From contig CAUDRX010000001.1 of the NCBI GenBank assembly GCA_958451915.1, positions 31,381-95,380 on the forward strand: a stretch of 64,000 nt of DNA, written 5' to 3'. The DNA comes from an uncultured Peptococcaceae bacterium (GTDB lineage: Bacteria; Bacillota; Peptococcia; Peptococcales; Peptococcaceae). Below, piece after piece: positions 1 to 64,000 of this stretch. The notes under the pieces are model-generated. The model did no database searches and was not told where the DNA came from. It worked only from the letters and a program-made list of their open reading frames with translations. A program made the translations under genes and the position numbers. Within the stretch, counting starts at the first letter, position 1, and each line of letters opens with the position of its first letter.

Positions 1-1
1 G

Positions 2-1879
2 AATCTGCCGGTGCTGACGGCTAACAAGCAGGAGCCTGCACCTACGTTAGCAAGGGTACCAAAGCAGAGTCAGGGCGAACTGACCATCACTGGTCAACCA
101 AGCGAACCGATCTATGAAACACAGGAGCCATTCACATTAACAGTGAGCGGTGGTCTGCCCAATGGTGCAGTGACTTGGTCGACGAGCGATGAGAACATTG
201 CCACTGTTGACGAGCGCGGAACGGTTACCATCCATGGTGTGGGTCTGGTGACCATTACCGCCACGAAAGCGGGTGACGACACCTACGCCGACGCCATAGC
301 AACGTATTCTTTCACCGTGCTCGGAACGCCAATCAGCGAAGTCACGATTTCCAATCTGAAGGCGCCGGTTTCTGGCGAAGATCCTGTAACGTATGTGGAG
401 GTGCCTGAGGACGCCAATTATCATGGATTGGTGGCTGCTGATCTTGGCGACAGCACAGCGACCGTGGAGTGGCGCGACAGCGACTGGAAACTGGTACATG
501 AAGGTGATAACTTTATGCAAAACGAAGTCTATACGGTGGTTGTTCCTCTTACAGCCAATGACTACTATTCTTTTGCAGAGGAGATTCAGGTCAATACACC
601 TGGCTTTACGCCTGGAACGGTGACACAGTTTTCCACGGCACCTGATCCAAATTTAAAAAATACCATCAGAGTTTCTATTGTCTTTAAACCAACGGCACAC
701 ATGCACAGTTATCAGAATGAAGAGACCTGGACCACAGAGCCGCTGCATCATTGGCACGCCTGCACAGAAAATGACTGTCCGCTGATGCCGTCGGAAATGC
801 CAGGCTACGCAGCGCACACGGGCAATCCGGGGGATAAATGCAGCGTTTGCGGCGCTGACATCGGGTATGAAATCACCTTTGATGCCAATGGCGGACAATG
901 TGACACAACAAGCATGTACACCGACACAGCTGGCAAGCTAAGCACGCTGCCAACACCAAAGCGCGGCGGATACACCTTCGATGGCTGGTTCACGGAGCAA
1001 AGCGGTGGCACGGCGGTCACCGCAGAGACAGTGTACGACAAAAACACCACGCTGTACGCGCACTGGACGGCTATCCCTTCTGGCAGCAGCAGTTATATGA
1101 TCGACGTCATTGAGTCGACGCATGGCACGGTGACCGCATCGCCAAAATGGGCGAGCAGCGGGCGCATCGTGACTTTGACGGTGACACCGGACGAAGGGTA
1201 CGAACTTGCCGCGCTGACCGTTACGGATAAGAACGGCAATGACGTGGCACTCACCAATAATGGCGACGGCACGTACACGTTCAAAATGCCAGCGTCGAAG
1301 GTGACGGTAAAGGCGACGTTCACAAAAGACATCGTGACCTTGCCGTTCATCGATGTTCACCCAGGCGATTGGTTCTACGACCCAGTTTGCTTTGTGTACG
1401 AGAACGGCCTGATGACCGGCACCTCGGCCACCACCTTCGAGCCAAACACCAGCCTCAGCCGCGCCATGCTCGTGGCTGTGCTCCATCGCCTGGAAGGCAG
1501 CCCGCAAGCCAGCGCCGGTGATTTCACCGACGTAGCCGAGGGCGACTGGTACGCCCAGGCTGTGAACTGGGCAGCATCGGTGGGCGTGGTCAACGGCTTT
1601 GACGATGGCACCTTCCAGCCAAACGCCGCTATCACCCGCGAACAAATGGCCGCCATCCTGCGCAATTACGCAGCTTACAAAGGCCTTGACGTGAGCGCCA
1701 GCGGCAGCCTCAGCACCTTCACCGACGCCGCAAGCGTCAGCGACTGGGCGAAAGAGTCTGTTGAATGGGCAGTTGGCAGTGGCTTGCTTGGCGGCTATGA
1801 GGACAGCACCTTGCAGCCACAGGGCACCACAACCAGAGCAGAAGTAGCCAGCGTGCTGCAGCGTTATTTGGAAAAATAA
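2..1879 (+). CDS. cell-surface protein, 5'-partial (Big_2 Ig-like domain, Listeria/Bacteroides-type repeat, three C-terminal SLH domains)
   Basis: The frame is open back to position 2, so the N-terminus lies outside the window. Big_2-like TVTIHGVGLVTITATKAGDDTYA; Flg_new-type repeat GYTFDGWFTEQSGGTAVTAETVYDKNTTLYAHW; SLH repeats FIDVHPGDWFYDPV.., FTDVAEGDWYAQAV.., FTDAASVSDWAKESV.. Confidence 0.85.
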   Translation, partial: NLPVLTANKQEPAPTLARVPKQSQGELTITGQPSEPIYETQEPFTLTVSGGLPNGAVTWSTSDENIATVDERGTVTIHGVGLVTITATKAGDDTYADAIATYSFTVLGTPISEVTISNLKAPVSGEDPVTYVEVPEDANYHGLVAADLGDSTATVEWRDSDWKLVHEGDNFMQNEVYTVVVPLTANDYYSFAEEIQVNTPGFTPGTVTQFSTAPDPNLKNTIRVSIVFKPTAHMHSYQNEETWTTEPLHHWHACTENDCPLMPSEMPGYAAHTGNPGDKCSVCGADIGYEITFDANGGQCDTTSMYTDTAGKLSTLPTPKRGGYTFDGWFTEQSGGTAVTAETVYDKNTTLYAHWTAIPSGSSSYMIDVIESTHGTVTASPKWASSGRIVTLTVTPDEGYELAALTVTDKNGNDVALTNNGDGTYTFKMPASKVTVKATFTKDIVTLPFIDVHPGDWFYDPVCFVYENGLMTGTSATTFEPNTSLSRAMLVAVLHRLEGSPQASAGDFTDVAEGDWYAQAVNWAASVGVVNGFDDGTFQPNAAITREQMAAILRNYAAYKGLDVSASGSLSTFTDAASVSDWAKESVEWAVGSGLLGGYEDSTLQPQGTTTRAEVASVLQRYLEK

Positions 1880-1888
1880 TGACATAAA

Positions 1889-1917
1889 GAAACGACAGCT
1901 CCAGCAGCTGTCGTTTC
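1889..1917 (+). terminator. intrinsic terminator hairpin after the SLH protein gene
   Basis: GAAACGACAGCT-ccagc-AGCTGTCGTTTC, a perfect 12-bp stem 10 nt after the stop; the T-run is weak. Confidence 0.6.
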
Positions 1918-1972
1918 ACATTACAGATAAACTCTATCCTAGCATTTTGCTAAGATAGAGTTTTCTTTGTAA

Positions 1973-2012
1973 AAAACGACACGCCGTCCTGTGCAGGATG
2001 GCGTGTCGTTTT
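1973..2012. terminator. bidirectional intrinsic terminator
   Basis: AAAAAACGACACGCCGTCCTG-tgc-AGGATGGCGTGTCGTTTTTT, with an A-run on one side and a T-run on the other; it abuts the stop of the minus-strand gene at 2013. Confidence 0.8.
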
Positions 2013-2417
2013 TTATTCGTCTGAAAGGTCGTCGCTGCCCTGGGAAGCGGCTTCCAGACATTGGGCAACAGCGTCGCGCAGGGCGTCGGCGGTCTCAGTG
2101 GCACCGCTGACGCCGTCTACCTCGACACTCTGTGCATCGAGCATGGCGGGGATCATCTGCTCGATGGCAGCGCCGCCGCGGTCTGGGGTTTCGTTGGGCG
2201 CATCTGCGTCAATGCTGGCGAGACGGCCGCTTTGGATGGTCACGCTTACGGCGAGATCACCGCCGTAAGCGGCTGATGATGCCTGATAGGTGCCATCGCT
2301 CCACTGGCCGGCGGGTGCAATGTCATAATTTTGGGCGGGCGCGCTGTCCTGACTGGCGCAGGCTGTGCAGAAGAGGAGCAGGAGCGTGGTGAGGGGGAGA
2401 AGGAAGGTGCGTTTCAT
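2013..2417 (-). CDS. FMN-binding-domain lipoprotein
   Basis: Lipoprotein signal MKRTFLLPLTTLLLLFCTAC; FMN_bind-type motif VDGVSGATETAD; 134 aa. Confidence 0.8.
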   Translation of the reverse strand: MKRTFLLPLTTLLLLFCTACASQDSAPAQNYDIAPAGQWSDGTYQASSAAYGGDLAVSVTIQSGRLASIDADAPNETPDRGGAAIEQMIPAMLDAQSVEVDGVSGATETADALRDAVAQCLEAASQGSDDLSDE

Positions 2418-2559
2418 ATTAAATTGAACTCCTTTCGCGTGTGTTCACTTTATTGTACCCTCCCGGGCGCAGTCTGGCAACGCCTGATTGACGCAGTTGA
2501 ACAGAGATGGTAAGCTTTTAGGAGAAGTTTATTCACAGATACGAGGGAAGGTGGAACGA

Positions 2560-3390
2560 TTGGATCAACAGGACATCACGACGGTGATCAGGACGCGCCG
2601 TAGCGTGCGTACCTACGACGGTCAGCCACTCTCGCCGTCAGACCGCACCTATGCGGAGGCGCTGATCGCGGCGGCGGATAATCCTTTTGGGGCATCGGTG
2701 CGGCTCACGCTCCTGGAAGCAGGAGAGACGCGGGAGAAGCTCAGCACGATGGGTGTGGTGCGGGACGCGCGTGCCTACATCGGTGCTTCCTGCGCCTGGC
2801 AGCCAATGGCCCCGCTGGCACTGGGCTATCAGTTGGAGAGCGTGGTGCTGGGACTGGCGGCCCAGGGACTGGATTCGGTCTGGCTGGGCGGCACTTTTAA
2901 GCGCGATGGCTTCGCCCGGGCCATGGGCGTGCGGCGGGATGACTGGTTTCCGGTGGTGCTGCCGTTCGGCCATGCGGCACGCCGCCCATCGACAGCGGAA
3001 AAGATGATGCGCCGCATGACAAAGGCCGATGAGCGCGAGCTCTGGCGCGACCTTTTCACCGAGGACGGCTTCCAGGTGCAGCTCTCAGAGGCAGCGGCCG
3101 GCGACTATGCGCTGCCGCTGGAGATGCTGCGTTTGGCGCCGTCATCTGCGAACGGCCAGCCTTGGCGCGTGGTCAGACGCGGCAATGTGTTCTATTTCTA
3201 CGAGACCCATAAAGGCAGCCTTGGCGAGGCTCAGGTACGCATGAAGCACATCGACCTCGGCATTGGCATCTGTCATTTTCATCTGACGGCGCAAACACTG
3301 GGTCTGCGCGGTCGTTTTGTTCATCTGCCGCTGGACGGGGTGCGGATCCCGGAAGATACGTTCTATCACGTGTCCTGGGTGGCAGAGTGA
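2560..3390 (+). CDS. nitroreductase family protein
   Basis: RTRRSVRTYDG motif and nitroreductase-like C-terminal half. The track start at 2488 coincides with a TTGACG -35 box, so I prefer in-frame TTG 2560 (or GTG 2551) after GAGGGAAGG. The start is uncertain. Confidence 0.75.
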   Translation: MDQQDITTVIRTRRSVRTYDGQPLSPSDRTYAEALIAAADNPFGASVRLTLLEAGETREKLSTMGVVRDARAYIGASCAWQPMAPLALGYQLESVVLGLAAQGLDSVWLGGTFKRDGFARAMGVRRDDWFPVVLPFGHAARRPSTAEKMMRRMTKADERELWRDLFTEDGFQVQLSEAAAGDYALPLEMLRLAPSSANGQPWRVVRRGNVFYFYETHKGSLGEAQVRMKHIDLGIGICHFHLTAQTLGLRGRFVHLPLDGVRIPEDTFYHVSWVAE

Positions 3391-3407
3391 GAAGAGGAGG
3401 ATCATTC

Positions 3408-4169
3408 ATGAATGTTAAAGAGATCATATTCAGCCCCACCGGCGGGACCCGCGCCGTGGCGGACATGTTGGGGCGAGCTTTGGACCCGGAGCCTTTCCGC
3501 ATCGATTTGACGGGTTTCTATGCCGACCATGAGGAAGTCGCGCTTTCGGCAGAGGACGTTGCCATCATCGCGATGCCTTGCTATTATGGGCGCGTGCCTG
3601 TGCTCGCCGCTGAGCGCCTGGGCGCGGTGGCAGGGCATGGTGCCCGTGCTGTGGTCGTCGCTGTATACGGCAACCGTGCCTATGATGATGAGCTCGTCGA
3701 GCTTGCCGATCTGGCAGCGGCGAGCGGGTTCCAGGTCGTAGCTGGTGTGGCTGCAGTAGCCGAGCATTCTATCGTGCGTCAGTATGCACAAGGGCGTCCG
3801 GATGTTTCTGATGACACTGTGCTGCGCGGCTTTGCCGCCGAGATCGCCGCCAAGCTTGCGCGCGGCGAGACCAGCCAGCCGGATCTGCCGGGCCAGCGCC
3901 CATACAAAGAACTGCCGCCAGGCGGCAACGTGCCGCAGGCGGACGCTTCCTGCATCCATTGCGGCAAATGTGCTGATTTCTGCCCGAATGGCGCTATCGA
4001 TCCCGATCACATAGAGACCGCCGATGCATCGCGCTGCATCTCCTGCATGTGCTGCGTCAGCGTCTGTCCGGTGCAGGTCCGCGACATTGCGCCGGAAGCC
4101 CGCGCCGCCATCACCGGGCACCTCAGAGACGTGTGCAGCGTGCGCAAAGAACCAGAGCTCTATCTCTGA
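3408..4169 (+). CDS. flavodoxin-fold plus 2x[4Fe-4S] ferredoxin-domain protein (EFR1-like)
   Basis: GAGGAGGA precedes ATG 3408. N-terminus MNVKEIIFSPTGGTRAVADMLG; CIHCGKCADFCP and CISCMCCVSVCP cluster motifs. Confidence 0.8.
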   Translation: MNVKEIIFSPTGGTRAVADMLGRALDPEPFRIDLTGFYADHEEVALSAEDVAIIAMPCYYGRVPVLAAERLGAVAGHGARAVVVAVYGNRAYDDELVELADLAAASGFQVVAGVAAVAEHSIVRQYAQGRPDVSDDTVLRGFAAEIAAKLARGETSQPDLPGQRPYKELPPGGNVPQADASCIHCGKCADFCPNGAIDPDHIETADASRCISCMCCVSVCPVQVRDIAPEARAAITGHLRDVCSVRKEPELYL

Positions 4170-4210
4170 GCCCCATTTCCGGTAATGGATAGGATAAAAG
4201 AATGCGATAC

Positions 4211-4240
4211 ACGGACATTTCTTCTGAAATGTCCGTTTTT
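4211..4240 (+). terminator. intrinsic terminator
   Basis: ACGGACATTTC-ttct-GAAATGTCCGT followed by TTTTT. Confidence 0.75.
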
Positions 4241-4287
4241 GCGTTCGTAGCGCGCTTTGCAGGCTCTTACAGTCTTTTCAGAAAACT

Positions 4288-4316
4288 TTGACATGGCCTT
4301 CGGCCAACGCTATAAT
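4288..4316 (+). promoter_or_regulatory. consensus sigma-70-type promoter
   Basis: TTGACA (4288-4293), exactly 17 nt, TATAAT (4311-4316). Confidence 0.7.
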
Positions 4317-4322
4317 GATATT

Positions 4323-4459
4323 TGTAACAACCATATCGACTGCCGGCTCTTCACTTGCTGCCAGAACAGCCGGCCGCGAAAAGATTCGCCGACTCTATGC
4401 CCTGTGCAAGGGTACCGCGAATGAAAAGATCAGCCCCTCCCCGGGGCTGATCTTTTTTT
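4323..4459 (+). ncRNA. candidate small RNA (orphan promoter-to-terminator unit, about 135 nt)
   Basis: Starts about 7 nt after the consensus -10. Internal hairpin GCCGGCT..AGCCGGC. Ends in AGATCAGCCCC-tcccc-GGGGCTGATCT plus T7 (4427-4459). No Shine-Dalgarno-led ORF lies inside and no co-oriented gene follows for about 750 nt. Confidence 0.45.
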
Positions 4460-5203
4460 GTGCCTGCGCATCGAGGTGATATAAATGTCCCGAAAAACTG
4501 CCTGGACAGGTATCGCGCTGTCAGCAGATCAATGATCCGGATACAGGAAAATAGTAGTGCTCATACTGAGCTGCAATAGCTGTCATTTTAAAAAATTTTT
4601 AAATAATTCGCGTAAAATACACAGACAAAGGCATATAATAATATTCACTTACTCATATATGCTGTATGTTAAAAGATAATGTGTATGATTTTGGCAGATG
4701 TTAATATAAAAAACGTTACTGGTTATCAGGGAGTGAGGCCCCATTTCTGAGAATGCGGCCTCACTTCTTTGAGTTTAATATCCCTGTCGAATCGCTTCGG
4801 GATCAAATGACCAAAGCTATGCCACGGCTTTATTGAATGATCCGATTGAAGCGGGGATCGCTGTTTAATGTTCAAAAAAGAAAACGGCGATGGATCCCTT
4901 GGCCGCTCGTTCCTGCCGGAGGAAGGGCGGCTTTTCTTATGCAAAAGCAGTGTTTCCTGAGAGAGGCACGATCGGGTGTGAGAAGCGGGCGATGACTTTA
5001 CAGAAATGTCGCTTGCAAGGCGAGACTCGCAAGGGCATAATGGAGAGAGAAAAAATGAGGCCGGTTTTCCGCGCTGCGAAGGGGATGCAACTGCTGGTTG
5101 ACAGATTTCCAAGGCGGATTGGTGGATGGCACCTGTGGTTTTTGCTAAGATAAAGGCGTCGATCAGGAACGAAAACGACGATATCAAAAAAGGAGGGATT
5201 ACG

Positions 5204-6202
5204 ATGATCCTCGCAGATAAGATCACTGATCAGAGAAAAAAGAATGGCTGGTCCCAGGAAGAACTGGCCAACCAGATCGGTGTCTCCCGCCAAAGTGTGT
5301 CAAAGTGGGAGAGCGGGCAATCGATACCAGACCTCGACAAGATCCTTAAGCTCAGCGAGATCTTTGGTGTGAGCACGGATTACCTGCTCAAAGATGAAGC
5401 GGCGCCGCCGGAAGCGGCTGCGATGCCGCCGGTGGAGGTGCAGGCGCCAGCGGATGAAGCGGCGCGCATGATGACGATGGAAGAGACCTATCAGTATCTG
5501 ACGATGGTGCAGATGGCGGCGCCGCGCATTGCCCGCGGTGTGATGCTCTGTATCCTTTCACCGATCGTGCTGTTTCTGCTCGGCGGGCTTTCCGACAAAG
5601 AGGGTGGCTTTCTGCTGCCGGAGTGGATCGTACCTGCGGTCGGCTTGCCGGTGCTCTTATTTTTCGTCGCCTGCGGGGTGGCACAGTTTATCCTCTACGG
5701 CCGTCAGCTCGAAGCCTACGAGTTTCTCGAAAAACAGCCGGTCGAACTTGCTTATGGCGTGCGCGGTGTTGTCGAAAAACGCAAAGATGCTTATGCGATG
5801 CAGCACGGCCAGCGTTTGATGGTCGGTATCGGGATCCTTGCGGCTGTGCCGCTTTTCATTGGTGCTGCGCTCGATGGTGAGGCGGAAACGATGTTTGGCG
5901 TCACTGCATTCTGTGTGACGCTTCTTGTTGTCAGCATCGGCGTGTACATCATTGTCCAGACCTGTACCATCCAGGGCGGTTATCAGCGCTTGCTGGAGGA
6001 AGGGGAATATTCCCGTGAAAAGAAGTTGGAAAAGCGGCGCAATGAGCCCATCACTGTTGTCTATTGGTGCCTTGTCACAGCGCTCTATCTGCTCTGGAGC
6101 TTTCTTACGATGAATTGGCATCGTACCTGGATCGTCTGGCCCTGTGCCGGGGTGCTCTTCGGTGCGGTGCTCGGCCTGAGTGCGATGCTGCGCAAAGATT
6201 GA
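5204..6202 (+). CDS. XRE-family HTH protein with C-terminal multi-pass membrane domain
   Basis: AAAGGAGGGA precedes ATG 5204. [52 protein letters not shown], followed by several hydrophobic segments. Confidence 0.8.
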
Positions 6203-6284
6203 ACGACGGACCTGTCCCTTCGGGGGCAGGTTTTTTCTTTCAGATGTGGTATAATGGCAGCAAACTCGAAGAGGAGGCGAAAAG

Positions 6285-6626
6285 ATGCACACACGATCAA
6301 AGGTGGCGCTTGTGTGCTGGCTGGTGCTAGCAGCGTTTATTGCTGGAACCTGCCTGGTCCTGGGCGGGCTTGACGATGCGCCGGGGCTGGGCGGCCTGGG
6401 ATTGCTCGCGGCACTGGCGATGATCCTTGCGGCGGCGAGCCGCTGGGGTGTGATGGCGCGGGGTACAGCAGTGGCGCTATTTACAGGGATCTGCGGCCTG
6501 CTGGCGCTGGCGGGGCCGCTTGTGCTCTGGGCTGACGGCGAGATCGCAAACCCCGGTCCAGGTATACCTGTGATGCTGGCAGGGGCTTTGGTGCTCATGC
6601 TGGCTGTGCGCCGTCTGAGACGCTGA
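6285..6626 (+). CDS. small hydrophobic membrane protein (hypothetical)
   Basis: GAGGAGG precedes ATG 6285. 113 aa with 3-4 predicted TM helices. No family recognised. Confidence 0.55.
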   Translation: MHTRSKVALVCWLVLAAFIAGTCLVLGGLDDAPGLGGLGLLAALAMILAAASRWGVMARGTAVALFTGICGLLALAGPLVLWADGEIANPGPGIPVMLAGALVLMLAVRRLRR

Positions 6627-6633
6627 GCAGCGG

Positions 6634-6687
6634 TTGACGCATCGCGTACTTCGTGGTATTATCATGTTAATGACACAGTGTCAATAC
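6634..6687 (+). promoter_or_regulatory. promoter plus palindromic candidate TetR operator
   Basis: TTGACG (6634-6639), 17 nt, TATTAT (6657-6662). Perfect inverted repeat TGACAC-A-GTGTCA at 6671-6683, with 8 of 10 matching when the arms are extended. Confidence 0.55.
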
Positions 6688-6706
6688 ACCGGAAGGAGGG
6701 CAGGCA

Positions 6707-7360
6707 ATGCCAAAGGGTTCTGAAGCCCTCACGCAGGCACGGCGTGAGGAGATCATCGATGCCTGTGCCAAGCTGTACGAGACGATGGGGTTCAAGGATG
6801 TGACGATCAAAGAGATCGGTAAGGTCACTTCCTTTACCCGCACGTCCATCTATAACTATTTCCAGACGAAAGAAGAGATCTTCCTGGCCTTGATCGGCCG
6901 CGAATTCAGCCGCTGGGGCGAGGCCCTGGCAGCGGCGCAGGCCGCATGCCCTGTGCCCGACCGCGCACAGGTGGCTGAGATCCTGGCCGATACGCTGAGT
7001 GAACGTGTGCTACTCCTGAAGATCCTCTCGATGAATATGTTTGAGATCGAAGAAAAGAGCAGCCTTGAGCAGCTGATCGGCTTCAAGAAAGCCTTCTGCG
7101 GCACCGTTGACCAGCTGGAACGTATGCTCGCGCGGATGACACCGCCGCTGGATGCGGCTGGGCGCCAGGCCTTTCTCTATTCGTTCTTTCCGTTCATGTA
7201 CGGTATCTATCCGTATACGGCGACCACGGAAAAACAGTACAAGGCGATGGAAGCAAATGGTTTCACCGCGCCTGCCCTGACCCCCCATGGGATGATCCTT
7301 GAGACCACCAGCAAGCTCCTGGCGGTCGATCCGGCGCAAGATCAAAGGAGGAAACCATGA
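6707..7360 (+). CDS. TetR/AcrR family transcriptional regulator
   Basis: N-terminal HTH VTIKEIGKVTSFTRTSIYNYFQTKEEIF; GGAAGGAGGG precedes the ATG. Confidence 0.85.
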   Translation: MPKGSEALTQARREEIIDACAKLYETMGFKDVTIKEIGKVTSFTRTSIYNYFQTKEEIFLALIGREFSRWGEALAAAQAACPVPDRAQVAEILADTLSERVLLLKILSMNMFEIEEKSSLEQLIGFKKAFCGTVDQLERMLARMTPPLDAAGRQAFLYSFFPFMYGIYPYTATTEKQYKAMEANGFTAPALTPHGMILETTSKLLAVDPAQDQRRKP

Positions 7361-7836
7361 TGAGCAATCGATTAGTCGCATATTTTTCTGCCACTGGCAC
7401 GACCGCCAGGGTGGCGCAGACATTGGCCGACGCCATTGGCGCTGACCTTTACGAGATCGTGCCGGAAGTGCCTTACACTTCCGCCGACCTCAACTGGAAC
7501 GACAAGCAGAGCCGCACGAGCCGGGAGATGGCCGACAAGGCTTCCCGTCCGGCCATTCGCGGCAAGGTGAGGAACATGGATCAGTACAAGACCATTTATG
7601 TTGGTTTTCCGATCTGGTGGTATATCGCACCGACCATCATCAACACTTTTCTGGAGCAGTACGACCTGAGCGGCAAGACCATCATACCGTTCGCGACTTC
7701 CGGCGGCAGCAGCATGGGCCAGACGGCTGCCAGCCTCGCCTCTTCCTGCCCGGGCGCTGACCTCAGGGAAGGCAAGCGTTTTGCTGCCCATGCAGGTGCA
7801 GCCGAGCTCAAAAAATGGGCGGAACGTTTCTGCTGA
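7357..7836 (+). CDS. flavodoxin family protein
   Basis: VAYFSATGTTARVAQTLADAIGADLYEI and FATSGGSS motifs; 4-nt overlap with the TetR stop suggests an operon. Confidence 0.8.
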   Translation: MMSNRLVAYFSATGTTARVAQTLADAIGADLYEIVPEVPYTSADLNWNDKQSRTSREMADKASRPAIRGKVRNMDQYKTIYVGFPIWWYIAPTIINTFLEQYDLSGKTIIPFATSGGSSMGQTAASLASSCPGADLREGKRFAAHAGAAELKKWAERFC

Positions 7837-7842
7837 CAGACA

Positions 7843-7889
7843 AAAAAAGAGAACGTTTTCCACAACTTTGGAAAACGTTCTCTTTTTTA
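7843..7889. terminator. bidirectional intrinsic terminator
   Basis: AAAAAAAGAGAACGTTTTCC-acaacttt-GGAAAACGTTCTCTTTTTT between convergent genes. Confidence 0.85.
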
Positions 7890-7890
7890 T

Positions 7891-9180
7891 TTAGCGGCGG
7901 GTGAAGATGACGGACTTTGTGAGGCCGTTTTCAGAGACGGCGCGGACGTCATAGCCGAGGACTTCTGCGACGAAGCGGATCGGCACCATGGTGCGGCCAT
8001 CGCCGTTGATGTAAGGGGCAGCATCCATCTCGTAGACGGTGCCGTCGACGGCGTAATGGTCGTAGCCGACGGACATGGTCAGTACGCTGTTGTCGAAGTA
8101 GGTGGTGATGGTGCGCACGTCGCTGTCATATTCGATGCGGGCGCCGAGGAGCTCGCCGATGGCACGGTATGGCACATAGGTGCGGCCGCTGCGCACGATG
8201 GCAGGGCTGTCGATCTCAACGGTTCGGCCGTCAACGTCGATGGCTTTAGCGCCGATGTCAAAGCGCACGCGCTCAGGCTTGTATTCGTATTTTTCCAGGG
8301 GCACGATCACCGGTGCGTCCGAGAGGGCCAGCCGCAGCTGCAGTGTTGTGCCGCTGCCGGCGAGCCCGTTCACGGAGAAGCGGGCGACACCATTTTCGTT
8401 GGTGCGCACGAGCACGTTGGAGACGGCGATGTTGCTGGAGGTGGTGCTGATATAGACAGGCACATCGGCACCGACGGAGAGGCCATTGTCACGCAGGAGC
8501 GCCAGCTGTACTTCTGTCGAAGTGGTACCGCTGTTGTCAATGGAGATCGGGGTCTCCAGGGTCTGTCCGCGCGGGCTGGTGACCAGGAATGAATCCACAC
8601 CGATACCGCGGATCTTTGTTGAGACGACCATCATCGCCACGTCCGAAGCCGGTGTTGGGTTCACGGTCACCTGGCGCTCTGCAGCGGCAGAACCGGTGAG
8701 TTCAAAAGGCCAGTAGTCACTGACATTGTTTGGGTCGATGGCGCCGTTGGAAAGGTAGAGGGCATGCAGCTCATAGCTGCCCGCGGCATCCAGCGTAAGG
8801 TTAAAATGCTGGGCCTGGATGAGGGCGCCGGCGTCCATGATGAGGACGCCCTGGCGGCTGGTCTGGTGCATGTAGACGCCGTCAGCGAGAGAAAGCTCGA
8901 CAAGGTCGAGGCCATCGGAGATCGTGCCGTTTTCGTCGCTGGCCCAAATATAGACCTTGCCCGCCGGGCGGCTCGTCATAGCATTGCCGGTGGCGTCGCG
9001 CAGATCGATAGTGACGCTGAAGCTCTGGTAAGGCACCACTGTCGTGCTGCTGGCACTGGTGGTGAAGAGGGAGCGGTTCGGCGAAGCTTCTGCCGCTTCT
9101 GCTGCCTGTGGCGCAGTCAGGATGCCGCAGATGGCGAAGAGCAGCGTGAAGAGGAGTAGATGCAATGTGCGTGTTCGCAT
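7891..9180 (-). CDS. secreted protein with Ig-like repeats and C-terminal copper-amine-oxidase-N-like (stalk) domain
   Basis: Signal peptide MRTRTLHLLLFTLLFAICGILTAPQAAEA. C-terminal repeats IVRSGRTYVPYRAIGELLGARIEYD and INGDGRTMVPIRFVAEVLGYDV. Confidence 0.8.
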   Translation of the reverse strand: MRTRTLHLLLFTLLFAICGILTAPQAAEAAEASPNRSLFTTSASSTTVVPYQSFSVTIDLRDATGNAMTSRPAGKVYIWASDENGTISDGLDLVELSLADGVYMHQTSRQGVLIMDAGALIQAQHFNLTLDAAGSYELHALYLSNGAIDPNNVSDYWPFELTGSAAAERQVTVNPTPASDVAMMVVSTKIRGIGVDSFLVTSPRGQTLETPISIDNSGTTSTEVQLALLRDNGLSVGADVPVYISTTSSNIAVSNVLVRTNENGVARFSVNGLAGSGTTLQLRLALSDAPVIVPLEKYEYKPERVRFDIGAKAIDVDGRTVEIDSPAIVRSGRTYVPYRAIGELLGARIEYDSDVRTITTYFDNSVLTMSVGYDHYAVDGTVYEMDAAPYINGDGRTMVPIRFVAEVLGYDVRAVSENGLTKSVIFTRR

Positions 9181-9259
9181 GGGTGCGCCTCCTTTTTAAG
9201 AGATGTTGATCTTATTGTAACAAATTGTCCCTGCATTTGGCCACCGACAATCCAATGAC

Positions 9260-9290
9260 AAAAAACGGTCCTTCTCGGGGAGAAGGACCG
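9260..9290 (-). terminator. intrinsic terminator of the zinc-ribbon membrane protein gene
   Basis: On the minus strand: CGGTCCTTCTC-ccc-GAGAAGGACCG followed by TTTTTT. Confidence 0.8.
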
Positions 9291-9297
9291 CATGGTC

Positions 9298-10956
9298 TCA
9301 GCTGACCTGCTGGATGAAGAGGATCGTCTTATCCGGCTGGAGATTGGCGCTGCCGTAGCCACTGATGTTGAAGGTGTGGTCGCCGGAAGTGTAAGTGCCG
9401 GCAAAATAACCATCTGCCATACCAAAGAAGTTAAAGCCGCTCTCATTGGCCGGCGCAGTACCGACCTCCAAAGCGATGCCGAGGACGGCGGAAAGGTCTT
9501 CAACGCTCAGGGTGTCCGGGGCGTTCCTGACGACAAAGCCGAGGTCCGCCCAGACCACGCCGGTGGCGGTGGCTGTGGTGGATGGGAAGGTCGGCATGTC
9601 AGGGATCTCGACCGTGTATTCAGTGTCCTCCTCCTCGTCAGTCGTGGTCGTGTCGTCGTTCGTGGAAGGGGTTGTTGGTGTCGTCGGTGTGTTTGGTGTT
9701 GTCGGTGATGATGGCGTCGAACTGTCATCGGTGGTGTTATCGCCTACAGTCGGATAGGTCACGCCAGGATCGGTGCTTGTCAGGCGGTTCACGCTGTAAG
9801 TGCTGTCACTCTCCAGGGAAGCGCCGGCGGCCCGCAGCCGGTCTACCTGCACACTGTCACTCTCTTTGGCAGAGAGCGGCACGGTCTCGCCTTCAAAGCG
9901 GACGGCAAAGTTGCCGCCTTCGGCACGGAAGACGATGTACTGGTCATCGCCGATCACCGACAGGGAGCCGGGACCGTAGGTGCCAGCCAGTTCGGCGTAG
10001 GTCTTGCCGATGATGTTAAAGGCGTCAGCGTTGATGCTCATGCTCTTTGCCATGGTGCCGTCCTGACCGACACGTCCGGCGATGAAACCGGATTCAAAGA
10101 TTGGGTTGGTGATAAGGCCGCCATTGGCGTCAGAGGAAGCGGCCAGCTGGATATGGTCGGCGTCGGTGAGAACGAAGGTGTAAGTGTTGCCGTTCTCATC
10201 TTCAAAGATGTATTTGTTCTCCTGGAACTCGAGTGGATAAGCGTGGTCGCCGATGCTCCAACGATACTGGCCAGTGCCGATCTTTTCAATGACGCTGCCG
10301 GTATTGTAGTTGCGCCAGTGGCCGACGATGGTGTCTTCAGCCAGGCTGGTATCCGGGGCGATGGTGTCGGCATTTTTGACCTGAGCAGACGGGTCTTCCG
10401 GTGGGGTGGTGTCAAAGACATCGGTGAAGAGGTAGATCGCTGCGACAGCCGCCAGAGCGATGCCGATCACCAGGGAAACGATGGTGAGTGCTTTCTTGCG
10501 CAGGCGCCGGTTCAGGTCGCCGTCTTCCAGGTCTTCATCTTCGGCGTCATCGTCTTCCACGAGGAATGCCGGGAGAGCGGGTTTTTCGGGTGTGTCCTCG
10601 CTGCCTTCGTCTATAGCTGGCTCCGTTTCGCCGGCAAAGATATCTTCACTGACTGCGTCCATCAGGGCTTCGCCGTCTCCGGGGATGTCTTCATCGCTTT
10701 CGTGGTCGTTTTCGGCCGCTGCTGCTTCTCCGTCTGCGAGGCTATCGCTGTCGGATGCGTCAGCAGAGATATCATCTGCGGTGAAGTCTTCCGCTGCATC
10801 AGCATTTTCGGTGTCCGCGCTGTCTGTGTTCTGGCGCCAGTCTTCCAGCGGCGGCATCATGCGCGTCATCTCGCTGGCATCCTGGTCGAGGGGCTTGCCG
10901 CATTTCTTGCAGAAATGCCCTTCCTGATCGGGGGCGCCGCAATATGGACATTGCAT
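9298..10956 (-). CDS. zinc-ribbon / acidic linker / single-TM / extracellular-domain protein
   Basis: MQCPYCGAPDQEGHFCKKCGKPL zinc ribbon, about 130 aa of D/E-rich sequence, TM ALTIVSLVIGIALAAVAAIYLF, an extracellular region and a T/P-rich linker TPSSPTTPNTPTTPTTPST. Confidence 0.75.
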   Translation of the reverse strand: MQCPYCGAPDQEGHFCKKCGKPLDQDASEMTRMMPPLEDWRQNTDSADTENADAAEDFTADDISADASDSDSLADGEAAAAENDHESDEDIPGDGEALMDAVSEDIFAGETEPAIDEGSEDTPEKPALPAFLVEDDDAEDEDLEDGDLNRRLRKKALTIVSLVIGIALAAVAAIYLFTDVFDTTPPEDPSAQVKNADTIAPDTSLAEDTIVGHWRNYNTGSVIEKIGTGQYRWSIGDHAYPLEFQENKYIFEDENGNTYTFVLTDADHIQLAASSDANGGLITNPIFESGFIAGRVGQDGTMAKSMSINADAFNIIGKTYAELAGTYGPGSLSVIGDDQYIVFRAEGGNFAVRFEGETVPLSAKESDSVQVDRLRAAGASLESDSTYSVNRLTSTDPGVTYPTVGDNTTDDSSTPSSPTTPNTPTTPTTPSTNDDTTTTDEEEDTEYTVEIPDMPTFPSTTATATGVVWADLGFVVRNAPDTLSVEDLSAVLGIALEVGTAPANESGFNFFGMADGYFAGTYTSGDHTFNISGYGSANLQPDKTILFIQQVS

Positions 10957-11133
10957 AGGATCATCTCCTTTGCAGAGGATTTACATAAATAGTCACCTTC
11001 ATTATCACAAAAAAACGCCAGCGGTGCAAGGCCGCCGGCGTGTTTTCGTGTGGAGATATGGTTAAAGGCATTTGTCGTGCCCATTGCTTGGTGCTATACT
11101 AGAAGCATCTTATCAGAAGGAAGGGATCTTCTC

Positions 11134-11781
11134 ATGGAGAAGGAAGCAAAGATCACAAGATCCTGTATCGATTGTCATGTTATCAACTGCCGCCGCGGTG
11201 AAGAAGGTAAGTATCCGGATTTCTGCCTCACCACCAACGTGCCGGAAGAAGTCCAGGAGAAAGCGATGGCACTCCTGCGTGAGCCGGAGAACAACCGTAT
11301 CGCTGTTTCCGCTGCCGAAGTTGAGTACGAAGGCTACGGCAAGCGTACCCGCGTTGAAGAGGTCATCCAGTTTGCGCGCAAGATCGGCGCCAGGAAGCTC
11401 GGCATTGCCACCTGCGCCGGCCTTGCTGAAGAATCGCGCACCCTCGCAAAGATCCTGCGCACCAATGGCTTTGAAGTCTACGGCGCCGTTTGCAAGATGG
11501 GCGCGCATCCAAAGGTCTCCATCGGCATCCCAAAGGAATGCGAAGCCGTCGGCGTCAATATGTGCAACCCTGTGCTGCAGGCCCTGGCTTTGAATGAAGC
11601 TCATACCGATCTCAATCTCATCATGGGTCTGTGCGTTGGCCATGACAGCCTCTTCATCAAATATTCCGATGCCCTCGTCACTTCCGTTGTCACCAAAGAC
11701 CGTGTTCTCGGCCACAACCCATGCGTCGCCCTCTATCAGTACGACAAATATTACAAGCGCCTGCAGGAACCGCAGGATTGA
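11134..11781 (+). CDS. DUF1847-like metal-binding protein
   Basis: GAAGGAAGGGA precedes ATG 11134. Cys-rich N-terminus CIDCHVINC and an LIMGLCVGHDSLF motif, as I recall for DUF1847. Confidence 0.6.
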   Translation: MEKEAKITRSCIDCHVINCRRGEEGKYPDFCLTTNVPEEVQEKAMALLREPENNRIAVSAAEVEYEGYGKRTRVEEVIQFARKIGARKLGIATCAGLAEESRTLAKILRTNGFEVYGAVCKMGAHPKVSIGIPKECEAVGVNMCNPVLQALALNEAHTDLNLIMGLCVGHDSLFIKYSDALVTSVVTKDRVLGHNPCVALYQYDKYYKRLQEPQD

Positions 11782-11792
11782 GGAGGCGCGGC

Positions 11793-12230
11793 ATGCGATT
11801 TCAGAACGCAGTGATGGCGGATTTTGATACCGCCTTTGACTTTATCGAAAAGCTGTGGACCTACAATTCCTATGATCGTGAGGAGATCAGGCATGTCTAC
11901 GCGGAGGTCCTCGCCGACCCTGCGAGCTTCGCTTTCTTTCTCGTGGATGAGGATGGGCATGCTCTCGGCTTCTGCCACGGTGTCTTCTTTAACACCTTCT
12001 GGCTTTCCGGGCAGACCTGCTATCTTTCGAGCCTCATCGTCAGGGAAGGCGAACGCGGCAAAGGCTATGGCCGCGCCCTCATGGATCACGCACGTGATCT
12101 CGCCCGGGCCCGCGGCTGCAAAGGCATCGTCCTCGACAGCGGCCTGCCCCGCACCGGCGCGCACGCGTTTTATGAGCACTATGGCTTTGAGAAGAGCTGC
12201 TACGGCTTCGATTATTATCTGGAGGCCTGA
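11793..12230 (+). CDS. GNAT family N-acetyltransferase
   Basis: AGGAGG precedes ATG 11793. Acetyl-CoA site REGERGKGYGRALMDHARDLA. Confidence 0.8.
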   Translation: MRFQNAVMADFDTAFDFIEKLWTYNSYDREEIRHVYAEVLADPASFAFFLVDEDGHALGFCHGVFFNTFWLSGQTCYLSSLIVREGERGKGYGRALMDHARDLARARGCKGIVLDSGLPRTGAHAFYEHYGFEKSCYGFDYYLEA

Positions 12231-12317
12231 GCGTTTCTCTGGAAACTGGCCGATGATGGTCCGGTGGATATAAAAAAGATGCAGCCTTTGGCGGCTGCGG
12301 ATCAAAACATACAAATG

Positions 12318-12352
12318 AAAAGAGCGCGCCGCATCACGCGGCGCGCTCTTTG
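12318..12352. terminator. bidirectional intrinsic terminator
   Basis: AAAAGAGCGCGCCGC-atcac-GCGGCGCGCTCTTT between convergent GNAT and icd. Confidence 0.8.
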
Positions 12353-12368
12353 ACATTCAGGCAGGGGG

Positions 12369-13580
12369 TTACGCCAGCTTGGCGTCAAGACGAGCGGCGA
12401 TGGCATCGAGGAATTCTTCGCTGGTAACAGCATGCTTGTTCTCGATGGTGGAGAGGCTCATGAGGTCTTTGGTCATGGTGCCGCTTTCGATGGTCTCGAT
12501 GGTGGCCGCCTCCAAAGCATCGGCGTACTTTTGCAGGGCATCGTTGCCGTCCATCTCGCCGCGCTTGCGCAATGCACCGCTCCAGGCGAAGATGGTGGCG
12601 ACAGAGTTGGTGGATGTCGTTTCGCCTTTGAGGTGTTTGTAGTAGTGGCGCTGTACGGTGCCGTGAGCGGCTTCGTATTCGTAGTAGCCCTGTGGGCTCA
12701 CGAGCACGGAGGTCATCATGGCGAGGCTGCCGAAAGCAGTGGCGACAAGGTCGCTCATGACGTCGCCGTCGTAGTTCTTGCAGGCCCAGATGAAGCCGCC
12801 TTCGCTGCGCACGACGCGGGCTACGGCGTCATCGATGAGGGTGTAGAAGTAGGTGATGCCGGCTTCTTCGAAACGGTCCTTGTAGTCGCGGTCGAAGATC
12901 TCCTGGAAGATGTCTTTGAAACGATGGTCATAGATCTTGGAGATGGTGTCCTTGGTCGCGAACCAGACATCCTGTTTCGTGTCGAGTGCGTAGGTGAAGA
13001 CAGCATTGGCGAAGCTGGCGATGGAAGCGTCACGGTTGTGCATGCCCTGGATGACGCCAGGCTCGGTGAAAGTGAAGATCTCTTTTTCTTCCGTGCGGCC
13101 GTCTTCGTAGTCTACTTTCAGGCTGGCTTTGGCTGGACCGTCAACGCGCAGTTCACTGTTCTTGTAGACGTCGCCATAGGCATGACGGGCGACGGTGATC
13201 GGTGCTTTCCAGGTGCGCACGAATGGATGGATGCCATCAACGAGGATCGGTGCGCGGAAGACAGTGCCGTCCAAAAGGGCACGGATGGTGCCGTTCGGGC
13301 TCTTCCACATCTCTTTGAGGTTGTATTCTTCAACGCGGGCAGCGTTTGGCGTGATCGTGGCACATTTGACGCCAACACCGTATTTTTTGATGGCTTCGGC
13401 TGCGTCTGCAGTCACCTGGTCGCCAGTAGCGTCGCGGTGTTCGAGGCCGAGGTCGTAGTATTCAGTCTTGAGATCGACATAAGGGAGGATCAGTTTGTCT
13501 TTGATCCAGGCCCAGAGGATGCGTGTCATTTCGTCGCCGTCCATTTCGACGAGCGGCGTGGTCATTTTGATTTTTTCCAT
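12369..13580 (-). CDS. icd: NADP-dependent isocitrate dehydrogenase (homodimeric, eukaryote-like type)
   Basis: N-terminus [47 protein letters not shown] and full-length similarity to the about 400-aa IDH class. Confidence 0.92.
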
Positions 13581-13726
13581 CGATACAGACTCCTTTGTTG
13601 ATTTTTAGATTTCGTTTCTATTTTACTTTAATTGTGTCCGGCTGTGCAACAAGTCTTTCATTATTTTTGAAAGGTGCTATAATCAGAAGTAGACAAACGC
13701 TTCAGCCATCGCAAGTGGAGAAGGGA

Positions 13727-14992
13727 ATGATCATCACTATGAAGAAACATCCAAAAGCCGTCGCACTCTGCCTTTCTGCGGCCCTTTTGTCGATGAGTCT
13801 GGTGCCGTCGCTGGCCGCAGAGAACGCCGGGCATGTTGATGAACCAGGCGTCGGGGACCCTGCACAGGGCCAGGAGACGCCAGACCAGACCGAACAGCCA
13901 GAAAAAGAACCGGAAGTTACCACAACCACTCCGGCATATAACGACAGCCATCAGGAGGCCGACGGCCTGACCGTTGTCAGCGGTATCCTCCTGGTCAATA
14001 AGAACCACCCATTGCCATCGGATTACGCGCCCGACTATACCAATGGCGCCGGCCAGAGCACGAGCCTCCAGGGCGAAGCCCAGGCTGCGGCAGAGGCGTT
14101 TCTGGCGGCAGCCAACGCCCAGGGCAACAGCATGTATGTGCTCTCCGGTTACCGCAGCTATGACGTGCAGGCGAGTCTTTTTGCCAGCTACGCTGCGGCC
14201 AATGGCGAGGAGAAGGCCAATACCTTTTCGGCCCGTGCCGGTCAGAGCGAGCATCAGACGGGCCTTGCCTTTGATGTGGGCGACGCCGCTCACAGCGGCT
14301 ACAATCTGCAGACATCCATTGACCAGTTTCCTGGTGTGCAGTGGATGATGCAGCACTGCGCCGAATATGGTTTCATCCTGCGTTATCCGCAGGGCAAGGA
14401 AGCCATCACCGGTTACCAGTACGAGCCGTGGCATTACCGCTATGTTGGCGTAGAGGCGGCGCAGGCCATCACATCCAGCGGCCTTACCCTTGAGGAATAC
14501 CTCGGCGATGTGCAGACGGAGGATTCCGGCGGCCGTCAGCTCGCCATCGGACGCAGCACCAATTCCCTGTGTATTGATGGCGATTATTCCAAAGCGGCCA
14601 GCTATAACATCGCCGGCAACAACTATTTCCGTCTGCGCGACCTGGCGACAATGCTTCGCGGCACCCCGGCGGAATTTGACGTCGGCTACGCAGATGGCCG
14701 TATCACCATCGAGAGCAGGACCACGCTTTCCGGAACGCCGACCCTGATCGAACTTTCAACCAACGACATCGCCGTGCCGAACACCATGGCTGTGCTCTGT
14801 GACGGAGAATACGTTGTACCAAAGGCCTATAACATCAATGGCTTTACCTATTTCAAACTGCGCGATCTGGGACAGTTGCTCGGTTTTGTCGTGGATTGGG
14901 ACAGCGCGGCCCAGAGTATGGTCATCGAGACCGGCGGCAATGCTGCTATCACAAGCCTGCTCGCACCAGTCATCTTTGATGCAGAGGCATGA
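13727..14992 (+). CDS. M15B (VanY-type) D-alanyl-D-alanine carboxypeptidase with C-terminal stalk-domain repeats
   Basis: Signal peptide; SGYRSYDVQASLF, SEHQTGLAFDV and EPWHYRYVG motifs. C-terminal IAGNNYFRLRDLATML and INGFTYFKLRDLGQLLG repeats. Start chosen at ATG 13727 after GGAG. Confidence 0.85.
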   Translation: MIITMKKHPKAVALCLSAALLSMSLVPSLAAENAGHVDEPGVGDPAQGQETPDQTEQPEKEPEVTTTTPAYNDSHQEADGLTVVSGILLVNKNHPLPSDYAPDYTNGAGQSTSLQGEAQAAAEAFLAAANAQGNSMYVLSGYRSYDVQASLFASYAAANGEEKANTFSARAGQSEHQTGLAFDVGDAAHSGYNLQTSIDQFPGVQWMMQHCAEYGFILRYPQGKEAITGYQYEPWHYRYVGVEAAQAITSSGLTLEEYLGDVQTEDSGGRQLAIGRSTNSLCIDGDYSKAASYNIAGNNYFRLRDLATMLRGTPAEFDVGYADGRITIESRTTLSGTPTLIELSTNDIAVPNTMAVLCDGEYVVPKAYNINGFTYFKLRDLGQLLGFVVDWDSAAQSMVIETGGNAAITSLLAPVIFDAEA

Positions 14993-15062
14993 AAAAAGCC
15001 GGGCGGTCACGCTCGGCTTTTATTGCTATCCATTATAAATGAAAAAGAAAGGACGGATCATC

Positions 15063-15638
15063 ATGTTTGAGATCGATCACAGCGCCCAGGAGCGGGAGAG
15101 CATCCTTCAGGAGATGGTCGAACGCCAGGCGCCCCAGGACGATGACATCTTTGTCATCGGCTGCAGCACCAGCGAAGTCTGCGGTAAGCGCATCGGCAAA
15201 GCCGGCAGTCCTGACGTTGCCGCGCATCTTTTTCCAGTGCTGCGCCGTTTCGCCCAGGAATATCATCTGCACCTCGCTTTTCAGTGCTGCGAGCATCTGA
15301 ACCGCAGCCTTGTGGTGGAACGTGAGACCATGCGCCGCTTCGGCCTCACCGAGGTCTGTGCGGTGCCCCATGTGCACGCAGGCGGTTCCATGGCCAGTCA
15401 CGCCTATCGCGCTTTTACCAATCCTGTGCTCGTGGAGAGCGTGCAGGCCGGCTACGGGCTGGACATCGGCGAGACCATGATCGGGATGCATATGCGCCCC
15501 GTTGCCGTACCGATGCGCCTGGCCCATCGCAGCATTGGTGAAGCCCGCGCCAACCCAAGCTTCTCCCGCCCGCGTCTTGTCGGCGGTCTGCGTGCCCGCT
15601 ATACCCTCGAAGATGCCGACAACTATGGCAACGAGTGA
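15063..15638 (+). CDS. TIGR01440/DUF436 family protein
   Basis: IGCSTSEVCGKRIGKAGS and QCCEHLNRSLVVER motifs typical of this family. Confidence 0.7.
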   Translation: MFEIDHSAQERESILQEMVERQAPQDDDIFVIGCSTSEVCGKRIGKAGSPDVAAHLFPVLRRFAQEYHLHLAFQCCEHLNRSLVVERETMRRFGLTEVCAVPHVHAGGSMASHAYRAFTNPVLVESVQAGYGLDIGETMIGMHMRPVAVPMRLAHRSIGEARANPSFSRPRLVGGLRARYTLEDADNYGNE

Positions 15639-15739
15639 CCACGATCATTTCCCGGAAAGCAGCAGCTTCCCCGGCGTTTGATCTGTAAAAGCCGCTGGAT
15701 CTGTCGAAAGAAAGACAAACCCCAGAAAGGAGTTTATCT

Positions 15740-16735
15740 ATGTCAAATCTCTATCCGCCTCACGTACTGCCGCGCGTGGAACTGAAGTACAAGGCGAAAG
15801 ACCTTTTGCGCGGCAACTGGCCTGTACTTATCGGTGTGACGCTGCTCTATCTCCTGCTGACCGGTTTCCAGGTCACGATGACCTACGGCCCGGAAGATGT
15901 ACAGGCGCTCTTTGATGCCGGTGCGAGTGCCAGCATCCCTGAGATCATCGCCTATTATTTCGGCAGTCAGCCGCTTTCGATGCTTGGCTCTGCGATCGGC
16001 AGCATCGGTGTCGGCACAATGGCGATGACGGCGTTCCTTGCTATCATCTCGTCGCTGCTCATCGATGGGGTGCTCAGCTACTGCTTCACCGCCTGGTTCA
16101 TCGTCCTTGCAGAGATCGGGCACAGTCGTCCGCTCCGCTTTGCTGATTTCGCCGAGACCTTCTCTGGTGCGATCAAAGGCCTTCTTGCCTACATCTGGCA
16201 GCAGCTCTGGATCGTGATCTGGAGCCTTGTGGGTCTGCCGGGGTTTGTGATCATGCTGCTCTCAGTGGGGCAGGTGACCATCAGCTCGACAAACCTCTAT
16301 GCCAGCGTCGCTGTCGGCGGCTCGAGCTTCGGCATGTTCTTCGGTGGTGTGCTCTATATTGCTGGTATGGTCGCGCTCTATCTCGTGACCCTGCGCTATC
16401 ACTTCATCTTCCAGCTTGTTGCCGACGGACGCGGCAAGGTCGGTGCGCGTCAGGCCCTGCGCTATTCCTGCGCCATCACCAGGGGCCATCTGAAAGAGCT
16501 TTTTGTTCTTGAACTCTCCTGGATCCCATGGTTCTTTGCCGTTGCCATGACGCTGGGATTGGCAGGTTTTTACCTGATCCCGTATGTCAACGCCACTTAC
16601 GCCCTCGCATACCGCTGGCTGCGCGATCAGGCCTTTAATGATGGCCGTCTCGATCCGGCAGCGCTGGGCTATGTCCAGGCTGGTACGCAGGCGCAGACCG
16701 CAGCCGCTGACGATGGCCCGGTCATCGATATCTGA
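15740..16735 (+). CDS. DUF975 family integral membrane protein
   Basis: N-terminus ELKYKAKDLLRGNWPVLIGVTLLYLLL followed by multiple TM segments. Confidence 0.7.
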   Translation: MSNLYPPHVLPRVELKYKAKDLLRGNWPVLIGVTLLYLLLTGFQVTMTYGPEDVQALFDAGASASIPEIIAYYFGSQPLSMLGSAIGSIGVGTMAMTAFLAIISSLLIDGVLSYCFTAWFIVLAEIGHSRPLRFADFAETFSGAIKGLLAYIWQQLWIVIWSLVGLPGFVIMLLSVGQVTISSTNLYASVAVGGSSFGMFFGGVLYIAGMVALYLVTLRYHFIFQLVADGRGKVGARQALRYSCAITRGHLKELFVLELSWIPWFFAVAMTLGLAGFYLIPYVNATYALAYRWLRDQAFNDGRLDPAALGYVQAGTQAQTAAADDGPVIDI

Positions 16736-16749
16736 GGAGGGATTCCGTC

Positions 16750-17778
16750 ATGAATGAACAGGAAACCCCGCGTTACGAACGCGTCGAGGATGCAGTCGTG
16801 ACAGAAACGGCTGCGCCCGGGGGTGAGGGCCCAGAGAGACCACGCCGCAGCAGATGGACGGCTTTCCTTGTCGCCATAGGCATCCTTGCAGCCGTTGCTT
16901 TCGTTGCTTTTTTCGGCCTTGGCGGTCAGAGCGGCGTTGCCAGCCAGCGCAACGCTGATAATGTTGAGATCATTGATATCAACGGCACCATCCAGAGCGC
17001 TGGTGAGACCTACAACCAGAGTTTCATCGAAAAACGCATCCGGATCGCCCAGGATGATCCGCATAACAGTGCCATTCTGCTCCTCATCGATTCTCCGGGC
17101 GGGACTGTGAACGAAAGCGATGAGACCTATCTCGCCCTCATGGATTACAAGGAAGAGACTGGCCGTCCGGTCTACGCCTATTGCGGCGATTACTGCGCTT
17201 CCGGCGGCTATTACATTGCTTCGGCAGCAGATGAGATCGTTGCCGATCGCAACAGTTTCGTCGGCTCCATCGGTGTCATCTGCGGCCAGTTTGTCGATGC
17301 CACCGGCCTTCTGGAGAAACTCGGCATCGATATCACCACTGTGCACAGCGGTGCCAATAAGCTCATGGGCAGTTCCTACGAATCGCCGACCGAAGAGCAG
17401 ATCGCCATCTATCAGACCATCTGTGATGAGATCTATGACCGTTTTGTCGGCATTGTCGCAGAAAGCCGCGGCATGAGCGATGCTGATGTGCGCACCCTCG
17501 CCGATGGCCGCATTTACAGCGCCCGTCAGAGCCTGGATAATGGTCTCATCGATGGCATCATGTCGTTGGAGGATTTTGAGGAAGAACTGCGTGAGGACCT
17601 CGGAGATGACATCACGTTCTACCACGAAGTTTACAAACAGGACACCCTTGACAAGATCTTCAATCTCCTTGAGAGCGCCCTCGATACCGCCAGGGCTTCT
17701 TCCAGCGAGCTCGCTTCTACCATGGCGGCCATCGAGGAGATGAATGTCACTGAGCCGATGCTCCTCTATAACAATTAG
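16750..17778 (+). CDS. sppA: signal peptide peptidase SppA (S49, 36K type)
   Basis: N-terminal TM; LLLIDSPGGTV and CASGGYYIASAADEI motifs. Confidence 0.88.
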   Translation: MNEQETPRYERVEDAVVTETAAPGGEGPERPRRSRWTAFLVAIGILAAVAFVAFFGLGGQSGVASQRNADNVEIIDINGTIQSAGETYNQSFIEKRIRIAQDDPHNSAILLLIDSPGGTVNESDETYLALMDYKEETGRPVYAYCGDYCASGGYYIASAADEIVADRNSFVGSIGVICGQFVDATGLLEKLGIDITTVHSGANKLMGSSYESPTEEQIAIYQTICDEIYDRFVGIVAESRGMSDADVRTLADGRIYSARQSLDNGLIDGIMSLEDFEEELREDLGDDITFYHEVYKQDTLDKIFNLLESALDTARASSSELASTMAAIEEMNVTEPMLLYNN

Positions 17779-17787
17779 TGCTGAGTG

Positions 17788-17822
17788 ATGGCCGATGTTT
17801 GCGAACATCGGCCATTTTTTTA
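17788..17822 (+). terminator. intrinsic terminator after sppA
   Basis: GATGGCCGATGTT-tgcg-AACATCGGCCAT followed by TTTTTT. Confidence 0.85.
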
Positions 17823-17941
17823 TGCGATGCAGTTTCTCTGGACCCATGCGGGCATCAAACCAGGCGGCCGACGTTTTTCGCAACAAGCTGTCTGCTGCTG
17901 TGCACAAGGGGAAGAAAATACGGCTGGAGACGCGATGGCTA

Positions 17942-18207
17942 TTGACTTTGAGTGGCGTAACTAATACAATTAAAATTAGCTATGAAAGGGCTTGCAAGCG
18001 TTGTTTCCGCACAGAGAGCCGGTGGGTGGTGCGAACCGGCGGGAGGCTGCTTGTCGTCCACCCTGGAGCATTGGTGTAACGGCCACGGCTGGCAGCCGAT
18101 ATCCTGCCGTTGAGTGATGACCACAGGTGCCTGCGGGCACGTGTCATAATCTGGGTGGCACCGCGGAAGTATCCGTCCCTATCGTTTGATGGGAGACGGT
18201 TTTTTTA
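17942..18207 (+). promoter_or_regulatory. promoter plus T-box riboswitch leader (probable serine specificity)
   Basis: TTGACT-17 nt-TACAAT (17942-17970). Stem I elements AGAGAG (18013-18018) and GGTGCGAA (18028-18035). T-box sequence CTGGGTGGCACCGCG (18151-18165). Terminator CCGTCCC..GGGAGACGG plus T7 (18173-18206). Confidence 0.85.
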
Positions 18208-18228
18208 TTTTGGAAGGGAGGAACGCCA

Positions 18229-19755
18229 TTGAAGATCTTGTTGGAAGAACGTCTCTGTGAGGAGGCGATGGCGCTTTTGGCGACGAGCGGCGCAGACCTC
18301 GAAGTGGATGCGCAGCTTGCAGGTGCGGCGGATGCTGAAGCCGTGATCACAAACAGCGCGGCCCTTGCAGATACAGCTTTTGCAGAAACGTCACGTTTGC
18401 GCGTCTGGGCGCAGCTGGGTCCGGCGAGCGTGCCGGAAGAACAGGCGCGGTCCACGCGTGCAGGCATCGCTGTGCTGCGGCCGAGTGTGGGGGAGGCGGC
18501 ATCCGCCGCCGACTACGCGATGTATCTCCTGCTGGAGATGGCGCGCACGCCAAAGGACGGCACAGCACTGGAGCTCCGGGAAAAGACCCTCGGCTTTGTC
18601 GGTTTTCCGCCGCTGGCGGCAGAGATCGCCAAGAGAGCAGCAGGCTTTGGTATGCACCTTCGCTGCTACGATCCGGACCTGAACCGCGGCCGCGCGATGC
18701 TCGTTCACTGTGAGGCGACGCCGCTGGTGGATCTTTTCGTGCAGAGTGACTTTGTGATGCTGCTGTCGCCGCTGGCGCCATGGAGCGAAGGGCTCGTTGG
18801 AAAAGACGAGATCCAGCTCCTGCATAAGGATGCCGGTCTCATCGCCCTCACCGATCCGCGCATCTTCCGCTGGGAAGAGCTGGTGCGCGCGCTGGACTGG
18901 GGCTATCTCACCGCATTTGCCATCGATCTGCCGAAGGCTGATGCGGCGCTTGCAGCAAGTGTGGCGCCGTATTGCAGGGTCACGGTCGGCGAAGCCTCCA
19001 ACACCCGCGAGGCGCGTCTTGCCAGCCAGATCGAAATGGCCCGCGATGTGACCGCTGCCCTGGCTGGACGTCAGGTGGAAACAGCGGTCAACGTGCCGCG
19101 CGTGCACACCGCCAATCTCAAGGAAGGCCGCGCCTGGTGTGAACTGGCACGACTTTTGGGCATCTTCATGGGCCAGCGTCTGCACGCACTGCCGGAGGCG
19201 CTCACCCTGTCCCTTGCCGGCGCCGTGCCTGTTGCTGAAGAAGAGCCGCTGGCTGCTCTTGCCCTGGCGGGGTTTGCCGAAGGTTTCGGCGAAGAAAGGG
19301 TGAATCCCGTCAACAGCCGGCTCTGGGCCGAAGAACGTGGCCTTGACGTGCGCTTTGAGCGTGCGCCGGGTGCCAGCCGCCCGCGCCTGCGTCTGGCCGT
19401 GGAAACGCCCGAGGGGCTGCGTCAGGTCGCCGGAGACCGTGCCGGCGGTGCGGATAACATCGTTCAGGTCGACGATTATCACCTTGCCGGACATCCCCAT
19501 GCGCACATCCTGCTCGTGCCCCATCTCAACCGCCCTGGCGTCATCGGCCAGGTAGGCACGCACCTGGGTGCGCAGGACGTCAATATCGCCGAGATGGTCC
19601 TCGGCTACAAGCCGGAAGACCGCTCGACCGCCCTCATGTGGATGCAGCTCGACCAGCCTGTCGACCGCGCCATCCGCGAAGCGCGCCACTCACTTACCAG
19701 TGTGCTGGACATTGAATACATCCATCTGCCTATTAAGGAAACCCTATCATTATAG
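18229..19755 (+). CDS. D-3-phosphoglycerate dehydrogenase (SerA)-like protein with ASB and ACT domains; catalytic motifs degenerate
   Basis: TTG start 8 nt after GGGAGG. Collinear with long-form SerA. The ACT region HILLVPHLNRPGVIGQVGTHLGAQDVNIAEM is conserved, but GxGxxG reads GFVGFPPLA and the catalytic His position reads TVGEAS. Confidence 0.8.
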   Translation: MKILLEERLCEEAMALLATSGADLEVDAQLAGAADAEAVITNSAALADTAFAETSRLRVWAQLGPASVPEEQARSTRAGIAVLRPSVGEAASAADYAMYLLLEMARTPKDGTALELREKTLGFVGFPPLAAEIAKRAAGFGMHLRCYDPDLNRGRAMLVHCEATPLVDLFVQSDFVMLLSPLAPWSEGLVGKDEIQLLHKDAGLIALTDPRIFRWEELVRALDWGYLTAFAIDLPKADAALAASVAPYCRVTVGEASNTREARLASQIEMARDVTAALAGRQVETAVNVPRVHTANLKEGRAWCELARLLGIFMGQRLHALPEALTLSLAGAVPVAEEEPLAALALAGFAEGFGEERVNPVNSRLWAEERGLDVRFERAPGASRPRLRLAVETPEGLRQVAGDRAGGADNIVQVDDYHLAGHPHAHILLVPHLNRPGVIGQVGTHLGAQDVNIAEMVLGYKPEDRSTALMWMQLDQPVDRAIREARHSLTSVLDIEYIHLPIKETLSL

Positions 19756-19783
19756 AAAGAACAAAAATTAGGAGGAATCATCT

Positions 19784-21049
19784 ATGTTAGACATCAAACT
19801 TATGCGCAAAGAGCCGGAACGCGTCGCCAAAGCTGTTGGCCGCCGCGGCAAAGAGATCGATATGCAGCCATTTTTGACTGCCGACGAAAAACATCGCGAA
19901 GTCATCGCTCAGATCGAAGCCTTGCAGAGCCAGCGCAACGCCAAGAGTAAAGAAGTCGGCATGCGCAAGCGCAACGGCGAGAGCGCAGATGATCTGATGG
20001 CCGAAGTATCTGCCATCAACGAACAGATCAAGGCCCTCGACGCCGACAAAGACGCCCTCGAAAAGGAAGTGCGTGATTTCGTTGTCAGCATCCCTAACAT
20101 GCCAGCCGACGATATCCCGGACGGCGGCGAAGACGACTACCGTGTCGAACGTGTCTGGGGTGAACCACGCCAGTTCAGTTTTGAACCAAAGGCCCATTGG
20201 GATCTCGGCGTTGACCTCGACATCCTCGATTTTGACCGCGCCGCCAAAGTCACCGGCAGCCGTTTCACTTTCTACAAAGGCCTTGCTGCCCGTCTTGAAC
20301 GTGCCCTCGTTTCTTTCATGATCGACATGCACACCGACAAGCACGGCTACACCGAGCTCATCCCACCATACATGACCAACACCGCTTCCGATTTCGGCAC
20401 CGGCCAGCTGCCTAAGTTCGCAGAAGACATGTTCCATCTCGAGAACACCGACTACTACCTCATCCCAACCGCTGAGGTTCCTGTTACCAACTATCATCGT
20501 GACGAGATCCTCTCCGAAAAGGACCTGCCTGTGAAGTATTGTGCCTTCAGCCCATGTTTCCGCAGCGAAGCCGGCAGTGCTGGCCGTGATACCCGCGGCA
20601 TCATCCGTCAGCACGAGTTCCACAAAGTCGAGATGGTCAAGCTCGCCCATCCGGACCACAGCTGGGAAGAGCTGGAAAGCCTCACCCAGAATGCTGAGGA
20701 TATCCTGCAGGCTCTGAATCTCCCATACCGCGTGATCTGCCTCTCCGCTGGCGACATCGGTTTCAGCTCCGCTAAGACTTATGACCTTGAAGTCTGGCTG
20801 CCAAGCTACGGCAAATACCGTGAGATCTCCAGCTGCTCCAACTTCCTCGATTTCCAGAGCCGCCGCGCCAACCTGCGTTTCCGTGATGCCGATGGCAAAG
20901 TGCGTTATGTCCACACATTGAACGGTTCCGGTCTGGCTGTAGGCCGCACTCTGGCAGCCATCCTCGAAAACTACCAGAACGAAGACGGCAGCGTCACCAT
21001 CCCAGAAGCCCTCGTTCCTTACATGCATGGTTACACCGAGATCCGCTAA
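19784..21049 (+). CDS. serS: serine--tRNA ligase
   Basis: [15 protein letters not shown]-terminal coiled-coil arm and class II motifs ([39 protein letters not shown]). Confidence 0.95.
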
Positions 21050-21061
21050 GGTTGTGCGCCA

Positions 21062-22456
21062 ATGACAAGAGATTTAGATTTTTCACGGATCCACCGGTTC
21101 ATCTTTGATGACCTTCACCTGCTGCTCGACGTTAACAGCGGCTCTGTCCATGTCATCGACGAGACCGCCTGGGCCTTCCTTGATGCCCTCGAACAAGGCC
21201 AGAGCTGGGAGGATGCCATCCGTACCACTGCCGCCGTCTATGGCGAAGAGGATGCCCGCGATGTCGCTGAAGGCGTGAGTGAACTCATAGAGGAAGGGAT
21301 GCTCTTTTCTGACATTGATTTCAGTGAGTTTACCCCACACACTGAACCTATCGTCAAAGCCATGTGCCTGCACATGGCCCACGACTGCAACCTGCGCTGC
21401 GGCTACTGCTTCGCCGACAGCGGCGCCTACGGCGGCGGCCGCTCCCTGATGAGCCTGGAGGTCGCCAAAAAAGCCATCGACTTCCTCATGGAAGCTTCCA
21501 GGCACCGCACCCACGTTGAAGTAGACCTCTTCGGCGGTGAGCCGCTCCTCAACCTCGATGTCTGCAAGGCCGTCGTCGAATATGGCCACCAGCGTGCCGC
21601 TGCGCTCGGCAAAGTGCTCAAAGTCACCCTCACCACCAACGGCGTCCTTCTTGATGACGCTGTCGGCAAATGGGTCAACGACGAGCACATGGACGCCGTT
21701 CTCTCCCTTGACGGCCGCAAAGAGATCCACGACAACATGCGCCGTTTCGTCGGCGGGCAGCCAAGCTACCAGACCTGCGTGGACCACTTCCAGAAGTTTG
21801 TCGCCACCCGCGGCCAGCAGTGGTACTACGTGCGTGGTACATACACCCACTACAACCCGGATTTTGCCGCCGACGTCATCCACATGGCCGATGACCTCGG
21901 CTTTAAGGAGATCAGCATGGAGCCCGTCGTTGCACCGGCCGACATGCCATATGCCCTCACCGAGGACGACAAGCCGATCATCCTTGAAAATTACAACATC
22001 CTCGCCCGCCATTACCTCCAGCGTTGGCGCGAGGGCAAGGGCTACAATTTCTTCCATTTCAATGTCGACTTCGCCGGCGGCCCATGCCTGCCAAAGCGCC
22101 TCTCCGGCTGCGGCAGCGGTCACGACTACCTCGCCGTCAGCCCGGAAGGGGACCTCTATCCTTGCCATCAGTTCGTCGGCGAGGAAGATTACAAGATGGG
22201 CACCGTTTTCACCGGCATCGAACGTCCGGAGATCGCTGAACGCTTCCAGAAAGCCAACGTCCTCACCAAGCCAACCTGCATGGACTGCTGGGCGCGCTTT
22301 TTCTGCAGCGGCGGCTGCCACGCCAACAACATCCGCTACGGTGGTTCCATCAATGAGCCTTACGCTTATGGCTGTGACCTCCAGAAGAAACGCATCGAAG
22401 CGGCCATCTATGTGCAGACCGTGAAGCTTTTAGAGAGCGAAGGGAGCGAAGACTGA
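21062..22456 (+). CDS. radical SAM/SPASM peptide maturase, SCIFF-maturase (CteB) type
   Basis: CLHMAHDCNLRCGYCFA (CxxxCxxC), an N-terminal RRE-like region LLLDVNSGSVHVIDE, and SPASM Cys motifs CGSGHDYLAVSPEGDLYPCHQF and CWARFFCSGGCHANN. Near end-to-end resemblance to C. thermocellum CteB as I recall it. Confidence 0.8.
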   Translation: MTRDLDFSRIHRFIFDDLHLLLDVNSGSVHVIDETAWAFLDALEQGQSWEDAIRTTAAVYGEEDARDVAEGVSELIEEGMLFSDIDFSEFTPHTEPIVKAMCLHMAHDCNLRCGYCFADSGAYGGGRSLMSLEVAKKAIDFLMEASRHRTHVEVDLFGGEPLLNLDVCKAVVEYGHQRAAALGKVLKVTLTTNGVLLDDAVGKWVNDEHMDAVLSLDGRKEIHDNMRRFVGGQPSYQTCVDHFQKFVATRGQQWYYVRGTYTHYNPDFAADVIHMADDLGFKEISMEPVVAPADMPYALTEDDKPIILENYNILARHYLQRWREGKGYNFFHFNVDFAGGPCLPKRLSGCGSGHDYLAVSPEGDLYPCHQFVGEEDYKMGTVFTGIERPEIAERFQKANVLTKPTCMDCWARFFCSGGCHANNIRYGGSINEPYAYGCDLQKKRIEAAIYVQTVKLLESEGSED

Positions 22457-23322
22457 TGCAGCCACTCCTGCCACCATTTGCCGCACCTGCCGATTCGCCG
22501 CGCGTTGCTTTTCAGGGCATCGAAGGTTCCTTCAGTGACGGCGCCTGCATCAAGGTCTTTGGCCCGGATGTGCACCGTAAAGGCATGTCCCACTTTCAGT
22601 ATGTCGTCGATGCCGTCGTCGAAGGTGCGTATGATTATGGCGTCCTGCCAATCGAGAATTCTTCCACCGGCAGCATCAACGACGTCTATGACCTGCTCAA
22701 CACCAAACCCTGCTATATCGTCGCTGAGACCGCCCTCGAGATCACCCAGAACCTGCTGGCCGTTCCCGGTACCAGACTTGAAGACATCAAGTATGTCTAT
22801 TCCCATCCTCAGGGCCTCGGTCAGAGTCAGCGCTTTCTCATGAAGCACGGCATTGAGCCCCGCCCATACGCCGACACCGCCATGAGCGCCCGCTACATTG
22901 CAGAGACCCGTCCCGCCGACGGCGCCGCCATCGCTTCCCAGCAGGCAGCCGAAGTCTACGGGTTGGAGATCATCGTGCCGCATGTCAATTTCAACTACTC
23001 CAATATCACCCGTTTTGTCGTCATCCGCAACCAGCCGGAGTGGCATGAAGGCCAGAACAAGGTCAGCATCGTTTTCAAGACGCCGCATCGCCCGGGGGCG
23101 CTCTTTGAAGCCCTGCGCTTCTTCGCAGACGGCCACTATGACATGAGCCGCATCGAATCGCGTCCTGTCATCGGTAAGCCCTGGGAATACAGCTTCTACG
23201 TCGACCTTCTCGGCCGCTGGGACGATGAGGCTTTCGTCGAGTGCCTGCGCCAGGTGCGCGAGACCACCGTCGATTTCCGTGTTCTTGGCACTTACCAGGC
23301 GGCAGAACAGAACATTCTTTGA
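22456..23322 (+). CDS. pheA: prephenate dehydratase (PDT plus ACT domains)
   Basis: VAFQGIEGSFSDGAC, ENSSTGSINDVYDLL and ESRPVIGKPWEYSFYVD motifs. The start overlaps the preceding stop (TGATG). Confidence 0.9.
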   Translation: MQPLLPPFAAPADSPRVAFQGIEGSFSDGACIKVFGPDVHRKGMSHFQYVVDAVVEGAYDYGVLPIENSSTGSINDVYDLLNTKPCYIVAETALEITQNLLAVPGTRLEDIKYVYSHPQGLGQSQRFLMKHGIEPRPYADTAMSARYIAETRPADGAAIASQQAAEVYGLEIIVPHVNFNYSNITRFVVIRNQPEWHEGQNKVSIVFKTPHRPGALFEALRFFADGHYDMSRIESRPVIGKPWEYSFYVDLLGRWDDEAFVECLRQVRETTVDFRVLGTYQAAEQNIL

Positions 23323-23341
23323 ACGAAAGGAGACCTGACCC

Positions 23342-24277
23342 ATGAACGATCTCTTTTCTCAGATCACCGGCGTTGCCGAGGTGCGTTTTGACGAGCCCCT
23401 CGCCCGTCACACCACCTTTGGGATCGGCGGTCCTGCCGATGTCATGGTCTTTCCGGAGACCCCAGCGGCCCTCGCTGAAGTCGTGCGTACCGCCCGCGAG
23501 AACGGCCTCGACTGGCTCGTGCTCGGGCGTGGCAGCAACATGCTCGTCGCCGACAGCGGCATCCGTGGTGTCGTTATTGCCACCGAGCGCCTCCAGACCC
23601 TCCGCGTCGAAGCGAGCCGCGTCACCGCAAGCTGCGGCTGGTCCCTCATCAACGTCAGCAAAGCCACAGCCGAGCTCGGTCTCAGCGGTCTTGAATTTGC
23701 CAGCGGCATTCCCGGCAGCATCGGCGGTGCAGCCTACATGAACGCCGGCGCCTATGATGGTGAGATGAAGGACGTCATCACGAGCGTCACCGTTCTGGAC
23801 GAGAACGGCGCTGTCCGGGAGATCCCGGCCAGCGAGATGCGTTTCAGCTATCGCCACAGCCGTCTCAAGGACGAACCCCTCATCTGTCTCGCTGTGACCA
23901 TGCAGCTCGCGTTCGCCGACAAGCGCGAGATCCTCGACAAGATCCGCGACCTCACCGAGCGCCGCACCAGCCGCCAGCCGCTTGAGCTTGCAAGTGCCGG
24001 CTCCACCTTCAAGCGGCCCGCCGGTCACTACGCCGGCCCTCTCATCATCGAGGCCGGCCTCCAGGGCCACCAGATCGGCGGCGCTCAGGTCTCGACCAAG
24101 CACGCCGGCTTCGTCGTCAACACCGGCGGCGCCACCGCCGATGACGTCATCCGGCTCATCCACCACATCCAGCAGACCGTCCTCGACAAGGACCACGTCC
24201 GCCTCGAGACCGAAGTCCGCTTCATCGGCGACTGGGCCGATCACCCCCTCTACCCAGCGATCATGAAAGCCGAATAA
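23342..24277 (+). CDS. murB: UDP-N-acetylenolpyruvoylglucosamine reductase
   Basis: LARHTTFGIGGPADVMVFP, GRGSNMLVAD and AGSTFKRP motifs. Confidence 0.93.
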   Translation: MNDLFSQITGVAEVRFDEPLARHTTFGIGGPADVMVFPETPAALAEVVRTARENGLDWLVLGRGSNMLVADSGIRGVVIATERLQTLRVEASRVTASCGWSLINVSKATAELGLSGLEFASGIPGSIGGAAYMNAGAYDGEMKDVITSVTVLDENGAVREIPASEMRFSYRHSRLKDEPLICLAVTMQLAFADKREILDKIRDLTERRTSRQPLELASAGSTFKRPAGHYAGPLIIEAGLQGHQIGGAQVSTKHAGFVVNTGGATADDVIRLIHHIQQTVLDKDHVRLETEVRFIGDWADHPLYPAIMKAE

Positions 24278-24288
24278 GGAAACAAATA

Positions 24289-24334
24289 AACCTCTCTGAC
24301 CGTCCCAAATGGGATGGATGCAGAGAGGTTTTTG
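24289..24334 (+). terminator. intrinsic terminator after murB
   Basis: AACCTCTCTG..CAGAGAGGTTTTT with an inner helix CGTCCCA-aat-GGGATGG. Confidence 0.75.
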
Positions 24335-24368
24335 CGTTTGTGGGAGGATGAAAAGTATTGTATATCTC

Positions 24369-24397
24369 TTGAAATACGCCCTTTATCACTATATAAT
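24369..24397 (+). promoter_or_regulatory. sigma-70-type promoter of the regulator-kinase operon
   Basis: TTGAAA (24369-24374), 17 nt, TATAAT (24392-24397). Confidence 0.6.
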
Positions 24398-24455
24398 GAT
24401 ATCAAACACAAACCTTTGATGGCGCATCAGTGTAAATAAAAAGGGGGGGATCGCC

Positions 24456-25181
24456 ATGAAGATCGCGATCTGCGATGATGAGATCCTATATTGCGAGGCC
24501 ATGGAGACGATGCTCCATGCTCACGGCATCGAGCCGGATGTCTATCATTCCGGCAAAGACCTGCTTCATGCCTGCCTGGAGCAAGGGCGGCGCTATGACG
24601 GCGTCTTTCTCGACATGGAGATGGACGGACTGAACGGCTTTGAGACGGCAAATGCCCTGCATGCCCATGACCCACATATGCAGATCGTCTTTGTCACCAG
24701 CCACGAAAAATACATGATCGATAGTTTTCGTTGTGATCCGCTGCGTTTCATCGTCAAGAACAGGGACGGTGCACTTGTGCCAGAGGCACGTTTTGAAGAA
24801 GCCCTCGAGGCTATTGGCGCCGTCACCGCCGTGAAGCGCCAGGCCATCCACCTGACGGTCGATCGCGGCGATGAAGTCCTGCTCTACGACGATGAGATCG
24901 CCTATTGCGAGAGCAGAGGTCACAACATTCTATTTTACTGCACCGACGGGCAGATGTATAGCTGGCGTGGTACCATGGCCCAGCTGCTCAACAAGCTCCC
25001 GCCAGACTATTTCGTGCAATGCCACCGATCTTTCGTCGTAAATCTTGCCCATGTATGTAAGGTCAGCGAGAAAAATGGTGAGATTTCTCTTGCCACTGGG
25101 GTAGTACCGATAGGGCCGTCGTTTAAGGCGGATTTTCTTGTTGCTCGGATTCGTTTTATGAAAGAGAGATTGCATGTATGA
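24456..25181 (+). CDS. LytTR-family response regulator (AgrA-like)
   Basis: REC domain MKIAICDDE..VFLDMEMDGLNGFE and a C-terminal LytTR domain (YFVQCHRSFVVNLAHV). Confidence 0.9.
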   Translation: MKIAICDDEILYCEAMETMLHAHGIEPDVYHSGKDLLHACLEQGRRYDGVFLDMEMDGLNGFETANALHAHDPHMQIVFVTSHEKYMIDSFRCDPLRFIVKNRDGALVPEARFEEALEAIGAVTAVKRQAIHLTVDRGDEVLLYDDEIAYCESRGHNILFYCTDGQMYSWRGTMAQLLNKLPPDYFVQCHRSFVVNLAHVCKVSEKNGEISLATGVVPIGPSFKADFLVARIRFMKERLHV

Positions 25182-26467
25182 GTGCATATGAATTTGCTGA
25201 TCTTATCACACCGCTCGTTGAGGCGGTAATGTTCTTTATGTTGTTCGAAGCCTTTCTATCGCGGCGGAAGAAGCTGAAAACCTGGCACTATATCGTGGGC
25301 ATGATTGCGCTGGCTGGGATGATCAGTATTTGTAATAGAGTGTTCAGTTATACCTTTTTGAATATTCTTGGCTTGGTCCTATCAGCTTTTCTTCTGTCTT
25401 TCCTGTATCGAGGGGAATTCGGGTTTCGCTTGATCGCCAGTGTTTCTGGTATCCTGATCAGTGGCGTTTTAGAGATCTTTGTGATGTATCTGATCACGGT
25501 CATATTTGACATATCTGTTAGCGAAGCGATTTATGATCAAGAATATCGCTTACTGGGGATCATAGGGTCAAAAATAAGTGGATTGGCCTGTTGTAATGCC
25601 ATCCGGATAAAGAGTTCTGTGAAAAAGCTGTCTCAAAGCAACACCTATTGGCTTCTATTTTTCTTGCTGTTCTTGTCAAGCTTACTAACAATATCGTTGC
25701 TCTTTATTATGAGTTACGAGATCAATGATGAACGTTATAATAGCATTGCGGTACTTTGTGCGATGGGGCTGCTTTTCAGCACTTTCTTTGCGCTCTATAT
25801 CTATGAAAGGATCGTAAAACAAAGCGAAGCGATACGTAGTCAGGAACAGTATGAACAGCATTTAAGATCCCAGCTCAAGCATCTGGACGACATCATTGCC
25901 GGACAAAATGAATTGCGCCGGTTCAAGCATGATCTTTCCAATCAGCTGGCGGTCGTTCGTGGTTACTTTGAGCGTCAGGACAATGAAGCCGGAGAGCGTT
26001 ATCTGGATGAGTTGGATCAACGCTTTTTAAAAGGGCATGCTGTCGTCAATACAGGAAATACGGCTTTGGATGCGATCATCAGCACCAAGCAGGCATTGGC
26101 TGAGAGCAAAGGCATTGTTTTTCAGATGACCATCCAGATCGCCGAGCATTTTCCGATCGAGCCCGTTGATGCCTGCATGATCTTTGGCAATGCGCTCGAC
26201 AATGCCATCGAAGCCTGTGAACGGCTGGACGGCGGAGAGAAGCATATCACCCTCACCCTCATCCAGCAGGACGAGACCCTCTTCTGCAAGATCGTCAACA
26301 GCGCCCCGCCCGGCCAGCATCACGACCTTCAGACCAGCAAGCGTGACAAAGACGCGCATGGCCTGGGCCTGTTGAACATTAAGGACGCCCTGGCGCGCTA
26401 TGACAGTGGCGCTGTGATAGAATGGGAAAACGGTATTTTCTCATTGTCTTTTCTGATCGATCTATAA
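25178..26467 (+). CDS. AgrC-like sensor histidine kinase (multi-TM sensor plus GHKL ATPase)
   Basis: 6-7 N-terminal TM helices; H-box RFKHDLSNQLAVV; N-box FGNALDNAIEA; G-box HGLGLLN. 4-nt overlap with the regulator gene. Confidence 0.88.
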   Translation: MSAYEFADLITPLVEAVMFFMLFEAFLSRRKKLKTWHYIVGMIALAGMISICNRVFSYTFLNILGLVLSAFLLSFLYRGEFGFRLIASVSGILISGVLEIFVMYLITVIFDISVSEAIYDQEYRLLGIIGSKISGLACCNAIRIKSSVKKLSQSNTYWLLFFLLFLSSLLTISLLFIMSYEINDERYNSIAVLCAMGLLFSTFFALYIYERIVKQSEAIRSQEQYEQHLRSQLKHLDDIIAGQNELRRFKHDLSNQLAVVRGYFERQDNEAGERYLDELDQRFLKGHAVVNTGNTALDAIISTKQALAESKGIVFQMTIQIAEHFPIEPVDACMIFGNALDNAIEACERLDGGEKHITLTLIQQDETLFCKIVNSAPPGQHHDLQTSKRDKDAHGLGLLNIKDALARYDSGAVIEWENGIFSLSFLIDL

Positions 26468-26551
26468 CAAACCAGACAGTGTACGGAACATCGTATTATC
26501 ATTGCGATGATCTGTATGCTGTTTTTTTTTGTAAAAATTAAATAAAAGATT

Positions 26552-26616
26552 ATTCGTGTCTCTAACTCGGCTGTTCGTGCCACTTTTCCAGGATCGGCCC
26601 TTTTTTGTGCTATGAT
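26552..26616 (+). promoter_or_regulatory. LytTR-type operator (two direct repeats 21 bp apart) plus extended -10; agrBD promoter
   Basis: ATTCGTGTCTCTAACTCGGCTGTTCGTGCCACTTTTCC, with TTCGTGTC at 26553 and TTCGTGCC at 26574; 25 nt further on is TGcTATGAT (26608-26616). Confidence 0.7.
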
Positions 26617-26640
26617 CTTTGAAAAGAGGAGGTGAAGAAG

Positions 26641-27225
26641 ATGAAGAAAGTGATCGATCATTTTGAGCGACGCATGATCGCGGGCAATGTGATCTCACAG
26701 AATGAAACGGCCGTTGTCCGCTATGGCTTGGAAGTGTTCTTCATCTCGTTTCTTGAACTGGCCGCAATCTTTGTGCTTGCTGCTTTTGTTGGGAATCTAG
26801 CGAGCACTGTATGTTTTTTCTTAGCATTTATCCCACTCAGATTGGTTGCCGGTGGTTATCATGCATCAACACGCCTGAGATGTTTCATCCTCTCATTGGC
26901 TGTATACGGAGTGTTCACTGTGATGATGCAGATGATCCCGACATCATGGTATATAGGAGTGGTTTATAGCTGCCTGATCGTGACAGGTTATATCATATGG
27001 CGATTTTCACCGAGCATTCATCATAACCGTCGATCTATCGATTATGACCGTCAGTTTTATCGTAGGATCAGTTTAAAGATCTGGTTTTTTGAATGCAGCA
27101 TAATAGTCGCTTTGCAGGTATTTTTGCCAATATCTGCTGTCGGGGTGGCAATGGCATTAGGCATGTTCTCTGAAGCATTGGCGCTCCTGGTGGTAGTTTG
27201 GGAGAAATATATATCACCGGTATGA
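26641..27225 (+). CDS. agrB: AgrB-family autoinducer-processing membrane peptidase
   Basis: AGGAGG lies 8 nt before ATG 26641. IPLRLVAGGYHASTRLRCFILS has the His/Cys pair at i/i+7; 4-5 TM helices. Confidence 0.85.
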   Translation: MKKVIDHFERRMIAGNVISQNETAVVRYGLEVFFISFLELAAIFVLAAFVGNLASTVCFFLAFIPLRLVAGGYHASTRLRCFILSLAVYGVFTVMMQMIPTSWYIGVVYSCLIVTGYIIWRFSPSIHHNRRSIDYDRQFYRRISLKIWFFECSIIVALQVFLPISAVGVAMALGMFSEALALLVVVWEKYISPV

Positions 27226-27248
27226 AAAACAGAAGGGAGGAAAGAAAA

Positions 27249-27425
27249 ATGAAAAAATGGTATGAAGCGATCATGTCTCGATATTATATGGCATGGAAGT
27301 GGATAGCACTAATGTTTGCGGCTTTGGCAGTAAATACTGTATGTACCTTGCCATACTATGAACCGGAGCAGCCATCAGAGCTGGCTGGTCTCAAACGATT
27401 TGGATATTTCCATAAAAGGGGATAA
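27249..27425 (+). CDS. agrD: AgrD-like cyclic-lactone autoinducer peptide precursor (58 aa)
   Basis: GGGAGGAAAG precedes ATG 27249. Sequence MKKWYEAIMSRYYMAWKWIALMFAALAVNTVCTLPYYEPEQPSELAGLKRFGYFHKRG: amphipathic leader, single core Cys and an acidic P-x-E-L tail. Lies immediately 3' of agrB. Confidence 0.75.
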   Translation: MKKWYEAIMSRYYMAWKWIALMFAALAVNTVCTLPYYEPEQPSELAGLKRFGYFHKRG

Positions 27426-27484
27426 AAACAGGAAAAAAACTGCACCTGTTTATGGGAGGCAGCGTGATGAGGTCATGTTGAGAA

Positions 27485-27549
27485 ATTCGTGCCTCTAACT
27501 CGACTGTCCGTGCCACTTTCCGAAAAAAGTGGGATTTTGATGATATACT
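27485..27549 (+). promoter_or_regulatory. second copy of the LytTR-type operator plus extended -10 (effector promoter)
   Basis: ATTCGTGCCTCTAACTCGACTGTCCGTGCCACTTTCC, with TTCGTGCC at 27486 and TCCGTGCC at 27507; the same 25-nt spacing to TGaTATACT (27541-27549). Confidence 0.7.
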
Positions 27550-27818
27550 GTACGAAAACCGGGAAAACTATTGAAGATCAATTAAAGGCAGTGGCGACGA
27601 CCATCTTGCTCACAATGGCGGTGCCGCGCTCAGCATATGACTTGTTGAGTGCGTTCTGCATACCGTATTGTTGCGATATGATCCAGAAGGGAGGTGGACG
27701 CTAAAGTTCATCCAGCCTGTTGCCCGTCGCAGTTGTGATCACCGAAGTTTTTTTGAACTCGTACCTGCAAGTTGAGTGTACAAAGCAGATACACTATAAA
27801 TCGTCTGCAAATCTAAAC

Positions 27819-28766
27819 ATGAAAAGACGATTAACATTATTAACATTGGTGCTTTTTTCTGTCAGCACATTGATGTCCATGCCGGGACTCGCGGCGGAAT
27901 ATGATGGGTACGTAGATGCCGCCGGTAATCAGATCACTCCAGAGATCGAACCGCTTACAGATGAAGAGATCCAGAGAAATGCTGACTATGACAATATGGT
28001 TGAGACGGTTCGCACTGCTTACGAAGCATATCTCGATGGAGAGATCACCATCGATCAGTTGCAACAGATTGAAGATGCAAGTTATTTCTCAGTTTACCCA
28101 GAGGAAAAAGATAATCCGCTGGCTTCCATGAAGACAAACCCAGAGCGCAAAGAAATGGTTGAAGCGATGAAAGCCGATCGACAGGATTCGTCTCAAAAGG
28201 TCAGCTTTGAGATCCAGCCGTTCAATCTTGGGGATGGGACCGCGAAATATCTGCCAATGCCTTATGAAATGCAGGCAAACACTTGGTATTGTGGACCAGC
28301 GACGGCGGTCAATATCGTAAATGGTTACAATGGATACAGCCGCATGACCCAAAGTCAGGCAGCCAGTCTCTTAGGGACGACTTCTTCCAGTGGGACAAAT
28401 TTCAGCAGTAACTGGTACAATGTATTGAATACATCTACCATGGGGAAAACTTACACACGTGCCCAGGGGTATTCTGATTGGGCTGGCGATCTGGCGAACA
28501 AATGCATTGGCACGATCTGGAATGGGCGCGGGGTTGCGCTGAATGTCGTTATGACGCCGTATACCACTTACTTGCCAGGATACAGTGCTGCGTCTGGTAA
28601 TGTATACCACTACGTTGCCGCATATGGCTTTGAAAGCTATGATCCTTCACGAAGAAAGATCTGTTATATCGACCCATATGCTGAGTATTTGGGCATTTCT
28701 GGTGCTCAGAAAGTAACCTTCCAGCAAATGGCTTTAGCAACACAGACGCACGGGATCATCTATTGA
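27819..28766 (+). CDS. secreted papain-fold cysteine peptidase (C39-like), probable zymogen
   Basis: Signal peptide MKRRLTLLTLVLFSVSTLMSMPGLAAE; acidic pro-region of about 150 aa; nucleophile context NTWYCGPATAVNIV and His context NVYHYVAAYGF. No clear Shine-Dalgarno sequence precedes ATG 27819. Confidence 0.7.
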   Translation: MKRRLTLLTLVLFSVSTLMSMPGLAAEYDGYVDAAGNQITPEIEPLTDEEIQRNADYDNMVETVRTAYEAYLDGEITIDQLQQIEDASYFSVYPEEKDNPLASMKTNPERKEMVEAMKADRQDSSQKVSFEIQPFNLGDGTAKYLPMPYEMQANTWYCGPATAVNIVNGYNGYSRMTQSQAASLLGTTSSSGTNFSSNWYNVLNTSTMGKTYTRAQGYSDWAGDLANKCIGTIWNGRGVALNVVMTPYTTYLPGYSAASGNVYHYVAAYGFESYDPSRRKICYIDPYAEYLGISGAQKVTFQQMALATQTHGIIY

Positions 28767-28795
28767 TCTGAGTTGTCAATGACACGATAAATTAA

Positions 28796-28832
28796 GCAGA
28801 AAACACAGCACCGCTCATGCTGTGTTTTCTGC
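28796..28832 (+). other. strong hairpin between the peptidase gene and the next gene (weak terminator or processing site)
   Basis: GCAGAAAACACAGCA-ccgctca-TGCTGTGTTTTCTGC, a 15-bp stem with no trailing T-run, followed directly by AGGAGG. Confidence 0.5.
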
Positions 28833-28853
28833 GTTCGTAAAGGAGGCGTGGTT

Positions 28854-30458
28854 ATGAAAACAACGTTACGACATTTGGGTCTGTCCGGTGGGCTGGCGAT
28901 TTTGGTGATGCTGGCTTCACCGTGCATGGCAGATGCAGCCGTGCTGAATCTCAACGGACAGGATATCGATGCAGAGGCATCCGGAGACATGGTGATCCGG
29001 GATGGTGTGACCATGGTATCCGAGGATATTTTGCGAGATGAAATGTATCTGACATTGGAAAAGGACAAAAAAAGTTTCAAACTTGAGAATGTGTACAAAG
29101 ATTTCGTTCTTGAAGGAGCAGTCGATTCCGATACATTGTCTCTGAATGGCGAAGAAAAGAAGATGTCGGTAGCGGCACAATCTGTAGATGGAAAACTGTT
29201 TGTGCCGTTGCGTCCGGTCATTGAATTGTTCGGTGATATTGGCTGGGTGGGTGCTGATCAGACGGTATATGCGCGCTACGATTATAATGATCAGGTGGAG
29301 ATCCCACTTGTGCAAGCCTCTGATACCCCGATCACGTATGAAGTGCCGCTGAATTCCAGTGTTGCAGCGGAGAACGGTGAGACGCCGATCCGTGTGACAG
29401 ATGATGGAACGCTCATTGAAAAACGCGATGCGAATAACAATCTCATTGCTGTGCAGATCGGGGACAAACCATTGATCCAGCCGCAAAATGAAGGCAACAT
29501 CCTGCGTTGGGGCAGCTATGAAGTGGAAGACGATTATCTGTATTGGATGGAGCAACCAGATCCTTCTCAGGAGATCACCGACGATCAACAATGGTATCTC
29601 TACATCCAAGAACGCAAAGATGGTGCAAAGCCAGAATGCATCGATCATGGTTCTTACAATGAAGTACTGAGTGTATCGCCGACCGGCGGGATGCTCAACA
29701 ATTGCGATTTTAAAAATGGAAACATCATCTGGCTGCGTGGCGACAAAAGTAGTGGAAAATTTGAAGCGCGTCTTTATCAGCGTGATACCGGAGAAATAAC
29801 AACGCTGGACAGCCTGCCGTTTGATGGGCGTGTCTTTACGCAAGTGACCATGGAAGTGTCCCTTGGTGAACACGATGCCTTTTGGACGCGTGCATATTTC
29901 ATGGAATCCATGCGCGAATACGGCACCATGAAGCGCATGCACCTGGAAACCGGAGAGATCGAAGAATTTTCACAAGGCTATAATCTGCTCAATCCATTTG
30001 TGATCGGAGACTATTTGGTCATCCGAGTGAAGCCGGAAGGGAACAATTTCGTGCCGGATCCAGATAAATTGGGCACCTATATCAGTGGCGAACTTTGGGT
30101 CTATGATCTTAAAAAAGATGAATGGTCGTTCAAAGTAGACAATGATCTGGCCATGATCGGTGAAAAAAATGTCATCAGTACGCCAGTGATATTGGATGAT
30201 ACACATATCACCGTTCGAACTGACAGCTCCTATGGATACAGCATGCCGATCATTGACCTGGCAAACGGCACGATGCATGCCACAGCCAATGAAAACAACG
30301 AACCGCTCATGTTCCTGCCATATGGTCTCGTGGATGAAACAACGACCGTTGGCGATATGCAGTCGATGGGCAAAGATGGTTCCTGTATGGCAACGTTCCA
30401 AACCAGGATCGATGGTACGATCACGCCAAGCTATGCGCCAGTGTATTTTGAATGGTAG
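28854..30458 (+). CDS. secreted protein: N-terminal stalk (copper-amine-oxidase-N-like) domain plus beta-propeller-like region
   Basis: AGGAGG lies 7 nt before ATG 28854. Signal peptide; VIRDGVTMVSEDILRDEMYL and VDGKLFVPLRPVIELFGDIGW. The remainder shows repetitive beta-strand-rich sequence. Confidence 0.7.
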   Translation: MKTTLRHLGLSGGLAILVMLASPCMADAAVLNLNGQDIDAEASGDMVIRDGVTMVSEDILRDEMYLTLEKDKKSFKLENVYKDFVLEGAVDSDTLSLNGEEKKMSVAAQSVDGKLFVPLRPVIELFGDIGWVGADQTVYARYDYNDQVEIPLVQASDTPITYEVPLNSSVAAENGETPIRVTDDGTLIEKRDANNNLIAVQIGDKPLIQPQNEGNILRWGSYEVEDDYLYWMEQPDPSQEITDDQQWYLYIQERKDGAKPECIDHGSYNEVLSVSPTGGMLNNCDFKNGNIIWLRGDKSSGKFEARLYQRDTGEITTLDSLPFDGRVFTQVTMEVSLGEHDAFWTRAYFMESMREYGTMKRMHLETGEIEEFSQGYNLLNPFVIGDYLVIRVKPEGNNFVPDPDKLGTYISGELWVYDLKKDEWSFKVDNDLAMIGEKNVISTPVILDDTHITVRTDSSYGYSMPIIDLANGTMHATANENNEPLMFLPYGLVDETTTVGDMQSMGKDGSCMATFQTRIDGTITPSYAPVYFEW

Positions 30459-30482
30459 GGTTACGACTGAGACAACACGCCC

Positions 30483-30510
30483 AAGCGCGGCATTTCTGCC
30501 GCGCTTTTTC
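30483..30510 (+). terminator. intrinsic terminator
   Basis: AAGCGCGGCA-tttc-TGCCGCGCTT followed by TTTC. Confidence 0.8.
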
Positions 30511-30542
30511 TCATTCGCCGCAAACCTTCACGATGTCTTTAC

Positions 30543-30578
30543 AAACCGCCTTGCTTGGGCGGTTTTTCTATTTTTTTT
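30543..30578 (+). terminator. second tandem terminator
   Basis: AAACCGCC-ttgcttg-GGCGGTTTTT followed by a further T8 run. Confidence 0.65.
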
Positions 30579-30629
30579 CGGGTGTGCGTGTTACAATAGG
30601 GACAATGTCATTTTGAAAGGAAGGATCGT

Positions 30630-32486
30630 ATGAAAGTACGACTGCCATATAAACGCTGCGGGCTGGGGGTGAATGTGCTCCTGGCGCTGGCGCTGGCGTG
30701 CGTGGTGACGCTGGCGGTGGTGATCCTGCAGCCGAACGACGTGCGCGACACGCTGGCGGTGTTCACGGCGCGGCCGATCGCGGCGGTGTGGAACGTGGTG
30801 CCGGTGTTCCTCTTGATCCTGGCAGGGATGTTCCTCTTTAACAACGTTTTCCTGTCCACGGCGCTGGTGGGGGCGGTGTGCCTGGTCTTTTCGCTGATCA
30901 ACCGGCTGAAGATCGAGATCCGCGATGAGCCTTTGCAGTTCACGGACATCGCCCTCTGGCGCGAAGGCAGGGAAGCGGCGAAGAGCTACCACATCGACTG
31001 GCCTGTGGCGCTGGTCGCGGGCGTGGTGCTGGTGGTCGTGGTCTTCCTTGTGCTGGCGGCGTGCCTGGGCATGAAAAAACAGCGCTGGTTTGTGCGCGCA
31101 GGCGGCGTGGTGCTGCCTGTGGTGGTGCTGGCGCTCCTGGTGAACACGGCGATCGCCGACCGCCATGTCTACGACAACATCGAGATCTCCAACAACGCCT
31201 ACATGCCGACGATCTATAACGAGCGCGGCTACATCTACAGTTTCTTCCACTATATCACGACCTACAAGGTCGAAGAGCCGGCCGGCTACGACAAGGCTGA
31301 AGCGGCGGCCTGGGACGAGGCGCAGCCGGTAGCGGGCGAGGCAGCGCCGGTGAACGTGGTCTTCATCCAGAACGAGGCCTTTTCGGACATCAGCGACTGG
31401 GAGGGCTTCGCCTTTGCGGAAGGGGATGACCCGCTGGCGAATTTCCACGCTCTGGCTGAAGAACCCCATGCCCTGAGCGGGCACATCGTTGTGCCGCAGT
31501 TTGCCGGCGGTACGGCCAACACCGAGTTCGACGTGCTCACAGGGATGCAGACGATCCATGCGGCGTCCTCGGCTTTCCGTACAGTACACCACGATGTGGG
31601 TTCGATCTTCCGTGTCTTTAACGCCGACGACTACGCGACCTCGATGTTCCACCCGGGCGAGGCCTGGTTCTACAACCGCGAGAACGTCTATCGCTGGTTC
31701 GGTTCGGAAGAGAACCTCTTCAAGGAGGACCTGCCGGGCCTGGCGGAAGCGGGCGGCTGGGTCCTCGACGATGCTCTGGCAGACCGCATCATCGAGGCGA
31801 TCGACACGGAGACGGCGGACGGCGGGCTGCTCTTCAATGAGAGCGTGACCATCCAGAACCACATGTCCTACACCGCTGATAAATATGGTGTTGGTGTGAC
31901 TTTTGAAGACGTGCCGCTCTCGGTGGAGATGAGCGAAGCCGACCAGGAGATGCTCGACGTTTATATGAAAGGTGTGCGTGATGCCGATGCCATGATCGCG
32001 AAGCTCACAGACACCTACCGCACGAGCGACACGCCGGTGGTCTTTGTCTTCTATGGTGACCATCTGCCATACCTGGGGGACAATCAGAGCGTCTATAAGG
32101 CCCTGGGCAAGGACTTCATCGCCACGGGCACAACGACCGCCGAGAGCCTGGAAGCCTTTGAGACGCCGTATCTCATCTGGGCCAACGACGCTGCAGCAGC
32201 GGCCATCGACTGGGACACTGCAGAGATGCAGCTCCCAGAGACCATGAGCGCCTGCTATCTCGGCGCCAGCGTCCTCGAGCTTGTGGGGCGCGACGGCGAA
32301 GAAGCGTGGTTCAATTATCTCTGCCAGCTGCGCGATCAGTACCCGGTCATGACTGCCGACGCCGTCATGACCGCCGATGGCCAGCTCAGTGCCATCGAGA
32401 GCCTGAGCGCCGAGGCGAAGGCGCCGCTTGAAAAATACTGGCAATGGGCCTATTACCGTCTTGAAGATGACCGCCCGTCCGACTGA
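30630..32486 (+). CDS. LTA synthase (LtaS) family sulfatase-domain membrane protein
   Basis: Five N-terminal TM helices and an extracellular alkaline-phosphatase-superfamily domain (VVFIQNEAFSD, QFAGGTANTEFDVLTGM, FVFYGDHLPYLG). Confidence 0.85.
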   Translation: MKVRLPYKRCGLGVNVLLALALACVVTLAVVILQPNDVRDTLAVFTARPIAAVWNVVPVFLLILAGMFLFNNVFLSTALVGAVCLVFSLINRLKIEIRDEPLQFTDIALWREGREAAKSYHIDWPVALVAGVVLVVVVFLVLAACLGMKKQRWFVRAGGVVLPVVVLALLVNTAIADRHVYDNIEISNNAYMPTIYNERGYIYSFFHYITTYKVEEPAGYDKAEAAAWDEAQPVAGEAAPVNVVFIQNEAFSDISDWEGFAFAEGDDPLANFHALAEEPHALSGHIVVPQFAGGTANTEFDVLTGMQTIHAASSAFRTVHHDVGSIFRVFNADDYATSMFHPGEAWFYNRENVYRWFGSEENLFKEDLPGLAEAGGWVLDDALADRIIEAIDTETADGGLLFNESVTIQNHMSYTADKYGVGVTFEDVPLSVEMSEADQEMLDVYMKGVRDADAMIAKLTDTYRTSDTPVVFVFYGDHLPYLGDNQSVYKALGKDFIATGTTTAESLEAFETPYLIWANDAAAAAIDWDTAEMQLPETMSACYLGASVLELVGRDGEEAWFNYLCQLRDQYPVMTADAVMTADGQLSAIESLSAEAKAPLEKYWQWAYYRLEDDRPSD

Positions 32487-32503
32487 TACACGTTTGAAAC
32501 GAC

Positions 32504-32533
32504 AAACGCACCGCGTCCTGCGGTGCGTTTTTT
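32504..32533 (+). terminator. intrinsic terminator
   Basis: AAACGCACCGC-gtcct-GCGGTGCGTTTTTT. Confidence 0.85.
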
Positions 32534-32692
32534 GGTGCGGTGGATCCGGGCATTATCAGGGGCTGTGACATGCCAGATGGACGCTGGCATGGAAGATTGG
32601 CCTTGTGAAATGTTCCTTACTTGGCCATTTTAAAAAGGTCAGATCGGCGTATAATAGGGAACAGAAAAACGAACGAGGAAGGTGTTCCCACT

Positions 32693-33538
32693 ATGAAACG
32701 TGTACTGACCATTCAAGATATCTCCTGCTTCGGCAAATGCTCCATCACCGTGGCGCTGCCGGTCATCTCTGCCATGGGCGTGGAAACGACGATCCTGCCG
32801 ACCGCCGTGCTTTCGACGCACACCATGTTCCAGAATTTCACGGTCAAGGATCTGACCGACCAGCTCATTCCGATCACTGATCACTGGAAAAAAGAGGGGA
32901 TCCACTTCGACGCCATCTACACCGGCTACCTTGGCAGCCAGGAAGAGATCGAGATCTGCAAGAAGATCTTCGCAGAATTTGGCGGCGACGACACCCTCAT
33001 CTTCATCGATCCTGTCATGGCTGACCACGGCAAGCTCTATCCGGCCTTCGATGAAGCATACGCCAAACAGAACGCCACCCTTTGCGGCGAAGCCGACATC
33101 ATCGTGCCAAACCTCACTGAGGCTTGCTTCATGACCGACACCGAATATCGCGAGGATTACGATGAAGCGTATGTGAAGGACCTCCTCCAGAAGCTTGCCG
33201 CCCTCGGCAGCAAGGTCGTCGTGCTCACAGGTATTGGCCTTTCTGAAGGCAAGAACGGTGTCTATGGTCTGGATACCCGCAGCGGTGAATATTTCACCTA
33301 TCAGAACGACCACATTGACGCCGCCTATCACGGCACCGGTGACATCTTCTCCAGCACCGCCGTTGGCGGTATTGTGCGCGGCCTCTCTCTCCAGGATGCT
33401 TTTGCTCTGGCTGCCGATTATACCGCTGACACCATCCGTGCCACCCTCGAAAATCCGGAAAAGCCATGGTATGGCGTCGATTTCGAAACCACCATCCCAG
33501 AACTCGTCACCAGCCTTGCCGCAAAGCTGGGCAAATAA
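32693..33538 (+). CDS. pdxK: pyridoxal/pyridoxamine kinase
   Basis: MKRVLTIQDISCFGKCSITVALPVISAMGVE, DPVMADHGKLY and HGTGDIFSS motifs. ATG 32693 follows GAGGAAGG. Confidence 0.88.
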   Translation: MKRVLTIQDISCFGKCSITVALPVISAMGVETTILPTAVLSTHTMFQNFTVKDLTDQLIPITDHWKKEGIHFDAIYTGYLGSQEEIEICKKIFAEFGGDDTLIFIDPVMADHGKLYPAFDEAYAKQNATLCGEADIIVPNLTEACFMTDTEYREDYDEAYVKDLLQKLAALGSKVVVLTGIGLSEGKNGVYGLDTRSGEYFTYQNDHIDAAYHGTGDIFSSTAVGGIVRGLSLQDAFALAADYTADTIRATLENPEKPWYGVDFETTIPELVTSLAAKLGK

Positions 33539-33550
33539 GACGATCTTCAG

Positions 33551-33579
33551 AACGCGCTGCATCCGCAGCGCGTTTTTTG
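33551..33579 (+). terminator. intrinsic terminator
   Basis: AACGCGCTGC-atcc-GCAGCGCGTTTTTT. Confidence 0.85.
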
Positions 33580-33824
33580 TGCGATTTTACAAAGATTTCA
33601 CATTGACACGGTGACGGCTTTTACATTCACCGTCTAGAATATTCCATGGTGAGCGCGATAAGAACGCATGACGATCCCCAGACGAAGCGCCGTCTGACGA
33701 ACGCCACCACAAAAGAACGGTGCTTCGGTGATGCGTATCACTCCCCCAAGCGCTTTCCTACGATATCATTCCCCTTGCTTGGCAGCTTCGAAATGAGGTT
33801 GCCTCTTTTTTATTTCCCGTGCAT

Positions 33825-33880
33825 GAAAAAAGGACCGCGCTGTGCAGCACCTTATGGTGACTGCGCAGCGCGGTCCTTTT
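33825..33880. terminator. long hairpin terminator downstream of the GtrA-like remnant
   Basis: AAAAAAGGACCGCGCTG..CAGCGCGGTCCTTTT, flanked by A/T runs on both sides. Confidence 0.7.
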
Positions 33881-33894
33881 GTTTGTCTGGAGGG

Positions 33895-34080
33895 TCAAGG
33901 TGTGTTGCTGCGGCGAAAGGCAAAGAGCTTCAGCGCCAGAAAAGTGATCGGTACACTGAAGCATGCGGCGGCGCTGTAGGCAAGGCGCTTTGGCTGCGCC
34001 AGGATGTTGTAGATCAGTAGCACAAAGAGGTTTTGCAGGAGAAAATTCGGTACATAGGAGAGCACGAATCGCCACAGAAC
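33895..34080 (-). pseudogene. C-terminal remnant of a GtrA-like membrane protein
   Basis: A minus-strand frame not in the ORF track reads ..VLWRFVLSYVPNFLLQNLFVLLIYNILAQPKRLAYSAAACFSVPITFLALKLFAFRRSNTP*. Upstream the frame has no ATG and hits a stop at 34141-34143, and the preceding residues are non-membrane-like. Confidence 0.5.
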
Positions 34081-34121
34081 ATGATCCGCGCTACGAGGGG
34101 GGCCGGGCGGAGATCGTGACC

Positions 34122-34577
34122 ATGCCGGAGGGCTACGAGGTCAATAACGACGATGTGCCGGAATTTGTTGTCAATCAGAAAGCGTTTGACGGCCACCAGT
34201 ATCTGATCGTCGTCTATAACAGGGATACGCTGGCCAATGCAGAGATCTTCCGCGACGATGGCGATCACATGACCCGTATAGGTGGGCTCAATGCGACCAC
34301 TGATTTTACGATCGATGGGGATATCCTGTATTGCACCAATGGGGTCTCGAATGGACATGCGGGTGTGGGGGTGAGCGATCCATATGTCCTTTATGCAAAG
34401 TCCATCAGCGGTGAATGGTATGGGCACTATCGGCTCGACTTTGCCGTCAATGCATGTACCCTCGCCATGGAAGATGGCAAGCTCGTCGCCACTTCGCCGG
34501 ATGGCACCCGTCATGTTGTCGACCTCAGCACGCTGACGCCGGAGAAATGGCCGGAGACGGTTGTGCCCGAGAACTGA
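34122..34577 (+). CDS. hypothetical protein (151 aa), possibly N-terminally truncated
   Basis: GGAG lies 9 nt before ATG 34122. The codon usage looks protein-like. No signal peptide and no recognised family. Confidence 0.5.
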   Translation: MPEGYEVNNDDVPEFVVNQKAFDGHQYLIVVYNRDTLANAEIFRDDGDHMTRIGGLNATTDFTIDGDILYCTNGVSNGHAGVGVSDPYVLYAKSISGEWYGHYRLDFAVNACTLAMEDGKLVATSPDGTRHVVDLSTLTPEKWPETVVPEN

Positions 34578-34585
34578 TCACAATG

Positions 34586-34622
34586 AAAAAAGGACATCTG
34601 TCGTTTGACAGGCGTCCTTTTC
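34586..34622. terminator. bidirectional terminator between convergent genes
   Basis: AAAAAAGGAC..CTGTC-gttt-GACAG..GTCCTTTTCT. Confidence 0.75.
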
Positions 34623-34636
34623 TGTGTCTGTGGGGG

Positions 34637-35563
34637 TTATTTGCACACGCCGCAGCCGTGGCAGGTGCCGGTATTGGCGCTTTCGCCGAAGACCTGGGTG
34701 TGCAGGGCCTGGCCGGTCGGGGTGGCGGCGAGGCCGCCTTCTGCGGTCTCACGGAGGCTGGCAGGCATGGTGTCGCCGATGCGTTTCATGGCGAGGATGG
34801 TCTCGTCGGCCGGGATGTGGCTCTCGATGCCGGCCAGCGCCAGCTCGGCGGCCATGAAGGCGGTGGTGACACCGCCGGCGTTGCGCTTGATGCATGGGAT
34901 CTCGACGAGGCCGGCGACAGGGTCGCAGACGAGGCCGAGGATGTTCTTGATGGCGATGGCGACGGCGTGGCCGCTCATGGCTGGGGTGCCGCCGGCGAGC
35001 TCGACGATGGCGGCAGCGGCCATGGCTGCTGCGGAGCCGCATTCGGCCTGGCAGCCGCCGGAAGCCCCGGCAAGGGAGGCGTTGTTGCCGATGACGAGGC
35101 CGACGGCGCTGGCGGTGAAGAGGGCCATGACACAGTCGTATTCATCGAGGTTGTATTCTTCCTGCATGGTTACGATGGCGGCAGGCAGGATGCCGCAGCT
35201 GCCGGCGGTCGGTGCGGCGACGATGCGGCCCATGGCGGCGTTGAGCTCGCTGACGGCGAGGGCGCGCCACATGGCGCCGCTCATAAAGCTGCCGGTGAGG
35301 GATTTACGGTGGTCGTAGACGCTCCTGAGCTTGTAGGCGTCGCCGCCGGTGAGGCCGGAGGTGCTCCGGATGTCAGGCACGGCGCCTTTCTGGATGCTCT
35401 CCTGCATGACATGGTAATTGTCGCGCATCTTGCGGAAGAGGGCTTTCGGTTCGGCGTCCATCTGCTCGGCCTGGTCGCGCTGAACGATCTCGGAGATCAG
35501 GGAACCATCCTTTTCAGCGGCGGCAACGAGTTCGGCGATCGAGGTGTATCTTAAGAGTTCCAT
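34637..35563 (-). CDS. sdaAA: L-serine dehydratase, iron-sulfur-dependent, alpha subunit
   Basis: GSCGILPAAIV, CQAECGSAAAMAAAA and VCDPVAGLVEIPCIKRNA motifs. Start chosen at MELLRY (35563) after GAAAGGAAG. Confidence 0.9.
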   Translation of the reverse strand: MELLRYTSIAELVAAAEKDGSLISEIVQRDQAEQMDAEPKALFRKMRDNYHVMQESIQKGAVPDIRSTSGLTGGDAYKLRSVYDHRKSLTGSFMSGAMWRALAVSELNAAMGRIVAAPTAGSCGILPAAIVTMQEEYNLDEYDCVMALFTASAVGLVIGNNASLAGASGGCQAECGSAAAMAAAAIVELAGGTPAMSGHAVAIAIKNILGLVCDPVAGLVEIPCIKRNAGGVTTAFMAAELALAGIESHIPADETILAMKRIGDTMPASLRETAEGGLAATPTGQALHTQVFGESANTGTCHGCGVCK

Positions 35564-35580
35564 ATCAGTGGCTTCCTTTC

Positions 35581-36252
35581 TCAGGCGATGGGGTTGACGG
35601 CGATGCACTGGTAGATGTTGTCGGCTGCTTCGATCTCGGCGCAGAGGGCTGGGATGTCGGTGTGGGCCAGGCTGTCCATGGAGAGCGTCATGATCGCTTC
35701 GCCGCCGCGGCTCTTGCGGGAGAGGTCAAAGTGGCAGATATTACCCTGGTAGTGGGTAAGGATGCGTGTGACCTCAGCGATGGCGCCAGGGACGTCACGA
35801 TGGATGACGATGAGGGTGAAGTAATCCCCTGTGAGTGACACAGGCATGCCGTTGATGTTCACGACCTGGATGGCGCCGCCGCCGACACTGGCGCCGCGCA
35901 GGGAAGCGGTGCTGCCGTCGGCTGCGGTGAGGTGGATCTCAGCGGTGTTGGGATGGCTGTCGGCGAATTCTGTTTCTGTGAACTGAATGGCTACGCCGCG
36001 TTCTTCGGCGATCCTGAGGGCATCGCGCAGGCGTTCATCGTCCGGCTTCATGCCGAGGATGCCGGCGACGAGGGCGCGGTCTGTGCCATGGCCTTTGTAG
36101 GTCTTGGCGAAGGAGCCATGCAGCAGGATCTCTGCACGTACGGCGTCCTGCCCCAGCAGGGTGCGCGCCATGAGACCGATGCGCGCGGCACCGGCGGTGT
36201 GGGAGCTGGAAGGACCGATCATCACCGGTCCGAGGATGTCAAAAACGTTCAT
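35581..36252 (-). CDS. sdaAB: L-serine dehydratase, iron-sulfur-dependent, beta subunit
   Basis: MNVFDILGPVMIGPSSSHTAGAARIG plus a C-terminal ACT-like domain. Confidence 0.9.
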   Translation of the reverse strand: MNVFDILGPVMIGPSSSHTAGAARIGLMARTLLGQDAVRAEILLHGSFAKTYKGHGTDRALVAGILGMKPDDERLRDALRIAEERGVAIQFTETEFADSHPNTAEIHLTAADGSTASLRGASVGGGAIQVVNINGMPVSLTGDYFTLIVIHRDVPGAIAEVTRILTHYQGNICHFDLSRKSRGGEAIMTLSMDSLAHTDIPALCAEIEAADNIYQCIAVNPIA

Positions 36253-36404
36253 GGTTCTCCGTCTCCTTTGTTTTTTGCTCTAGTGTTTTACTATCATTAG
36301 CATAACACGCTGGCGGAACCGTCGCAATATTCATAACCATAAGAATGGCTGATGGTTTGTGCACATGGAGAATGTTGCTTTTTCACCATATTGTCTTCAT
36401 CAAG

Positions 36405-36434
36405 GTGACAAATGTCCTGGCCTTATGGTATAAT
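36405..36434 (+). promoter_or_regulatory. promoter with extended -10
   Basis: GTGACA (36405-36410), 18 nt, TGgTATAAT (36426-36434). Confidence 0.6.
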
Positions 36435-36516
36435 GGATGTGGAAAAGAATGATCGGAAATCTCTGCGACCAGTGACAACGCTGGTCACAACGTACGAAAG
36501 AAAGGAGGGGCGCATC

Positions 36517-36696
36517 ATGCGTTTCCTGGAAAAGTTCCGCCGCATCATGGCTGCTGACAAGACGGCGAGCCGGCGTGATAAGGCAGGTCTCATGGGAAAT
36601 TCCCTTTGGGATGGTGTTTATGACCGCTCCGGCACACCGAAAGACAGCCGCGGCGCCATCAACAAAGAAGAGCTGCGCCGCGACCGTGAACGCTGA
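36517..36696 (+). CDS. small basic hypothetical protein (59 aa)
   Basis: AAAGGAGGGG precedes ATG 36517. Sequence MRFLEKFRRIMAADKTASRRDKAGLMGNSLWDGVYDRSGTPKDSRGAINKEELRRDRER. It has its own promoter and terminator. Confidence 0.55.
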   Translation: MRFLEKFRRIMAADKTASRRDKAGLMGNSLWDGVYDRSGTPKDSRGAINKEELRRDRER

Positions 36697-36717
36697 ACCC
36701 TGCATATCGAACGACAG

Positions 36718-36753
36718 AAAAACGCCCGGAAAGCTTCTGGCTTTCCGGGCGTT
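36718..36753. terminator. bidirectional intrinsic terminator
   Basis: AAAAACGCCCGGAAAGC-ttct-GGCTTTCCGGGCGTT. Confidence 0.85.
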
Positions 36754-36759
36754 GTGCGT

Positions 36760-37158
36760 TCAGCGGTTGGTGATGTGATTGACGGTGATGAAGCTGGCGA
36801 TAAAAGCCGAACACTGGATGACCAGCGGCATTGGGTCGTTGAAAAGACCATCCAGCGGCAGGCTGAGGATGCCGCGTTCTGTGAGGAAGAGCAGCAGGAA
36901 CGGGCCGATCGTGGCCAGCCAGAAAAGTGCCAGCGTCACCCCTGGCACGGCAAGGCGGCTGCGCACGCAGAGGTTGAGCATGATGCCGCAGATGATCCAG
37001 CCGGGCAGCGAAGGCACGAGCGTGGCCTGCAGGCTGGTCGGCCAGTTGACGGTATAGACGGAGAACATCGTGTCAAAGAAGGCATAGACCGCGTTCGAGA
37101 GGGCGAAGGCGGCGTAGCAGAAGAGGATATAGACGATGAAACGCAGGATGTTTTTCAT
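36760..37158 (-). CDS. small integral membrane protein (132 aa)
   Basis: Start at MKNILRFIVYILF after GGAGG. Four hydrophobic helices. The longer track ORF would overlap the upstream acyltransferase gene. Confidence 0.6.
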   Translation of the reverse strand: MKNILRFIVYILFCYAAFALSNAVYAFFDTMFSVYTVNWPTSLQATLVPSLPGWIICGIMLNLCVRSRLAVPGVTLALFWLATIGPFLLLFLTERGILSLPLDGLFNDPMPLVIQCSAFIASFITVNHITNR

Positions 37159-37183
37159 GGCGTGAGCCTCCAGGATGAGAAGA

Positions 37184-38233
37184 TCATTTGCCGCGGGCCT
37201 GGCGATGATCGCGGAGTACGCGGTCTTTGAGCGAGAGCAGGCGGGCGGTCCAGTAGGAGCAGAAGAAGACGACGACTGACCAGAGCAGGATGGAGATGGT
37301 CGGAGAAGGGACAAGCTGGTCCCAGGCATCCATCAGGAGATATTCATAGGCAAAGATAAAGAGCGCTGAAACGATGTAGATGCGCAGGGTGCTATTGGAG
37401 AGGCGGCGTATCCGTTCCGGCACGGGATGGTCCTTGCAGAGGGCGAAGACGAGGTAGAAGACACCGGAGGCCATGAGCAGTTCGCCGTAGTTGAAGAGCG
37501 GCTGGCCGATCACTTCACCGTAGGTGGCAGAGCCCCAGAAAAGTTGGTAGAGCCGCAGCCCGATGCCGCCGACGATCGCTGCTGCCGATGCCGCCATGAG
37601 CTTTCGCCCCTTTGGCATGCGGTGGATGGAAGCACCGAAGAGAAAGTAGAAGATCGTGTAGCCAGCCGGGATGATCACGACCTGCGCCAGGAAGGTCTGC
37701 ACGCAGTCCGGCAGGTATGGTGAGAGCGGCGAATAGATGTAGCAGAGGAGAAAGAGCATGAAGGTTGCATAGCTCAGCGTCTGCAGGCCCTTGATCTTTT
37801 CCAGGATCGGCATCAGCAGGTAGAAGCCCAGAAGCATCTGCAGGTACCAGAAATGGTATGGCCCGCGGATCCAGTAGGTGATCATCGTCAGAAAGGGCAG
37901 GAGGTCATTGCCGCTCAGGGCGCGCATGACCTGTTCGGCAGCGACGAAAATGGCTGACCAGATGACATAGTTCCTGGCGATGAGAAAGAAGCGGTGTTTG
38001 AGGTCGAAGCGATAACCGTCGCGCAGGAGCAGGGCCCCGGAGATCATCATGAAGAGGGGCAGCGCTGAGCGCGTGAGGCTGTTGATGATGTAGGCAAAGG
38101 CCGTCGGCGTTTCGGCGAGCACCGCATCCTGACGGACGTAGAGCGCGGAGACGTGCAGCATGATGATGAGAAAGGTCGCGATGATCTTGAGCACATCGAT
38201 ATAGAGCAGGCGCTTGAGCGCAGGTGTGGTCAT
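37184..38233 (-). CDS. acyltransferase family 3 (membrane O-acyltransferase)
   Basis: LYIDVLKIIATFLIIMLHVSA N-terminus and about 10 TM helices typical of Acyl_transf_3. Confidence 0.8.
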   Translation of the reverse strand: MTTPALKRLLYIDVLKIIATFLIIMLHVSALYVRQDAVLAETPTAFAYIINSLTRSALPLFMMISGALLLRDGYRFDLKHRFFLIARNYVIWSAIFVAAEQVMRALSGNDLLPFLTMITYWIRGPYHFWYLQMLLGFYLLMPILEKIKGLQTLSYATFMLFLLCYIYSPLSPYLPDCVQTFLAQVVIIPAGYTIFYFLFGASIHRMPKGRKLMAASAAAIVGGIGLRLYQLFWGSATYGEVIGQPLFNYGELLMASGVFYLVFALCKDHPVPERIRRLSNSTLRIYIVSALFIFAYEYLLMDAWDQLVPSPTISILLWSVVVFFCSYWTARLLSLKDRVLRDHRQARGK

Positions 38234-38316
38234 GAAATGTGTCCCCCTCGTATGGTCAATATCTCTATCTTACCAGTTTCGCCGGGAAGGGGCAATAAGC
38301 AGCGTGCCCTTTTGCA

Positions 38317-38477
38317 GGCGAAATGTCATCGTGCGGTGACAGAGGCGACCAGCTGGCGTCGGACAGCCGGCGAAATGTCACAGCTTTTTAACGGCAACGG
38401 CTGTCTGCGGGTGCTCAGAAAGCGTCGATTTGGTAACAAGCGCTGTGCTGACCGCGGCGGCCGGCGGCAAATTGTCA
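38317..38477 (+). repeat. direct repeats of GGCGAAATGTCA in an intergenic region
   Basis: Identical 12-mers at 38317-38328 and 38369-38380, and a 10/12 copy GGCAAATTGTCA at 38466-38477. Further GAAATG cores lie at 38234 and 38502. The first copy is part of TGTCA-N8-TGACA; the second lies inside the 8-bp inverted repeat GACAGCCG/CGGCTGTC. Confidence 0.5.
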
Positions 38478-38574
38478 CAGGGCTGTTGTGAATCTGCGGC
38501 GGAAATGCGCTATCATAAGTAGCGTTCCCATTCGCACCATTTTTAGAGAAAAATCACGAACAGGAGGGTTTATC

Positions 38575-39081
38575 ATGGAAAATGGACGCGTGAACGTTTT
38601 ACAGAAACTGGCTGCGCTCTCTCTGGCACTTTTGATCGCCGTGCTGAGCACGGCGGCACCAGCGCTGGCTGCGGAGACGGCGGCTGAACATATCGTTCTT
38701 GTCGTAGGACAGGACGAGATGATGGTGGACGGCGAGGCGATATCTGTCGCGGATGCGGTGCCGGTCAACAATGGCGGCCGTGTCTACATCCCGCTGCGCG
38801 CTGTTGCCGAAGCTTTTGGCGCAGATGTCTACTATGACGGCGCCACCGGCGACATCACCATCACCAGCGGTGAGACGGAGGTCATCATGAACACGCTTGC
38901 CAGCGTCTACAGCGTCAACGGTACCTTGCAATGGATGGACATCGCGCCGTACATCAACAGTGAAGGCCGCACCATGGTGCCGGTACGTTTCGTTTCTGAC
39001 GGACTTGGTTACGGTGTGGAAGGCGCCCAGGGCGATGCAGGATACACCATCGAGATCACACGCACCACAGCGGATGCGTAA
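38575..39081 (+). CDS. secreted stalk-domain (copper-amine-oxidase-N-like) protein
   Basis: CAGGAGGG precedes ATG 38575. Signal peptide; NNGGRVYIPLRAVAEAFGADVYYD and INSEGRTMVPVRFVSDGLGYGV. Confidence 0.8.
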   Translation: MENGRVNVLQKLAALSLALLIAVLSTAAPALAAETAAEHIVLVVGQDEMMVDGEAISVADAVPVNNGGRVYIPLRAVAEAFGADVYYDGATGDITITSGETEVIMNTLASVYSVNGTLQWMDIAPYINSEGRTMVPVRFVSDGLGYGVEGAQGDAGYTIEITRTTADA

Positions 39082-39086
39082 GTCGG

Positions 39087-39118
39087 ACCCCGGCAGAATG
39101 GCCTGCCGGGGCTTTTTG
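39087..39118 (+). terminator. intrinsic terminator
   Basis: CCCCGGCAG-aatggc-CTGCCGGGG followed by CTTTTTG. Confidence 0.8.
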
Positions 39119-39210
39119 TTTCCAGCTTGTCCCTTGTTTTTTTTAGGCGTTCATATTATCATGGTAGAAATGATGAACCGCAATCAGGAATGACCAAAGG
39201 GAGTGAAAGA

Positions 39211-40947
39211 ATGAACTTACGTAAAACCCTGCCGGCCTTTTTCGGTGCAGCGGTCTTTTGCCTTGCGCTGCCGCTCCTGCCGGGGGATGCCCAGGCCGGT
39301 ACCGTGACAGACATCGTGACGCCGAAGGACGGCGATACCAGTCTCACAGTCACCTATACAGACGCCGATCCAAGTGACATCTATGCGATCTACGTCAACG
39401 ATGAGATGATCACCATGAGCACCCTTGATGCCATCGGGGTGGACGGGGAGATCACCACGAAGACCTTTTATCCGACAGGCATGGTGCTCCATACCGGCGA
39501 TAGAGTGAGCTTCTATCTGCGCAATGATGAAGGTGCCCTGGTGCCAACGACGGTGACCGTTGTTGCCGATCTTGATCCGGTCGTACCAACGAGCTGGCGC
39601 GTTTCTGAGACACAGATCACAGCCAGTGACAACGCCAGCGTGGAAGTCTCTTTCGACAGCGCTTATGTGCCGCACGAAAACGACCAGATCCTGGTGACCC
39701 GCTATGATGCGAACGACCAGGCTGTCGAGTCCTACTATGTGGCTCTGCCGGATAGCTACACTGACCCAGTGGCGCTCCAGCTCAAGAGCAGCAGTGCCAC
39801 CGCCTACTACACGCTGCAGTTTGTGCCGGGCAGCGGCACGGCCGACCTTTCGACCCTGCGTGTGAATGTTTCCAAGAACACCACCGATCCTGGCGATGAC
39901 CCAACGGACGAGCCGGATGATGATCAACAGGAGCAGATCGACAACGCTGTCTCCATGAGTTTTGCCTATCCTTCCAGCAACGTTTCCCTGGGTGAATCGG
40001 TCACCCCGACCATCCAGCTGACAGATGCTGATGGCAACAGCGCCGATTACACTGGTCCGGTGATCTTCAGCTACAGCGGTGAAGCCATCGTTACCGGTTC
40101 CTTCGATTCCAACGGCCGCTTCACTGTTTCTTCTGATCAGAGCCTCATCGGTTCCAAGATCCAGGTCACAGCTATGGTCGGAAAATTCTCCAAGACCGTT
40201 GAACTCACCGTTCAGGCCAGTGACAAGAGCCTCGTGCTCTCGCCAAACAGCGGCAGTATGGGCAATTCCCGCGCCATCACCTTCCAGCTGGCAGACGGCA
40301 GCGGCAACAAGCTGCGCCTGCTCTGGCAGCCAACTGTGGCGGAAGTCTCCATCAAGCCGAAGGATCCGAACAGCACCGCCAGGATGGCTGGTACTGTGAC
40401 CAATCTCAGCTCGCTGACCACCAACGGCTCCGGCACGCTGCTCCTGTCCAGCGACAGCATCGCAGCTGCTGAGGTCTCGATCATCTTCCGCGACAACAAT
40501 GGCCGTTTCTATGAGACTGCCATCAGCGATTTCACCTTTACTGAAGCCACCGGTGATGAAGCGATGCAGATCATGCTCAATATCGGCAGCCCGATCTACA
40601 CCGTCAACGGCGTGGACAACACCACCGATACCGTGCCGGTCGTGCTGAACAGCCGTACCTTCATCCCATTCCGCCTGCTGGCTGAGACCATGGGCGGGGA
40701 AGTGGTCTATGACGGCACCACCCAGACCATCACCACGGTCTATGGCGGTACCACGATCGTTATGACCATTGGCTCCAACACCTACACCATCGATGGCACT
40801 GCCCATACCATGGATGTGGCGCCATATGTCAACAGCGACAACCGCACCATGGTGCCGCTGCGCGTGCTGGCTGAGAGCCTCGGCTGCAGTGTGGAAGCCC
40901 AGTACGGGGCCAACGGTACGACTGTTGGTGTTCTCGTTGAACGTTAA
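39211..40947 (+). CDS. large secreted protein with Ig-like repeats and two C-terminal stalk-domain repeats
   Basis: AAAGGGAG precedes ATG 39211. Signal peptide ending GDAQAG. C-terminal LNSRTFIPFRLLAETMGGEVVYD and VNSDNRTMVPLRVLAESLGCSV. Confidence 0.8.
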   Translation: MNLRKTLPAFFGAAVFCLALPLLPGDAQAGTVTDIVTPKDGDTSLTVTYTDADPSDIYAIYVNDEMITMSTLDAIGVDGEITTKTFYPTGMVLHTGDRVSFYLRNDEGALVPTTVTVVADLDPVVPTSWRVSETQITASDNASVEVSFDSAYVPHENDQILVTRYDANDQAVESYYVALPDSYTDPVALQLKSSSATAYYTLQFVPGSGTADLSTLRVNVSKNTTDPGDDPTDEPDDDQQEQIDNAVSMSFAYPSSNVSLGESVTPTIQLTDADGNSADYTGPVIFSYSGEAIVTGSFDSNGRFTVSSDQSLIGSKIQVTAMVGKFSKTVELTVQASDKSLVLSPNSGSMGNSRAITFQLADGSGNKLRLLWQPTVAEVSIKPKDPNSTARMAGTVTNLSSLTTNGSGTLLLSSDSIAAAEVSIIFRDNNGRFYETAISDFTFTEATGDEAMQIMLNIGSPIYTVNGVDNTTDTVPVVLNSRTFIPFRLLAETMGGEVVYDGTTQTITTVYGGTTIVMTIGSNTYTIDGTAHTMDVAPYVNSDNRTMVPLRVLAESLGCSVEAQYGANGTTVGVLVER

Positions 40948-40953
40948 CGATGA

Positions 40954-40978
40954 TAAGAGCGCTTCGGCGCTCTTTTTT
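40954..40978 (+). terminator. intrinsic terminator
   Basis: AAGAGCGC-ttcg-GCGCTCTTTTTT. Confidence 0.85.
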
Positions 40979-41060
40979 GCTGCCTGGAGAAAGCCTTGCA
41001 ATGCGCTCGGCTTTTCGGTACAATGGATAAAAGTATCCAGCAAAAGGAGGAAGGGGACCC

Positions 41061-41585
41061 TTGTTTAGCCTGAAGACCCTGATCATCTGCGCCATCTATG
41101 CAGCGGTGCTCTTTTTTGGCCGCCGTCTTGAGATCTCGCTCGCCGCGCGCTCCAGCAACCGGCCGGGGCTGATCCTGCCAGTGATCGCGCTCATCATCGC
41201 TGCGGCGCTGAGTGTGCCGAATTTCATCGTTGCCTGGGATGTGAGCTTCAGCCTTGTCGCTTTTCTGGCGGCTGTGGTGCTGTTCGTCTTTTACATGATC
41301 CCGGCGCTCTATTTCAGCCTCCTTTATGTGGAAGGGCGCAAGGAAGTGCGGGCCCGCAAGCTCGCGCGCTCCAAACGTATGCGCCAGGCGACGACCCAGC
41401 AGCGCGTGCAGCCAAACCTGCAGCGGCGCTATGAGGGGGATTTTGAGAAACAGGATCCTATCGTCTACATGCCGAAACAGGGCACGGCCCGCGCCGGCCG
41501 GCCTGAGACCGTGAACCGACCACGTGCCGTGCGAAATGCGCGCACGACGACCAGCCGCCGCTCCACAAGCGGCCGCAGACGCTGA
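41061..41585 (+). CDS. membrane protein with Arg-rich cytoplasmic tail (hypothetical)
   Basis: TTG start after AAAAGGAGGAAGGGGA. Three TM helices, then KEVRARKLARSKRMRQ..TSRRSTSGRRR. Confidence 0.55.
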   Translation: MFSLKTLIICAIYAAVLFFGRRLEISLAARSSNRPGLILPVIALIIAAALSVPNFIVAWDVSFSLVAFLAAVVLFVFYMIPALYFSLLYVEGRKEVRARKLARSKRMRQATTQQRVQPNLQRRYEGDFEKQDPIVYMPKQGTARAGRPETVNRPRAVRNARTTTSRRSTSGRRR

Positions 41586-41591
41586 GCAACG

Positions 41592-41625
41592 CGCCCGTGC
41601 CATGATCTGGCACGGGCGTTTTTTT
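41592..41625 (+). terminator. intrinsic terminator
   Basis: CGCCCGTGCC-atgatct-GGCACGGGCG followed by TTTTTTT. Confidence 0.85.
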
Positions 41626-41776
41626 GTGCGATCGGTGACAAAATCCTGTGCGTCCAGGGGAAGAGCGGGCGTGCCTTGTTGCCGTGGGGCACTTGATGCT
41701 ATAATAGCGGTATGAGCGCTGCGCGGTCTGCGTGTGCGCCTTTCTATGCTGACATCTCATGAAGGGAGTTTATCTT

Positions 41777-44695
41777 ATGAAAGTGAATGATATCATTTCC
41801 GGCTTCCGCCTTGTGGAAGAGCGGCCAGTGCCGGAAACAGACAGCCTGGGCCGTCTCTTCGTCCACGAAAAGACCGGGGCACGCCTGCTCCAGCTGGCCA
41901 ACAGCGACACCAACAAGGTCTTTGGCATAGGCTTCCGCACGCCATCGGCCAACAGCACCGGCGTGGCCCACATCCTCGAGCACAGCGTGCTCAACGGTTC
42001 GGAAAAATACCGCACGAAGGAGCCATTCATGGACCTTCTGCGCACGAGCCTGTCCACCTTCCTCAATGCCATGACCTTCTCAGACAAAACGATCTACCCG
42101 GTCGCCAGTCAGAATGACAAGGATTTTGACCACCTCATGGACGTCTACCTCGATGCCGTCTTTCATCCGGCGATCTATACGCGCAAGGAGATCTTCCTGC
42201 AGGAAGGCTGGCATTATCACATCGAAGCACCGGAAGACCCGCTGACCTATCGCGGCGTCGTCTACAACGAGATGCGCGGCGCCCTTTCCAGCGCCGATGC
42301 ACAGGTGGCCGATGCCATCCTCTCGGCGCTCTATCCGGACACCATCTATGGCAAGGAGAGCGGCGGCGATCCTTACGAGATCCCATCCCTTTCTTATGAA
42401 GCTTTTCTCGATTTTCACCGTAGACTCTACCATCCTTGCAACAGCTACATCTTCATCTATGGTGACGGCGACATCGAACGCTTCCTTGCGCATATCGACG
42501 GTGAATACCTGAGCACGTTCGAGGCTGCCGAAGTCGACAGCCACATCGACTGGCAGCAGGCCTTTTCGGCTGCGAAAACAGTGGAGACCCATTATTCCGT
42601 GGCGCCGGATGCAGAAACGGCAGGCAAGGACATCCTCGCCTATGCGGTATCTCTGGGCACCCGCCGCGAGCCGACCGATATCTTTGTGGAAGAGGTTTTG
42701 AGCGAGGTCCTCGTTGATTCTCAGGCTGGGCCTGTGAAGAACGCGCTCCTTGCGGCCGGCATCGGTGAAGACGTTTCTGCGTTCTCCAATGACGGCCTGC
42801 AGATCCCTTTTGGCATCGTCGCCAAGGAGACCGATGCCGCGAAACAGGCCGATTTTGTGCACATTATCGAAGAGACGCTGCGCGGACTGGTGCGTGATGG
42901 CATTGATAAGGACCTGCTCACCGCAGCAGTGAACAAGATGGAATATACCCTGCGTGAAGCGGAAGGGTATACCACCCGCGGTATCATTTATTACATCAAT
43001 GCCTTTGAGACCTGGCTCTATGACGGCGATCCTTTTGATGCCCTGCGCTACAACGGCCCTCTGGCTGAACTGCGCGCCAACATCGAAAGCGACTATTTCG
43101 AACGTTACATCCAGGAACGCATCCTCGATAACCCACACAAGGTCATCCTCACTGCCAGACCGGACCCAGGCATGAATGATCGTAAAGATGCTGCCGTGAC
43201 CCAGGCCCTCGCCGAATACAAGGCCGGTCTTTCAGAGGCAGAAGTGGCTGCGCTCGTTGAGGAGACACAGCGCCTCCTGGCACGCCAGAACAGCGACGAC
43301 ACGCCGGAAGAAAAGGCCACGATCCCCCACCTCGAGCGCGAGGATGTCACCGGCAGTTTCCCGGTGATCCCCTGCGAAGAAGAGACCATCGCCGGTGTCA
43401 CAGTGCTGCATCATCCGCTCTTTACCGCGGGCATCGATTACACCGACATGCTGCTCTCTCTCGACCATATCGAGGTGGCAGATCTGCCATATGTGGCGCT
43501 TCTGACAAGCCTTATCGGCGCTGTGGACACGGCCCGGCACAGCTACAGCGACCTCAGCACCGCTGAATATCTGACCAGCGGCGGCATCCGCATCACCAGC
43601 CGTGTCATCCAGGACGTTCATGATCCGGATCTGTTCACCCATCGTCTGCTCGTTTCCTCCAAGACACTGAGCCCGGACGACGAAGCGGGCTTTCTGGCAC
43701 TGGCCTGGGAACAGCTCACCGAGAGCGACTTTACCGACAAGAAGCGTTTCCGCGAGGTCGTGCAGATGCTCAAAAACCAGATGCAGACCGGCATCTTCCA
43801 GCAGGGGCACACTGTTGTGGCTGGCCGCGTGACCGCTTATCACAGTGCCTACAGCCGTTTCAGCGAGATGCTCAACGGTCTCGATCTGCTCTTCTTCCTG
43901 CAGGAATTGGATAATCATTTTGACGAACGTTTCGAGGAAACGCTGGCGCGCATCCAGGGCCTTTATGCCAAGCTCCTGACACGGCGCGGCATGATCGTTT
44001 CGGTTACCGGAAGCGACGAGGATTATCAGGCGATCCGTCCGCTCCTGGCCGACTGGCTCGGGAAGATCCCGGATGTTGACTATCCGCACGCTGACTGGCA
44101 GGTGCCGGTGGAAGTGCTCAACGAAGGCATCCAGTCTTCGGCCAACGTGCAGTACGTGGCCAAGGGCGCTGATCTGCGCCCGCTCGGCGTGCGTTACAGC
44201 GGGGTGCTGGAAGTGCTCTCCAACGTGCTCACCAACGACTACCTTTATAACAACATCCGTGCCAAAGGCGGCGCCTACGGTCAGGGCATCCGTTTCAGCC
44301 GCAACGGCAGCGTCAGCTGCTATTCCTACCGCGATCCGAACCTCGAGAACACCATCGCCATCTACGATGGCATGGCTGACTGGCTGGAGGCGCTGGAGCT
44401 TGACGACGCGGCACTCACCAGCTACATCATCGGTGTGATGAATCGGTTCAATCCGGTGATGACAGCCCGCGCTCAGGGCAGCTGGTCCCTTATGAGCCGT
44501 CTGAACGGCACCACCCGCGAGGATATCGTAAAGGCGCAGGAAGAGGCTCTGGCTACGACCCTCGGGGATCTCAAGCGTTATGCCCCGGCGCTGCGCCAGG
44601 CCATGGGCGAAGACCATCTCTGTGTGCTCGGTGCTTCGAGCCGTGTCAAAGCAGCCGCCGGCCTTTTCAGGAACGTCATCAGGCTCGAGAACTGA
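41777..44695 (+). CDS. M16C insulinase-family zinc metallopeptidase (PreP-like)
   Basis: GAAGGGAG precedes ATG 41777. HxxEH zinc site GVAHILEHSVLNGS. About 970 aa, the four-domain size of M16C. Confidence 0.88.
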   Translation: MKVNDIISGFRLVEERPVPETDSLGRLFVHEKTGARLLQLANSDTNKVFGIGFRTPSANSTGVAHILEHSVLNGSEKYRTKEPFMDLLRTSLSTFLNAMTFSDKTIYPVASQNDKDFDHLMDVYLDAVFHPAIYTRKEIFLQEGWHYHIEAPEDPLTYRGVVYNEMRGALSSADAQVADAILSALYPDTIYGKESGGDPYEIPSLSYEAFLDFHRRLYHPCNSYIFIYGDGDIERFLAHIDGEYLSTFEAAEVDSHIDWQQAFSAAKTVETHYSVAPDAETAGKDILAYAVSLGTRREPTDIFVEEVLSEVLVDSQAGPVKNALLAAGIGEDVSAFSNDGLQIPFGIVAKETDAAKQADFVHIIEETLRGLVRDGIDKDLLTAAVNKMEYTLREAEGYTTRGIIYYINAFETWLYDGDPFDALRYNGPLAELRANIESDYFERYIQERILDNPHKVILTARPDPGMNDRKDAAVTQALAEYKAGLSEAEVAALVEETQRLLARQNSDDTPEEKATIPHLEREDVTGSFPVIPCEEETIAGVTVLHHPLFTAGIDYTDMLLSLDHIEVADLPYVALLTSLIGAVDTARHSYSDLSTAEYLTSGGIRITSRVIQDVHDPDLFTHRLLVSSKTLSPDDEAGFLALAWEQLTESDFTDKKRFREVVQMLKNQMQTGIFQQGHTVVAGRVTAYHSAYSRFSEMLNGLDLLFFLQELDNHFDERFEETLARIQGLYAKLLTRRGMIVSVTGSDEDYQAIRPLLADWLGKIPDVDYPHADWQVPVEVLNEGIQSSANVQYVAKGADLRPLGVRYSGVLEVLSNVLTNDYLYNNIRAKGGAYGQGIRFSRNGSVSCYSYRDPNLENTIAIYDGMADWLEALELDDAALTSYIIGVMNRFNPVMTARAQGSWSLMSRLNGTTREDIVKAQEEALATTLGDLKRYAPALRQAMGEDHLCVLGASSRVKAAAGLFRNVIRLEN

Positions 44696-44717
44696 ATAAC
44701 GTTTTGTAAGACCTGCC

Positions 44718-44747
44718 AAAGACCACAGGATTTCTGTGGTCTTTTTT
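44718..44747 (+). terminator. intrinsic terminator
   Basis: AAAGACCACAG-gatttc-TGTGGTCTTTTTT. Confidence 0.85.
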
Positions 44748-44854
44748 ACATTGTCGCAGAGGCGGTGAACAATTGGTTGTCACTGCTGGGGGCTTGTGAT
44801 AAAATTTATTTGATTTGCATTTTTGAACAAGAACTCTAGAGGAGCGTGAAATAC

Positions 44855-46396
44855 GTGTCAGATAATCACAATCAGAGCGATCTGCGAACGCCTTCTGCCG
44901 GCACGCCAGCCTCGTCTGATCTGCCGCCGTTCGAGCGTATCATGCAGGAGCGCGCAGCTGCGGAAGCGGCTAAGAAGGCTCAGGCCGCAGATACCCCGGA
45001 TCAGTGGGCGACGCGTCCGATGACGCTGGCGGAAAAGGCCGCTCAGCGCGCCGAAGAACGCGAGGCTGCTGCCCGTGCGAAAGCAGATGCTGCCGCCGCG
45101 GCCAAGGCAGAAAAGGCTGCTTCGGAAGCAGCCGCAGCGCAGGAAGAAGCGTCTGAGGATGTCGCAGAGGAAGCGGCCGCCGTCCAGGATGCTCCACGCC
45201 AGGAAGCTGTGCCGCAGGCAGAGCGCCCGGCGCCGCAGCGCACGCGCACCACAACTGCGCCAGCGCAAAAACGGCCAGCCGGCGCTGCCGCTGCCAGCAG
45301 TCAGAAACCGCCGGCTAAGCGCCGCCGCAGAGCGCGCCGCCAGTTCCCATGGATGGCATGCATCCTGCTCATCTGCATCGCTGTCATCGCTGTTGCTGCC
45401 GTGCACTTCACCCGCAACTGGGTGGTCCCGCCGAATGCCAGTGATACCAGCATCGTCGAAGTCGAGATCCCGGAAGGGGCCACTGTCAGTGACATGGGTG
45501 CTCAGCTCGAAGAACAGGGCCTTATCCGCAGTGCCGGTTCCTTCAGTCTTTATGTGCGCCTGACCGGTACCGCCCAAAACCTTCAGGCCGGGGTACACAG
45601 ACTGTCGCCGTCCATGACCCTGGGCGAAGTCGTCTCCAGCCTTCAGGAAGGCGCTGCTGAAGCCGGGCTGGATAAGGTAACGGTCAACGAAGGCCTGACG
45701 GTCGATCAGATCGGGGACGTTGTCGCTGAGAGCACAAGCTACAGCAAAGAGGATTTCATGGCGCTCATGACTGATGACGCCTTCCTGCAGCAGCTTGTCA
45801 GCGAGTATCCGATCCTCACAGATGCCTACAATACGCCAAACGTCCGTTATGTGCTGGAAGGCTATCTCTTCCCGGCAACCTATGATTTCAATGACGAAGA
45901 TGGCCTCGAATCCCTCGTGCGCCAGATGGTCTCCAAGACTGACGAAGTTCTCGCCAAGTATCAGGCAGACATCGATGCTTCCAGTTACAATGTGCAGCAG
46001 CTTATGAGCATCGCTTCCCTTGTTGAGAAAGAAGGGATGACCACCGAAGACCGCAAGCTCATCGCCGGTGTTTTCTACAACCGCCTCGAGCAGGGTATGG
46101 CCATCCAGTCGGACATCAGTGTGCTCTATGCGCTGAACACCCACAAAGAGATGGTCAGCTATGAAGACCTTGAAGTGGATTCTCCATATAACCTCTATCT
46201 CAACACAGGCCTGCCGCCAGGACCGATGAACAGTCCGAGCGAAGATGCCATTGTGGCTGCATTGGAACCGACAGACAGCGACTACATCTATTTCTATGCC
46301 AACCTCAAGACCGGTGAAGTCTTCTACACCGCTGATTATGAACAGCATCTGGCCTGGCAGGAGGAATATGAAGAAACGGGTGATATCCAGGGCTGA
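44855..46396 (+). CDS. mltG: endolytic murein transglycosylase MltG (YceG) with long Ala/Glu-rich N-terminal extension
   Basis: YceG motifs IASLVEKEGMTTEDRKLIAGVFYNRL and YNLYLNTGLPPGPMNSP; single TM. The start is GTG 44855 (10 nt after GGAG) or GTG 44846. Confidence 0.88.
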   Translation: MSDNHNQSDLRTPSAGTPASSDLPPFERIMQERAAAEAAKKAQAADTPDQWATRPMTLAEKAAQRAEEREAAARAKADAAAAAKAEKAASEAAAAQEEASEDVAEEAAAVQDAPRQEAVPQAERPAPQRTRTTTAPAQKRPAGAAAASSQKPPAKRRRRARRQFPWMACILLICIAVIAVAAVHFTRNWVVPPNASDTSIVEVEIPEGATVSDMGAQLEEQGLIRSAGSFSLYVRLTGTAQNLQAGVHRLSPSMTLGEVVSSLQEGAAEAGLDKVTVNEGLTVDQIGDVVAESTSYSKEDFMALMTDDAFLQQLVSEYPILTDAYNTPNVRYVLEGYLFPATYDFNDEDGLESLVRQMVSKTDEVLAKYQADIDASSYNVQQLMSIASLVEKEGMTTEDRKLIAGVFYNRLEQGMAIQSDISVLYALNTHKEMVSYEDLEVDSPYNLYLNTGLPPGPMNSPSEDAIVAALEPTDSDYIYFYANLKTGEVFYTADYEQHLAWQEEYEETGDIQG

Positions 46397-46452
46397 CACG
46401 CATGGGGGCGTGCAGTCCGGCAATGGTGAAGTGATTTTGAAGAGGGGATAAC

Positions 46453-48417
46453 GTGAAAAAAGAAACTTCCCACAAAGCTTATTATCCGGCACTGGATGGG
46501 ATCAGGGTCTTTGCCATGCTGGCGATCCTGATCTACCACTATGCGCCTCACCGCCTCAGCGGCGGTTTTATCGGTGTTGATCTCTTCTTCGTCGTGAGCG
46601 GCTTTCTCCTGGCGAGGAGCCTGATGAAGTGGGAGATCAAGGATTTTGCGAGCACTTATGTGGCTTACCTGATCAAGCGCGTGCTGCGTTTGGGGGTGCC
46701 GCTGTTGGTGGTGTTCCTGCTTTCGGTCTCAGTGATCAACATCTTTTTTCCGGATCTGCTCTATAACATCCGTGGGGCACTGCTCTCCAGTCTGCTGTAT
46801 TTCAACAACTGGTGGCAGATCAACCTCGGCTATTCCTATTTTGAACAATATGTGCATCCGTCCGCCTTTACACATCTCTGGTATGTGGCGGTACTGATGC
46901 AGCTTTCCATCGTCTGGCCGCTCCTTATCGTGCTGATGCGCCGGCTCCGAAAGGGCCCGTTCGCCATCTGCGCGGTGCAGCTCGTGCTGGCTGTCGTGAG
47001 TGCAGTGCTCATGGGCGTGCTCTATGGCGGCGATGGCGATCCATCCCGCGTTTATTACGGCACCGACACCCGTCTTTACGCTTTCGCGCTGGGCGGGGCA
47101 CTGGGCACGATCTGGCGGCCGCAGAAGATCTTCGAGCGCAACGGCAAACGGGTAGCGCTCCTGGGCGATCTTTTGGCAGTCGCTGGCATTGCGGCCCTTG
47201 TTGTGCTGGCGCTGCGCCTGCAGGACCAGAGTCTCTGGACCTATCGCGGCGGCATGTTCCTGGCAGCCTTTGCGTCCGTAGTGGCTACCGCCGGGCTGAC
47301 CCTTCCAGGGAGTTTTATCGGCCGTATCCTTGGCTGGCAGGGGCTGGCCTTCCTTGGTAAATGCACGTTCAGCACCTATCTCTGGTATTATCCCGTGCTC
47401 ACCATGGGTAATATGAACAGCTTCCTGGCTGCCCACAAGTGGATCCAGTGGCTGATCCTTCTGGTGCTCTCGGTGGTCACTTACCTTGTCGTGGAGCAGG
47501 GCTTCGTCAGCAAGATCACGAGAGGCCAGCTGCCTGATAAAGCGCGCATCGGTCGCTGGCTCGCTTCTGTTGCTACAAATAAGTGGCATTTTACAGCCGT
47601 TGTGCTCACGGTTGCGATGATCGTCTCCAGCATCTTCGGTTTCGCCCGCGCCACAAGCGGTGAAAATGAGACCGTTGCTGAGATGCAGGCACAGATCGCT
47701 GCCAACCAGGAGCTCCTTGCCAAGCAGCAGGCGATTAAGGAGCGTAACGAACAGGCCACTGTCCAGGACATCCCTTACCTCGACCGTTCGGTGATGCTCT
47801 TCTGCCGTGAGCTTCCGGTCACTTTCATCGGTGACTCCATCCTGCTCGGTGCTGCCGCACCGCTGACTGAGGTCTTTCCGCAGTCTTACATCGATGGTAA
47901 GGTCGGCCGCCAGCTCAGCCAGTCGGGAGATGTCGTGCAGAGCCTGCTCGATGCCGGTCAGATGTATGACAACGTCGTCATCGTCCTTGGATCCAACGGG
48001 CCATTCACCGAAGAGCAGCTTGACAGTCTCATGAGCATGCTCGGCGACCGCCAGGTCTACCTCATGAACACCAAGGTGCCGCGTGAGTGGCAGGATCAGG
48101 TCAACAGTATGCTCCAGGCCTACGCCGATAAGAGCAAGAAGGACAACTTCCACCTCATCGACTGGAAGAGCTTCATCGATCAGCATCCGGAATGGCTCTA
48201 CACCGACGGCACCCATCCAACGCCGGAAGGTGCAGAACAGTTCGCCAAGCTCATCGCTGACGCCCTCTATGAGGATCTCGCCAGCGAGGAACGCAAGGAG
48301 AAAGACAAGCTCGCCGACGAAGCAGCTGCTGAAGAAGCAGCCGCTCAGCAGGAGGCGGACGCCGCAGCAGCCGCTGATGCTGATACAGCGGAAGCCGATG
48401 CCAACACCGCAGCGTAA
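46453..48417 (+). CDS. OatA-like acyltransferase: Acyl_transf_3 membrane domain fused to SGNH hydrolase domain
   Basis: ALDGIRVFAMLAILIYH N-terminus and about 10 TM helices. C-terminal SGNH block VTFIGDSILLGA. Ala/Glu/Asp-rich tail. Confidence 0.85.
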   Translation: MKKETSHKAYYPALDGIRVFAMLAILIYHYAPHRLSGGFIGVDLFFVVSGFLLARSLMKWEIKDFASTYVAYLIKRVLRLGVPLLVVFLLSVSVINIFFPDLLYNIRGALLSSLLYFNNWWQINLGYSYFEQYVHPSAFTHLWYVAVLMQLSIVWPLLIVLMRRLRKGPFAICAVQLVLAVVSAVLMGVLYGGDGDPSRVYYGTDTRLYAFALGGALGTIWRPQKIFERNGKRVALLGDLLAVAGIAALVVLALRLQDQSLWTYRGGMFLAAFASVVATAGLTLPGSFIGRILGWQGLAFLGKCTFSTYLWYYPVLTMGNMNSFLAAHKWIQWLILLVLSVVTYLVVEQGFVSKITRGQLPDKARIGRWLASVATNKWHFTAVVLTVAMIVSSIFGFARATSGENETVAEMQAQIAANQELLAKQQAIKERNEQATVQDIPYLDRSVMLFCRELPVTFIGDSILLGAAAPLTEVFPQSYIDGKVGRQLSQSGDVVQSLLDAGQMYDNVVIVLGSNGPFTEEQLDSLMSMLGDRQVYLMNTKVPREWQDQVNSMLQAYADKSKKDNFHLIDWKSFIDQHPEWLYTDGTHPTPEGAEQFAKLIADALYEDLASEERKEKDKLADEAAAEEAAAQQEADAAAAADADTAEADANTAA

Positions 48418-48428
48418 CGATCATACAC

Positions 48429-48461
48429 AAAGACGTCAGGATCTTCCTGGCGTCTTTTTTT
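48429..48461 (+). terminator. intrinsic terminator
   Basis: AAGACGTCAGG-atctt-CCTGGCGTCTTTTTTT (one G-T pair). Confidence 0.8.
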
Positions 48462-48629
48462 GTTCGGTGGCTGTGTTAGTACAGGCGTGCTTTTTTCAAA
48501 AACTGGTGAAAATTTTTCATCCAGCCATTGCAACACCGCCGCCGGAGGATTATAATACAATAGATGTTAGAAAACCGCGGCGTGATATATAACAGCGATC
48601 GCGGATACGATAAAAGGAGTGTATTACTA

Positions 48630-49760
48630 ATGAGCAACAGTTACAGTGTCGCTTTGCCTCAATACACGATCGGGGCAGATTGTTATGAAAAGATCCCATA
48701 TTTTGCACGCTATTATGGCAACAAAGCCGTAGTCATCGGTGGGGAGACCGCCATGGCCAAGTCCAGGGACGCGCTGCTCGAAGGCGTTAAGGACAGCGAC
48801 ATCGAGATCCTTGATTTCATCTGGTATGGTGGTAATTCGACCTATGAAAACGGCGACAAACTCATTGCCAACCCAACAGTACAGCAGGCAGACATCCTCT
48901 TTGGTGTTGGCGGCGGCCGTGCCTGCGATACCGTAAAATATGTCGCCGATAAATTGGACAAACCACTCTTTCTCTTCCCAACCGTCGGCTCCAACTGCGC
49001 GTCCGTGACCGCCATCGGCGTCATGTACAACCCAGACGGCACCTTCCGCGATTACTATTATCCAAAGATCGCTGAACACACCTTCATCAACACCCAGGTC
49101 ATCGCCGAGTCCCCATCTGAAATGCTCTGGGCCGGCATTGGCGACGCCCTCTCCAAGGAATGTGAAGCCGATCTCTCCAGCCGCGGCGCAGACCTCACGC
49201 ACACGCCAATGATGGGCGTCACCCTTTCCAAAGTCTGCACCGATCCGCTGCTCACCTACGGCAAGGAAGCCCTCGCCAGCGCCAAGGAAGGCAAGGACAG
49301 CGAAGCCCTGCGTCAGGTCGTTCTCGACATCATCATTTCCACCGGCATCGTTTCCAACATGGTTACCAACATGCCAGAATACTACTACAATTCCTCCCTT
49401 GCACACTGCGTCTACTATGGCGTCAATGCGCTTCCTGCCGGTGAAAAGCATCGCCATGGTGAAGTCGTCTCCCTCGGCGTGCTCTGCCTTTTGACCTACG
49501 ACAAACAGTTCCAGATGCGCGACCGCGTCATGCAGTTCAACTATGACCTGGGGCTCCCAATCTGCTTCGAAGACATCGATGTCACCCCAGAAGAATTCCA
49601 GATCATCGCTGACAAAGCCGTTGGCGCAGAAGAATGGAAGTTCCGTTCCAAAGACATCACCAAGGAAAATTTCCTCCAGTGCCTCAAGGATCAGGACGCT
49701 GCCGGCCGTGCCTTTAAAGAAAAAATGGCTGAGCGTGAAAAAGAAGAAGCCAACGCATAA
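48630..49760 (+). CDS. iron-containing alcohol dehydrogenase family protein (glycerol-dehydrogenase-like)
   Basis: AAAAGGAG precedes ATG 48630. GVGGGRACDTVKY; metal-ligand contexts GIGDALSK, LAHCVYYG and HRHGEVVS. Confidence 0.85.
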   Translation: MSNSYSVALPQYTIGADCYEKIPYFARYYGNKAVVIGGETAMAKSRDALLEGVKDSDIEILDFIWYGGNSTYENGDKLIANPTVQQADILFGVGGGRACDTVKYVADKLDKPLFLFPTVGSNCASVTAIGVMYNPDGTFRDYYYPKIAEHTFINTQVIAESPSEMLWAGIGDALSKECEADLSSRGADLTHTPMMGVTLSKVCTDPLLTYGKEALASAKEGKDSEALRQVVLDIIISTGIVSNMVTNMPEYYYNSSLAHCVYYGVNALPAGEKHRHGEVVSLGVLCLLTYDKQFQMRDRVMQFNYDLGLPICFEDIDVTPEEFQIIADKAVGAEEWKFRSKDITKENFLQCLKDQDAAGRAFKEKMAEREKEEANA

Positions 49761-49781
49761 ATACACAAACGCACCACGCTA

Positions 49782-49810
49782 TTGACAGCCGCGCGTCCAT
49801 CGCGTACACT
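49782..49810 (+). promoter_or_regulatory. sigma-70-type promoter of the ribU leader
   Basis: TTGACA (49782-49787), 17 nt, TACACT (49805-49810). Confidence 0.65.
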
Positions 49811-49832
49811 AAAATCAACAACATATCATTCG

Positions 49833-50077
49833 AAAATCTTCGGGGCGGGGTGAGCAAGTGCCGGTGGTACTTAAGGTTGCGAACCGACCGAGGCGGAAGC
49901 CGAGATTGAGCGACTGCCATACTTGCAATTCCCCACCGGCGGTATAGTCCGCGAGCGCAAGAGCGCCTTTTTGAGAAGGCCGCGCATGAACCGGTGTGAT
50001 TCCGGTACCGACAGTATAGTCTGGATGAGAGAAGATCATGTCCCTGGGATTTTTCTATTGGCCCAGGGACATTTTTT
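49833..50077 (+). promoter_or_regulatory. FMN riboswitch (RFN element) with terminator expression platform
   Basis: P1 ATCTTC (49836-49841) pairs with GAAGAT (50031-50036). Conserved cores GGGGCGGGGTGA..AATTCCCCACCGGCGGTATAGTCCGCGAGC..CCGGTGTGATTCCGGTACCGACAGTATAGTCTGGATGAGAGAAGAT. Terminator ATGTCCCTGGG/CCCAGGGACAT plus T6 (50038-50077). Confidence 0.88.
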
Positions 50078-50105
50078 GTTCTCCGGCCAGAAAGGAGAAT
50101 CTACT

Positions 50106-50744
50106 ATGACCCAACGTCGCAATTCTGTTAAAACTGTCGCCTTTGTCGGGGTGCTCGGCGCCCTTTCCTGTGTGCTGATGCTGCTGCGCTTCCCAGTGCC
50201 GCTCGTGCCAAGCTTCTATGAGTTTGACATTGCCGAGCTGCCGGCGCTATTCGCTGGCTTTTTCCTCGGTCCGGTCGCCGGCTGCGCGGTTGTCTTTGTA
50301 AAGATCGTGCTCAAGCTCATCTTTCAGGGCTCTGCCACTTTTGGTATTGGCGATCTTTCCAACCTCATCGGCAGCATGGTCTTCATCCTCACAGCCTCTC
50401 TCATCTATCGCCGCATGCACACCAAAAAAGGCGCCCTCATCGCCCTCTCCGTGTCCACCCTCGTTGTCAGCATCGTTTATGTGTTCCTGAACGCCTACAT
50501 CATGCTGCCGATGTACGCCAGCGTTTACGGCCTGCCGATCGATACCATCGTTGATATGGGCCACGCCGTCAACCCATGGGTCACCGACACCCTCACCCTC
50601 ATGATCTTCGCCGTCTTCCCATTCAACCTCCTCAAGCACGGCGTCACCGCCCTCCTCGCTTACCTCCTTTATAAACGCGCAGGCAACGCCCTCCGCAATA
50701 TGATGGGTCTCGCACCTGACCGCACCGTCAGAAAGACCGCATAG
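50106..50744 (+). CDS. ribU: ECF-transporter S component for riboflavin (RibU)
   Basis: AAAGGAG precedes ATG 50106. VAFVGVLGALSCVLMLLRFPVPLVPSFYEFDIAELPALFAGFFLGPVAG. Lies directly downstream of the FMN riboswitch. Confidence 0.88.
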   Translation: MTQRRNSVKTVAFVGVLGALSCVLMLLRFPVPLVPSFYEFDIAELPALFAGFFLGPVAGCAVVFVKIVLKLIFQGSATFGIGDLSNLIGSMVFILTASLIYRRMHTKKGALIALSVSTLVVSIVYVFLNAYIMLPMYASVYGLPIDTIVDMGHAVNPWVTDTLTLMIFAVFPFNLLKHGVTALLAYLLYKRAGNALRNMMGLAPDRTVRKTA

Positions 50745-50751
50745 AATATGC

Positions 50752-50785
50752 AAAGCCCTTCGCCATCAGGCGAAGGGCTTTTTTG
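50752..50785 (+). terminator. intrinsic terminator
   Basis: AAAGCCCTTCGCC-atca-GGCGAAGGGCTTTTTT. Confidence 0.88.
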
Positions 50786-51241
50786 TACGCTGCATGCACG
50801 ATGTGACGCACACACAAAGCAGCCGACTGTGTATGGGCGATGTGAAGTGTGCGGATCGTAGTGCTTTGTAAGCAGAATGGACTGGCGATTTGAATGGCAT
50901 TTGGGGCGATATGGACATTTTGTCGGCCATGGGAATGGGGGCATATTAGCGTGTCATAAGAAGCGCGCATAGGAAACAGAGTAACATAAGAAAAAATATT
51001 GCATAAACGACGATAAAATTCTGAAAAAGTTGGCACGAAATCTTAAAATTGTGTTATAATACCCCTATATTTTTGGTGATTTTAAGGATGAGGTGTCCGC
51101 GTTTCACATAATGACCATTTCGTCAGTATTTATCCGCGGCTGTCGCACCCTGAAACACCAACATCACAGCGTCCGTCCATTCTCTGACGCGCTGCTGTGT
51201 TGATATATATAGAACAAAATCATGATAAGGAGTTGAACGAA

Positions 51242-54200
51242 ATGAGAAAGAGAAGAAAATGGCTTGCCACGCTGATGACAATCGCTATGCTCGTGACCAT
51301 AATTCCGGCAGGCGCATTCGCACAAGGCGGCGAGGCGGACGGAGTGACGCGGGTTTCGTCAAATCTGGACATTTCTAAATCAAAAACTGCTGAGAATCTT
51401 GATCCAGAAACGATGAACTCAAAGGTGACTTTGTCGTTGCCATCAGAAAGTTATAGCCCATCTGTTGATGTGGTCATGGTGATCGACGTTTCCAGTAGTA
51501 TGAAAGAGACGGATATCACAGAAGCAAAAGCAGCTGCTAATGCAATGTGTGATGAATTAACGGCAAAAGATAAAGTGGATGTTAATGTTGGCGTCGTAAC
51601 ATTTGATAAGACTGCTCATGAGCTAACGAATGGTTTGGTTTCAATCGCAGAGGCTAAGACAGCTATTGATTCTATCGCTGCCTCTTCAGATACGAATATG
51701 ATGGCTGGCTTGATGGCTGGAAAAGCTATGTTGGATGCAGGTACCTCTGATGATAAGTACATGGTTCTGATGAGTGACGGTATTCCGATTTACTGGATGG
51801 AAAATGGGGAGCCAGTAAGTAAAATACTGACCAACTATCGACCAGATAAGGAAACTGTTATTAATTCTATGGCTGCGGGTACTGAACCAGAAGCATCAAA
51901 AAATGAAGAGTACCTTTCCAAAATGATGAGCATCGAAGAGTTATTGAATGCTACGGATTGGGATGCAGATTCGAATGATTGGAAAGTTGTTAGTGATACT
52001 GGGGAAAGTTTTAATCCGGACTATAAATACACCAACATTCAAAAAGCAACCTACAAAACTGCAAAATATCTTCAGGATGAGATCCTTGGTCAGTATAAGA
52101 TGAAAATGGTTGCATTCGGTACTGACAAGTATGAAGATAACGTTGTTTACAAATACGGTGAAGATCTTTGCGACTGGATCGGTGAACAGGAAGGTGTATC
52201 TTATTATAAGATTGCTAAACCTGGATATGGCGGTGAAGCTGGCGAGTTGACTGAAGCTTTTACCGATATTGCCAATGAAATGATCTACGTGGTTGATGCT
52301 GGTTCTACTATCGTTGATGTGATTGGTTCCGGTCAAGAGGGTGATGAGTCTTACAATTTCGATTTTGTCGATAACATTGACAAGCTTGAAATGACGGTCC
52401 AGGGTGAAAATGGCGATCGCCAGGCTATCGCTAAAGTGAAGGATACGACAGCAACGTTGAACGAAAATGAGACGTCTCGCTATAATTTTGGCGATTCCGA
52501 TGAATCGTTAGATGGCGGATATCCATATGTCCTGCACTATTATCAGAACGGACAAGATGGCAATTCTGCCGAATGTTTTGTTTTGGATATCAACGTTCCG
52601 ATTGCTATTGATAATGGCGTTCAATTGTCTTACGAAGTGCATTTAATGAATCCTTCCAGTGTCCCAGGAACTCATGGTACGTATGACAGAGATGGTAGTA
52701 ACGGTGGTACCGCTTTATATACGAATGTCAGCGCAACCCTGAATCCTGTTGATACAAATGGAATTGCAGGCAATCCAGAAGAATTTGGCAAACCAACCGT
52801 TTCCTACACGGTAGAAGAACCGATCCCAGAAGGTACGATCCAGCTCCAGCCTGCGGACATCACCATTTATACCGGCGGTGACGGATATGAGAGTGCCGTC
52901 GATGGCAGCGATGATACGGAGCTTGGAACAACGTCAGATGGTCTGCCTGAACCAGGCTTCTATGTGACATTGCCGGAAGATCTGAATGATTGGATGATCA
53001 AACATGCGGACGATGAAGACAAGACAACTGTTGAAGTGACAAACGAAGATGGAACAAAGACACGACAGACGGTTGTTGACCTGTCCGATTATCTGACTTT
53101 CACTTACAAAGATGATCAGGGTAATAACCGTCTCTGGAAACTGGAACGTTATGATAATACTAATGCCAGCGAAAGTATGGCGTTCAGCAAATACATCTAT
53201 CGCATCCTGCCTGCTCAGGTAGGCGACGAAGAGATCCCTATCCGCCTTCAGTTTACGGATCAGGACGGTGATATCACGACCAGTGATGATTTTACGATCA
53301 ATCTCGATGGTCTTTATCAGGAATATAAAATGACCATCTATCCAGGGGCATTGACACAGCAAAATGTCGAGGCTGTCTTAACAGCTGGCAAAGATGTATC
53401 GACGAATAAGACAGAGGTTGTTCCTGGTGAATTGGTCGTCCGTGGGGTTGTTTCTAATGCAGAAGACCCAACAACAGAGATCACAGATACCACACCAACC
53501 AAGCAGGTTGAAGATGTGACCGCACAGGTGCCGGCTGGCACGATCTATAAGATCAATGAGAGTGAGCTTGCTGTTGAAAATCAAGACGCTGTTCGTCTTT
53601 TGGTTGACAGTGTTGTTCCTGATTCCAACAACACCTTGCAGAATGCTGCTGTGAGCAAATTTGATGATATCACGGCACAGCATGAGTGTGAGATGAACTA
53701 TCTCGACCTCGTTGACACCAGCAATGGTAACGCCTGGGTCACTGCCAGCAACGACGTGACCGTTCACTGGCCGATCCCTGCGGATGCGACCGATGACAGT
53801 GAATTCTACATCGTTCACTATGAAGGGCTGGACCGTAACGACAACACCGCGCTCGACGATGGAGATTATACGCAGGAACTCTATTCCGTAGAGAATGATA
53901 ATCTGAAGATCGAAAACGGCAACCTCACCTTCACCGTCGATTCCTTCTCCCCATTTGCCCTCTTCTACACTGCTGAAGAGCCAGACACACCTGGTGGCGG
54001 CGGCACGGTGATCCCATCCGATCCAGATGATCCGGATCCAGATACCCCGGACCTTAACACCGATGACCACTACTCCTACATCGTCGGTTATCCTGAAGAC
54101 TACCGCACCGGTGAAGCAACGGATGACGAATCCCTCTGGCCAGTCAAGCCACAGGGCAACATCACCCGTGCTGAGGTTGCCACGATCTTCTATCGTCTCC

Positions 54201-54808
54201 TTACCAATGATGCCCGCGATGAGAACTGGACCACGTCCAACAGCTTCACTGACGTGAGTGCCGACAGCTGGTACAATACACCTGTCTCCACCCTCAGCGC
54301 GATGGGTCTTATCGAAGGCTACGAAGACGGCAGCTTCCGTCCGGACAATCCGATCACCCGTGCGGAGTTTGCAGCCATCGCTGGCCGTTTCTTCACCGAT
54401 AACGATGCCATCTATGAACCAGGCACCTTCAGCGACATCGAAGGCGCAGAATGGTTCGCAGATGCTGTTCAGGCGGCTAAAGACCACGACATCATCGGCG
54501 GGTATCCAGATGGCTCCTTCAAGCCAAACAACCCGATCACCCGTGCTGAAGCCTGCTCCATCGTCAACCGTACCACCAAGCGTGTGCCGGATGCTGACCA
54601 TCTCCTCGCCCTCGACGAGATGCGCAACTGGCCAGACAACGCTGATACCAGCGCATGGTACTATGCTGACATGCAGGAAGCCACCAACGGCCACTACTAC
54701 GACTACGTCCTCGATGAGAACGATGAGATCGTGAGAGAAGAGTGGACCAGCGAACGTGCACCGATCGACTGGGAACAGGTGGAAGAAGAACTGGAAGCCA
54801 GTCATTGA
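51242..54808 (+). CDS. 1188-aa surface protein: von Willebrand factor A domain, long beta-rich middle region, three C-terminal SLH domains
   Basis: TAAGGAG precedes ATG 51242. Signal peptide. MIDAS VDVVMVIDVSSSMKE. SLH repeats ..ITRAEVATIFYRLL, FTDVSADSWYNTPV..ITRAEFAAIAGRF and FSDIEGAEWFADAV..ITRAEACSIVNR. Confidence 0.85.
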   Translation: MRKRRKWLATLMTIAMLVTIIPAGAFAQGGEADGVTRVSSNLDISKSKTAENLDPETMNSKVTLSLPSESYSPSVDVVMVIDVSSSMKETDITEAKAAANAMCDELTAKDKVDVNVGVVTFDKTAHELTNGLVSIAEAKTAIDSIAASSDTNMMAGLMAGKAMLDAGTSDDKYMVLMSDGIPIYWMENGEPVSKILTNYRPDKETVINSMAAGTEPEASKNEEYLSKMMSIEELLNATDWDADSNDWKVVSDTGESFNPDYKYTNIQKATYKTAKYLQDEILGQYKMKMVAFGTDKYEDNVVYKYGEDLCDWIGEQEGVSYYKIAKPGYGGEAGELTEAFTDIANEMIYVVDAGSTIVDVIGSGQEGDESYNFDFVDNIDKLEMTVQGENGDRQAIAKVKDTTATLNENETSRYNFGDSDESLDGGYPYVLHYYQNGQDGNSAECFVLDINVPIAIDNGVQLSYEVHLMNPSSVPGTHGTYDRDGSNGGTALYTNVSATLNPVDTNGIAGNPEEFGKPTVSYTVEEPIPEGTIQLQPADITIYTGGDGYESAVDGSDDTELGTTSDGLPEPGFYVTLPEDLNDWMIKHADDEDKTTVEVTNEDGTKTRQTVVDLSDYLTFTYKDDQGNNRLWKLERYDNTNASESMAFSKYIYRILPAQVGDEEIPIRLQFTDQDGDITTSDDFTINLDGLYQEYKMTIYPGALTQQNVEAVLTAGKDVSTNKTEVVPGELVVRGVVSNAEDPTTEITDTTPTKQVEDVTAQVPAGTIYKINESELAVENQDAVRLLVDSVVPDSNNTLQNAAVSKFDDITAQHECEMNYLDLVDTSNGNAWVTASNDVTVHWPIPADATDDSEFYIVHYEGLDRNDNTALDDGDYTQELYSVENDNLKIENGNLTFTVDSFSPFALFYTAEEPDTPGGGGTVIPSDPDDPDPDTPDLNTDDHYSYIVGYPEDYRTGEATDDESLWPVKPQGNITRAEVATIFYRLLTNDARDENWTTSNSFTDVSADSWYNTPVSTLSAMGLIEGYEDGSFRPDNPITRAEFAAIAGRFFTDNDAIYEPGTFSDIEGAEWFADAVQAAKDHDIIGGYPDGSFKPNNPITRAEACSIVNRTTKRVPDADHLLALDEMRNWPDNADTSAWYYADMQEATNGHYYDYVLDENDEIVREEWTSERAPIDWEQVEEELEASH

Positions 54809-54838
54809 CCGATAGCCGGTCTGTCTGAACGCATGAAC

Positions 54839-54872
54839 GAAGCCCTTTGCCTTATGGCAAAGGGCTTTTTTC
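54839..54872 (+). terminator. intrinsic terminator
   Basis: GAAGCCCTTTGCC-ttat-GGCAAAGGGCTTTTTT. Confidence 0.88.
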
Positions 54873-54941
54873 ATGCGCGCGGGTGCGTGGACCGGTTGGT
54901 TTTGGGCAGAGGAAAGCCTTTGCAGAGGCTGCGAAGGGTAC

Positions 54942-54979
54942 AAAAAACAGGGCGTCTGCGCATGCAGACACCCTGCTGT
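54942..54979 (-). terminator. intrinsic terminator of the glcD/glcF-like operon
   Basis: On the minus strand: CAGGGTGTCTGCA-tgc-GCAGACGCCCTG followed by TTTTTT, 12 nt after the stop. Confidence 0.8.
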
Positions 54980-54990
54980 GAAAGATGGCA

Positions 54991-56217
54991 TCAAAGGACC
55001 TGGCTGATGTGCAGCACTTGAAGGTCTTTGTAGCGTTCAAGCTTGCCGAGCTGCATCAGGCAGCTTGGGCATTCGGCGACGACGATGTCGGCACCGGTGG
55101 CTTTGAAGCCTTCGTATTTTTTCTCGAGGACTTTGGTGGAGATGCCTGGAAAATCGATCTGGAAAGTGCCGGCGCCGCCGCAGCACATGGTGGCGTTCTC
55201 GGCTGGGAGATAGGTGACGGCTTTCTCGAGGAGGGCCTGCGGTTCTTTGTGGATGCCCTGGCCGCGGTTGAGGTGGCAGGAGGCGTGGTAGGTGACGCGC
55301 AGGTCTTTGTGTGGGGTTGGCTCGTAGCCGACGGCGTAGAGGTATTCGGACAGACCCATGATCTTTGCGGAGAAGGCGCGGGCTTTTTCTGCCATCTCAG
55401 GGTCGTCGGCGAAAAGCTGGCCGTACTCTTTGAGCATGGCGCCGCAGCTGCCGCAGTCGGTGACGACCAGGTCGTAGTCTGCGAGGATGTCGATGTTGTG
55501 TCTGGCCATCTTTTTGGCGAGAGGGATCATGCCGTGGGACTGCTGGGGCAGGCCGCAGCAATCAACGGCGGGCACTTCGACGCTGCGTCCGGTCTTTTCG
55601 ATGAGGGCGATGGAGGCGTCGGAAGCGTTCTTGAAGAAGAGTTTCATGGCGCAGCCTTTGAAATAGGCGACGCGCTGGACCTGGGAAAGGTCAACACGGC
55701 ACTTTTCCGCAGGTTTGGAAAAGATCGCGGGTCCGGCGTGGCGCATGGCTTCGGGCGCGGTGTGGTTGGCGGGCAGGAGACCGCGGGTGAGACGCGGGAA
55801 CTGCAGGCCCTGGGCGAGCCCGATGAAGGGGCGGCTCACGCTCTTGAGAGGGCCGCTGGACATGAAACCGCCGACGAGGCGGTATTTTGGCGAGAGGCCG
55901 TAGTCCTCGCGCAGCCACTGGCGGATCTCGATCATGGCTTCATCGGTCATGACTTTGCCGGGGCAGACTTCGGTGCAGGCTTTGCAGAGCAGGCAGTAGT
56001 CGAGGGCGTGGCGCAGTTCTTTGGCGCCGCCGTCGAGCTTGCCTTCGAGAAGGGCGCGCACGATGGCGATCTTGCCGCGGGAAGCGGCGCGGTCCTTGTG
56101 GTCGACCTTATAGAGGGGGCAGACGGTGGTGCAGGCGCCGCAGCGGTCGCACTTGTCGACGATGGTGCGGAGTTTCTGATAATGAGGATTGTTTTTGTCG
56201 ATGGTCATTGTCATCAC
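54991..56217 (-). CDS. (Fe-S)-binding oxidoreductase subunit, GlcF/LutA-like (2x[4Fe-4S] plus CCG domains)
   Basis: CDRCGACTTVCP and CLLCKACTEVCP, plus two CCG-type Cys-rich repeats (CCGLPQQ, CCGGAGTF). Confidence 0.82.
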   Translation of the reverse strand: MMTMTIDKNNPHYQKLRTIVDKCDRCGACTTVCPLYKVDHKDRAASRGKIAIVRALLEGKLDGGAKELRHALDYCLLCKACTEVCPGKVMTDEAMIEIRQWLREDYGLSPKYRLVGGFMSSGPLKSVSRPFIGLAQGLQFPRLTRGLLPANHTAPEAMRHAGPAIFSKPAEKCRVDLSQVQRVAYFKGCAMKLFFKNASDASIALIEKTGRSVEVPAVDCCGLPQQSHGMIPLAKKMARHNIDILADYDLVVTDCGSCGAMLKEYGQLFADDPEMAEKARAFSAKIMGLSEYLYAVGYEPTPHKDLRVTYHASCHLNRGQGIHKEPQALLEKAVTYLPAENATMCCGGAGTFQIDFPGISTKVLEKKYEGFKATGADIVVAECPSCLMQLGKLERYKDLQVLHISQVL

Positions 56218-57614
56218 CGCCCGAAGATCTTGCCAGGATTGAGGATATTGTTCGGATCGAGGGCGCGCTTGATCAGGAGGGAAGCGTCGATCTCTTCCTT
56301 TTCCAGCGCCAGTCCGATGTAAGGCTGCTTGGAGACACCGATACCGTGCTCGCCGCTGAGCTTGCCGCCGCAGTCAACGGCTGCCTGGAAGATCTCTTCC
56401 ACGCACTCATGCACTTTTTCCGGCACGCCTGGCTGGCTCATATCACAGAGCAGGGATGGATGCAGGTTGCCGTCACCGGCGTGACCGAAGATGGAGACCT
56501 CGAAGCCATAGCGGGCACAGATCTCGCCGATCATGGTGCAGACGCGGGGCAGCGCGGCGCGCGGCACGGTGATGTCTTCGCCGATACGGTCCGGCGCGAG
56601 GGCTTTGAGGGCGGTGGAGAGCTTGTTGCGCAGGGTCCAGAGGTGTTCGCGCTCGGCATCGTCCTTGGCCAGGGTGAAGCCCAGGGCGCCGCCGGCGCGG
56701 CAGGTGGCTTCGAGGGTGGCCATGTCGCTTTCCACGGCTTCCGTGGTGTTGCCGTCAAGGTCAAAAACAAGCATGGCGCCGACGTCATCGGCGATCGGGA
56801 AGTCGTTGAATTTGGCGGTGGCGATGCAGCTGAGCTTATCCATGAGCTCGGCAGCGGTCGGGGTGACGCCGCTCTTCAGGCATTCGCCGACGGCGGCGCA
56901 GGCGTCCTCAACGCTCCTGAAGGTGGCCATGGCGCTCTTGGTGAAGGCAGGCTTGCCGATGACCTTGAGGGTGGCTTCGGTGATGATGCCGAGGGTGCCT
57001 TCGGAGCCGACGAAGAGCTGGGTCATGTTGTAGCCGGTGACGTTCTTGATGAGTTTGCCGCCGGTGTGGATGACGTCGCCGTTTGCCAGCACGACTTCCA
57101 GGCCGAGGACGTAGTCACTTGTGACACCGTATTTGACGGCGCGGATGCCGCCGGCGTTTTCGGCGATGTTGCCGCCAATGGTGGAATATTTATAAGAAGA
57201 GGGTTCTGGCGGGTAGTAGAGGCCGTGGTCGGCGCAGAATTCGTGCACGTCTTTGGTGAGGACGCCTGGCTGCACGCGCAGGGTGAGGTTCTTTTCGTCG
57301 AGCTCGACGATCTCCTTCATCTCGTCGACGCCGAGGACGATGCCGCCCTGTACAGGGATGACGCCGCCGCTGCGGCCGCTGCCGGTGCCGCGCACGACGA
57401 CAGGGATCTTGTGGGCGTTGGCGTATTTCATGAGAGCGGAGACTTCCGCGGTGGTGTGGGCCTTGCAGACAAAGTCCGGCGTTTCATCCGGATCGAGGGC
57501 TTCCGGCGAGGCGTCGTAGCTGTAGCCGAAGCAGTCGATCGGTTCGTGCAGCACGCGCTCCTTGCCGAAGATCTCGCGCAGGGCCGCGAGGTGTTGTTCC
57601 TTATTTTCTAGCAT
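56214..57614 (-). CDS. FAD-linked oxidase, GlcD / D-lactate dehydrogenase-like
   Basis: Start at MLENKEQHL after GAAAGGAAGG. FAD-binding PCMH domain (IPVVVRGTGSGRSGG) and C-terminal GGKLSGEHGIG. Confidence 0.85.
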   Translation of the reverse strand: MLENKEQHLAALREIFGKERVLHEPIDCFGYSYDASPEALDPDETPDFVCKAHTTAEVSALMKYANAHKIPVVVRGTGSGRSGGVIPVQGGIVLGVDEMKEIVELDEKNLTLRVQPGVLTKDVHEFCADHGLYYPPEPSSYKYSTIGGNIAENAGGIRAVKYGVTSDYVLGLEVVLANGDVIHTGGKLIKNVTGYNMTQLFVGSEGTLGIITEATLKVIGKPAFTKSAMATFRSVEDACAAVGECLKSGVTPTAAELMDKLSCIATAKFNDFPIADDVGAMLVFDLDGNTTEAVESDMATLEATCRAGGALGFTLAKDDAEREHLWTLRNKLSTALKALAPDRIGEDITVPRAALPRVCTMIGEICARYGFEVSIFGHAGDGNLHPSLLCDMSQPGVPEKVHECVEEIFQAAVDCGGKLSGEHGIGVSKQPYIGLALEKEEIDASLLIKRALDPNNILNPGKIFGR

Positions 57615-57788
57615 GGGAACGGTTCCTTCCTTTCTGTTATATAAAACCTTTTCGTGCCTCCTATTATAGCACGCCCCTCGGAAATTGACAGAAGGTGAGC
57701 GCAATTTTTTTCAAAAAGATTGCGTATTTATTCAGCACGCTTTATAATTGTACTATAACAGTCATTAAACCAAAGGAGTTGCATTTTT

Positions 57789-58886
57789 ATGGAGACCCAA
57801 TCCGTTTTCCTTCCATCCTATAGCATCGGCGGTAAAGATGTGTACAAGAAAGTGCCGGACATCTGCCGTCCGTACGGCACCAAGGCCATCGTTATCGGCG
57901 GTGAAAAAGCCATGGCAGCCGCCAAAGAAGACCTGCTCGCCGGCGTGGCTGGCAGCGACATCGAGATCACCGGTTTTCTCAAATATGGCGATGACGTCAC
58001 CTATGAAGCTGCCGACGCCCTCTGTGCCAATCCAGATGTGCAGGCTGCCGATATGATCTTTGCTGTCGGCGGCGGGCGCGCCACCGATACCTGCAAGACT
58101 GCTGCCGACAAGCTCGACAAGCCGCTCTTCACCTTCCCGACGATCGCTTCCAACTGTGCGGCCGTTACCCTTGTCTGCGTCATGCACAAGCCAGACCGCA
58201 GCCTTGCTGGTTTCCATTACCGCAAAGAGCCGGCCAAGCACGCGTTTATCAATCTTGACATCATCTGCAAGGCGCCGCTGGAATACATCTGGGCCGGTAT
58301 CGGTGATGCTTTCAGCAAGGCTTACGAACCACCGTTCTCCGCGATGAACGATGAACTCGATCATTCCAATATGATCGGTGTCGACCTCGCCAAGCACTGT
58401 GGTGAACCGCTCTTCAAATACGCTGTCCAGGCTTACGAAGACTGCAAGAACCACGTGGCCAGTGAAGCGCTGAAGCAGATCGTTCTCAACATCATCATCA
58501 CTGGCGGCATCATCAGCACCCTCATCGAGACTGAGAAATACAACGGCGCCATCCCACATTCCATCTTCTACGGCTCCACACCGATCCCAGCCTGCGAGCA
58601 GAACCACCTGCACGGCGAGATCGTTGCCTATGCATGCCTGCCACAGCTCATGCACGAAGGCCGGATGGAAGACTTTGAGCGCCAGTTCAATATCAACCGT
58701 GCCCTCGGTCTGCCGACCAGTCTTGCTGAGATCGACATCCAGATCGGCACGCCGGATTACGAAAAACTCCTCGATGGTACCATGGCTGACCGCTGCATGC
58801 AGTATCTGCCATATCCGATCAGCCGTGCCGATGTTGACGACGCTATCCGCAAGACCGAAGCTTATCACAATGAGCATGTAAAGTGA
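57789..58886 (+). CDS. iron-containing alcohol dehydrogenase family protein (paralog of 48630-49760)
   Basis: AVGGGRATDTCK, GIGDAFSK, IPHSIFYG and HLHGEIVAYA. Collinear with the other copy over its whole length. Confidence 0.85.
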   Translation: METQSVFLPSYSIGGKDVYKKVPDICRPYGTKAIVIGGEKAMAAAKEDLLAGVAGSDIEITGFLKYGDDVTYEAADALCANPDVQAADMIFAVGGGRATDTCKTAADKLDKPLFTFPTIASNCAAVTLVCVMHKPDRSLAGFHYRKEPAKHAFINLDIICKAPLEYIWAGIGDAFSKAYEPPFSAMNDELDHSNMIGVDLAKHCGEPLFKYAVQAYEDCKNHVASEALKQIVLNIIITGGIISTLIETEKYNGAIPHSIFYGSTPIPACEQNHLHGEIVAYACLPQLMHEGRMEDFERQFNINRALGLPTSLAEIDIQIGTPDYEKLLDGTMADRCMQYLPYPISRADVDDAIRKTEAYHNEHVK

Positions 58887-58896
58887 GAGAACAGAC

Positions 58897-58930
58897 AGCG
58901 CCTCTGGTCATTCGGCCGGAGGCGCTTTTT
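58897..58930 (+). terminator. intrinsic terminator
   Basis: AGCGCCTCTGG-tcattcgg-CCGGAGGCGCTTTTT. Confidence 0.75.
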
Positions 58931-59002
58931 GCGAAAATTGCAACAATCACGATTTCCTATTGGCGCTCCGGCGAGAGACAGCGTATAATATCTATAGTAT
59001 AA

Positions 59003-59875
<873 letters not shown>

Positions 59876-60023
59876 GGTCCATCGTGGATCTCTGCGGGAC
59901 GGCACACGTTCCGTTTGTATGGAGAAAAGAAAAATACTGACGATCGCCAGAAGCCCTCGAGTAGATCATGATGCTCGGGGGCCTTGTTATATGGTTTTCG
60001 GATGGGTGAAGGAGGAAGTGATC

Positions 60024-60998
60024 TTGCAGATCTTTGACGGGCATTCAGACATCTTTACAGACGTACTGCGGCGTCGGCTGGCTGGGGAGAAAGATGTACT
60101 GGCGCGGGTACATCTGCCGCGGCTTCGCGCTGGCGGCATTGAAGGCGGCTGTCTGGTGCTGTGGGTGGACCCGCCGCATACGAACGCGCCCGTGCCGCGC
60201 TTTCGCGCGCTCTGCCAGGCAGTGCGCGAGGAGCTTGCGGCATGCGGGGAAGCGGTGCTGGTGCATAACTGCGGCGAGATCGCTGCGGCCAGGGCACAGG
60301 GGCGTTTCTACATCCTCCTAGGCACCGAAGGGCTGGATGCCATCGGCGAAGATGATGGGCAGATCGATGCCCTCTATGATTTCGGTGTGCGCCACGCCAT
60401 GCTCACCTGGAACAACGACAATGCGCTCGCCGGCGGTGCAAAGGGCGATCCGTCGCGCGGCCTCACGGCAGCGGGGCGGCGTGTGCTGGCGCGGCTGGAA
60501 GCGCGGCACATGCTCGTCGATGTCTCCCATCTGGGGGATGCTTCTTTCTGGGATGTGCTGGGCGCAGTCCACGGCCCTCTGATCGCGTCCCATTCCAATG
60601 CCCGCAGCGTCAACGCTGTGCCGCGCAATCTGGACGATGATCAGCTGCGTGCCATTGCAGCCACCGGCGGCCTTGTCGGGCTCAATGCCTTCAAAGGCTT
60701 TGTCGCTGCCGATGCCGCTCAACAGACCCTTGATACCTTCGTGCGCCACGCAGTGCACATCGCTGAGACCATCGGCACAGCCCACCTGGCCCTCGGCTTT
60801 GATTTCAATGATTACCTGCACCGTGATGCCATGGCAAGCTACAACGATGCGGCCAATCCCAACGTGCCCGGCCTTGAGGACGCCAGCCGTGCACAGGCTT
60901 TTATCACCCGCCTGCGTACAGCCGGTTTCAGTGAAGCCGAGTGTGAAGCCATTGCCTGGCGGAACTGGCACCGCCTTATCGAAACGGTGCTGGGTTAG
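60024..60998 (+). CDS. membrane dipeptidase (peptidase M19)
   Basis: TTG 60024 lies 8 nt after GGAGG and gives MQIFDGHSDIF. Also LTWNNDNALAGG, VDVSHLGD and ASHSNARSV motifs. Confidence 0.82.
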   Translation: MQIFDGHSDIFTDVLRRRLAGEKDVLARVHLPRLRAGGIEGGCLVLWVDPPHTNAPVPRFRALCQAVREELAACGEAVLVHNCGEIAAARAQGRFYILLGTEGLDAIGEDDGQIDALYDFGVRHAMLTWNNDNALAGGAKGDPSRGLTAAGRRVLARLEARHMLVDVSHLGDASFWDVLGAVHGPLIASHSNARSVNAVPRNLDDDQLRAIAATGGLVGLNAFKGFVAADAAQQTLDTFVRHAVHIAETIGTAHLALGFDFNDYLHRDAMASYNDAANPNVPGLEDASRAQAFITRLRTAGFSEAECEAIAWRNWHRLIETVLG

Positions 60999-61044
60999 GA
61001 AACCGATCGATGCGAGACATCTCGCGTTCATTTGAAAGGAGTAT

Positions 61045-61661
61045 ATGACCATGACCATGATCTTTCTGCACGGTTCAGGCCATCAGGCAGCAAGCTGGCG
61101 GGCGACCGTCTCCCGGATGCCGGCAGGTGCGCAGATCCTGCGGCCGAATCTCGCTGCTCTCCTGGAAGGCTAGCCTGCGCGCTTTGAGAATCTTTGCGCC
61201 GCCTTCGCCCGCTACTGCGCGAAGGCAGACACCCCGCTTGATCTCTGCGGCCTTTCGCTTGGCGGCATCCTGGCGCTGGCGTACACGCTGGAACATCCCG
61301 AAAAGATCCGTTCTCTTGCCCTCATCGGTACACCGCATAAGGTGCCAAAGGTTGCTTTCGCTGTGCAGAATGCCGCCTTTCGCATTTTTCCGGCGCAGGT
61401 CTTCCGGACGATGGCATTTGACAAAGCGGACACCTTCGCCCTTGGGGATTCTATGAAGGATCTGGATTTCAGCGCACAGGTGGCACAGATCCACTGTCCA
61501 ACGCTCATTCTTTGCGGCGAAAAGGACCGCGCCAACCTTGCATCTGCGCGTTTCTTTGCTGCACACATCCCCGGGGCCGAATGCGACGTGATCCCCGGCG
61601 TCGGTCATATCGTCAATGAAGAAGCCCCTGAAGCACTGGCCGCACGTCTTGAGACCTTTTA
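61045..61661 (+). pseudogene. alpha/beta-fold hydrolase interrupted by an in-frame TAG
   Basis: MTMTMIFLHGSGHQ..LLEG-TAG(61171-61173)-PARFENL..GLSLGG..CGEKD..GVGHIV..LETFY are all in one frame. The catalytic Ser/Asp/His contexts are intact. No stop occurs in this frame until 62115, deep inside the convergent gene. Confidence 0.7.
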
Positions 61662-62717
61662 TGCGAGCGTGTTTCGTGCTTCGGCCAGGAGTGCCTGGAA
61701 TTCGTCACTCTCACGCAGAAAGTCGTATTCCGGCTGGGTCTGGAGTTCACGCAGAAAGACGGTGCGCACCGATGGTCCGGCATCCGGCAGTTTGCCGGCT
61801 TCGGCGAGATGGCGAAAATGGGCGCAGGTGCTGCCGTCCCAGGTCTCGCCGAGGATGTCGAAGATGTGCCGGATATGGGCGAGGGCAGCATCACGATCCT
61901 GCTTGTGGAGGGCGAGAACAAGCTGCGAGCTTTCGCTTTCGTGTGGCCAGAGGCCGAAGCACTCGGCGAGGGTGCTGGCGAGATCTGCGACGGCTTGTGC
62001 ATCGGCCGGGCGATCACTCTTCACGTCATACTCAATGAGCTGCAGAAGATGGCTGTGCAGGAGCACGACCTTTGCGAGCACCTGCGATTCTGCCAGCAGG
62101 GCTGCTTCTTCGTAGCGGCCCTGCTGGCTCAGGAGTGAGAGCCACAGCATGTTTTTGTCGAAGGTGCCGTTGGGCAGTTGTTCGACCAGGCACTCTGCTT
62201 CATCATAGCGGCCTTCCTGAATGGCTTGAGTGGCGAGCTGGTAGCGGGCGGCGGTGCGAAAAGTGTCGTCGCCTTCTTCGGAGGCGCGTGTGAGCCAGTC
62301 GGTGATGGCTGCGCGCCAGGCGCTGTGCTCTGCTGCTTCGTCCGGATGGAGGGTGAGGGCGGCGGAGAGCATGGTGGCACAGGTATACAAAAGCGGAACA
62401 TCATGGGGGTAATCGCGGAGCTTTTTCTGTGCTTCAGCGAATGCATCTGCGATCTCACCGGCCATGGCACGGGCGTAGAGGGTGTTCACAAAATGGGTGA
62501 CTTCCTGCTCTGTGAGCGCTTCGTGGAAAGAGAAGAGGGTGTTCATGTCGATCTCAAGGAGCCGTGCCAATGCTGGCAGGAGCGTGATATCGGGCAGGCT
62601 CACGCCGCGCTCCCATTTGTTCACTGCCGGTGTGGTGACGCCGAGCGCTGTGGCGATCTGCTCTTGTGTAAGGTTATTTTCCTTGCGGTAGGTACGGATC
62701 TGTTCTCCAATGTTCAT
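61659..62717 (-). CDS. XRE-family HTH regulator with C-terminal helical-repeat (TPR-like) domain
   Basis: Start at MNIGEQIRTYRKENNLTQEQIATALGVTTPAVNKWERG after CAGGAGG. About 280 aa of alpha-helical repeat sequence follow. Confidence 0.8.
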   Translation of the reverse strand: MNIGEQIRTYRKENNLTQEQIATALGVTTPAVNKWERGVSLPDITLLPALARLLEIDMNTLFSFHEALTEQEVTHFVNTLYARAMAGEIADAFAEAQKKLRDYPHDVPLLYTCATMLSAALTLHPDEAAEHSAWRAAITDWLTRASEEGDDTFRTAARYQLATQAIQEGRYDEAECLVEQLPNGTFDKNMLWLSLLSQQGRYEEAALLAESQVLAKVVLLHSHLLQLIEYDVKSDRPADAQAVADLASTLAECFGLWPHESESSQLVLALHKQDRDAALAHIRHIFDILGETWDGSTCAHFRHLAEAGKLPDAGPSVRTVFLRELQTQPEYDFLRESDEFQALLAEARNTLA

Positions 62718-62836
62718 GAGATGACCTCCTGTGAAAATAATCAGGATCCTGTTGTGTTTATCATACCATGGCTTTACACGGAAAACCATTGAGCCGTCGT
62801 TATACGCACAGGCAAGTTTTTTAACCAGTGTTCAAT

Positions 62837-62864
62837 AAAAAAACCGCCGCATGCTGCGACGGTT
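62837..62864 (-). terminator. intrinsic terminator of the ArsR-nitroreductase operon
   Basis: On the minus strand: AACCGTCGC-agcat-GCGGCGGTT followed by TTTTTTT. Confidence 0.8.
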
Positions 62865-62870
62865 CTGTAC

Positions 62871-63542
62871 TCATAACCAGCGGAAGTTTTCGCGGCCGGC
62901 GCCAAGTTCAAAGTGGTATTTGACGATGCCGAGGTCCACTTTGCTGTAAAATCCGACGCCGGGCTTGACAGTGACGCGGTTGCTCTGGCGGGAAAAACAG
63001 AATCTCTGCTGATTGACGGCCGTTGGCGCGAGCAGGGCGTAGTGCAGGCCGCGCTGGTACCACTCTGGCATATTGTCTGTATCGTCGCAGACGGCATCGA
63101 GCGCTTTGCTTTTGTGCGGGGTGCCGGCTGTTGCACCATGGCCCAGGGCCAGTACGCAGACGAGTCTCTCGTTTTTGGCGATCTGACAATGGTTTTTGCT
63201 GGCGCTCTTGCTGAAGGTCAGTGCGACCCAGCAGGTGTTGAGACCGAGGGTTTGCGCCAGGAGCACCAGCCGTTCGCCGTAATAGCCGATGCGTTCATCG
63301 AGATCAGTGCTCTTCGGACCGATGAGTGCGATGAAGTGCTGCACATTGTCAAACTTGCCATAGTGGGCCAGGCGGCTTTCGAAGGCATCGGGCGCATCGG
63401 TGACAAGCTGGATGTGGAGATTGCCTTCGCGGTTGCAGACGGCGATCTCGCGCTCAAGCGCGAGGATGGTTTCGCCGGTTAATGGGGTTGACAGGAAACG
63501 GCGCACGCTGTGGCGCGCATCCATGGCTTCTAAAAGGGTCAT
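62871..63542 (-). CDS. nitroreductase family protein
   Basis: MTLLEAMDARHSVRRFLSTPL and a nitroreductase-like fold length (223 aa). Confidence 0.85.
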   Translation of the reverse strand: MTLLEAMDARHSVRRFLSTPLTGETILALEREIAVCNREGNLHIQLVTDAPDAFESRLAHYGKFDNVQHFIALIGPKSTDLDERIGYYGERLVLLAQTLGLNTCWVALTFSKSASKNHCQIAKNERLVCVLALGHGATAGTPHKSKALDAVCDDTDNMPEWYQRGLHYALLAPTAVNQQRFCFSRQSNRVTVKPGVGFYSKVDLGIVKYHFELGAGRENFRWL

Positions 63543-63913
63543 TCTTTTTCCTCCTCAAAACGGGGATAGCCATTGGCTTTTGCTGTGCGCACGGCCTCCA
63601 GTACCTGACCGATCAGCGCATACAGATCGGCCCAGTATTCTTCGTTGGTGGCGGCGTAGTAAAAATTTTTGGTGCCGATGCGATGCATCTCCACCAATCC
63701 GGACGCTTTGCGGATCTTCAGATGGCGGGAGAGTGCCGGACGGGAGAGATGGGTGCGCTGCATCAGTTCGGGCACACGCATGCCCTCGTGCACGTTTTCC
63801 AGCAATGCGAGAAAAATCTGCTGGCGGTGTTCGTCGCCGAGTGCGATCAGTACCTGGCGGGATGCGTTGAACCTTTCAGCCAGTAATTGGCGGTGGAAGT
63901 AGCAAGCGTTCAT
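63539..63913 (-). CDS. ArsR/SmtB-family transcriptional regulator
   Basis: Start at MNACYFH after GGAG. Winged HTH LALLENVHEGMRVPELMQRTHLSRPALSRHLKIRKASGLV. 4-nt overlap with the nitroreductase gene. Confidence 0.8.
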   Translation of the reverse strand: MNACYFHRQLLAERFNASRQVLIALGDEHRQQIFLALLENVHEGMRVPELMQRTHLSRPALSRHLKIRKASGLVEMHRIGTKNFYYAATNEEYWADLYALIGQVLEAVRTAKANGYPRFEEEKE

Positions 63914-64000
63914 GGTTGTCGCTCCGTTTCTGTGATCATTGGTTCTCATTATAACAGAATCGTGCGAACATGGTGCAATGGTAAAGAAAATAGAGACCAT

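Follow-up and report, generated by a model that had tools for sequence, protein, structure and literature searches.

Six genes, all on the + strand, lie between murB and an LtaS-like gene in the genome of an uncultured gut Peptococcaceae bacterium. Within the window (the whole 64-kb stretch of DNA analysed here) they follow the order LytTR regulator, AgrC-like kinase, AgrB, AgrD, C39_2 peptidase and a protein combining a CuAO_N1 domain with a beta-propeller. The features of the locus are as follows.

24369-24397, + strand: sigma-70-type promoter of the regulator-kinase unit, TTGAAA-17-TATAAT (11/12 matches)
24456-25181, + strand: response regulator, receiver plus LytTR DNA-binding domain, 241 aa (HMM: LytTR 59.2 bits, Response_reg 57.4 bits)
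25178-26467, + strand: AgrC-like sensor histidine kinase, 429 aa (HATPase_c_5, 76.7 bits)
26474-26530, + strand: intrinsic terminator downstream of the kinase gene, with a nine-T run behind a long hairpin (dG -29.4 kcal/mol, z = -6.9)
26553-26586, + strand: box 1 (repeat D3), putative LytTR binding site before agrBD, half-sites TTCGTGTCTC and TTCGTGCCAC, 21 bp apart
26641-27225, + strand: AgrB membrane cysteine peptidase/cyclase, 194 aa (PF04647, 112 bits, E=2e-32)
27249-27425, + strand: AgrD pheromone precursor, 58 aa (TIGR04223, 23.3 bits, cut-off 19)
27486-27519, + strand: box 2, putative LytTR binding site before the peptidase leader (31/34 positions identical to box 1)
27557-27818, + strand: 5' leader of the effector transcript, long and structured, from an inferred start (MFE -87.4 kcal/mol, z = -3.5)
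27819-28766, + strand: secreted papain-like cysteine peptidase, C39_2 family, 315 aa (PF13529, 39.3 bits, above cut-off)
28796-28832, + strand: perfect 15-bp-stem hairpin (inverted repeat I8) between the peptidase and propeller genes (dG -24.4, z = -6.1)
28854-30458, + strand: secreted propeller protein, 534 aa (PF07833, Cu_amine_oxidN1, 38.7 bits)
30483-30506 and 30543-30565, + strand: two tandem intrinsic terminators closing the cassette before the LtaS-like gene (terminator scan and folding)

Gene products and composition of the locus

An earlier note on this DNA had described six co-oriented genes of an agr-type system, and all of them were present at the places it gave. The agr identity was borne out by four family models over threshold, with the catalytic residues in place; the PF05931 model also suggested for AgrD failed, the 58-aa ORF having no Pfam match. 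Judged from its sequence, the locus is a real quorum-sensing cassette of the agr peptide type, with no component missing.

The putative phospho-acceptor of the regulator is D53 in the motif FLDMEM. The kinase start overlaps the regulator stop codon (ATGA); residues 1-215 form a polytopic sensor, with at least six hydrophobic segments in residues 1-210, followed by an H-box FKHDLSN (H251), an N-box GNALDNAIE and a G-box GLGLLN. Scores against the AgrA and AgrC equivalog models were far under the cut-offs (43 bits against 400 for the regulator and 63 bits against 500 for the kinase); both proteins are family members rather than orthologues.

The most likely start of AgrB is ATG 26641; GTG 26632 was disfavoured because it falls within the ribosome-binding site. 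Residues R67, G72, H74 and C81 are spaced as R70, G75, H77 and C84 in S. aureus, where the roles of the catalytic residues have been described (PMC10196373), and the predicted His/Cys pair in GGYHASTRLRC, at i/i+7, corresponds to H74 and C81. The nearest AgrB homologues outside the alleles of this species are only about 35-45% identical. AgrD has its own GGAGG ribosome-binding site, and six AgrD homologues from related loci also passed the TIGR04223 model. From its core, ...AVNTV-C-TLPY-YEPEQPSEL, the product is predicted to be a thiolactone closed on Cys32, with the ring CTLPY or CTLPYY.

The peptidase begins with a signal peptide (about residues 1-26), after which come a helical pro-region (48-123) and the catalytic domain, in which Q152, C158 and H264 are invariant and D285 nearly so. 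A sequence search detected no related solved structure; the fold of the AF2 model (mean pLDDT 77.7) matched cathepsins, procathepsins and staphopains. The full-length architecture occurs in only about 6 clusters among 1.84 billion representatives. In the window the Shine-Dalgarno sequence of the peptidase gene has been lost through a 19-nt deletion, so that effector output may be weak there. The intergenic hairpin that follows the gene is kept in L085. On the + strand no run of T comes after this hairpin, whose role may lie in processing, in stability or in partial termination. The propeller gene most likely starts at ATG 28854 (534 aa in an ORF of 536 aa), and its product comprises a signal peptide, the CuAO_N1 domain and then the beta-propeller, with no recognisable catalytic domain. 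Its AF2 model (mean pLDDT 88.2) matched the propellers of prolyl oligopeptidase and TolB.

The compositional distinctness proposed earlier was confirmed by computation, with a GC of 0.467 in the 6.35-kb segment versus 0.569 in the remaining window, where other stretches of 6.35 kb reached a minimum of 0.495. The drop extended to third codon positions: GC3 was 0.62 in the regulator, 0.50 in the sensor, 0.62 in the catalytic part of the kinase, 0.49 in agrB, 0.39 in agrD, 0.49 in the C39 gene and 0.52 in the CuAO gene (0.39-0.62 across the cassette), versus 0.67-0.81 in the flanks. The C-terminal half of the kinase had a GC of about 0.52-0.58, lower than the approximately 58-62% estimated by hand for the kinase C-terminus. 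As previously noted, searching the locus revealed no integrase, no transposase and no convincing flanking direct repeat, nor was there a tRNA.

Promoters and paired boxes

The anticipated promoter at 24369-24397 was recovered and has neither a box nor another LytTR-type repeat upstream: in 24278-24455, which is 94-98% identical between alleles, no significant 19-23-bp-period repeat was found (175 of 200 shuffles were equally good). A hairpin equivalent to the post-kinase terminator is present in allele L092 (dG -35.6). Computation also upheld separate promoters for agrB-agrD and for the effector gene. The second half-site of box 1 ends 27 nt ahead of an extended -10, TGcTATGAT (TATGAT at 26611-26616), and that of box 2 ends 27 nt ahead of TGaTATACT (TATACT at 27544-27549), the half-site period being 21 bp in both copies. 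The 34-bp box had exactly two matches in 64 kb and none in any of 100 shuffles. Alleles L092 and L097 keep it in both promoters (none of 200 shuffles was as good) and L095 keeps it upstream of agrB, while a single half-site is left in the effector promoter of L095/L081. Other cassettes have repeats of their own with a 20-22-bp period, upstream of agrB in L082, of a gene between kinase and agrB in L088, and of the effector pair in L090.

Alleles within the species and occurrence in relatives

All seven conspecific metagenome contigs covering the site carried the locus there, with flanks 96-99.6% identical to the window and agr genes 55-84% identical. The regulator, the kinase sensor, the 3' half of agrB and agrD differed by 20-50% between contigs whose flanks were about 98% identical. 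The earlier suggestion of a foreign or fast-evolving specificity-determining part is thereby borne out, and more strongly than the window alone could show. Between alleles, identity was 77-91% in the N-terminal and 44-72% in the C-terminal half of AgrB, 78-84% in the regulator and 77-79% in the catalytic half of the kinase. Synonymous divergence (dS) was 0.05-0.17 in serS-murB, 0.14 in pdxK and 0.25 in LtaS, against 0.7-1.3 for the agr genes and 3.6 for the kinase sensor. As these latter values are saturated or nearly so, rapid evolution in place does not by itself account for the alleles, which are old or imported. Alleles of the kinase sensor and of AgrB/AgrD occurred in mosaic combinations (A+alpha, B+alpha and B+beta). 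This one species maintains several old, highly divergent agr alleles (pherotypes), comparable to the agr specificity groups of S. aureus.

The cassette is an AT-rich accessory module which, in this species, occupies the site between murB and the LtaS-like gene. The idea of an island held between species, as the cassette is absent from this site in the sister species and stands at other sites in other Peptococcaceae, but not within the species, where every contig covering the site carries it. The peptidase and propeller genes were adjacent in all seven distinct contexts examined, and in five of these (the window's own site, L082-84, L085, L088/89 and L087) they were linked to a LytTR regulator and an AgrC-like kinase; in the relatives L090 and L091 the pair has no agr genes nearby.

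A proposed circuit and its alternatives

We consider it probable that the locus forms an agr circuit of three transcription units, in which boxes control the pheromone genes and a peptidase-propeller output. The plain promoter at 24369 would drive constitutive synthesis of the regulator and kinase, in a unit ended by the strong terminator after the kinase gene, and agrB-agrD would be transcribed from the promoter carrying the LytTR-type direct-repeat box. AgrB (H74/C81) would cut off the C-terminal tail of AgrD and cyclise the peptide on Cys32, giving a mature thiolactone in which a short exocyclic tail accompanies the ring. The exported peptide would activate the kinase and lead to phosphorylation of the regulator, which on the agrBD box would raise pheromone production, a positive feedback on the signal only. 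The near-identical box 2, likewise 27 nt from an extended -10, would yield a long-leader transcript encoding the secreted papain-like pro-peptidase and its beta-propeller partner as the output of the circuit. We infer from the sequence the binding of the regulator to the boxes, the dependence of the effector operon on the regulator and the structure of the pheromone peptide, and we likewise take the peptidase to be catalytically active.

An alternative explanation, which we regard as unlikely, starts from the gap of about 260 nt between the effector promoter and the peptidase ATG. Because this gap holds both a T-run (about 27745-27756) and, at 27771-27799, another promoter-like site (TTGAGT-17-TATAAA), box 2 could drive a separate, RNAIII-like regulatory RNA of about 190 nt that ends at the T-run near 27750. 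Transcription of the peptidase and propeller genes would in that case be independent, from 27771-27799, making them only neighbours and not direct agr targets. The strong structure of the leader (z = -3.5), its lack of conservation as coding sequence (indels and a frameshift in a small ORF between alleles) and the position of the T7 run and hexamer pair just 5' of the peptidase gene would fit such an RNA, and S. aureus agr has an RNA effector of exactly this kind (PMC3754575). However, while the 3' part of the leader is about 99% identical in three of four other alleles, L097 has lost about 53 nt of it, including the T-run and the inner promoter-like site, and yet keeps the box and the peptidase gene. 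L082 lacks any second box and has the pair directly after agrBD, and in L090 a 21-bp-period repeat lies immediately ahead of the pair. Moreover, the T-run was not called in the terminator scan, the leader matched no Rfam family, and its 5' half is only 52-62% conserved between alleles.

The peptidase-propeller pair might also serve pheromone metabolism rather than output, as an extracellular protease removing the N-terminal leader of AgrD or degrading foreign pheromones, which we judge improbable. In S. aureus leader removal falls to MroQ or SpsB, and this second processing step has no assigned enzyme in Clostridia; several species show a recurrent linkage of the pair to agr-type genes, AgrD rings contain a conserved Pro, and propellers similar to this one gate peptides in prolyl oligopeptidases and peptide macrocyclases. 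Yet L087, L090 and L091 have the pair without agrB or agrD, and in this species the pair has its own regulated promoter and is not part of agrBD. Alleles that differ by 16-37% in AgrD still share a 98% conserved peptidase, which fits a generic effector at least as well as a role in pheromone processing.

That the alleles and the compositional anomaly are artefacts, of membrane-protein amino-acid bias (sensor and AgrB are hydrophobic, with T-rich codons) or of assembly chimeras or different species (all comparison sequences are metagenome contigs), is largely refuted and very improbable, since the soluble secreted proteins are also low in GC3 (0.49-0.52 versus 0.67-0.81), other hosts with the agr-type linkage also have a cassette richer in AT than its flanks, the near-identical flanking genes lie on the same contigs, each arrangement recurs in independent samples (L092/L093; L095/L096; L094 and one further contig), and dN/dS was below 1 in all genes compared, including the divergent ones, so that all alleles are functional genes.

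Comparison with known systems

The proposed three-unit circuit shares four protein families with S. aureus agrBDCA, together with the residues that AgrB requires, and has putative direct-repeat LytTR sites upstream of an autoinduced promoter, as AgrA repeats lie upstream of P2 and P3 (PMC4227749). The hypervariable region of S. aureus agr (the 3' half of agrB, agrD and the kinase sensor; PMC3673130), a system with specificity groups I-IV, is hypervariable here too. Here, however, the regulator and the catalytic half of the kinase also diverge, and two hypervariable segments are split by the kinase catalytic domain and occur in mosaic combinations. The order A-C-B-D in three units also differs from the single RNAII operon of S. 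aureus, no divergent RNAIII was recognised at the window locus, and the half-site is TTCGTGCC, not the S. aureus consensus ACAGTTAAG. The output of S. aureus agr likewise includes secreted papain-like proteases, the staphopains.

The peptidase has the Q-x5-C ... H ... D arrangement of Peptidase_C39_2 and papain-like secreted proteases and, in its AF2 model, the papain-like fold and N-terminal helical pro-region of procathepsins. It differs in having neither an ABC transporter fusion nor a double-glycine substrate nearby, and in that a CuAO_N1-propeller gene accompanies it in every case. Clostridial agr loci, which belong to the same class, Clostridia, have an AgrD tail of the '...EP..P.EL' type, as in the window. 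The non-canonical gene order described in the earlier note is real but not unprecedented, given agrACDB in C. difficile agr2, the two units of C. acetobutylicum (agrBD and agrCA) and the regulator-first fsr locus (PMC3754575, PMC5454873); as in the clostridial loci, regulator and kinase lead, the opposite of the S. aureus layout, and the genes fall into two units. Unlike in agr2, B precedes D here; the C. difficile genes reportedly share one transcript, and no linked protease-propeller pair has been reported for clostridial loci.

The wiring resembles that of Enterococcus fsrA, fsrBDC and gelE-sprE, where fsrA is constitutive and FsrA sites lie upstream of fsrB and gelE (PMC5454873). As proposed here, the LytTR regulator has its own signal-independent promoter, the AgrB-type processing and pheromone genes stand behind a promoter with a putative LytTR site, and two genes for secreted, protease-related proteins follow directly downstream behind a second such promoter. 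Unlike in fsr, the kinase is co-transcribed with the regulator rather than with the signal genes, AgrD has a gene to itself instead of forming the in-frame C-terminal part of FsrB, the predicted ring is a Cys thiolactone instead of a Ser lactone, and the effectors combine a papain-like cysteine peptidase with a non-catalytic propeller instead of a metalloprotease with a serine protease. Nor is fsr known to have deep allelic pherotypes. Across these systems, a precedent exists for every feature of the cassette.

Gene content and predicted wiring of the cassette

Six co-oriented ORFs were found between murB (23342-24277) and an LtaS-like sulfatase-family gene (30630-32486). The earlier note had called them an agr locus, and the searches it suggested (AgrB PF04647, LytTR, HATPase_c_5 and the TIGR04223 AgrD model) all gave matches. 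For AgrD the support was divided, as the TIGR04223 match stood but the Pfam AgrD model gave no match with the 58-aa ORF.

Genes of the cassette, with profile-search scores
24456-25181, + strand: response regulator (LytTR 59.2 bits, Response_reg 57.4 bits)
25178-26467, + strand: AgrC-like kinase (HATPase_c_5, 76.7 bits)
probable start ATG 26641, + strand: AgrB (PF04647, 112 bits)
27249-27425, + strand: AgrD, 58 aa (TIGR04223, 23.3 bits against a cut-off of 19)
+ strand: peptidase, 315 aa (Peptidase_C39_2, 39 bits)
probable start ATG 28854, + strand: last cassette protein, about 534 aa (CuAO_N1, 39 bits)

The starts listed for agrB and the last gene are the most likely ones, based on ribosome-binding sites and homologue lengths. 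The kinase start overlaps the stop codon of the regulator gene, and the two are coupled in translation. Its sensor has at least six hydrophobic segments in residues 1-210, and the H-box (FKHDLSN), N-box and G-box were all found; because it scored only 63 bits with the S. aureus AgrC equivalog (cut-off 500), it is no orthologue of that protein. The regulator reached 43 bits with the S. aureus AgrA equivalog (cut-off 400). In AgrB, R67, G72, H74 and C81 have the same spacing as R70, G75, H77 and C84, the residues required in S. aureus AgrB (PMC10196373), and the catalytic motif is conserved in eight homologues. A PDB sequence search with AgrB found nothing, and exact-protein look-ups with the window's MurB and a 197-aa AgrB ORF, whose start was probably mis-set, gave no match in a collection that does not include the window's own genome. 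The agrD gene forms an ORF separate from agrB and has its own ribosome-binding site; six homologues of its product scored 22.5-31.1 bits with TIGR04223, and the common pattern is N-[ST]-x-C-x-x-P-[YFL]-[YF]-E-P-[EK]-Q-P.

A promoter scan recovered the near-consensus promoter already noted for the regulator-kinase unit (24369-24397), in which no LytTR-type repeat was found, and a strong terminator ends this unit (26474-26530, dG -29.4 kcal/mol, z = -6.9). The 64-kb window contains exactly two copies of a 34-bp element, box 1 (26553-26586) ahead of agrB-agrD and box 2 (27486-27519) ahead of a leader of about 260 nt that is structured (z = -3.5) and is followed by the peptidase and propeller genes. 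The two boxes are identical at 31 of 34 positions, and shuffled sequences gave no match. Each consists of an imperfect direct-repeat pair (TTCGTGyCTC / TyCGTGCCAC) spaced 21 bp apart, the second repeat ending exactly 27 nt before an extended -10 (TGcTATGAT and TGaTATACT). AgrA and FsrA sites are built alike, as a direct-repeat pair with a spacing of about two helical turns immediately ahead of the promoter (PMC4227749, PMC5454873). Judged from its sequence, box 2 is a putative second LytTR site ahead of the adjacent secreted-protease genes. A perfect 15-bp hairpin lies between the peptidase and propeller genes, and two terminators lie at the cassette end.

The best-supported reading has an agr circuit wired in the manner of fsr, in which the receptor (regulator and kinase) would be made constitutively, the signal genes agrB-agrD would be autoinduced, and a box-dependent operon would give the secreted peptidase and the propeller protein. 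The AgrD-derived pheromone is predicted to be a thiolactone with a CTLPY, CILPY or CGFPY ring depending on the allele, each possibly extended by the next Tyr. In the main rival explanation, box 2 would drive a regulatory RNA of its own, and the structured leader (27557-27818) is no more than a candidate for an RNA of the RNAIII type; an Rfam search of 24200-30700 gave no match and no divergent promoter for such an RNA was found. This rival is weakened by the conspecific contig L097, which has neither the T-run nor the inner promoter-like site, and by the distant cassette L082, in which the effector pair simply follows agrBD. A role of the pair in pheromone processing is less likely, as three relatives carry the pair without agrBD.

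Two further candidates in the leader were rejected. The small ORF MAVPRSAYDLLSAFCIPYCCDMIQKGGGR was considered as a second peptide gene, but it has no ribosome-binding site, is mostly deleted and frameshifted in three conspecific contigs (L081, L092, L095) and shows 3 synonymous versus 3 non-synonymous changes in L097. An in-frame TTG (27720) as peptidase start would bury the signal peptide, and a 19-nt segment of other alleles puts it out of frame there. This segment (AAAAGGGATGAGAATAATG), located between two ATGAAAAG repeats (27800-27830), is present in four other alleles (L081, L092, L095, L097) and missing from the window; its deletion left the peptidase ORF intact and removed the Shine-Dalgarno sequence, ATG 27819 being preceded by ...GCAAATCTAAAC. 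The motif GAAGGGAGGTGGAC is common to the effector leaders of the window (27684-27700) and L082 (~8265-8280) and has no start codon at a usable distance after it. It looks like the ribosome-binding site that precedes the propeller gene (GAAGGGAGG in L082 and in L091, another distant locus) and may be a relic of a swap in peptidase/propeller order or part of the leader structure.

Chromosomal site and base composition

The genomes nearest to the window are MAGs of uncultured gut Peptococcaceae, in all of which serS-rSAM-pheA-murB is syntenic and synteny breaks right after murB. Among the sister species, murB is directly followed by LtaS and pdxK in L007 and by pdxK in L004 and L008, all without the cassette. 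Two others carry different genes 3' of murB, namely a low-GC unknown gene and an ISL3 transposase in L006 (11000-13800), and unrelated genes in L009 (11200-15200), a DUF819 gene and two M19 dipeptidase genes. The murB-LtaS comparison proposed in the earlier note thus had a mixed outcome, since the cassette is absent from the site in sister species but present at the window's site in every conspecific contig examined. Other Peptococcaceae carry homologous cassettes at unrelated sites (L082 near rnpA, yidC and jag; L085 and L088 elsewhere), each AT-richer than its flanks. Given the absence in sister species and the homologous cassettes at other sites, the cassette is therefore an accessory module of the family whose position in the window's species is lineage-specific. 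Upstream, protein identity to the sister species L009 and L002 declines steadily toward the breakpoint (window 19784-24277; SerS 96%, rSAM 93%, PheA 84% and MurB 77% to L009); within the species, too, MurB (~96-97%) diverges more than the other upstream flank genes.

The compositional distinctness of the segment, first estimated from hand counts, was upheld by computed values. The 6.35-kb cassette segment has a GC content of 0.467 compared to 0.569 for the remaining window, and the lowest value of any other 6.35-kb stretch is 0.495. GC3 was 0.39 in agrD, 0.49 in agrB and in the peptidase gene, 0.50 in the kinase sensor, 0.52 in the propeller gene and 0.62 in both the regulator and the kinase catalytic half, compared to 0.67-0.81 in flanking genes. 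Because third codon positions show the drop too, the contrast is not merely an amino-acid effect. Composition deviates likewise in other hosts with an agr-linked cassette. The computed search agreed with the first reading by eye in finding no integrase or transposase in the cassette and no direct repeat at its borders; it also contains no tRNA, and plasmid and phage collections gave no match. A 22-nt near-repeat (20 of 22 positions identical) was rejected as an insertion scar because both copies lie in coding sequence away from the cassette borders, at the start of the regulator gene (24457-24478) and inside the LtaS-like gene (30907-30928), and it was judged a chance occurrence. GC is also low (0.42-0.48) in a second patch at ~51-54 kb, where a 1203-aa ORF (51197-54808) encodes a large cell-surface protein with a VWA domain and C-terminal SLH repeats.

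Alleles within the species

Seven conspecific metagenome contigs from independent samples were compared to the window. SerS, rSAM, PheA, MurB and PdxK are 96-99.6% identical to those of the window, and LtaS 93-94%. Nucleotide identity is about 0.98 until ~24580, 0.51-0.83 through ~27780 and 0.96-0.99 in the peptidase gene. Compared to the window, the regulator proteins are 78-84% identical, the kinase sensors 55% (89% in L094) and the kinase catalytic halves 77-79%; AgrB reaches 68-82% and AgrD 54-84%. Between alleles, the N-terminal half of AgrB is 77-91% identical and the C-terminal half 44-72%. Overall, the hypervariable parts are mainly the agrB 3' half, agrD and the kinase sensor.

Between the window and L095, dS was 0.05-0.17 for serS, rSAM, pheA and murB, 0.14 for pdxK, 0.25 for LtaS and 0.08 for the peptidase gene; it was 1.10 for the regulator, 1.31 for the whole kinase, 3.6 for the kinase sensor, 1.03 for agrB and 0.68 for agrD. 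dN/dS was below 1 everywhere. From these values, the alleles are old or imported and purifying selection acts on each of them, so that the specificity-determining part, which the earlier note had described as foreign or fast-evolving, is indeed highly divergent but not merely fast-evolving.

The AgrD core reads NTVCTLPYYEPEQP in the window, NTVCILPYYEPEQP in L092, L093 and L094, NSACGFPYYEPEQP in L095, L096 and L081, and NTACGFPYYEPEQP in L097. Kinase sensors fall into clade A (window, L094) and clade B (L092, L095, L097), the L092 and L095 sensors being identical and that of L097 87% identical to both. When sensor clades were set against AgrB/AgrD clades, the combinations A+alpha, B+alpha and B+beta were found, the B+alpha arrangement in two independent samples, and sensor and signal are therefore not strictly co-varying. 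The same sensor B occurs with CILPY (L092/L093) and with CGFPY (L095/L096), and sensor A/A' with CTLPY and with CILPY. Mosaicism extends to the effector genes, with the peptidase 98% or 90% and the propeller protein 88% or 98% identical to the window. The regulator-kinase-agrB-agrD order places the kinase catalytic domain between the sensor and the agrB 3' half with agrD, and the loose sensor-signal linkage may be explained by this gene order, with a conserved domain between the variable modules. It seems rather unlikely that recombination shuffles signal independently of reception and that the B+alpha strains (L092/L093) are natural eavesdroppers or non-self-responders; these strains would then make a CILPY-ring pheromone but carry a sensor that elsewhere accompanies CGFPY. 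If this were true, a human-gut commensal would have a signal/receptor social polymorphism under balancing selection, and the protease-propeller pair would be a public good controlled by it.

The box upstream of agrB keeps its 21-bp period and distance to the -10 in 4 of 4 alleles. The window, L092 and L097 retain the effector-leader box; in L095 (~10840-10880) and L081 (~200-240) exactly one 21-bp unit is lost (CGTGTCGTTTGTGTCGCTAACTCTGTCGTTTGTGCCAC in L097 versus CGTGTCGTTTGTGCCAC in L095), leaving the promoter-proximal half-site alone in this allele, and the loss may be a natural mutation that weakens the output promoter. The half-sites of more distant cassettes differ in sequence and have a period of 20-22 bp; they are located upstream of agrB in L082, upstream of a 201-aa gene between kinase and agrB in L088, and directly upstream of the effector pair in L090. 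The window's box sequence was not found within 11 mismatches in the loci L081-L091, and a crude periodic-repeat test was not significant for L085, L087 and L091.

Effector pair and comparison with known systems

A C39-type Gln/Cys/His/Asp papain-like active site was found in the peptidase, with Q152-x5-C158 and H264 invariant and D285 nearly invariant in its family. In the AlphaFold model (mean pLDDT 78), the signal peptide is followed by a helical pro-region, a disordered linker and a papain-like domain, and among solved folds cathepsins, procathepsins and staphopains come closest; a PDB search by sequence with the peptidase profile detected no solved structure. The peptidase is stand-alone, with signal peptide and pro-region, and the cassette has no ABC transporter, which does not fit the C39 bacteriocin-leader peptidases, N-terminal domains of ABC exporters that act on double-glycine leaders. 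The full-length architecture was found in about 6 clusters among 1.84 billion representatives, lower-scoring matches covering the catalytic domain only, and a JGI metagenome scan with the peptidase found no relatives. The propeller protein (model pLDDT 88) combines a CuAO_N1 domain with a beta-propeller resembling those of prolyl oligopeptidase and TolB, without a catalytic domain. A PADLOC search with the pair found nothing.

The two effector genes adjoin in every relative examined, and in 5 of 7 distinct contexts they occur linked with a LytTR regulator and an AgrC-like kinase. The propeller gene comes first in most relatives, and the order is reversed in the window's lineage and L085. In the cultured Peptococcus simiae (L087, 8395-14077), the propeller-peptidase pair is followed by two small genes and an AgrA/AgrC-like two-component system, and no AgrB or AgrD was detected at this locus. 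In L094 (2557-3503) the peptidase gene is split into ORFs of 59 and 256 aa, which is either a frameshift marking a pseudogene or an assembly error. L089 has a second LytTR regulator and HATPase_c_5 kinase pair (12619-14621) about 1.6 kb downstream of its cassette that is missing from the otherwise similar L088.

To our knowledge, agr systems have been studied almost entirely in pathogens. The cassette encodes a complete and, it seems, autoinducing agr circuit, here in an uncultured Peptococcaceae lineage of the human gut, with a candidate regulon clearly delimited by two promoters with one common box, and with a defined and unusual output of a rare papain-like pro-peptidase and a propeller protein. 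At least four natural alleles with recombined sensor and signal parts provide a natural experiment on the origin of pherotype diversity outside staphylococci, the pheromone predictions are concrete and synthesisable, and P. simiae, with the effector pair beside its two-component system, is a possible experimental entry point. Among the results that the literature searches listed there was no paper on agr in Peptococcaceae, which, given incomplete coverage, is weak evidence of absence.

The gene order, regarded at first as non-canonical, was found as regulator-kinase-agrB-agrD but is not unprecedented, since reversed or split agr loci are known in clostridia (PMC3754575). The wiring has its precedent in fsr-gelE-sprE (PMC5454873): similar to fsr, the window's regulator has its own promoter without a LytTR site, a terminator isolates its unit, and secreted-protease genes adjoin behind a second putative LytTR site. 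However, the fsr precursor lies in frame in the 3' end of the AgrB-type gene and the fsr kinase belongs to the signal-gene operon, whereas agrD is a separate ORF and the kinase is coupled to the regulator in the window. As in the hypervariable pherotypes of staphylococci (PMC3673130), the N-terminal half of AgrB is conserved and the C-terminal half variable, and highly divergent alleles occupy one chromosomal site within one species, as in the S. aureus specificity groups. Unlike in staphylococci, where sensor and pheromone alleles co-vary, strict co-variation is missing in the window's species, and an RNAIII-type RNA effector was not recognised in the window. The cassette does not overturn the present understanding of agr; its useful specifics are the linked peptidase-propeller output, the defined box and the mosaic pherotypes. 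Each of its elements has precedent, and the cassette is a new case of known agr systems in an uncultured gut lineage.

Follow-up and report, generated by a model that had tools for sequence, protein, structure and literature searches.

A short sequence occurs twice in the 64,000-nucleotide stretch of DNA analyzed here (the window, from an uncultured Peptococcaceae bacterium), once ahead of agrB in an agr-type locus and once ahead of the gene for a secreted peptidase, and the question it raises is whether the two copies act as regulatory sites and, if so, for which regulator and which transcripts. The initial annotation had proposed a duplicated operator-promoter module that defines a two-promoter regulon, with one copy driving agrBD and the other the peptidase transcript. 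Comparison of the locus with its metagenomic relatives makes it quite probable that the two modules are operator-promoter units that serve the adjacent LytTR-type (AgrA-like) regulator, part of a quorum-sensing system of the agr peptide type. The proposed assignment of copy 1 to agrBD and of copy 2 to the peptidase gene is supported by the adjacency of the LytTR and AgrC genes, by an intrinsic terminator and by a conserved operator-to-promoter register, and the two-promoter regulon would hold for this 64-kb window.

A repeat search identified a 35-nt direct repeat at positions 26552-26586 and 27485-27519, with 32 of 35 positions identical (91%) and a start-to-start spacing of 933 nt, in agreement with the near-identity first reported for these two stretches. 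The degenerate 35-mer matched only these two places in the 64-kb window (both strands, ≤3 mismatches), so that the claim of no third copy stands, and matched in 0 of 100 dinucleotide shuffles. Both copies read RTTYGTGYC-N12-GTYYGTGYC and thus contain two 9-bp direct half-sites with the 21-bp start-to-start spacing that had been described, a geometry equal to the 9-bp repeats plus 12-bp spacer of LytTR sites, where the exact spacing is essential (PMC2766830). At the promoter upstream of agrB (P_agrB), the distal half-site is ATTCGTGTC (26552-26560, + strand, about -71 to -63) and the proximal half-site is GTTCGTGCC (26573-26581, + strand, about -50 to -42), followed by ACTTT; these positions relative to the start assume that transcription begins 7 nt past the -10 box. 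At the downstream promoter, the distal half-site is ATTCGTGCC (27485-27493, + strand) and the proximal half-site GTCCGTGCC (27506-27514, + strand), again followed by ACTTT. The half-site pair TYCGTGYC-N13-TYCGTGYC matched only the two modules within the window; when ≤2 mismatches were allowed, at least two matches were also found in 14 of 100 shuffles, and a looser scan (≤4 mismatches, spacing 20 to 22) gave 37 matches against 21 to 39 in shuffles. The half-site geometry by itself is not significant; the 35-nt identity is. Among the 37 loose matches, a -10 box in register follows the two modules only. A single half-site on the minus strand at 51040-51023 was judged to be a chance match, as that strand carries no gene there.

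The genes around the modules all lie on the plus strand, in the order agrA-agrC, terminator, copy 1, agrB-agrD, copy 2 and C39-like peptidase. The first encodes an AgrA-like response regulator with receiver and LytTR domains (24456-25181; Pfam Response_reg 2e-15, LytTR 4.8e-16) that aligns with full-length ComE (4cbv, E = 1.3e-5), so that a cognate LytTR regulator, as a LytTR operator calls for, is encoded in the locus itself. It is preceded by a sigma-70-like promoter, TTGAAA-17-TATAAT (24369-24397, + strand; 11/12 versus consensus), and pattern scans of the 64-kb window found no half-site pair or operator module upstream of agrA. The next gene (25178-26467) encodes an AgrC-type GHKL sensor histidine kinase (Pfam HATPase_c_5 [PF14501] 1.5e-21; weak NCBIfam AgrC match, 2.7e-17) and is followed by an intrinsic terminator with a stem of about 22 bp and nine T residues (26473-26530, + strand; dG -29.4 kcal/mol, z -6.8), in which two of the 22 stem pairs show compensatory changes across five alleles. 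The autoinducer-processing membrane peptidase AgrB (26641-27225; Pfam AgrB PF04647 2.1e-32) and the autoinducing peptide precursor AgrD (27249-27425; NCBIfam TIGR04223, 23.3 bits against a cutoff of 19) come next, the latter with a predicted ring C-T-L-P-Y followed by YEPEQPSEL. With AgrB, AgrD, an AgrC-type kinase and an AgrA-type regulator all present, this is an agr-type cyclic-peptide quorum-sensing locus. The cargo gene beyond copy 2 encodes a secreted Peptidase_C39_2-like protein with a signal peptide (27822-28766; Pfam PF13529 1.2e-9), for which a sequence search of the PDB returned no significant match, and is followed by a gene for a secreted Cu_amine_oxidN1-domain protein, also with a signal peptide (28854-30458; Pfam PF07833 1e-9). 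A hairpin (28796-28832) sits between these two genes. An Rfam search of positions 24000-31000 (E up to 1) returned no family, and the repeat and the leader of the peptidase transcript match no known RNA element.

The strong terminator between agrC and copy 1 means that agrBD needs its own promoter within 26531-26640, and copy 1 falls inside this interval. Here an extended -10 element, TGcTATGAT, lies at 26608-26616 (+ strand; hexamer TATGAT at 26611-26616), and its counterpart beyond copy 2 is TGaTATACT at 27541-27549 (+ strand; hexamer TATACT at 27544-27549). The two hexamers, each with TGn directly 5', are 933 nt apart like the repeats themselves. Operator and promoter therefore stand in one and the same register in the two modules, with 29 nt between the proximal 9-mer and the hexamer; the 25 nt given in the initial annotation, measured from where the common 35-mer ends, is the same distance. 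At a 17-bp spacing, the -35 position of P_agrB (26588-26593) reads CCAGGA, which matches TTGACA at 1/6 positions, and that of the downstream promoter (27521-27526) reads CGAAAA, a 3/6 match, and the description of both modules as TGn-extended -10 promoters with a poor -35 therefore holds. A hairpin at 27513-27532, between the copy 2 operator and its -10 box, was dismissed because it is not conserved in the related locus L001.

To what extent this arrangement is maintained was assessed in related loci. AgrB homologues were collected at E up to 1e-10 (n = 31), and 30 of them came from metagenome sources only, the exception being a protein of a Provencibacterium metagenome-assembled genome (MAG) that is 22% identical; the nearest named relatives of the MurB encoded in the window are Peptococcaceae bacterium MAGs, at 77% identity. 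Seven loci (L001-L007) are syntenic with the window, with radical-SAM, PDT and MurB genes upstream and a sulfatase gene downstream, and their flanks are 92 to 100% identical to it. Between these flanks, identity falls to 34 to 80% over a cassette at about 25331-27660 that comprises the AgrC sensor, AgrB, AgrD and the second intergenic region. The N-terminal sensor part of AgrC is hypervariable (alleles are 42 to 60% identical in nucleotide sequence across 25331-25780), the ring predicted for the peptide varies from allele to allele (CTLPY, CILPY or CGFPY), and the C39-like peptidase is 90 to 98% identical among the syntenic loci. Judged from sequence, the divergence of ring and cassette is allelic, pherotype-like variation of agr. 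In S. aureus, agr likewise has known alleles in which the segment agrB-agrD-agrC (sensor) is hypervariable. Despite this degree of divergence in agrB, agrD and the intergenic DNA around them, L001-L003 and L007 carry both modules at equivalent places.

The register extends beyond the syntenic group. Alignment was anchored on the proximal repeat and covered 18 promoters from 12 metagenomic loci (AgrB 36 to 82% identical), which are not all independent and represent about eight clearly distinct systems; they include a distant set of P_agrB promoters (L008, L012 and L066-L071; AgrB 36 to 49% identical), a locus in another genomic setting (L065; AgrB 64% identical) and an orphan AgrCA pair in L008, which has its own repeat. 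The proximal 9-mer, the 29 nt that follow and the -10 hexamer aligned without gaps in all 18 promoters, including all 13 P_agrB promoters. The hexamer is of the TAnnnT type in 17 of the 18 and GATACT in the remaining one, and a TG occurs two to three bases 5' of the hexamer in every case. The distal repeat lies 21 bp upstream of the proximal one, a distance reduced to 20 bp in L070 and in the orphan pair of L008. With the proximal repeat 29 nt before the -10 box throughout (18/18), the modules sit just ahead of the core promoter, where LytTR operators of activator-dependent promoters with defective core elements lie; this agreement concerns position only. The half-site sequence itself drifts between systems (GTTCGTGCC, GCTTGTGCC, GTTTGTGCA, GTTTACGTT, AATTACGAC) around a fixed geometry, as would be expected for operators that co-evolve with their own regulators. 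A direct tracking of operator variation by regulator variation was ruled out: L001 and L004 have regulators of identical sequence, yet 6 of 30 positions are different between their P_agrB operators, so that a given operator variant is not tightly tied to one regulator variant. The conserved register provides strong evidence, of a comparative kind, for copy 1 as a functional operator-promoter.

The downstream copy has a narrower distribution and, among the loci compared, is confined to the window's own clade. In the distant loci, the gene after agrD either follows closely or has no such site within about 5 kb, and it always encodes a secreted protein or lipoprotein, though of unrelated families. 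Cargo in those loci is probably co-transcribed with agrBD from a single operator, and in the window's clade a duplication has placed a second operator ahead of the cargo. The copies of one locus are separated by few nucleotide differences (3 in the window, 1 in L001 and 1 in L007), whereas equivalent copies in different loci differ by 4 to 11. This likeness within loci indicates that both copies have been kept matched by concerted evolution, through either gene conversion or joint selection. In L004 the P_agrB operator is mosaic, with a distal half of the L007 type joined to a proximal half of the L001 type, and recombination breakpoints thus fall inside the operator. The downstream promoter of L004, L005, L006 and L065 has a single half-site, with exactly one 21-nt unit missing and the 29-nt register intact, which means that the full pair is not indispensable at this promoter. 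The gene behind this downstream promoter in L065 is an Amidase_6 gene rather than the peptidase gene; the presence of the same promoter before a different secreted cargo shows that it belongs to the agr cassette and not to the peptidase gene.

Loss of a 21-bp unit in L004-L006 and L065 could also be taken to mean that copy 2 is a decaying duplicate, that only copy 1 (P_agrB) works and that peptidase expression relies on agrBD read-through or on a constitutive promoter closer to the gene, for which TTGAGT-17-TATAAA at about 27773-27801 is a candidate. The absence of an obvious terminator between agrD and copy 2 would fit such a situation, as would the distant systems, which manage with one operator and short gaps between agrD and cargo. 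However, in the window, L001-L003 and L007 the half-sites, the 21-bp spacing, the 29-nt register, the TGn-extended -10 and the ACTT are all retained at copy 2 in DNA that is otherwise only 34 to 68% conserved; the single-site alleles hold the proximal site in the same register, and the copies are nearly identical within each locus. We therefore regard a decaying copy 2 as unlikely. Another possibility is that the factor binding the repeats is not the adjacent LytTR regulator, or that this regulator acts as a repressor or modulator of constitutive extended -10 promoters. Extended -10 promoters can be independent of an activator, the half-site matches no characterised LytTR box, and identical regulators are paired with different operator variants. 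Against these points stand the direct repeats with 21-bp periodicity and centres near -46 and -67, which is the arrangement of LytTR activators, the fact that the locus encodes no other DNA-binding protein, and an architecture that travels with the LytTR, AgrC, AgrB and AgrD genes in 12 of 12 loci, including the orphan AgrCA pair, all of which makes control by another factor or by repression highly improbable.

The initial annotation had itself named a dispersed repeat unrelated to these genes as an outcome that would overturn it, and the 35-mer might likewise be a mobile-element end or a recombination scar at the borders of the agr cassette with no promoter role, given that the locus is a recombining mosaic cassette and that the L004 operator is itself mosaic. 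Public collections were scanned with the pattern RTTYGTGYC-N12-GTYYGTGYCAYTT. In 185,579 species genomes (one per species) it gave 16 sites, about the chance expectation, none of which looked agr-linked; they lay in unrelated organisms or in coding DNA (open reading frames were inspected for L015 only, where the site falls inside a murE-like gene). In the JGI metagenome scan, 34 stretches were recovered, none in an agr context and several of them 21-nt tandem arrays. Matches elsewhere are thus at chance level or unrelated and only two copies exist in 64 kb, which argues against a dispersed repeat. Both copies also lie inside the variable region (about 25331-27660) and not at its edges, where a border scar would be, and the repeats, which are direct and non-palindromic, keep a fixed register with the -10 boxes. 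A dispersed repeat or scar is accordingly barely credible, and we retain the reading of both modules as putative LytTR-regulated operator-promoters.

The modules can be placed among known LytTR systems. The term "P2/P3-like" in the initial annotation is apt for the logic, a feedback promoter plus an output promoter, but not for the layout, which is tandem and co-directional and flanks agrBD, with no RNAIII-like family detected. The layout is closest to that of Enterococcus fsr/gelE rather than to the divergent P2/P3 of S. aureus. In Enterococcus faecalis, fsrA is constitutive, and the sites bound by phosphorylated FsrA lie upstream of fsrB and of gelE-sprE, the neighbouring protease operon (PMC5454873). 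The window resembles this in that agrA-agrC is bracketed by a promoter and a terminator and the modules precede agrB and the peptidase gene: the regulator lies upstream, with its own promoter and outside the loop, and the regulated promoters are tandem and co-directional (PMC5454873). It differs in that fsrC, the kinase gene, belongs to the autoinduced fsrBDC operon, whereas kinase and regulator are transcribed together in the window; in that the cargo of fsr is a metalloprotease and a serine protease, compared to a C39-like cysteine peptidase here; and in half-site sequence. Moreover, fsr has a third FsrA site elsewhere in the genome (ef1097), compared to the two sites within the 64-kb window.

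The AgrA box of S. aureus is ACAGTTAAG, and RTTYGTGYC is unrelated to it, which points to a different specificity within the same class; with a half-site (TTYGTGYC) unlike the S. aureus box, specificity is not transferable from the characterised protein. The modules are not a P2/P3 pair or AgrA boxes of the S. aureus type, but what is shared with that system is a LytTR dimer on two direct repeats, predicted here, and the division into one promoter for autoinduction and another for output (PMC4227749). The two direct repeats that AgrA binds lie just upstream of promoters whose core elements are suboptimal (PMC4227749); the core defect there is an over-long spacer, whereas in the window the -35 element is missing and compensated by TGn. 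P2 and P3 of S. aureus are divergent within one intergenic region, and the promoters described here are co-directional and 933 bp apart. P2 drives agrBDCA, in contrast to the arrangement agrA-agrC, terminator, P_agrB-agrD of the window, which is not a single operon, and P3 produces RNAIII, for which positions 24000-31000 hold no similar Rfam family.

Clostridial VirR/RgaR boxes (C. perfringens pfoA and vrr; C. difficile agrB1D1 and spoZ) likewise consist of two imperfect direct repeats, placed ahead of their target promoters and recognized by a LytTR-type regulator (PMC10602386, PMC8043184). The critical G residues of the C. difficile repeats, at -51 and -72 and hence 21 bp apart (PMC10602386), are almost at the positions inferred here, and one of the targets is an agrBD operon. 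The box sequence differs. For C. difficile and C. perfringens, the loop has been reported to lack autoregulation, with regulator and kinase genes that are not linked to agrBD (PMC10602386); in the window, by contrast, regulator and kinase are adjacent and agrBD carries an operator, from which a closed loop is predicted. The streptococcal regulators SilA, BlpR and ComE also use two direct repeats of 9 to 10 bp with an 11- to 12-bp spacer, at sites that are duplicated before several operons of one locus (PMC2766830). The signals of these systems, unlike the AgrB-processed cyclic peptide of the window, are linear double-glycine peptides that leave the cell through ABC transporters, and the genes under control are those for bacteriocins or competence. 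On every computable criterion, the two modules class with LytTR operators.

Within the regulatory circuit, agrA-agrC forms its own terminated unit under its own sigma-70-like promoter. Basal expression of agrBD would yield a thiolactone peptide with the ring CTLPY, which AgrC would sense and, in response, phosphorylate the regulator. A phosphorylated regulator dimer on the half-site pair would then recruit RNA polymerase to the TGn-extended promoters that lack a -35 element; this dependence on the activator is an inference, because TGn-extended -10 promoters can work without one. Copy 1 would provide positive feedback on signal production (agrBD) alone, and not on sensor or regulator, and copy 2 would place the secreted C39-like peptidase, perhaps together with the secreted protein encoded next, under cell-density control. 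The gene for the Cu_amine_oxidN1-domain protein is possibly co-transcribed with the peptidase gene. In the interval from agrD to copy 2 no clear terminator was found, and read-through from P_agrB may therefore be a further source of peptidase transcript.

Alignment places a leader of about 270 nt at the start of the peptidase transcript (27555-27821, + strand). Between the window and L007, positions 27561-27740 of this leader are 90 to 98% conserved and the peptidase genes only about 87% identical. The leader contains a strong Shine-Dalgarno-like sequence, GGGAGGTG, that is not followed by a start codon. Small open reading frames in this region (71 amino acids at 27489-27704 and a 54-amino-acid version in L007) were rejected, as their start precedes the predicted transcription start and indels of 84 nt and 1 nt shift the frame between alleles. 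The z score of the leader fold is -3.3 in the window and -0.6 in L001, and no shared structure can thus be claimed. It is very unlikely that the leader serves as an RNAIII-like trans-acting effector beyond its role as peptidase mRNA; if it did, the locus would be a genuine P2/P3 analogue in an uncultured Clostridia-class lineage.

The design proposed here is a standard one for such systems and leaves the understanding of them unchanged. It is nonetheless worth noting that the predicted loop would be closed on signal production only, and that the C. difficile study describes clostridial Agr systems as generally not autoregulatory (PMC10602386). For the agr system of a lineage represented only by metagenomes, the analysis supplies a regulatory map that comprises the putative operator, its spacing, the predicted transcription starts and the predicted autoinducer ring. 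The natural alleles with one or two half-sites at the downstream promoter would offer a ready comparison of promoter strength, and the rule of a half-site, 29 nt, TGn and a -10 box could help to annotate metagenome-assembled genomes for the regulons of this agr family.

The agr-plus-cargo block is bounded on one flank by a radical-SAM/SPASM enzyme gene (21062-22456, with PDT and MurB genes) and on the other by a sulfatase gene (30630-32486), and synteny of both flanks is kept in the metagenomic loci L004 and L007. Comparison of the window with the syntenic loci L001-L007 and with L065, a related agr locus in a different genomic setting, delimited a variable segment (25331-27660) comprising the AgrC sensor, AgrB, AgrD and the second intergenic region. 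Identity among syntenic loci was 34-80% across these elements and 92-100% in the flanks, and the peptide rings predicted across alleles were CTLPY, CILPY and CGFPY. The variation is agr allelic variation of a pherotype-like kind, and the mosaic identity profiles indicate recombination.

The long leader of the peptidase transcript (27555-27821) had no match in Rfam and differed between loci by an 84-nt indel (the window and L007 carry the segment, L001-L006 do not); a 48-nt stretch with a possible promoter (TTGAGT-17-TATAAA) was missing from L007. Folding of the leader gave a z-score of −3.3 for the window sequence, against −0.6 for that of L001. A strong Shine-Dalgarno-like GGGAGGTG at about 27690 is not followed by a start codon. 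Immediately 5′ of the peptidase start, between two ATGAAAAG repeats, 17 nt (GGGATGAGAATAATGAAAA) present in L001, L004 and L007 are absent from the window (27815-27830), and ATG 27822 therefore lacks an obvious Shine-Dalgarno sequence. Between the peptidase and Cu_amine_oxidN1 genes, a hairpin (28796-28832; perfect 15-bp stem, 7-nt loop) may act as a partial terminator or processing site.

The more distant agr locus L008 carries a second, orphan AgrA-AgrC pair (1-3676) without agrBD, which has its own direct repeat (two copies of CAATTACGAC, 20 bp apart) followed after 29 nt by TGgTATCAT, with two Cu_amine_oxidN1-domain genes downstream. Three JGI metagenome contigs, recovered solely through matching the search pattern, contain tandem arrays of GTTTGTGCCACTTTC-like units with a 21-nt period (L045, 8448-8999; L049, 4213-4659; L054, 115-190) in unrelated contexts; these look like iterons. 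A lone intergenic half-site in the window (TTTCGTGCCAACTTTTTC, 51040-51023, minus strand) is similar to the proximal site plus ACTTT tail and has TGcAATATT 31 nt downstream; no minus-strand gene lies there, and the half-site is probably a chance match.

Operator copies of the same locus differed by 1-3 nt (26552-26581 versus 27485-27514 in the window, and likewise in L001 and L007), and equivalent copies of different loci by 4-11 nt, a pattern of concerted evolution of the two copies in these three loci. The operator of the agrB promoter in L004 is itself a mosaic of an L007-type half and an L001-type half. At the downstream promoter, the counterparts of window 27485-27514 in L004 (6819-6860) and L065 (1860-1900) have lost exactly one 21-nt repeat unit, leaving one half-site whose 29-nt distance to the −10 box is unchanged; these alleles constitute a natural polymorphism between one-site and two-site promoters.
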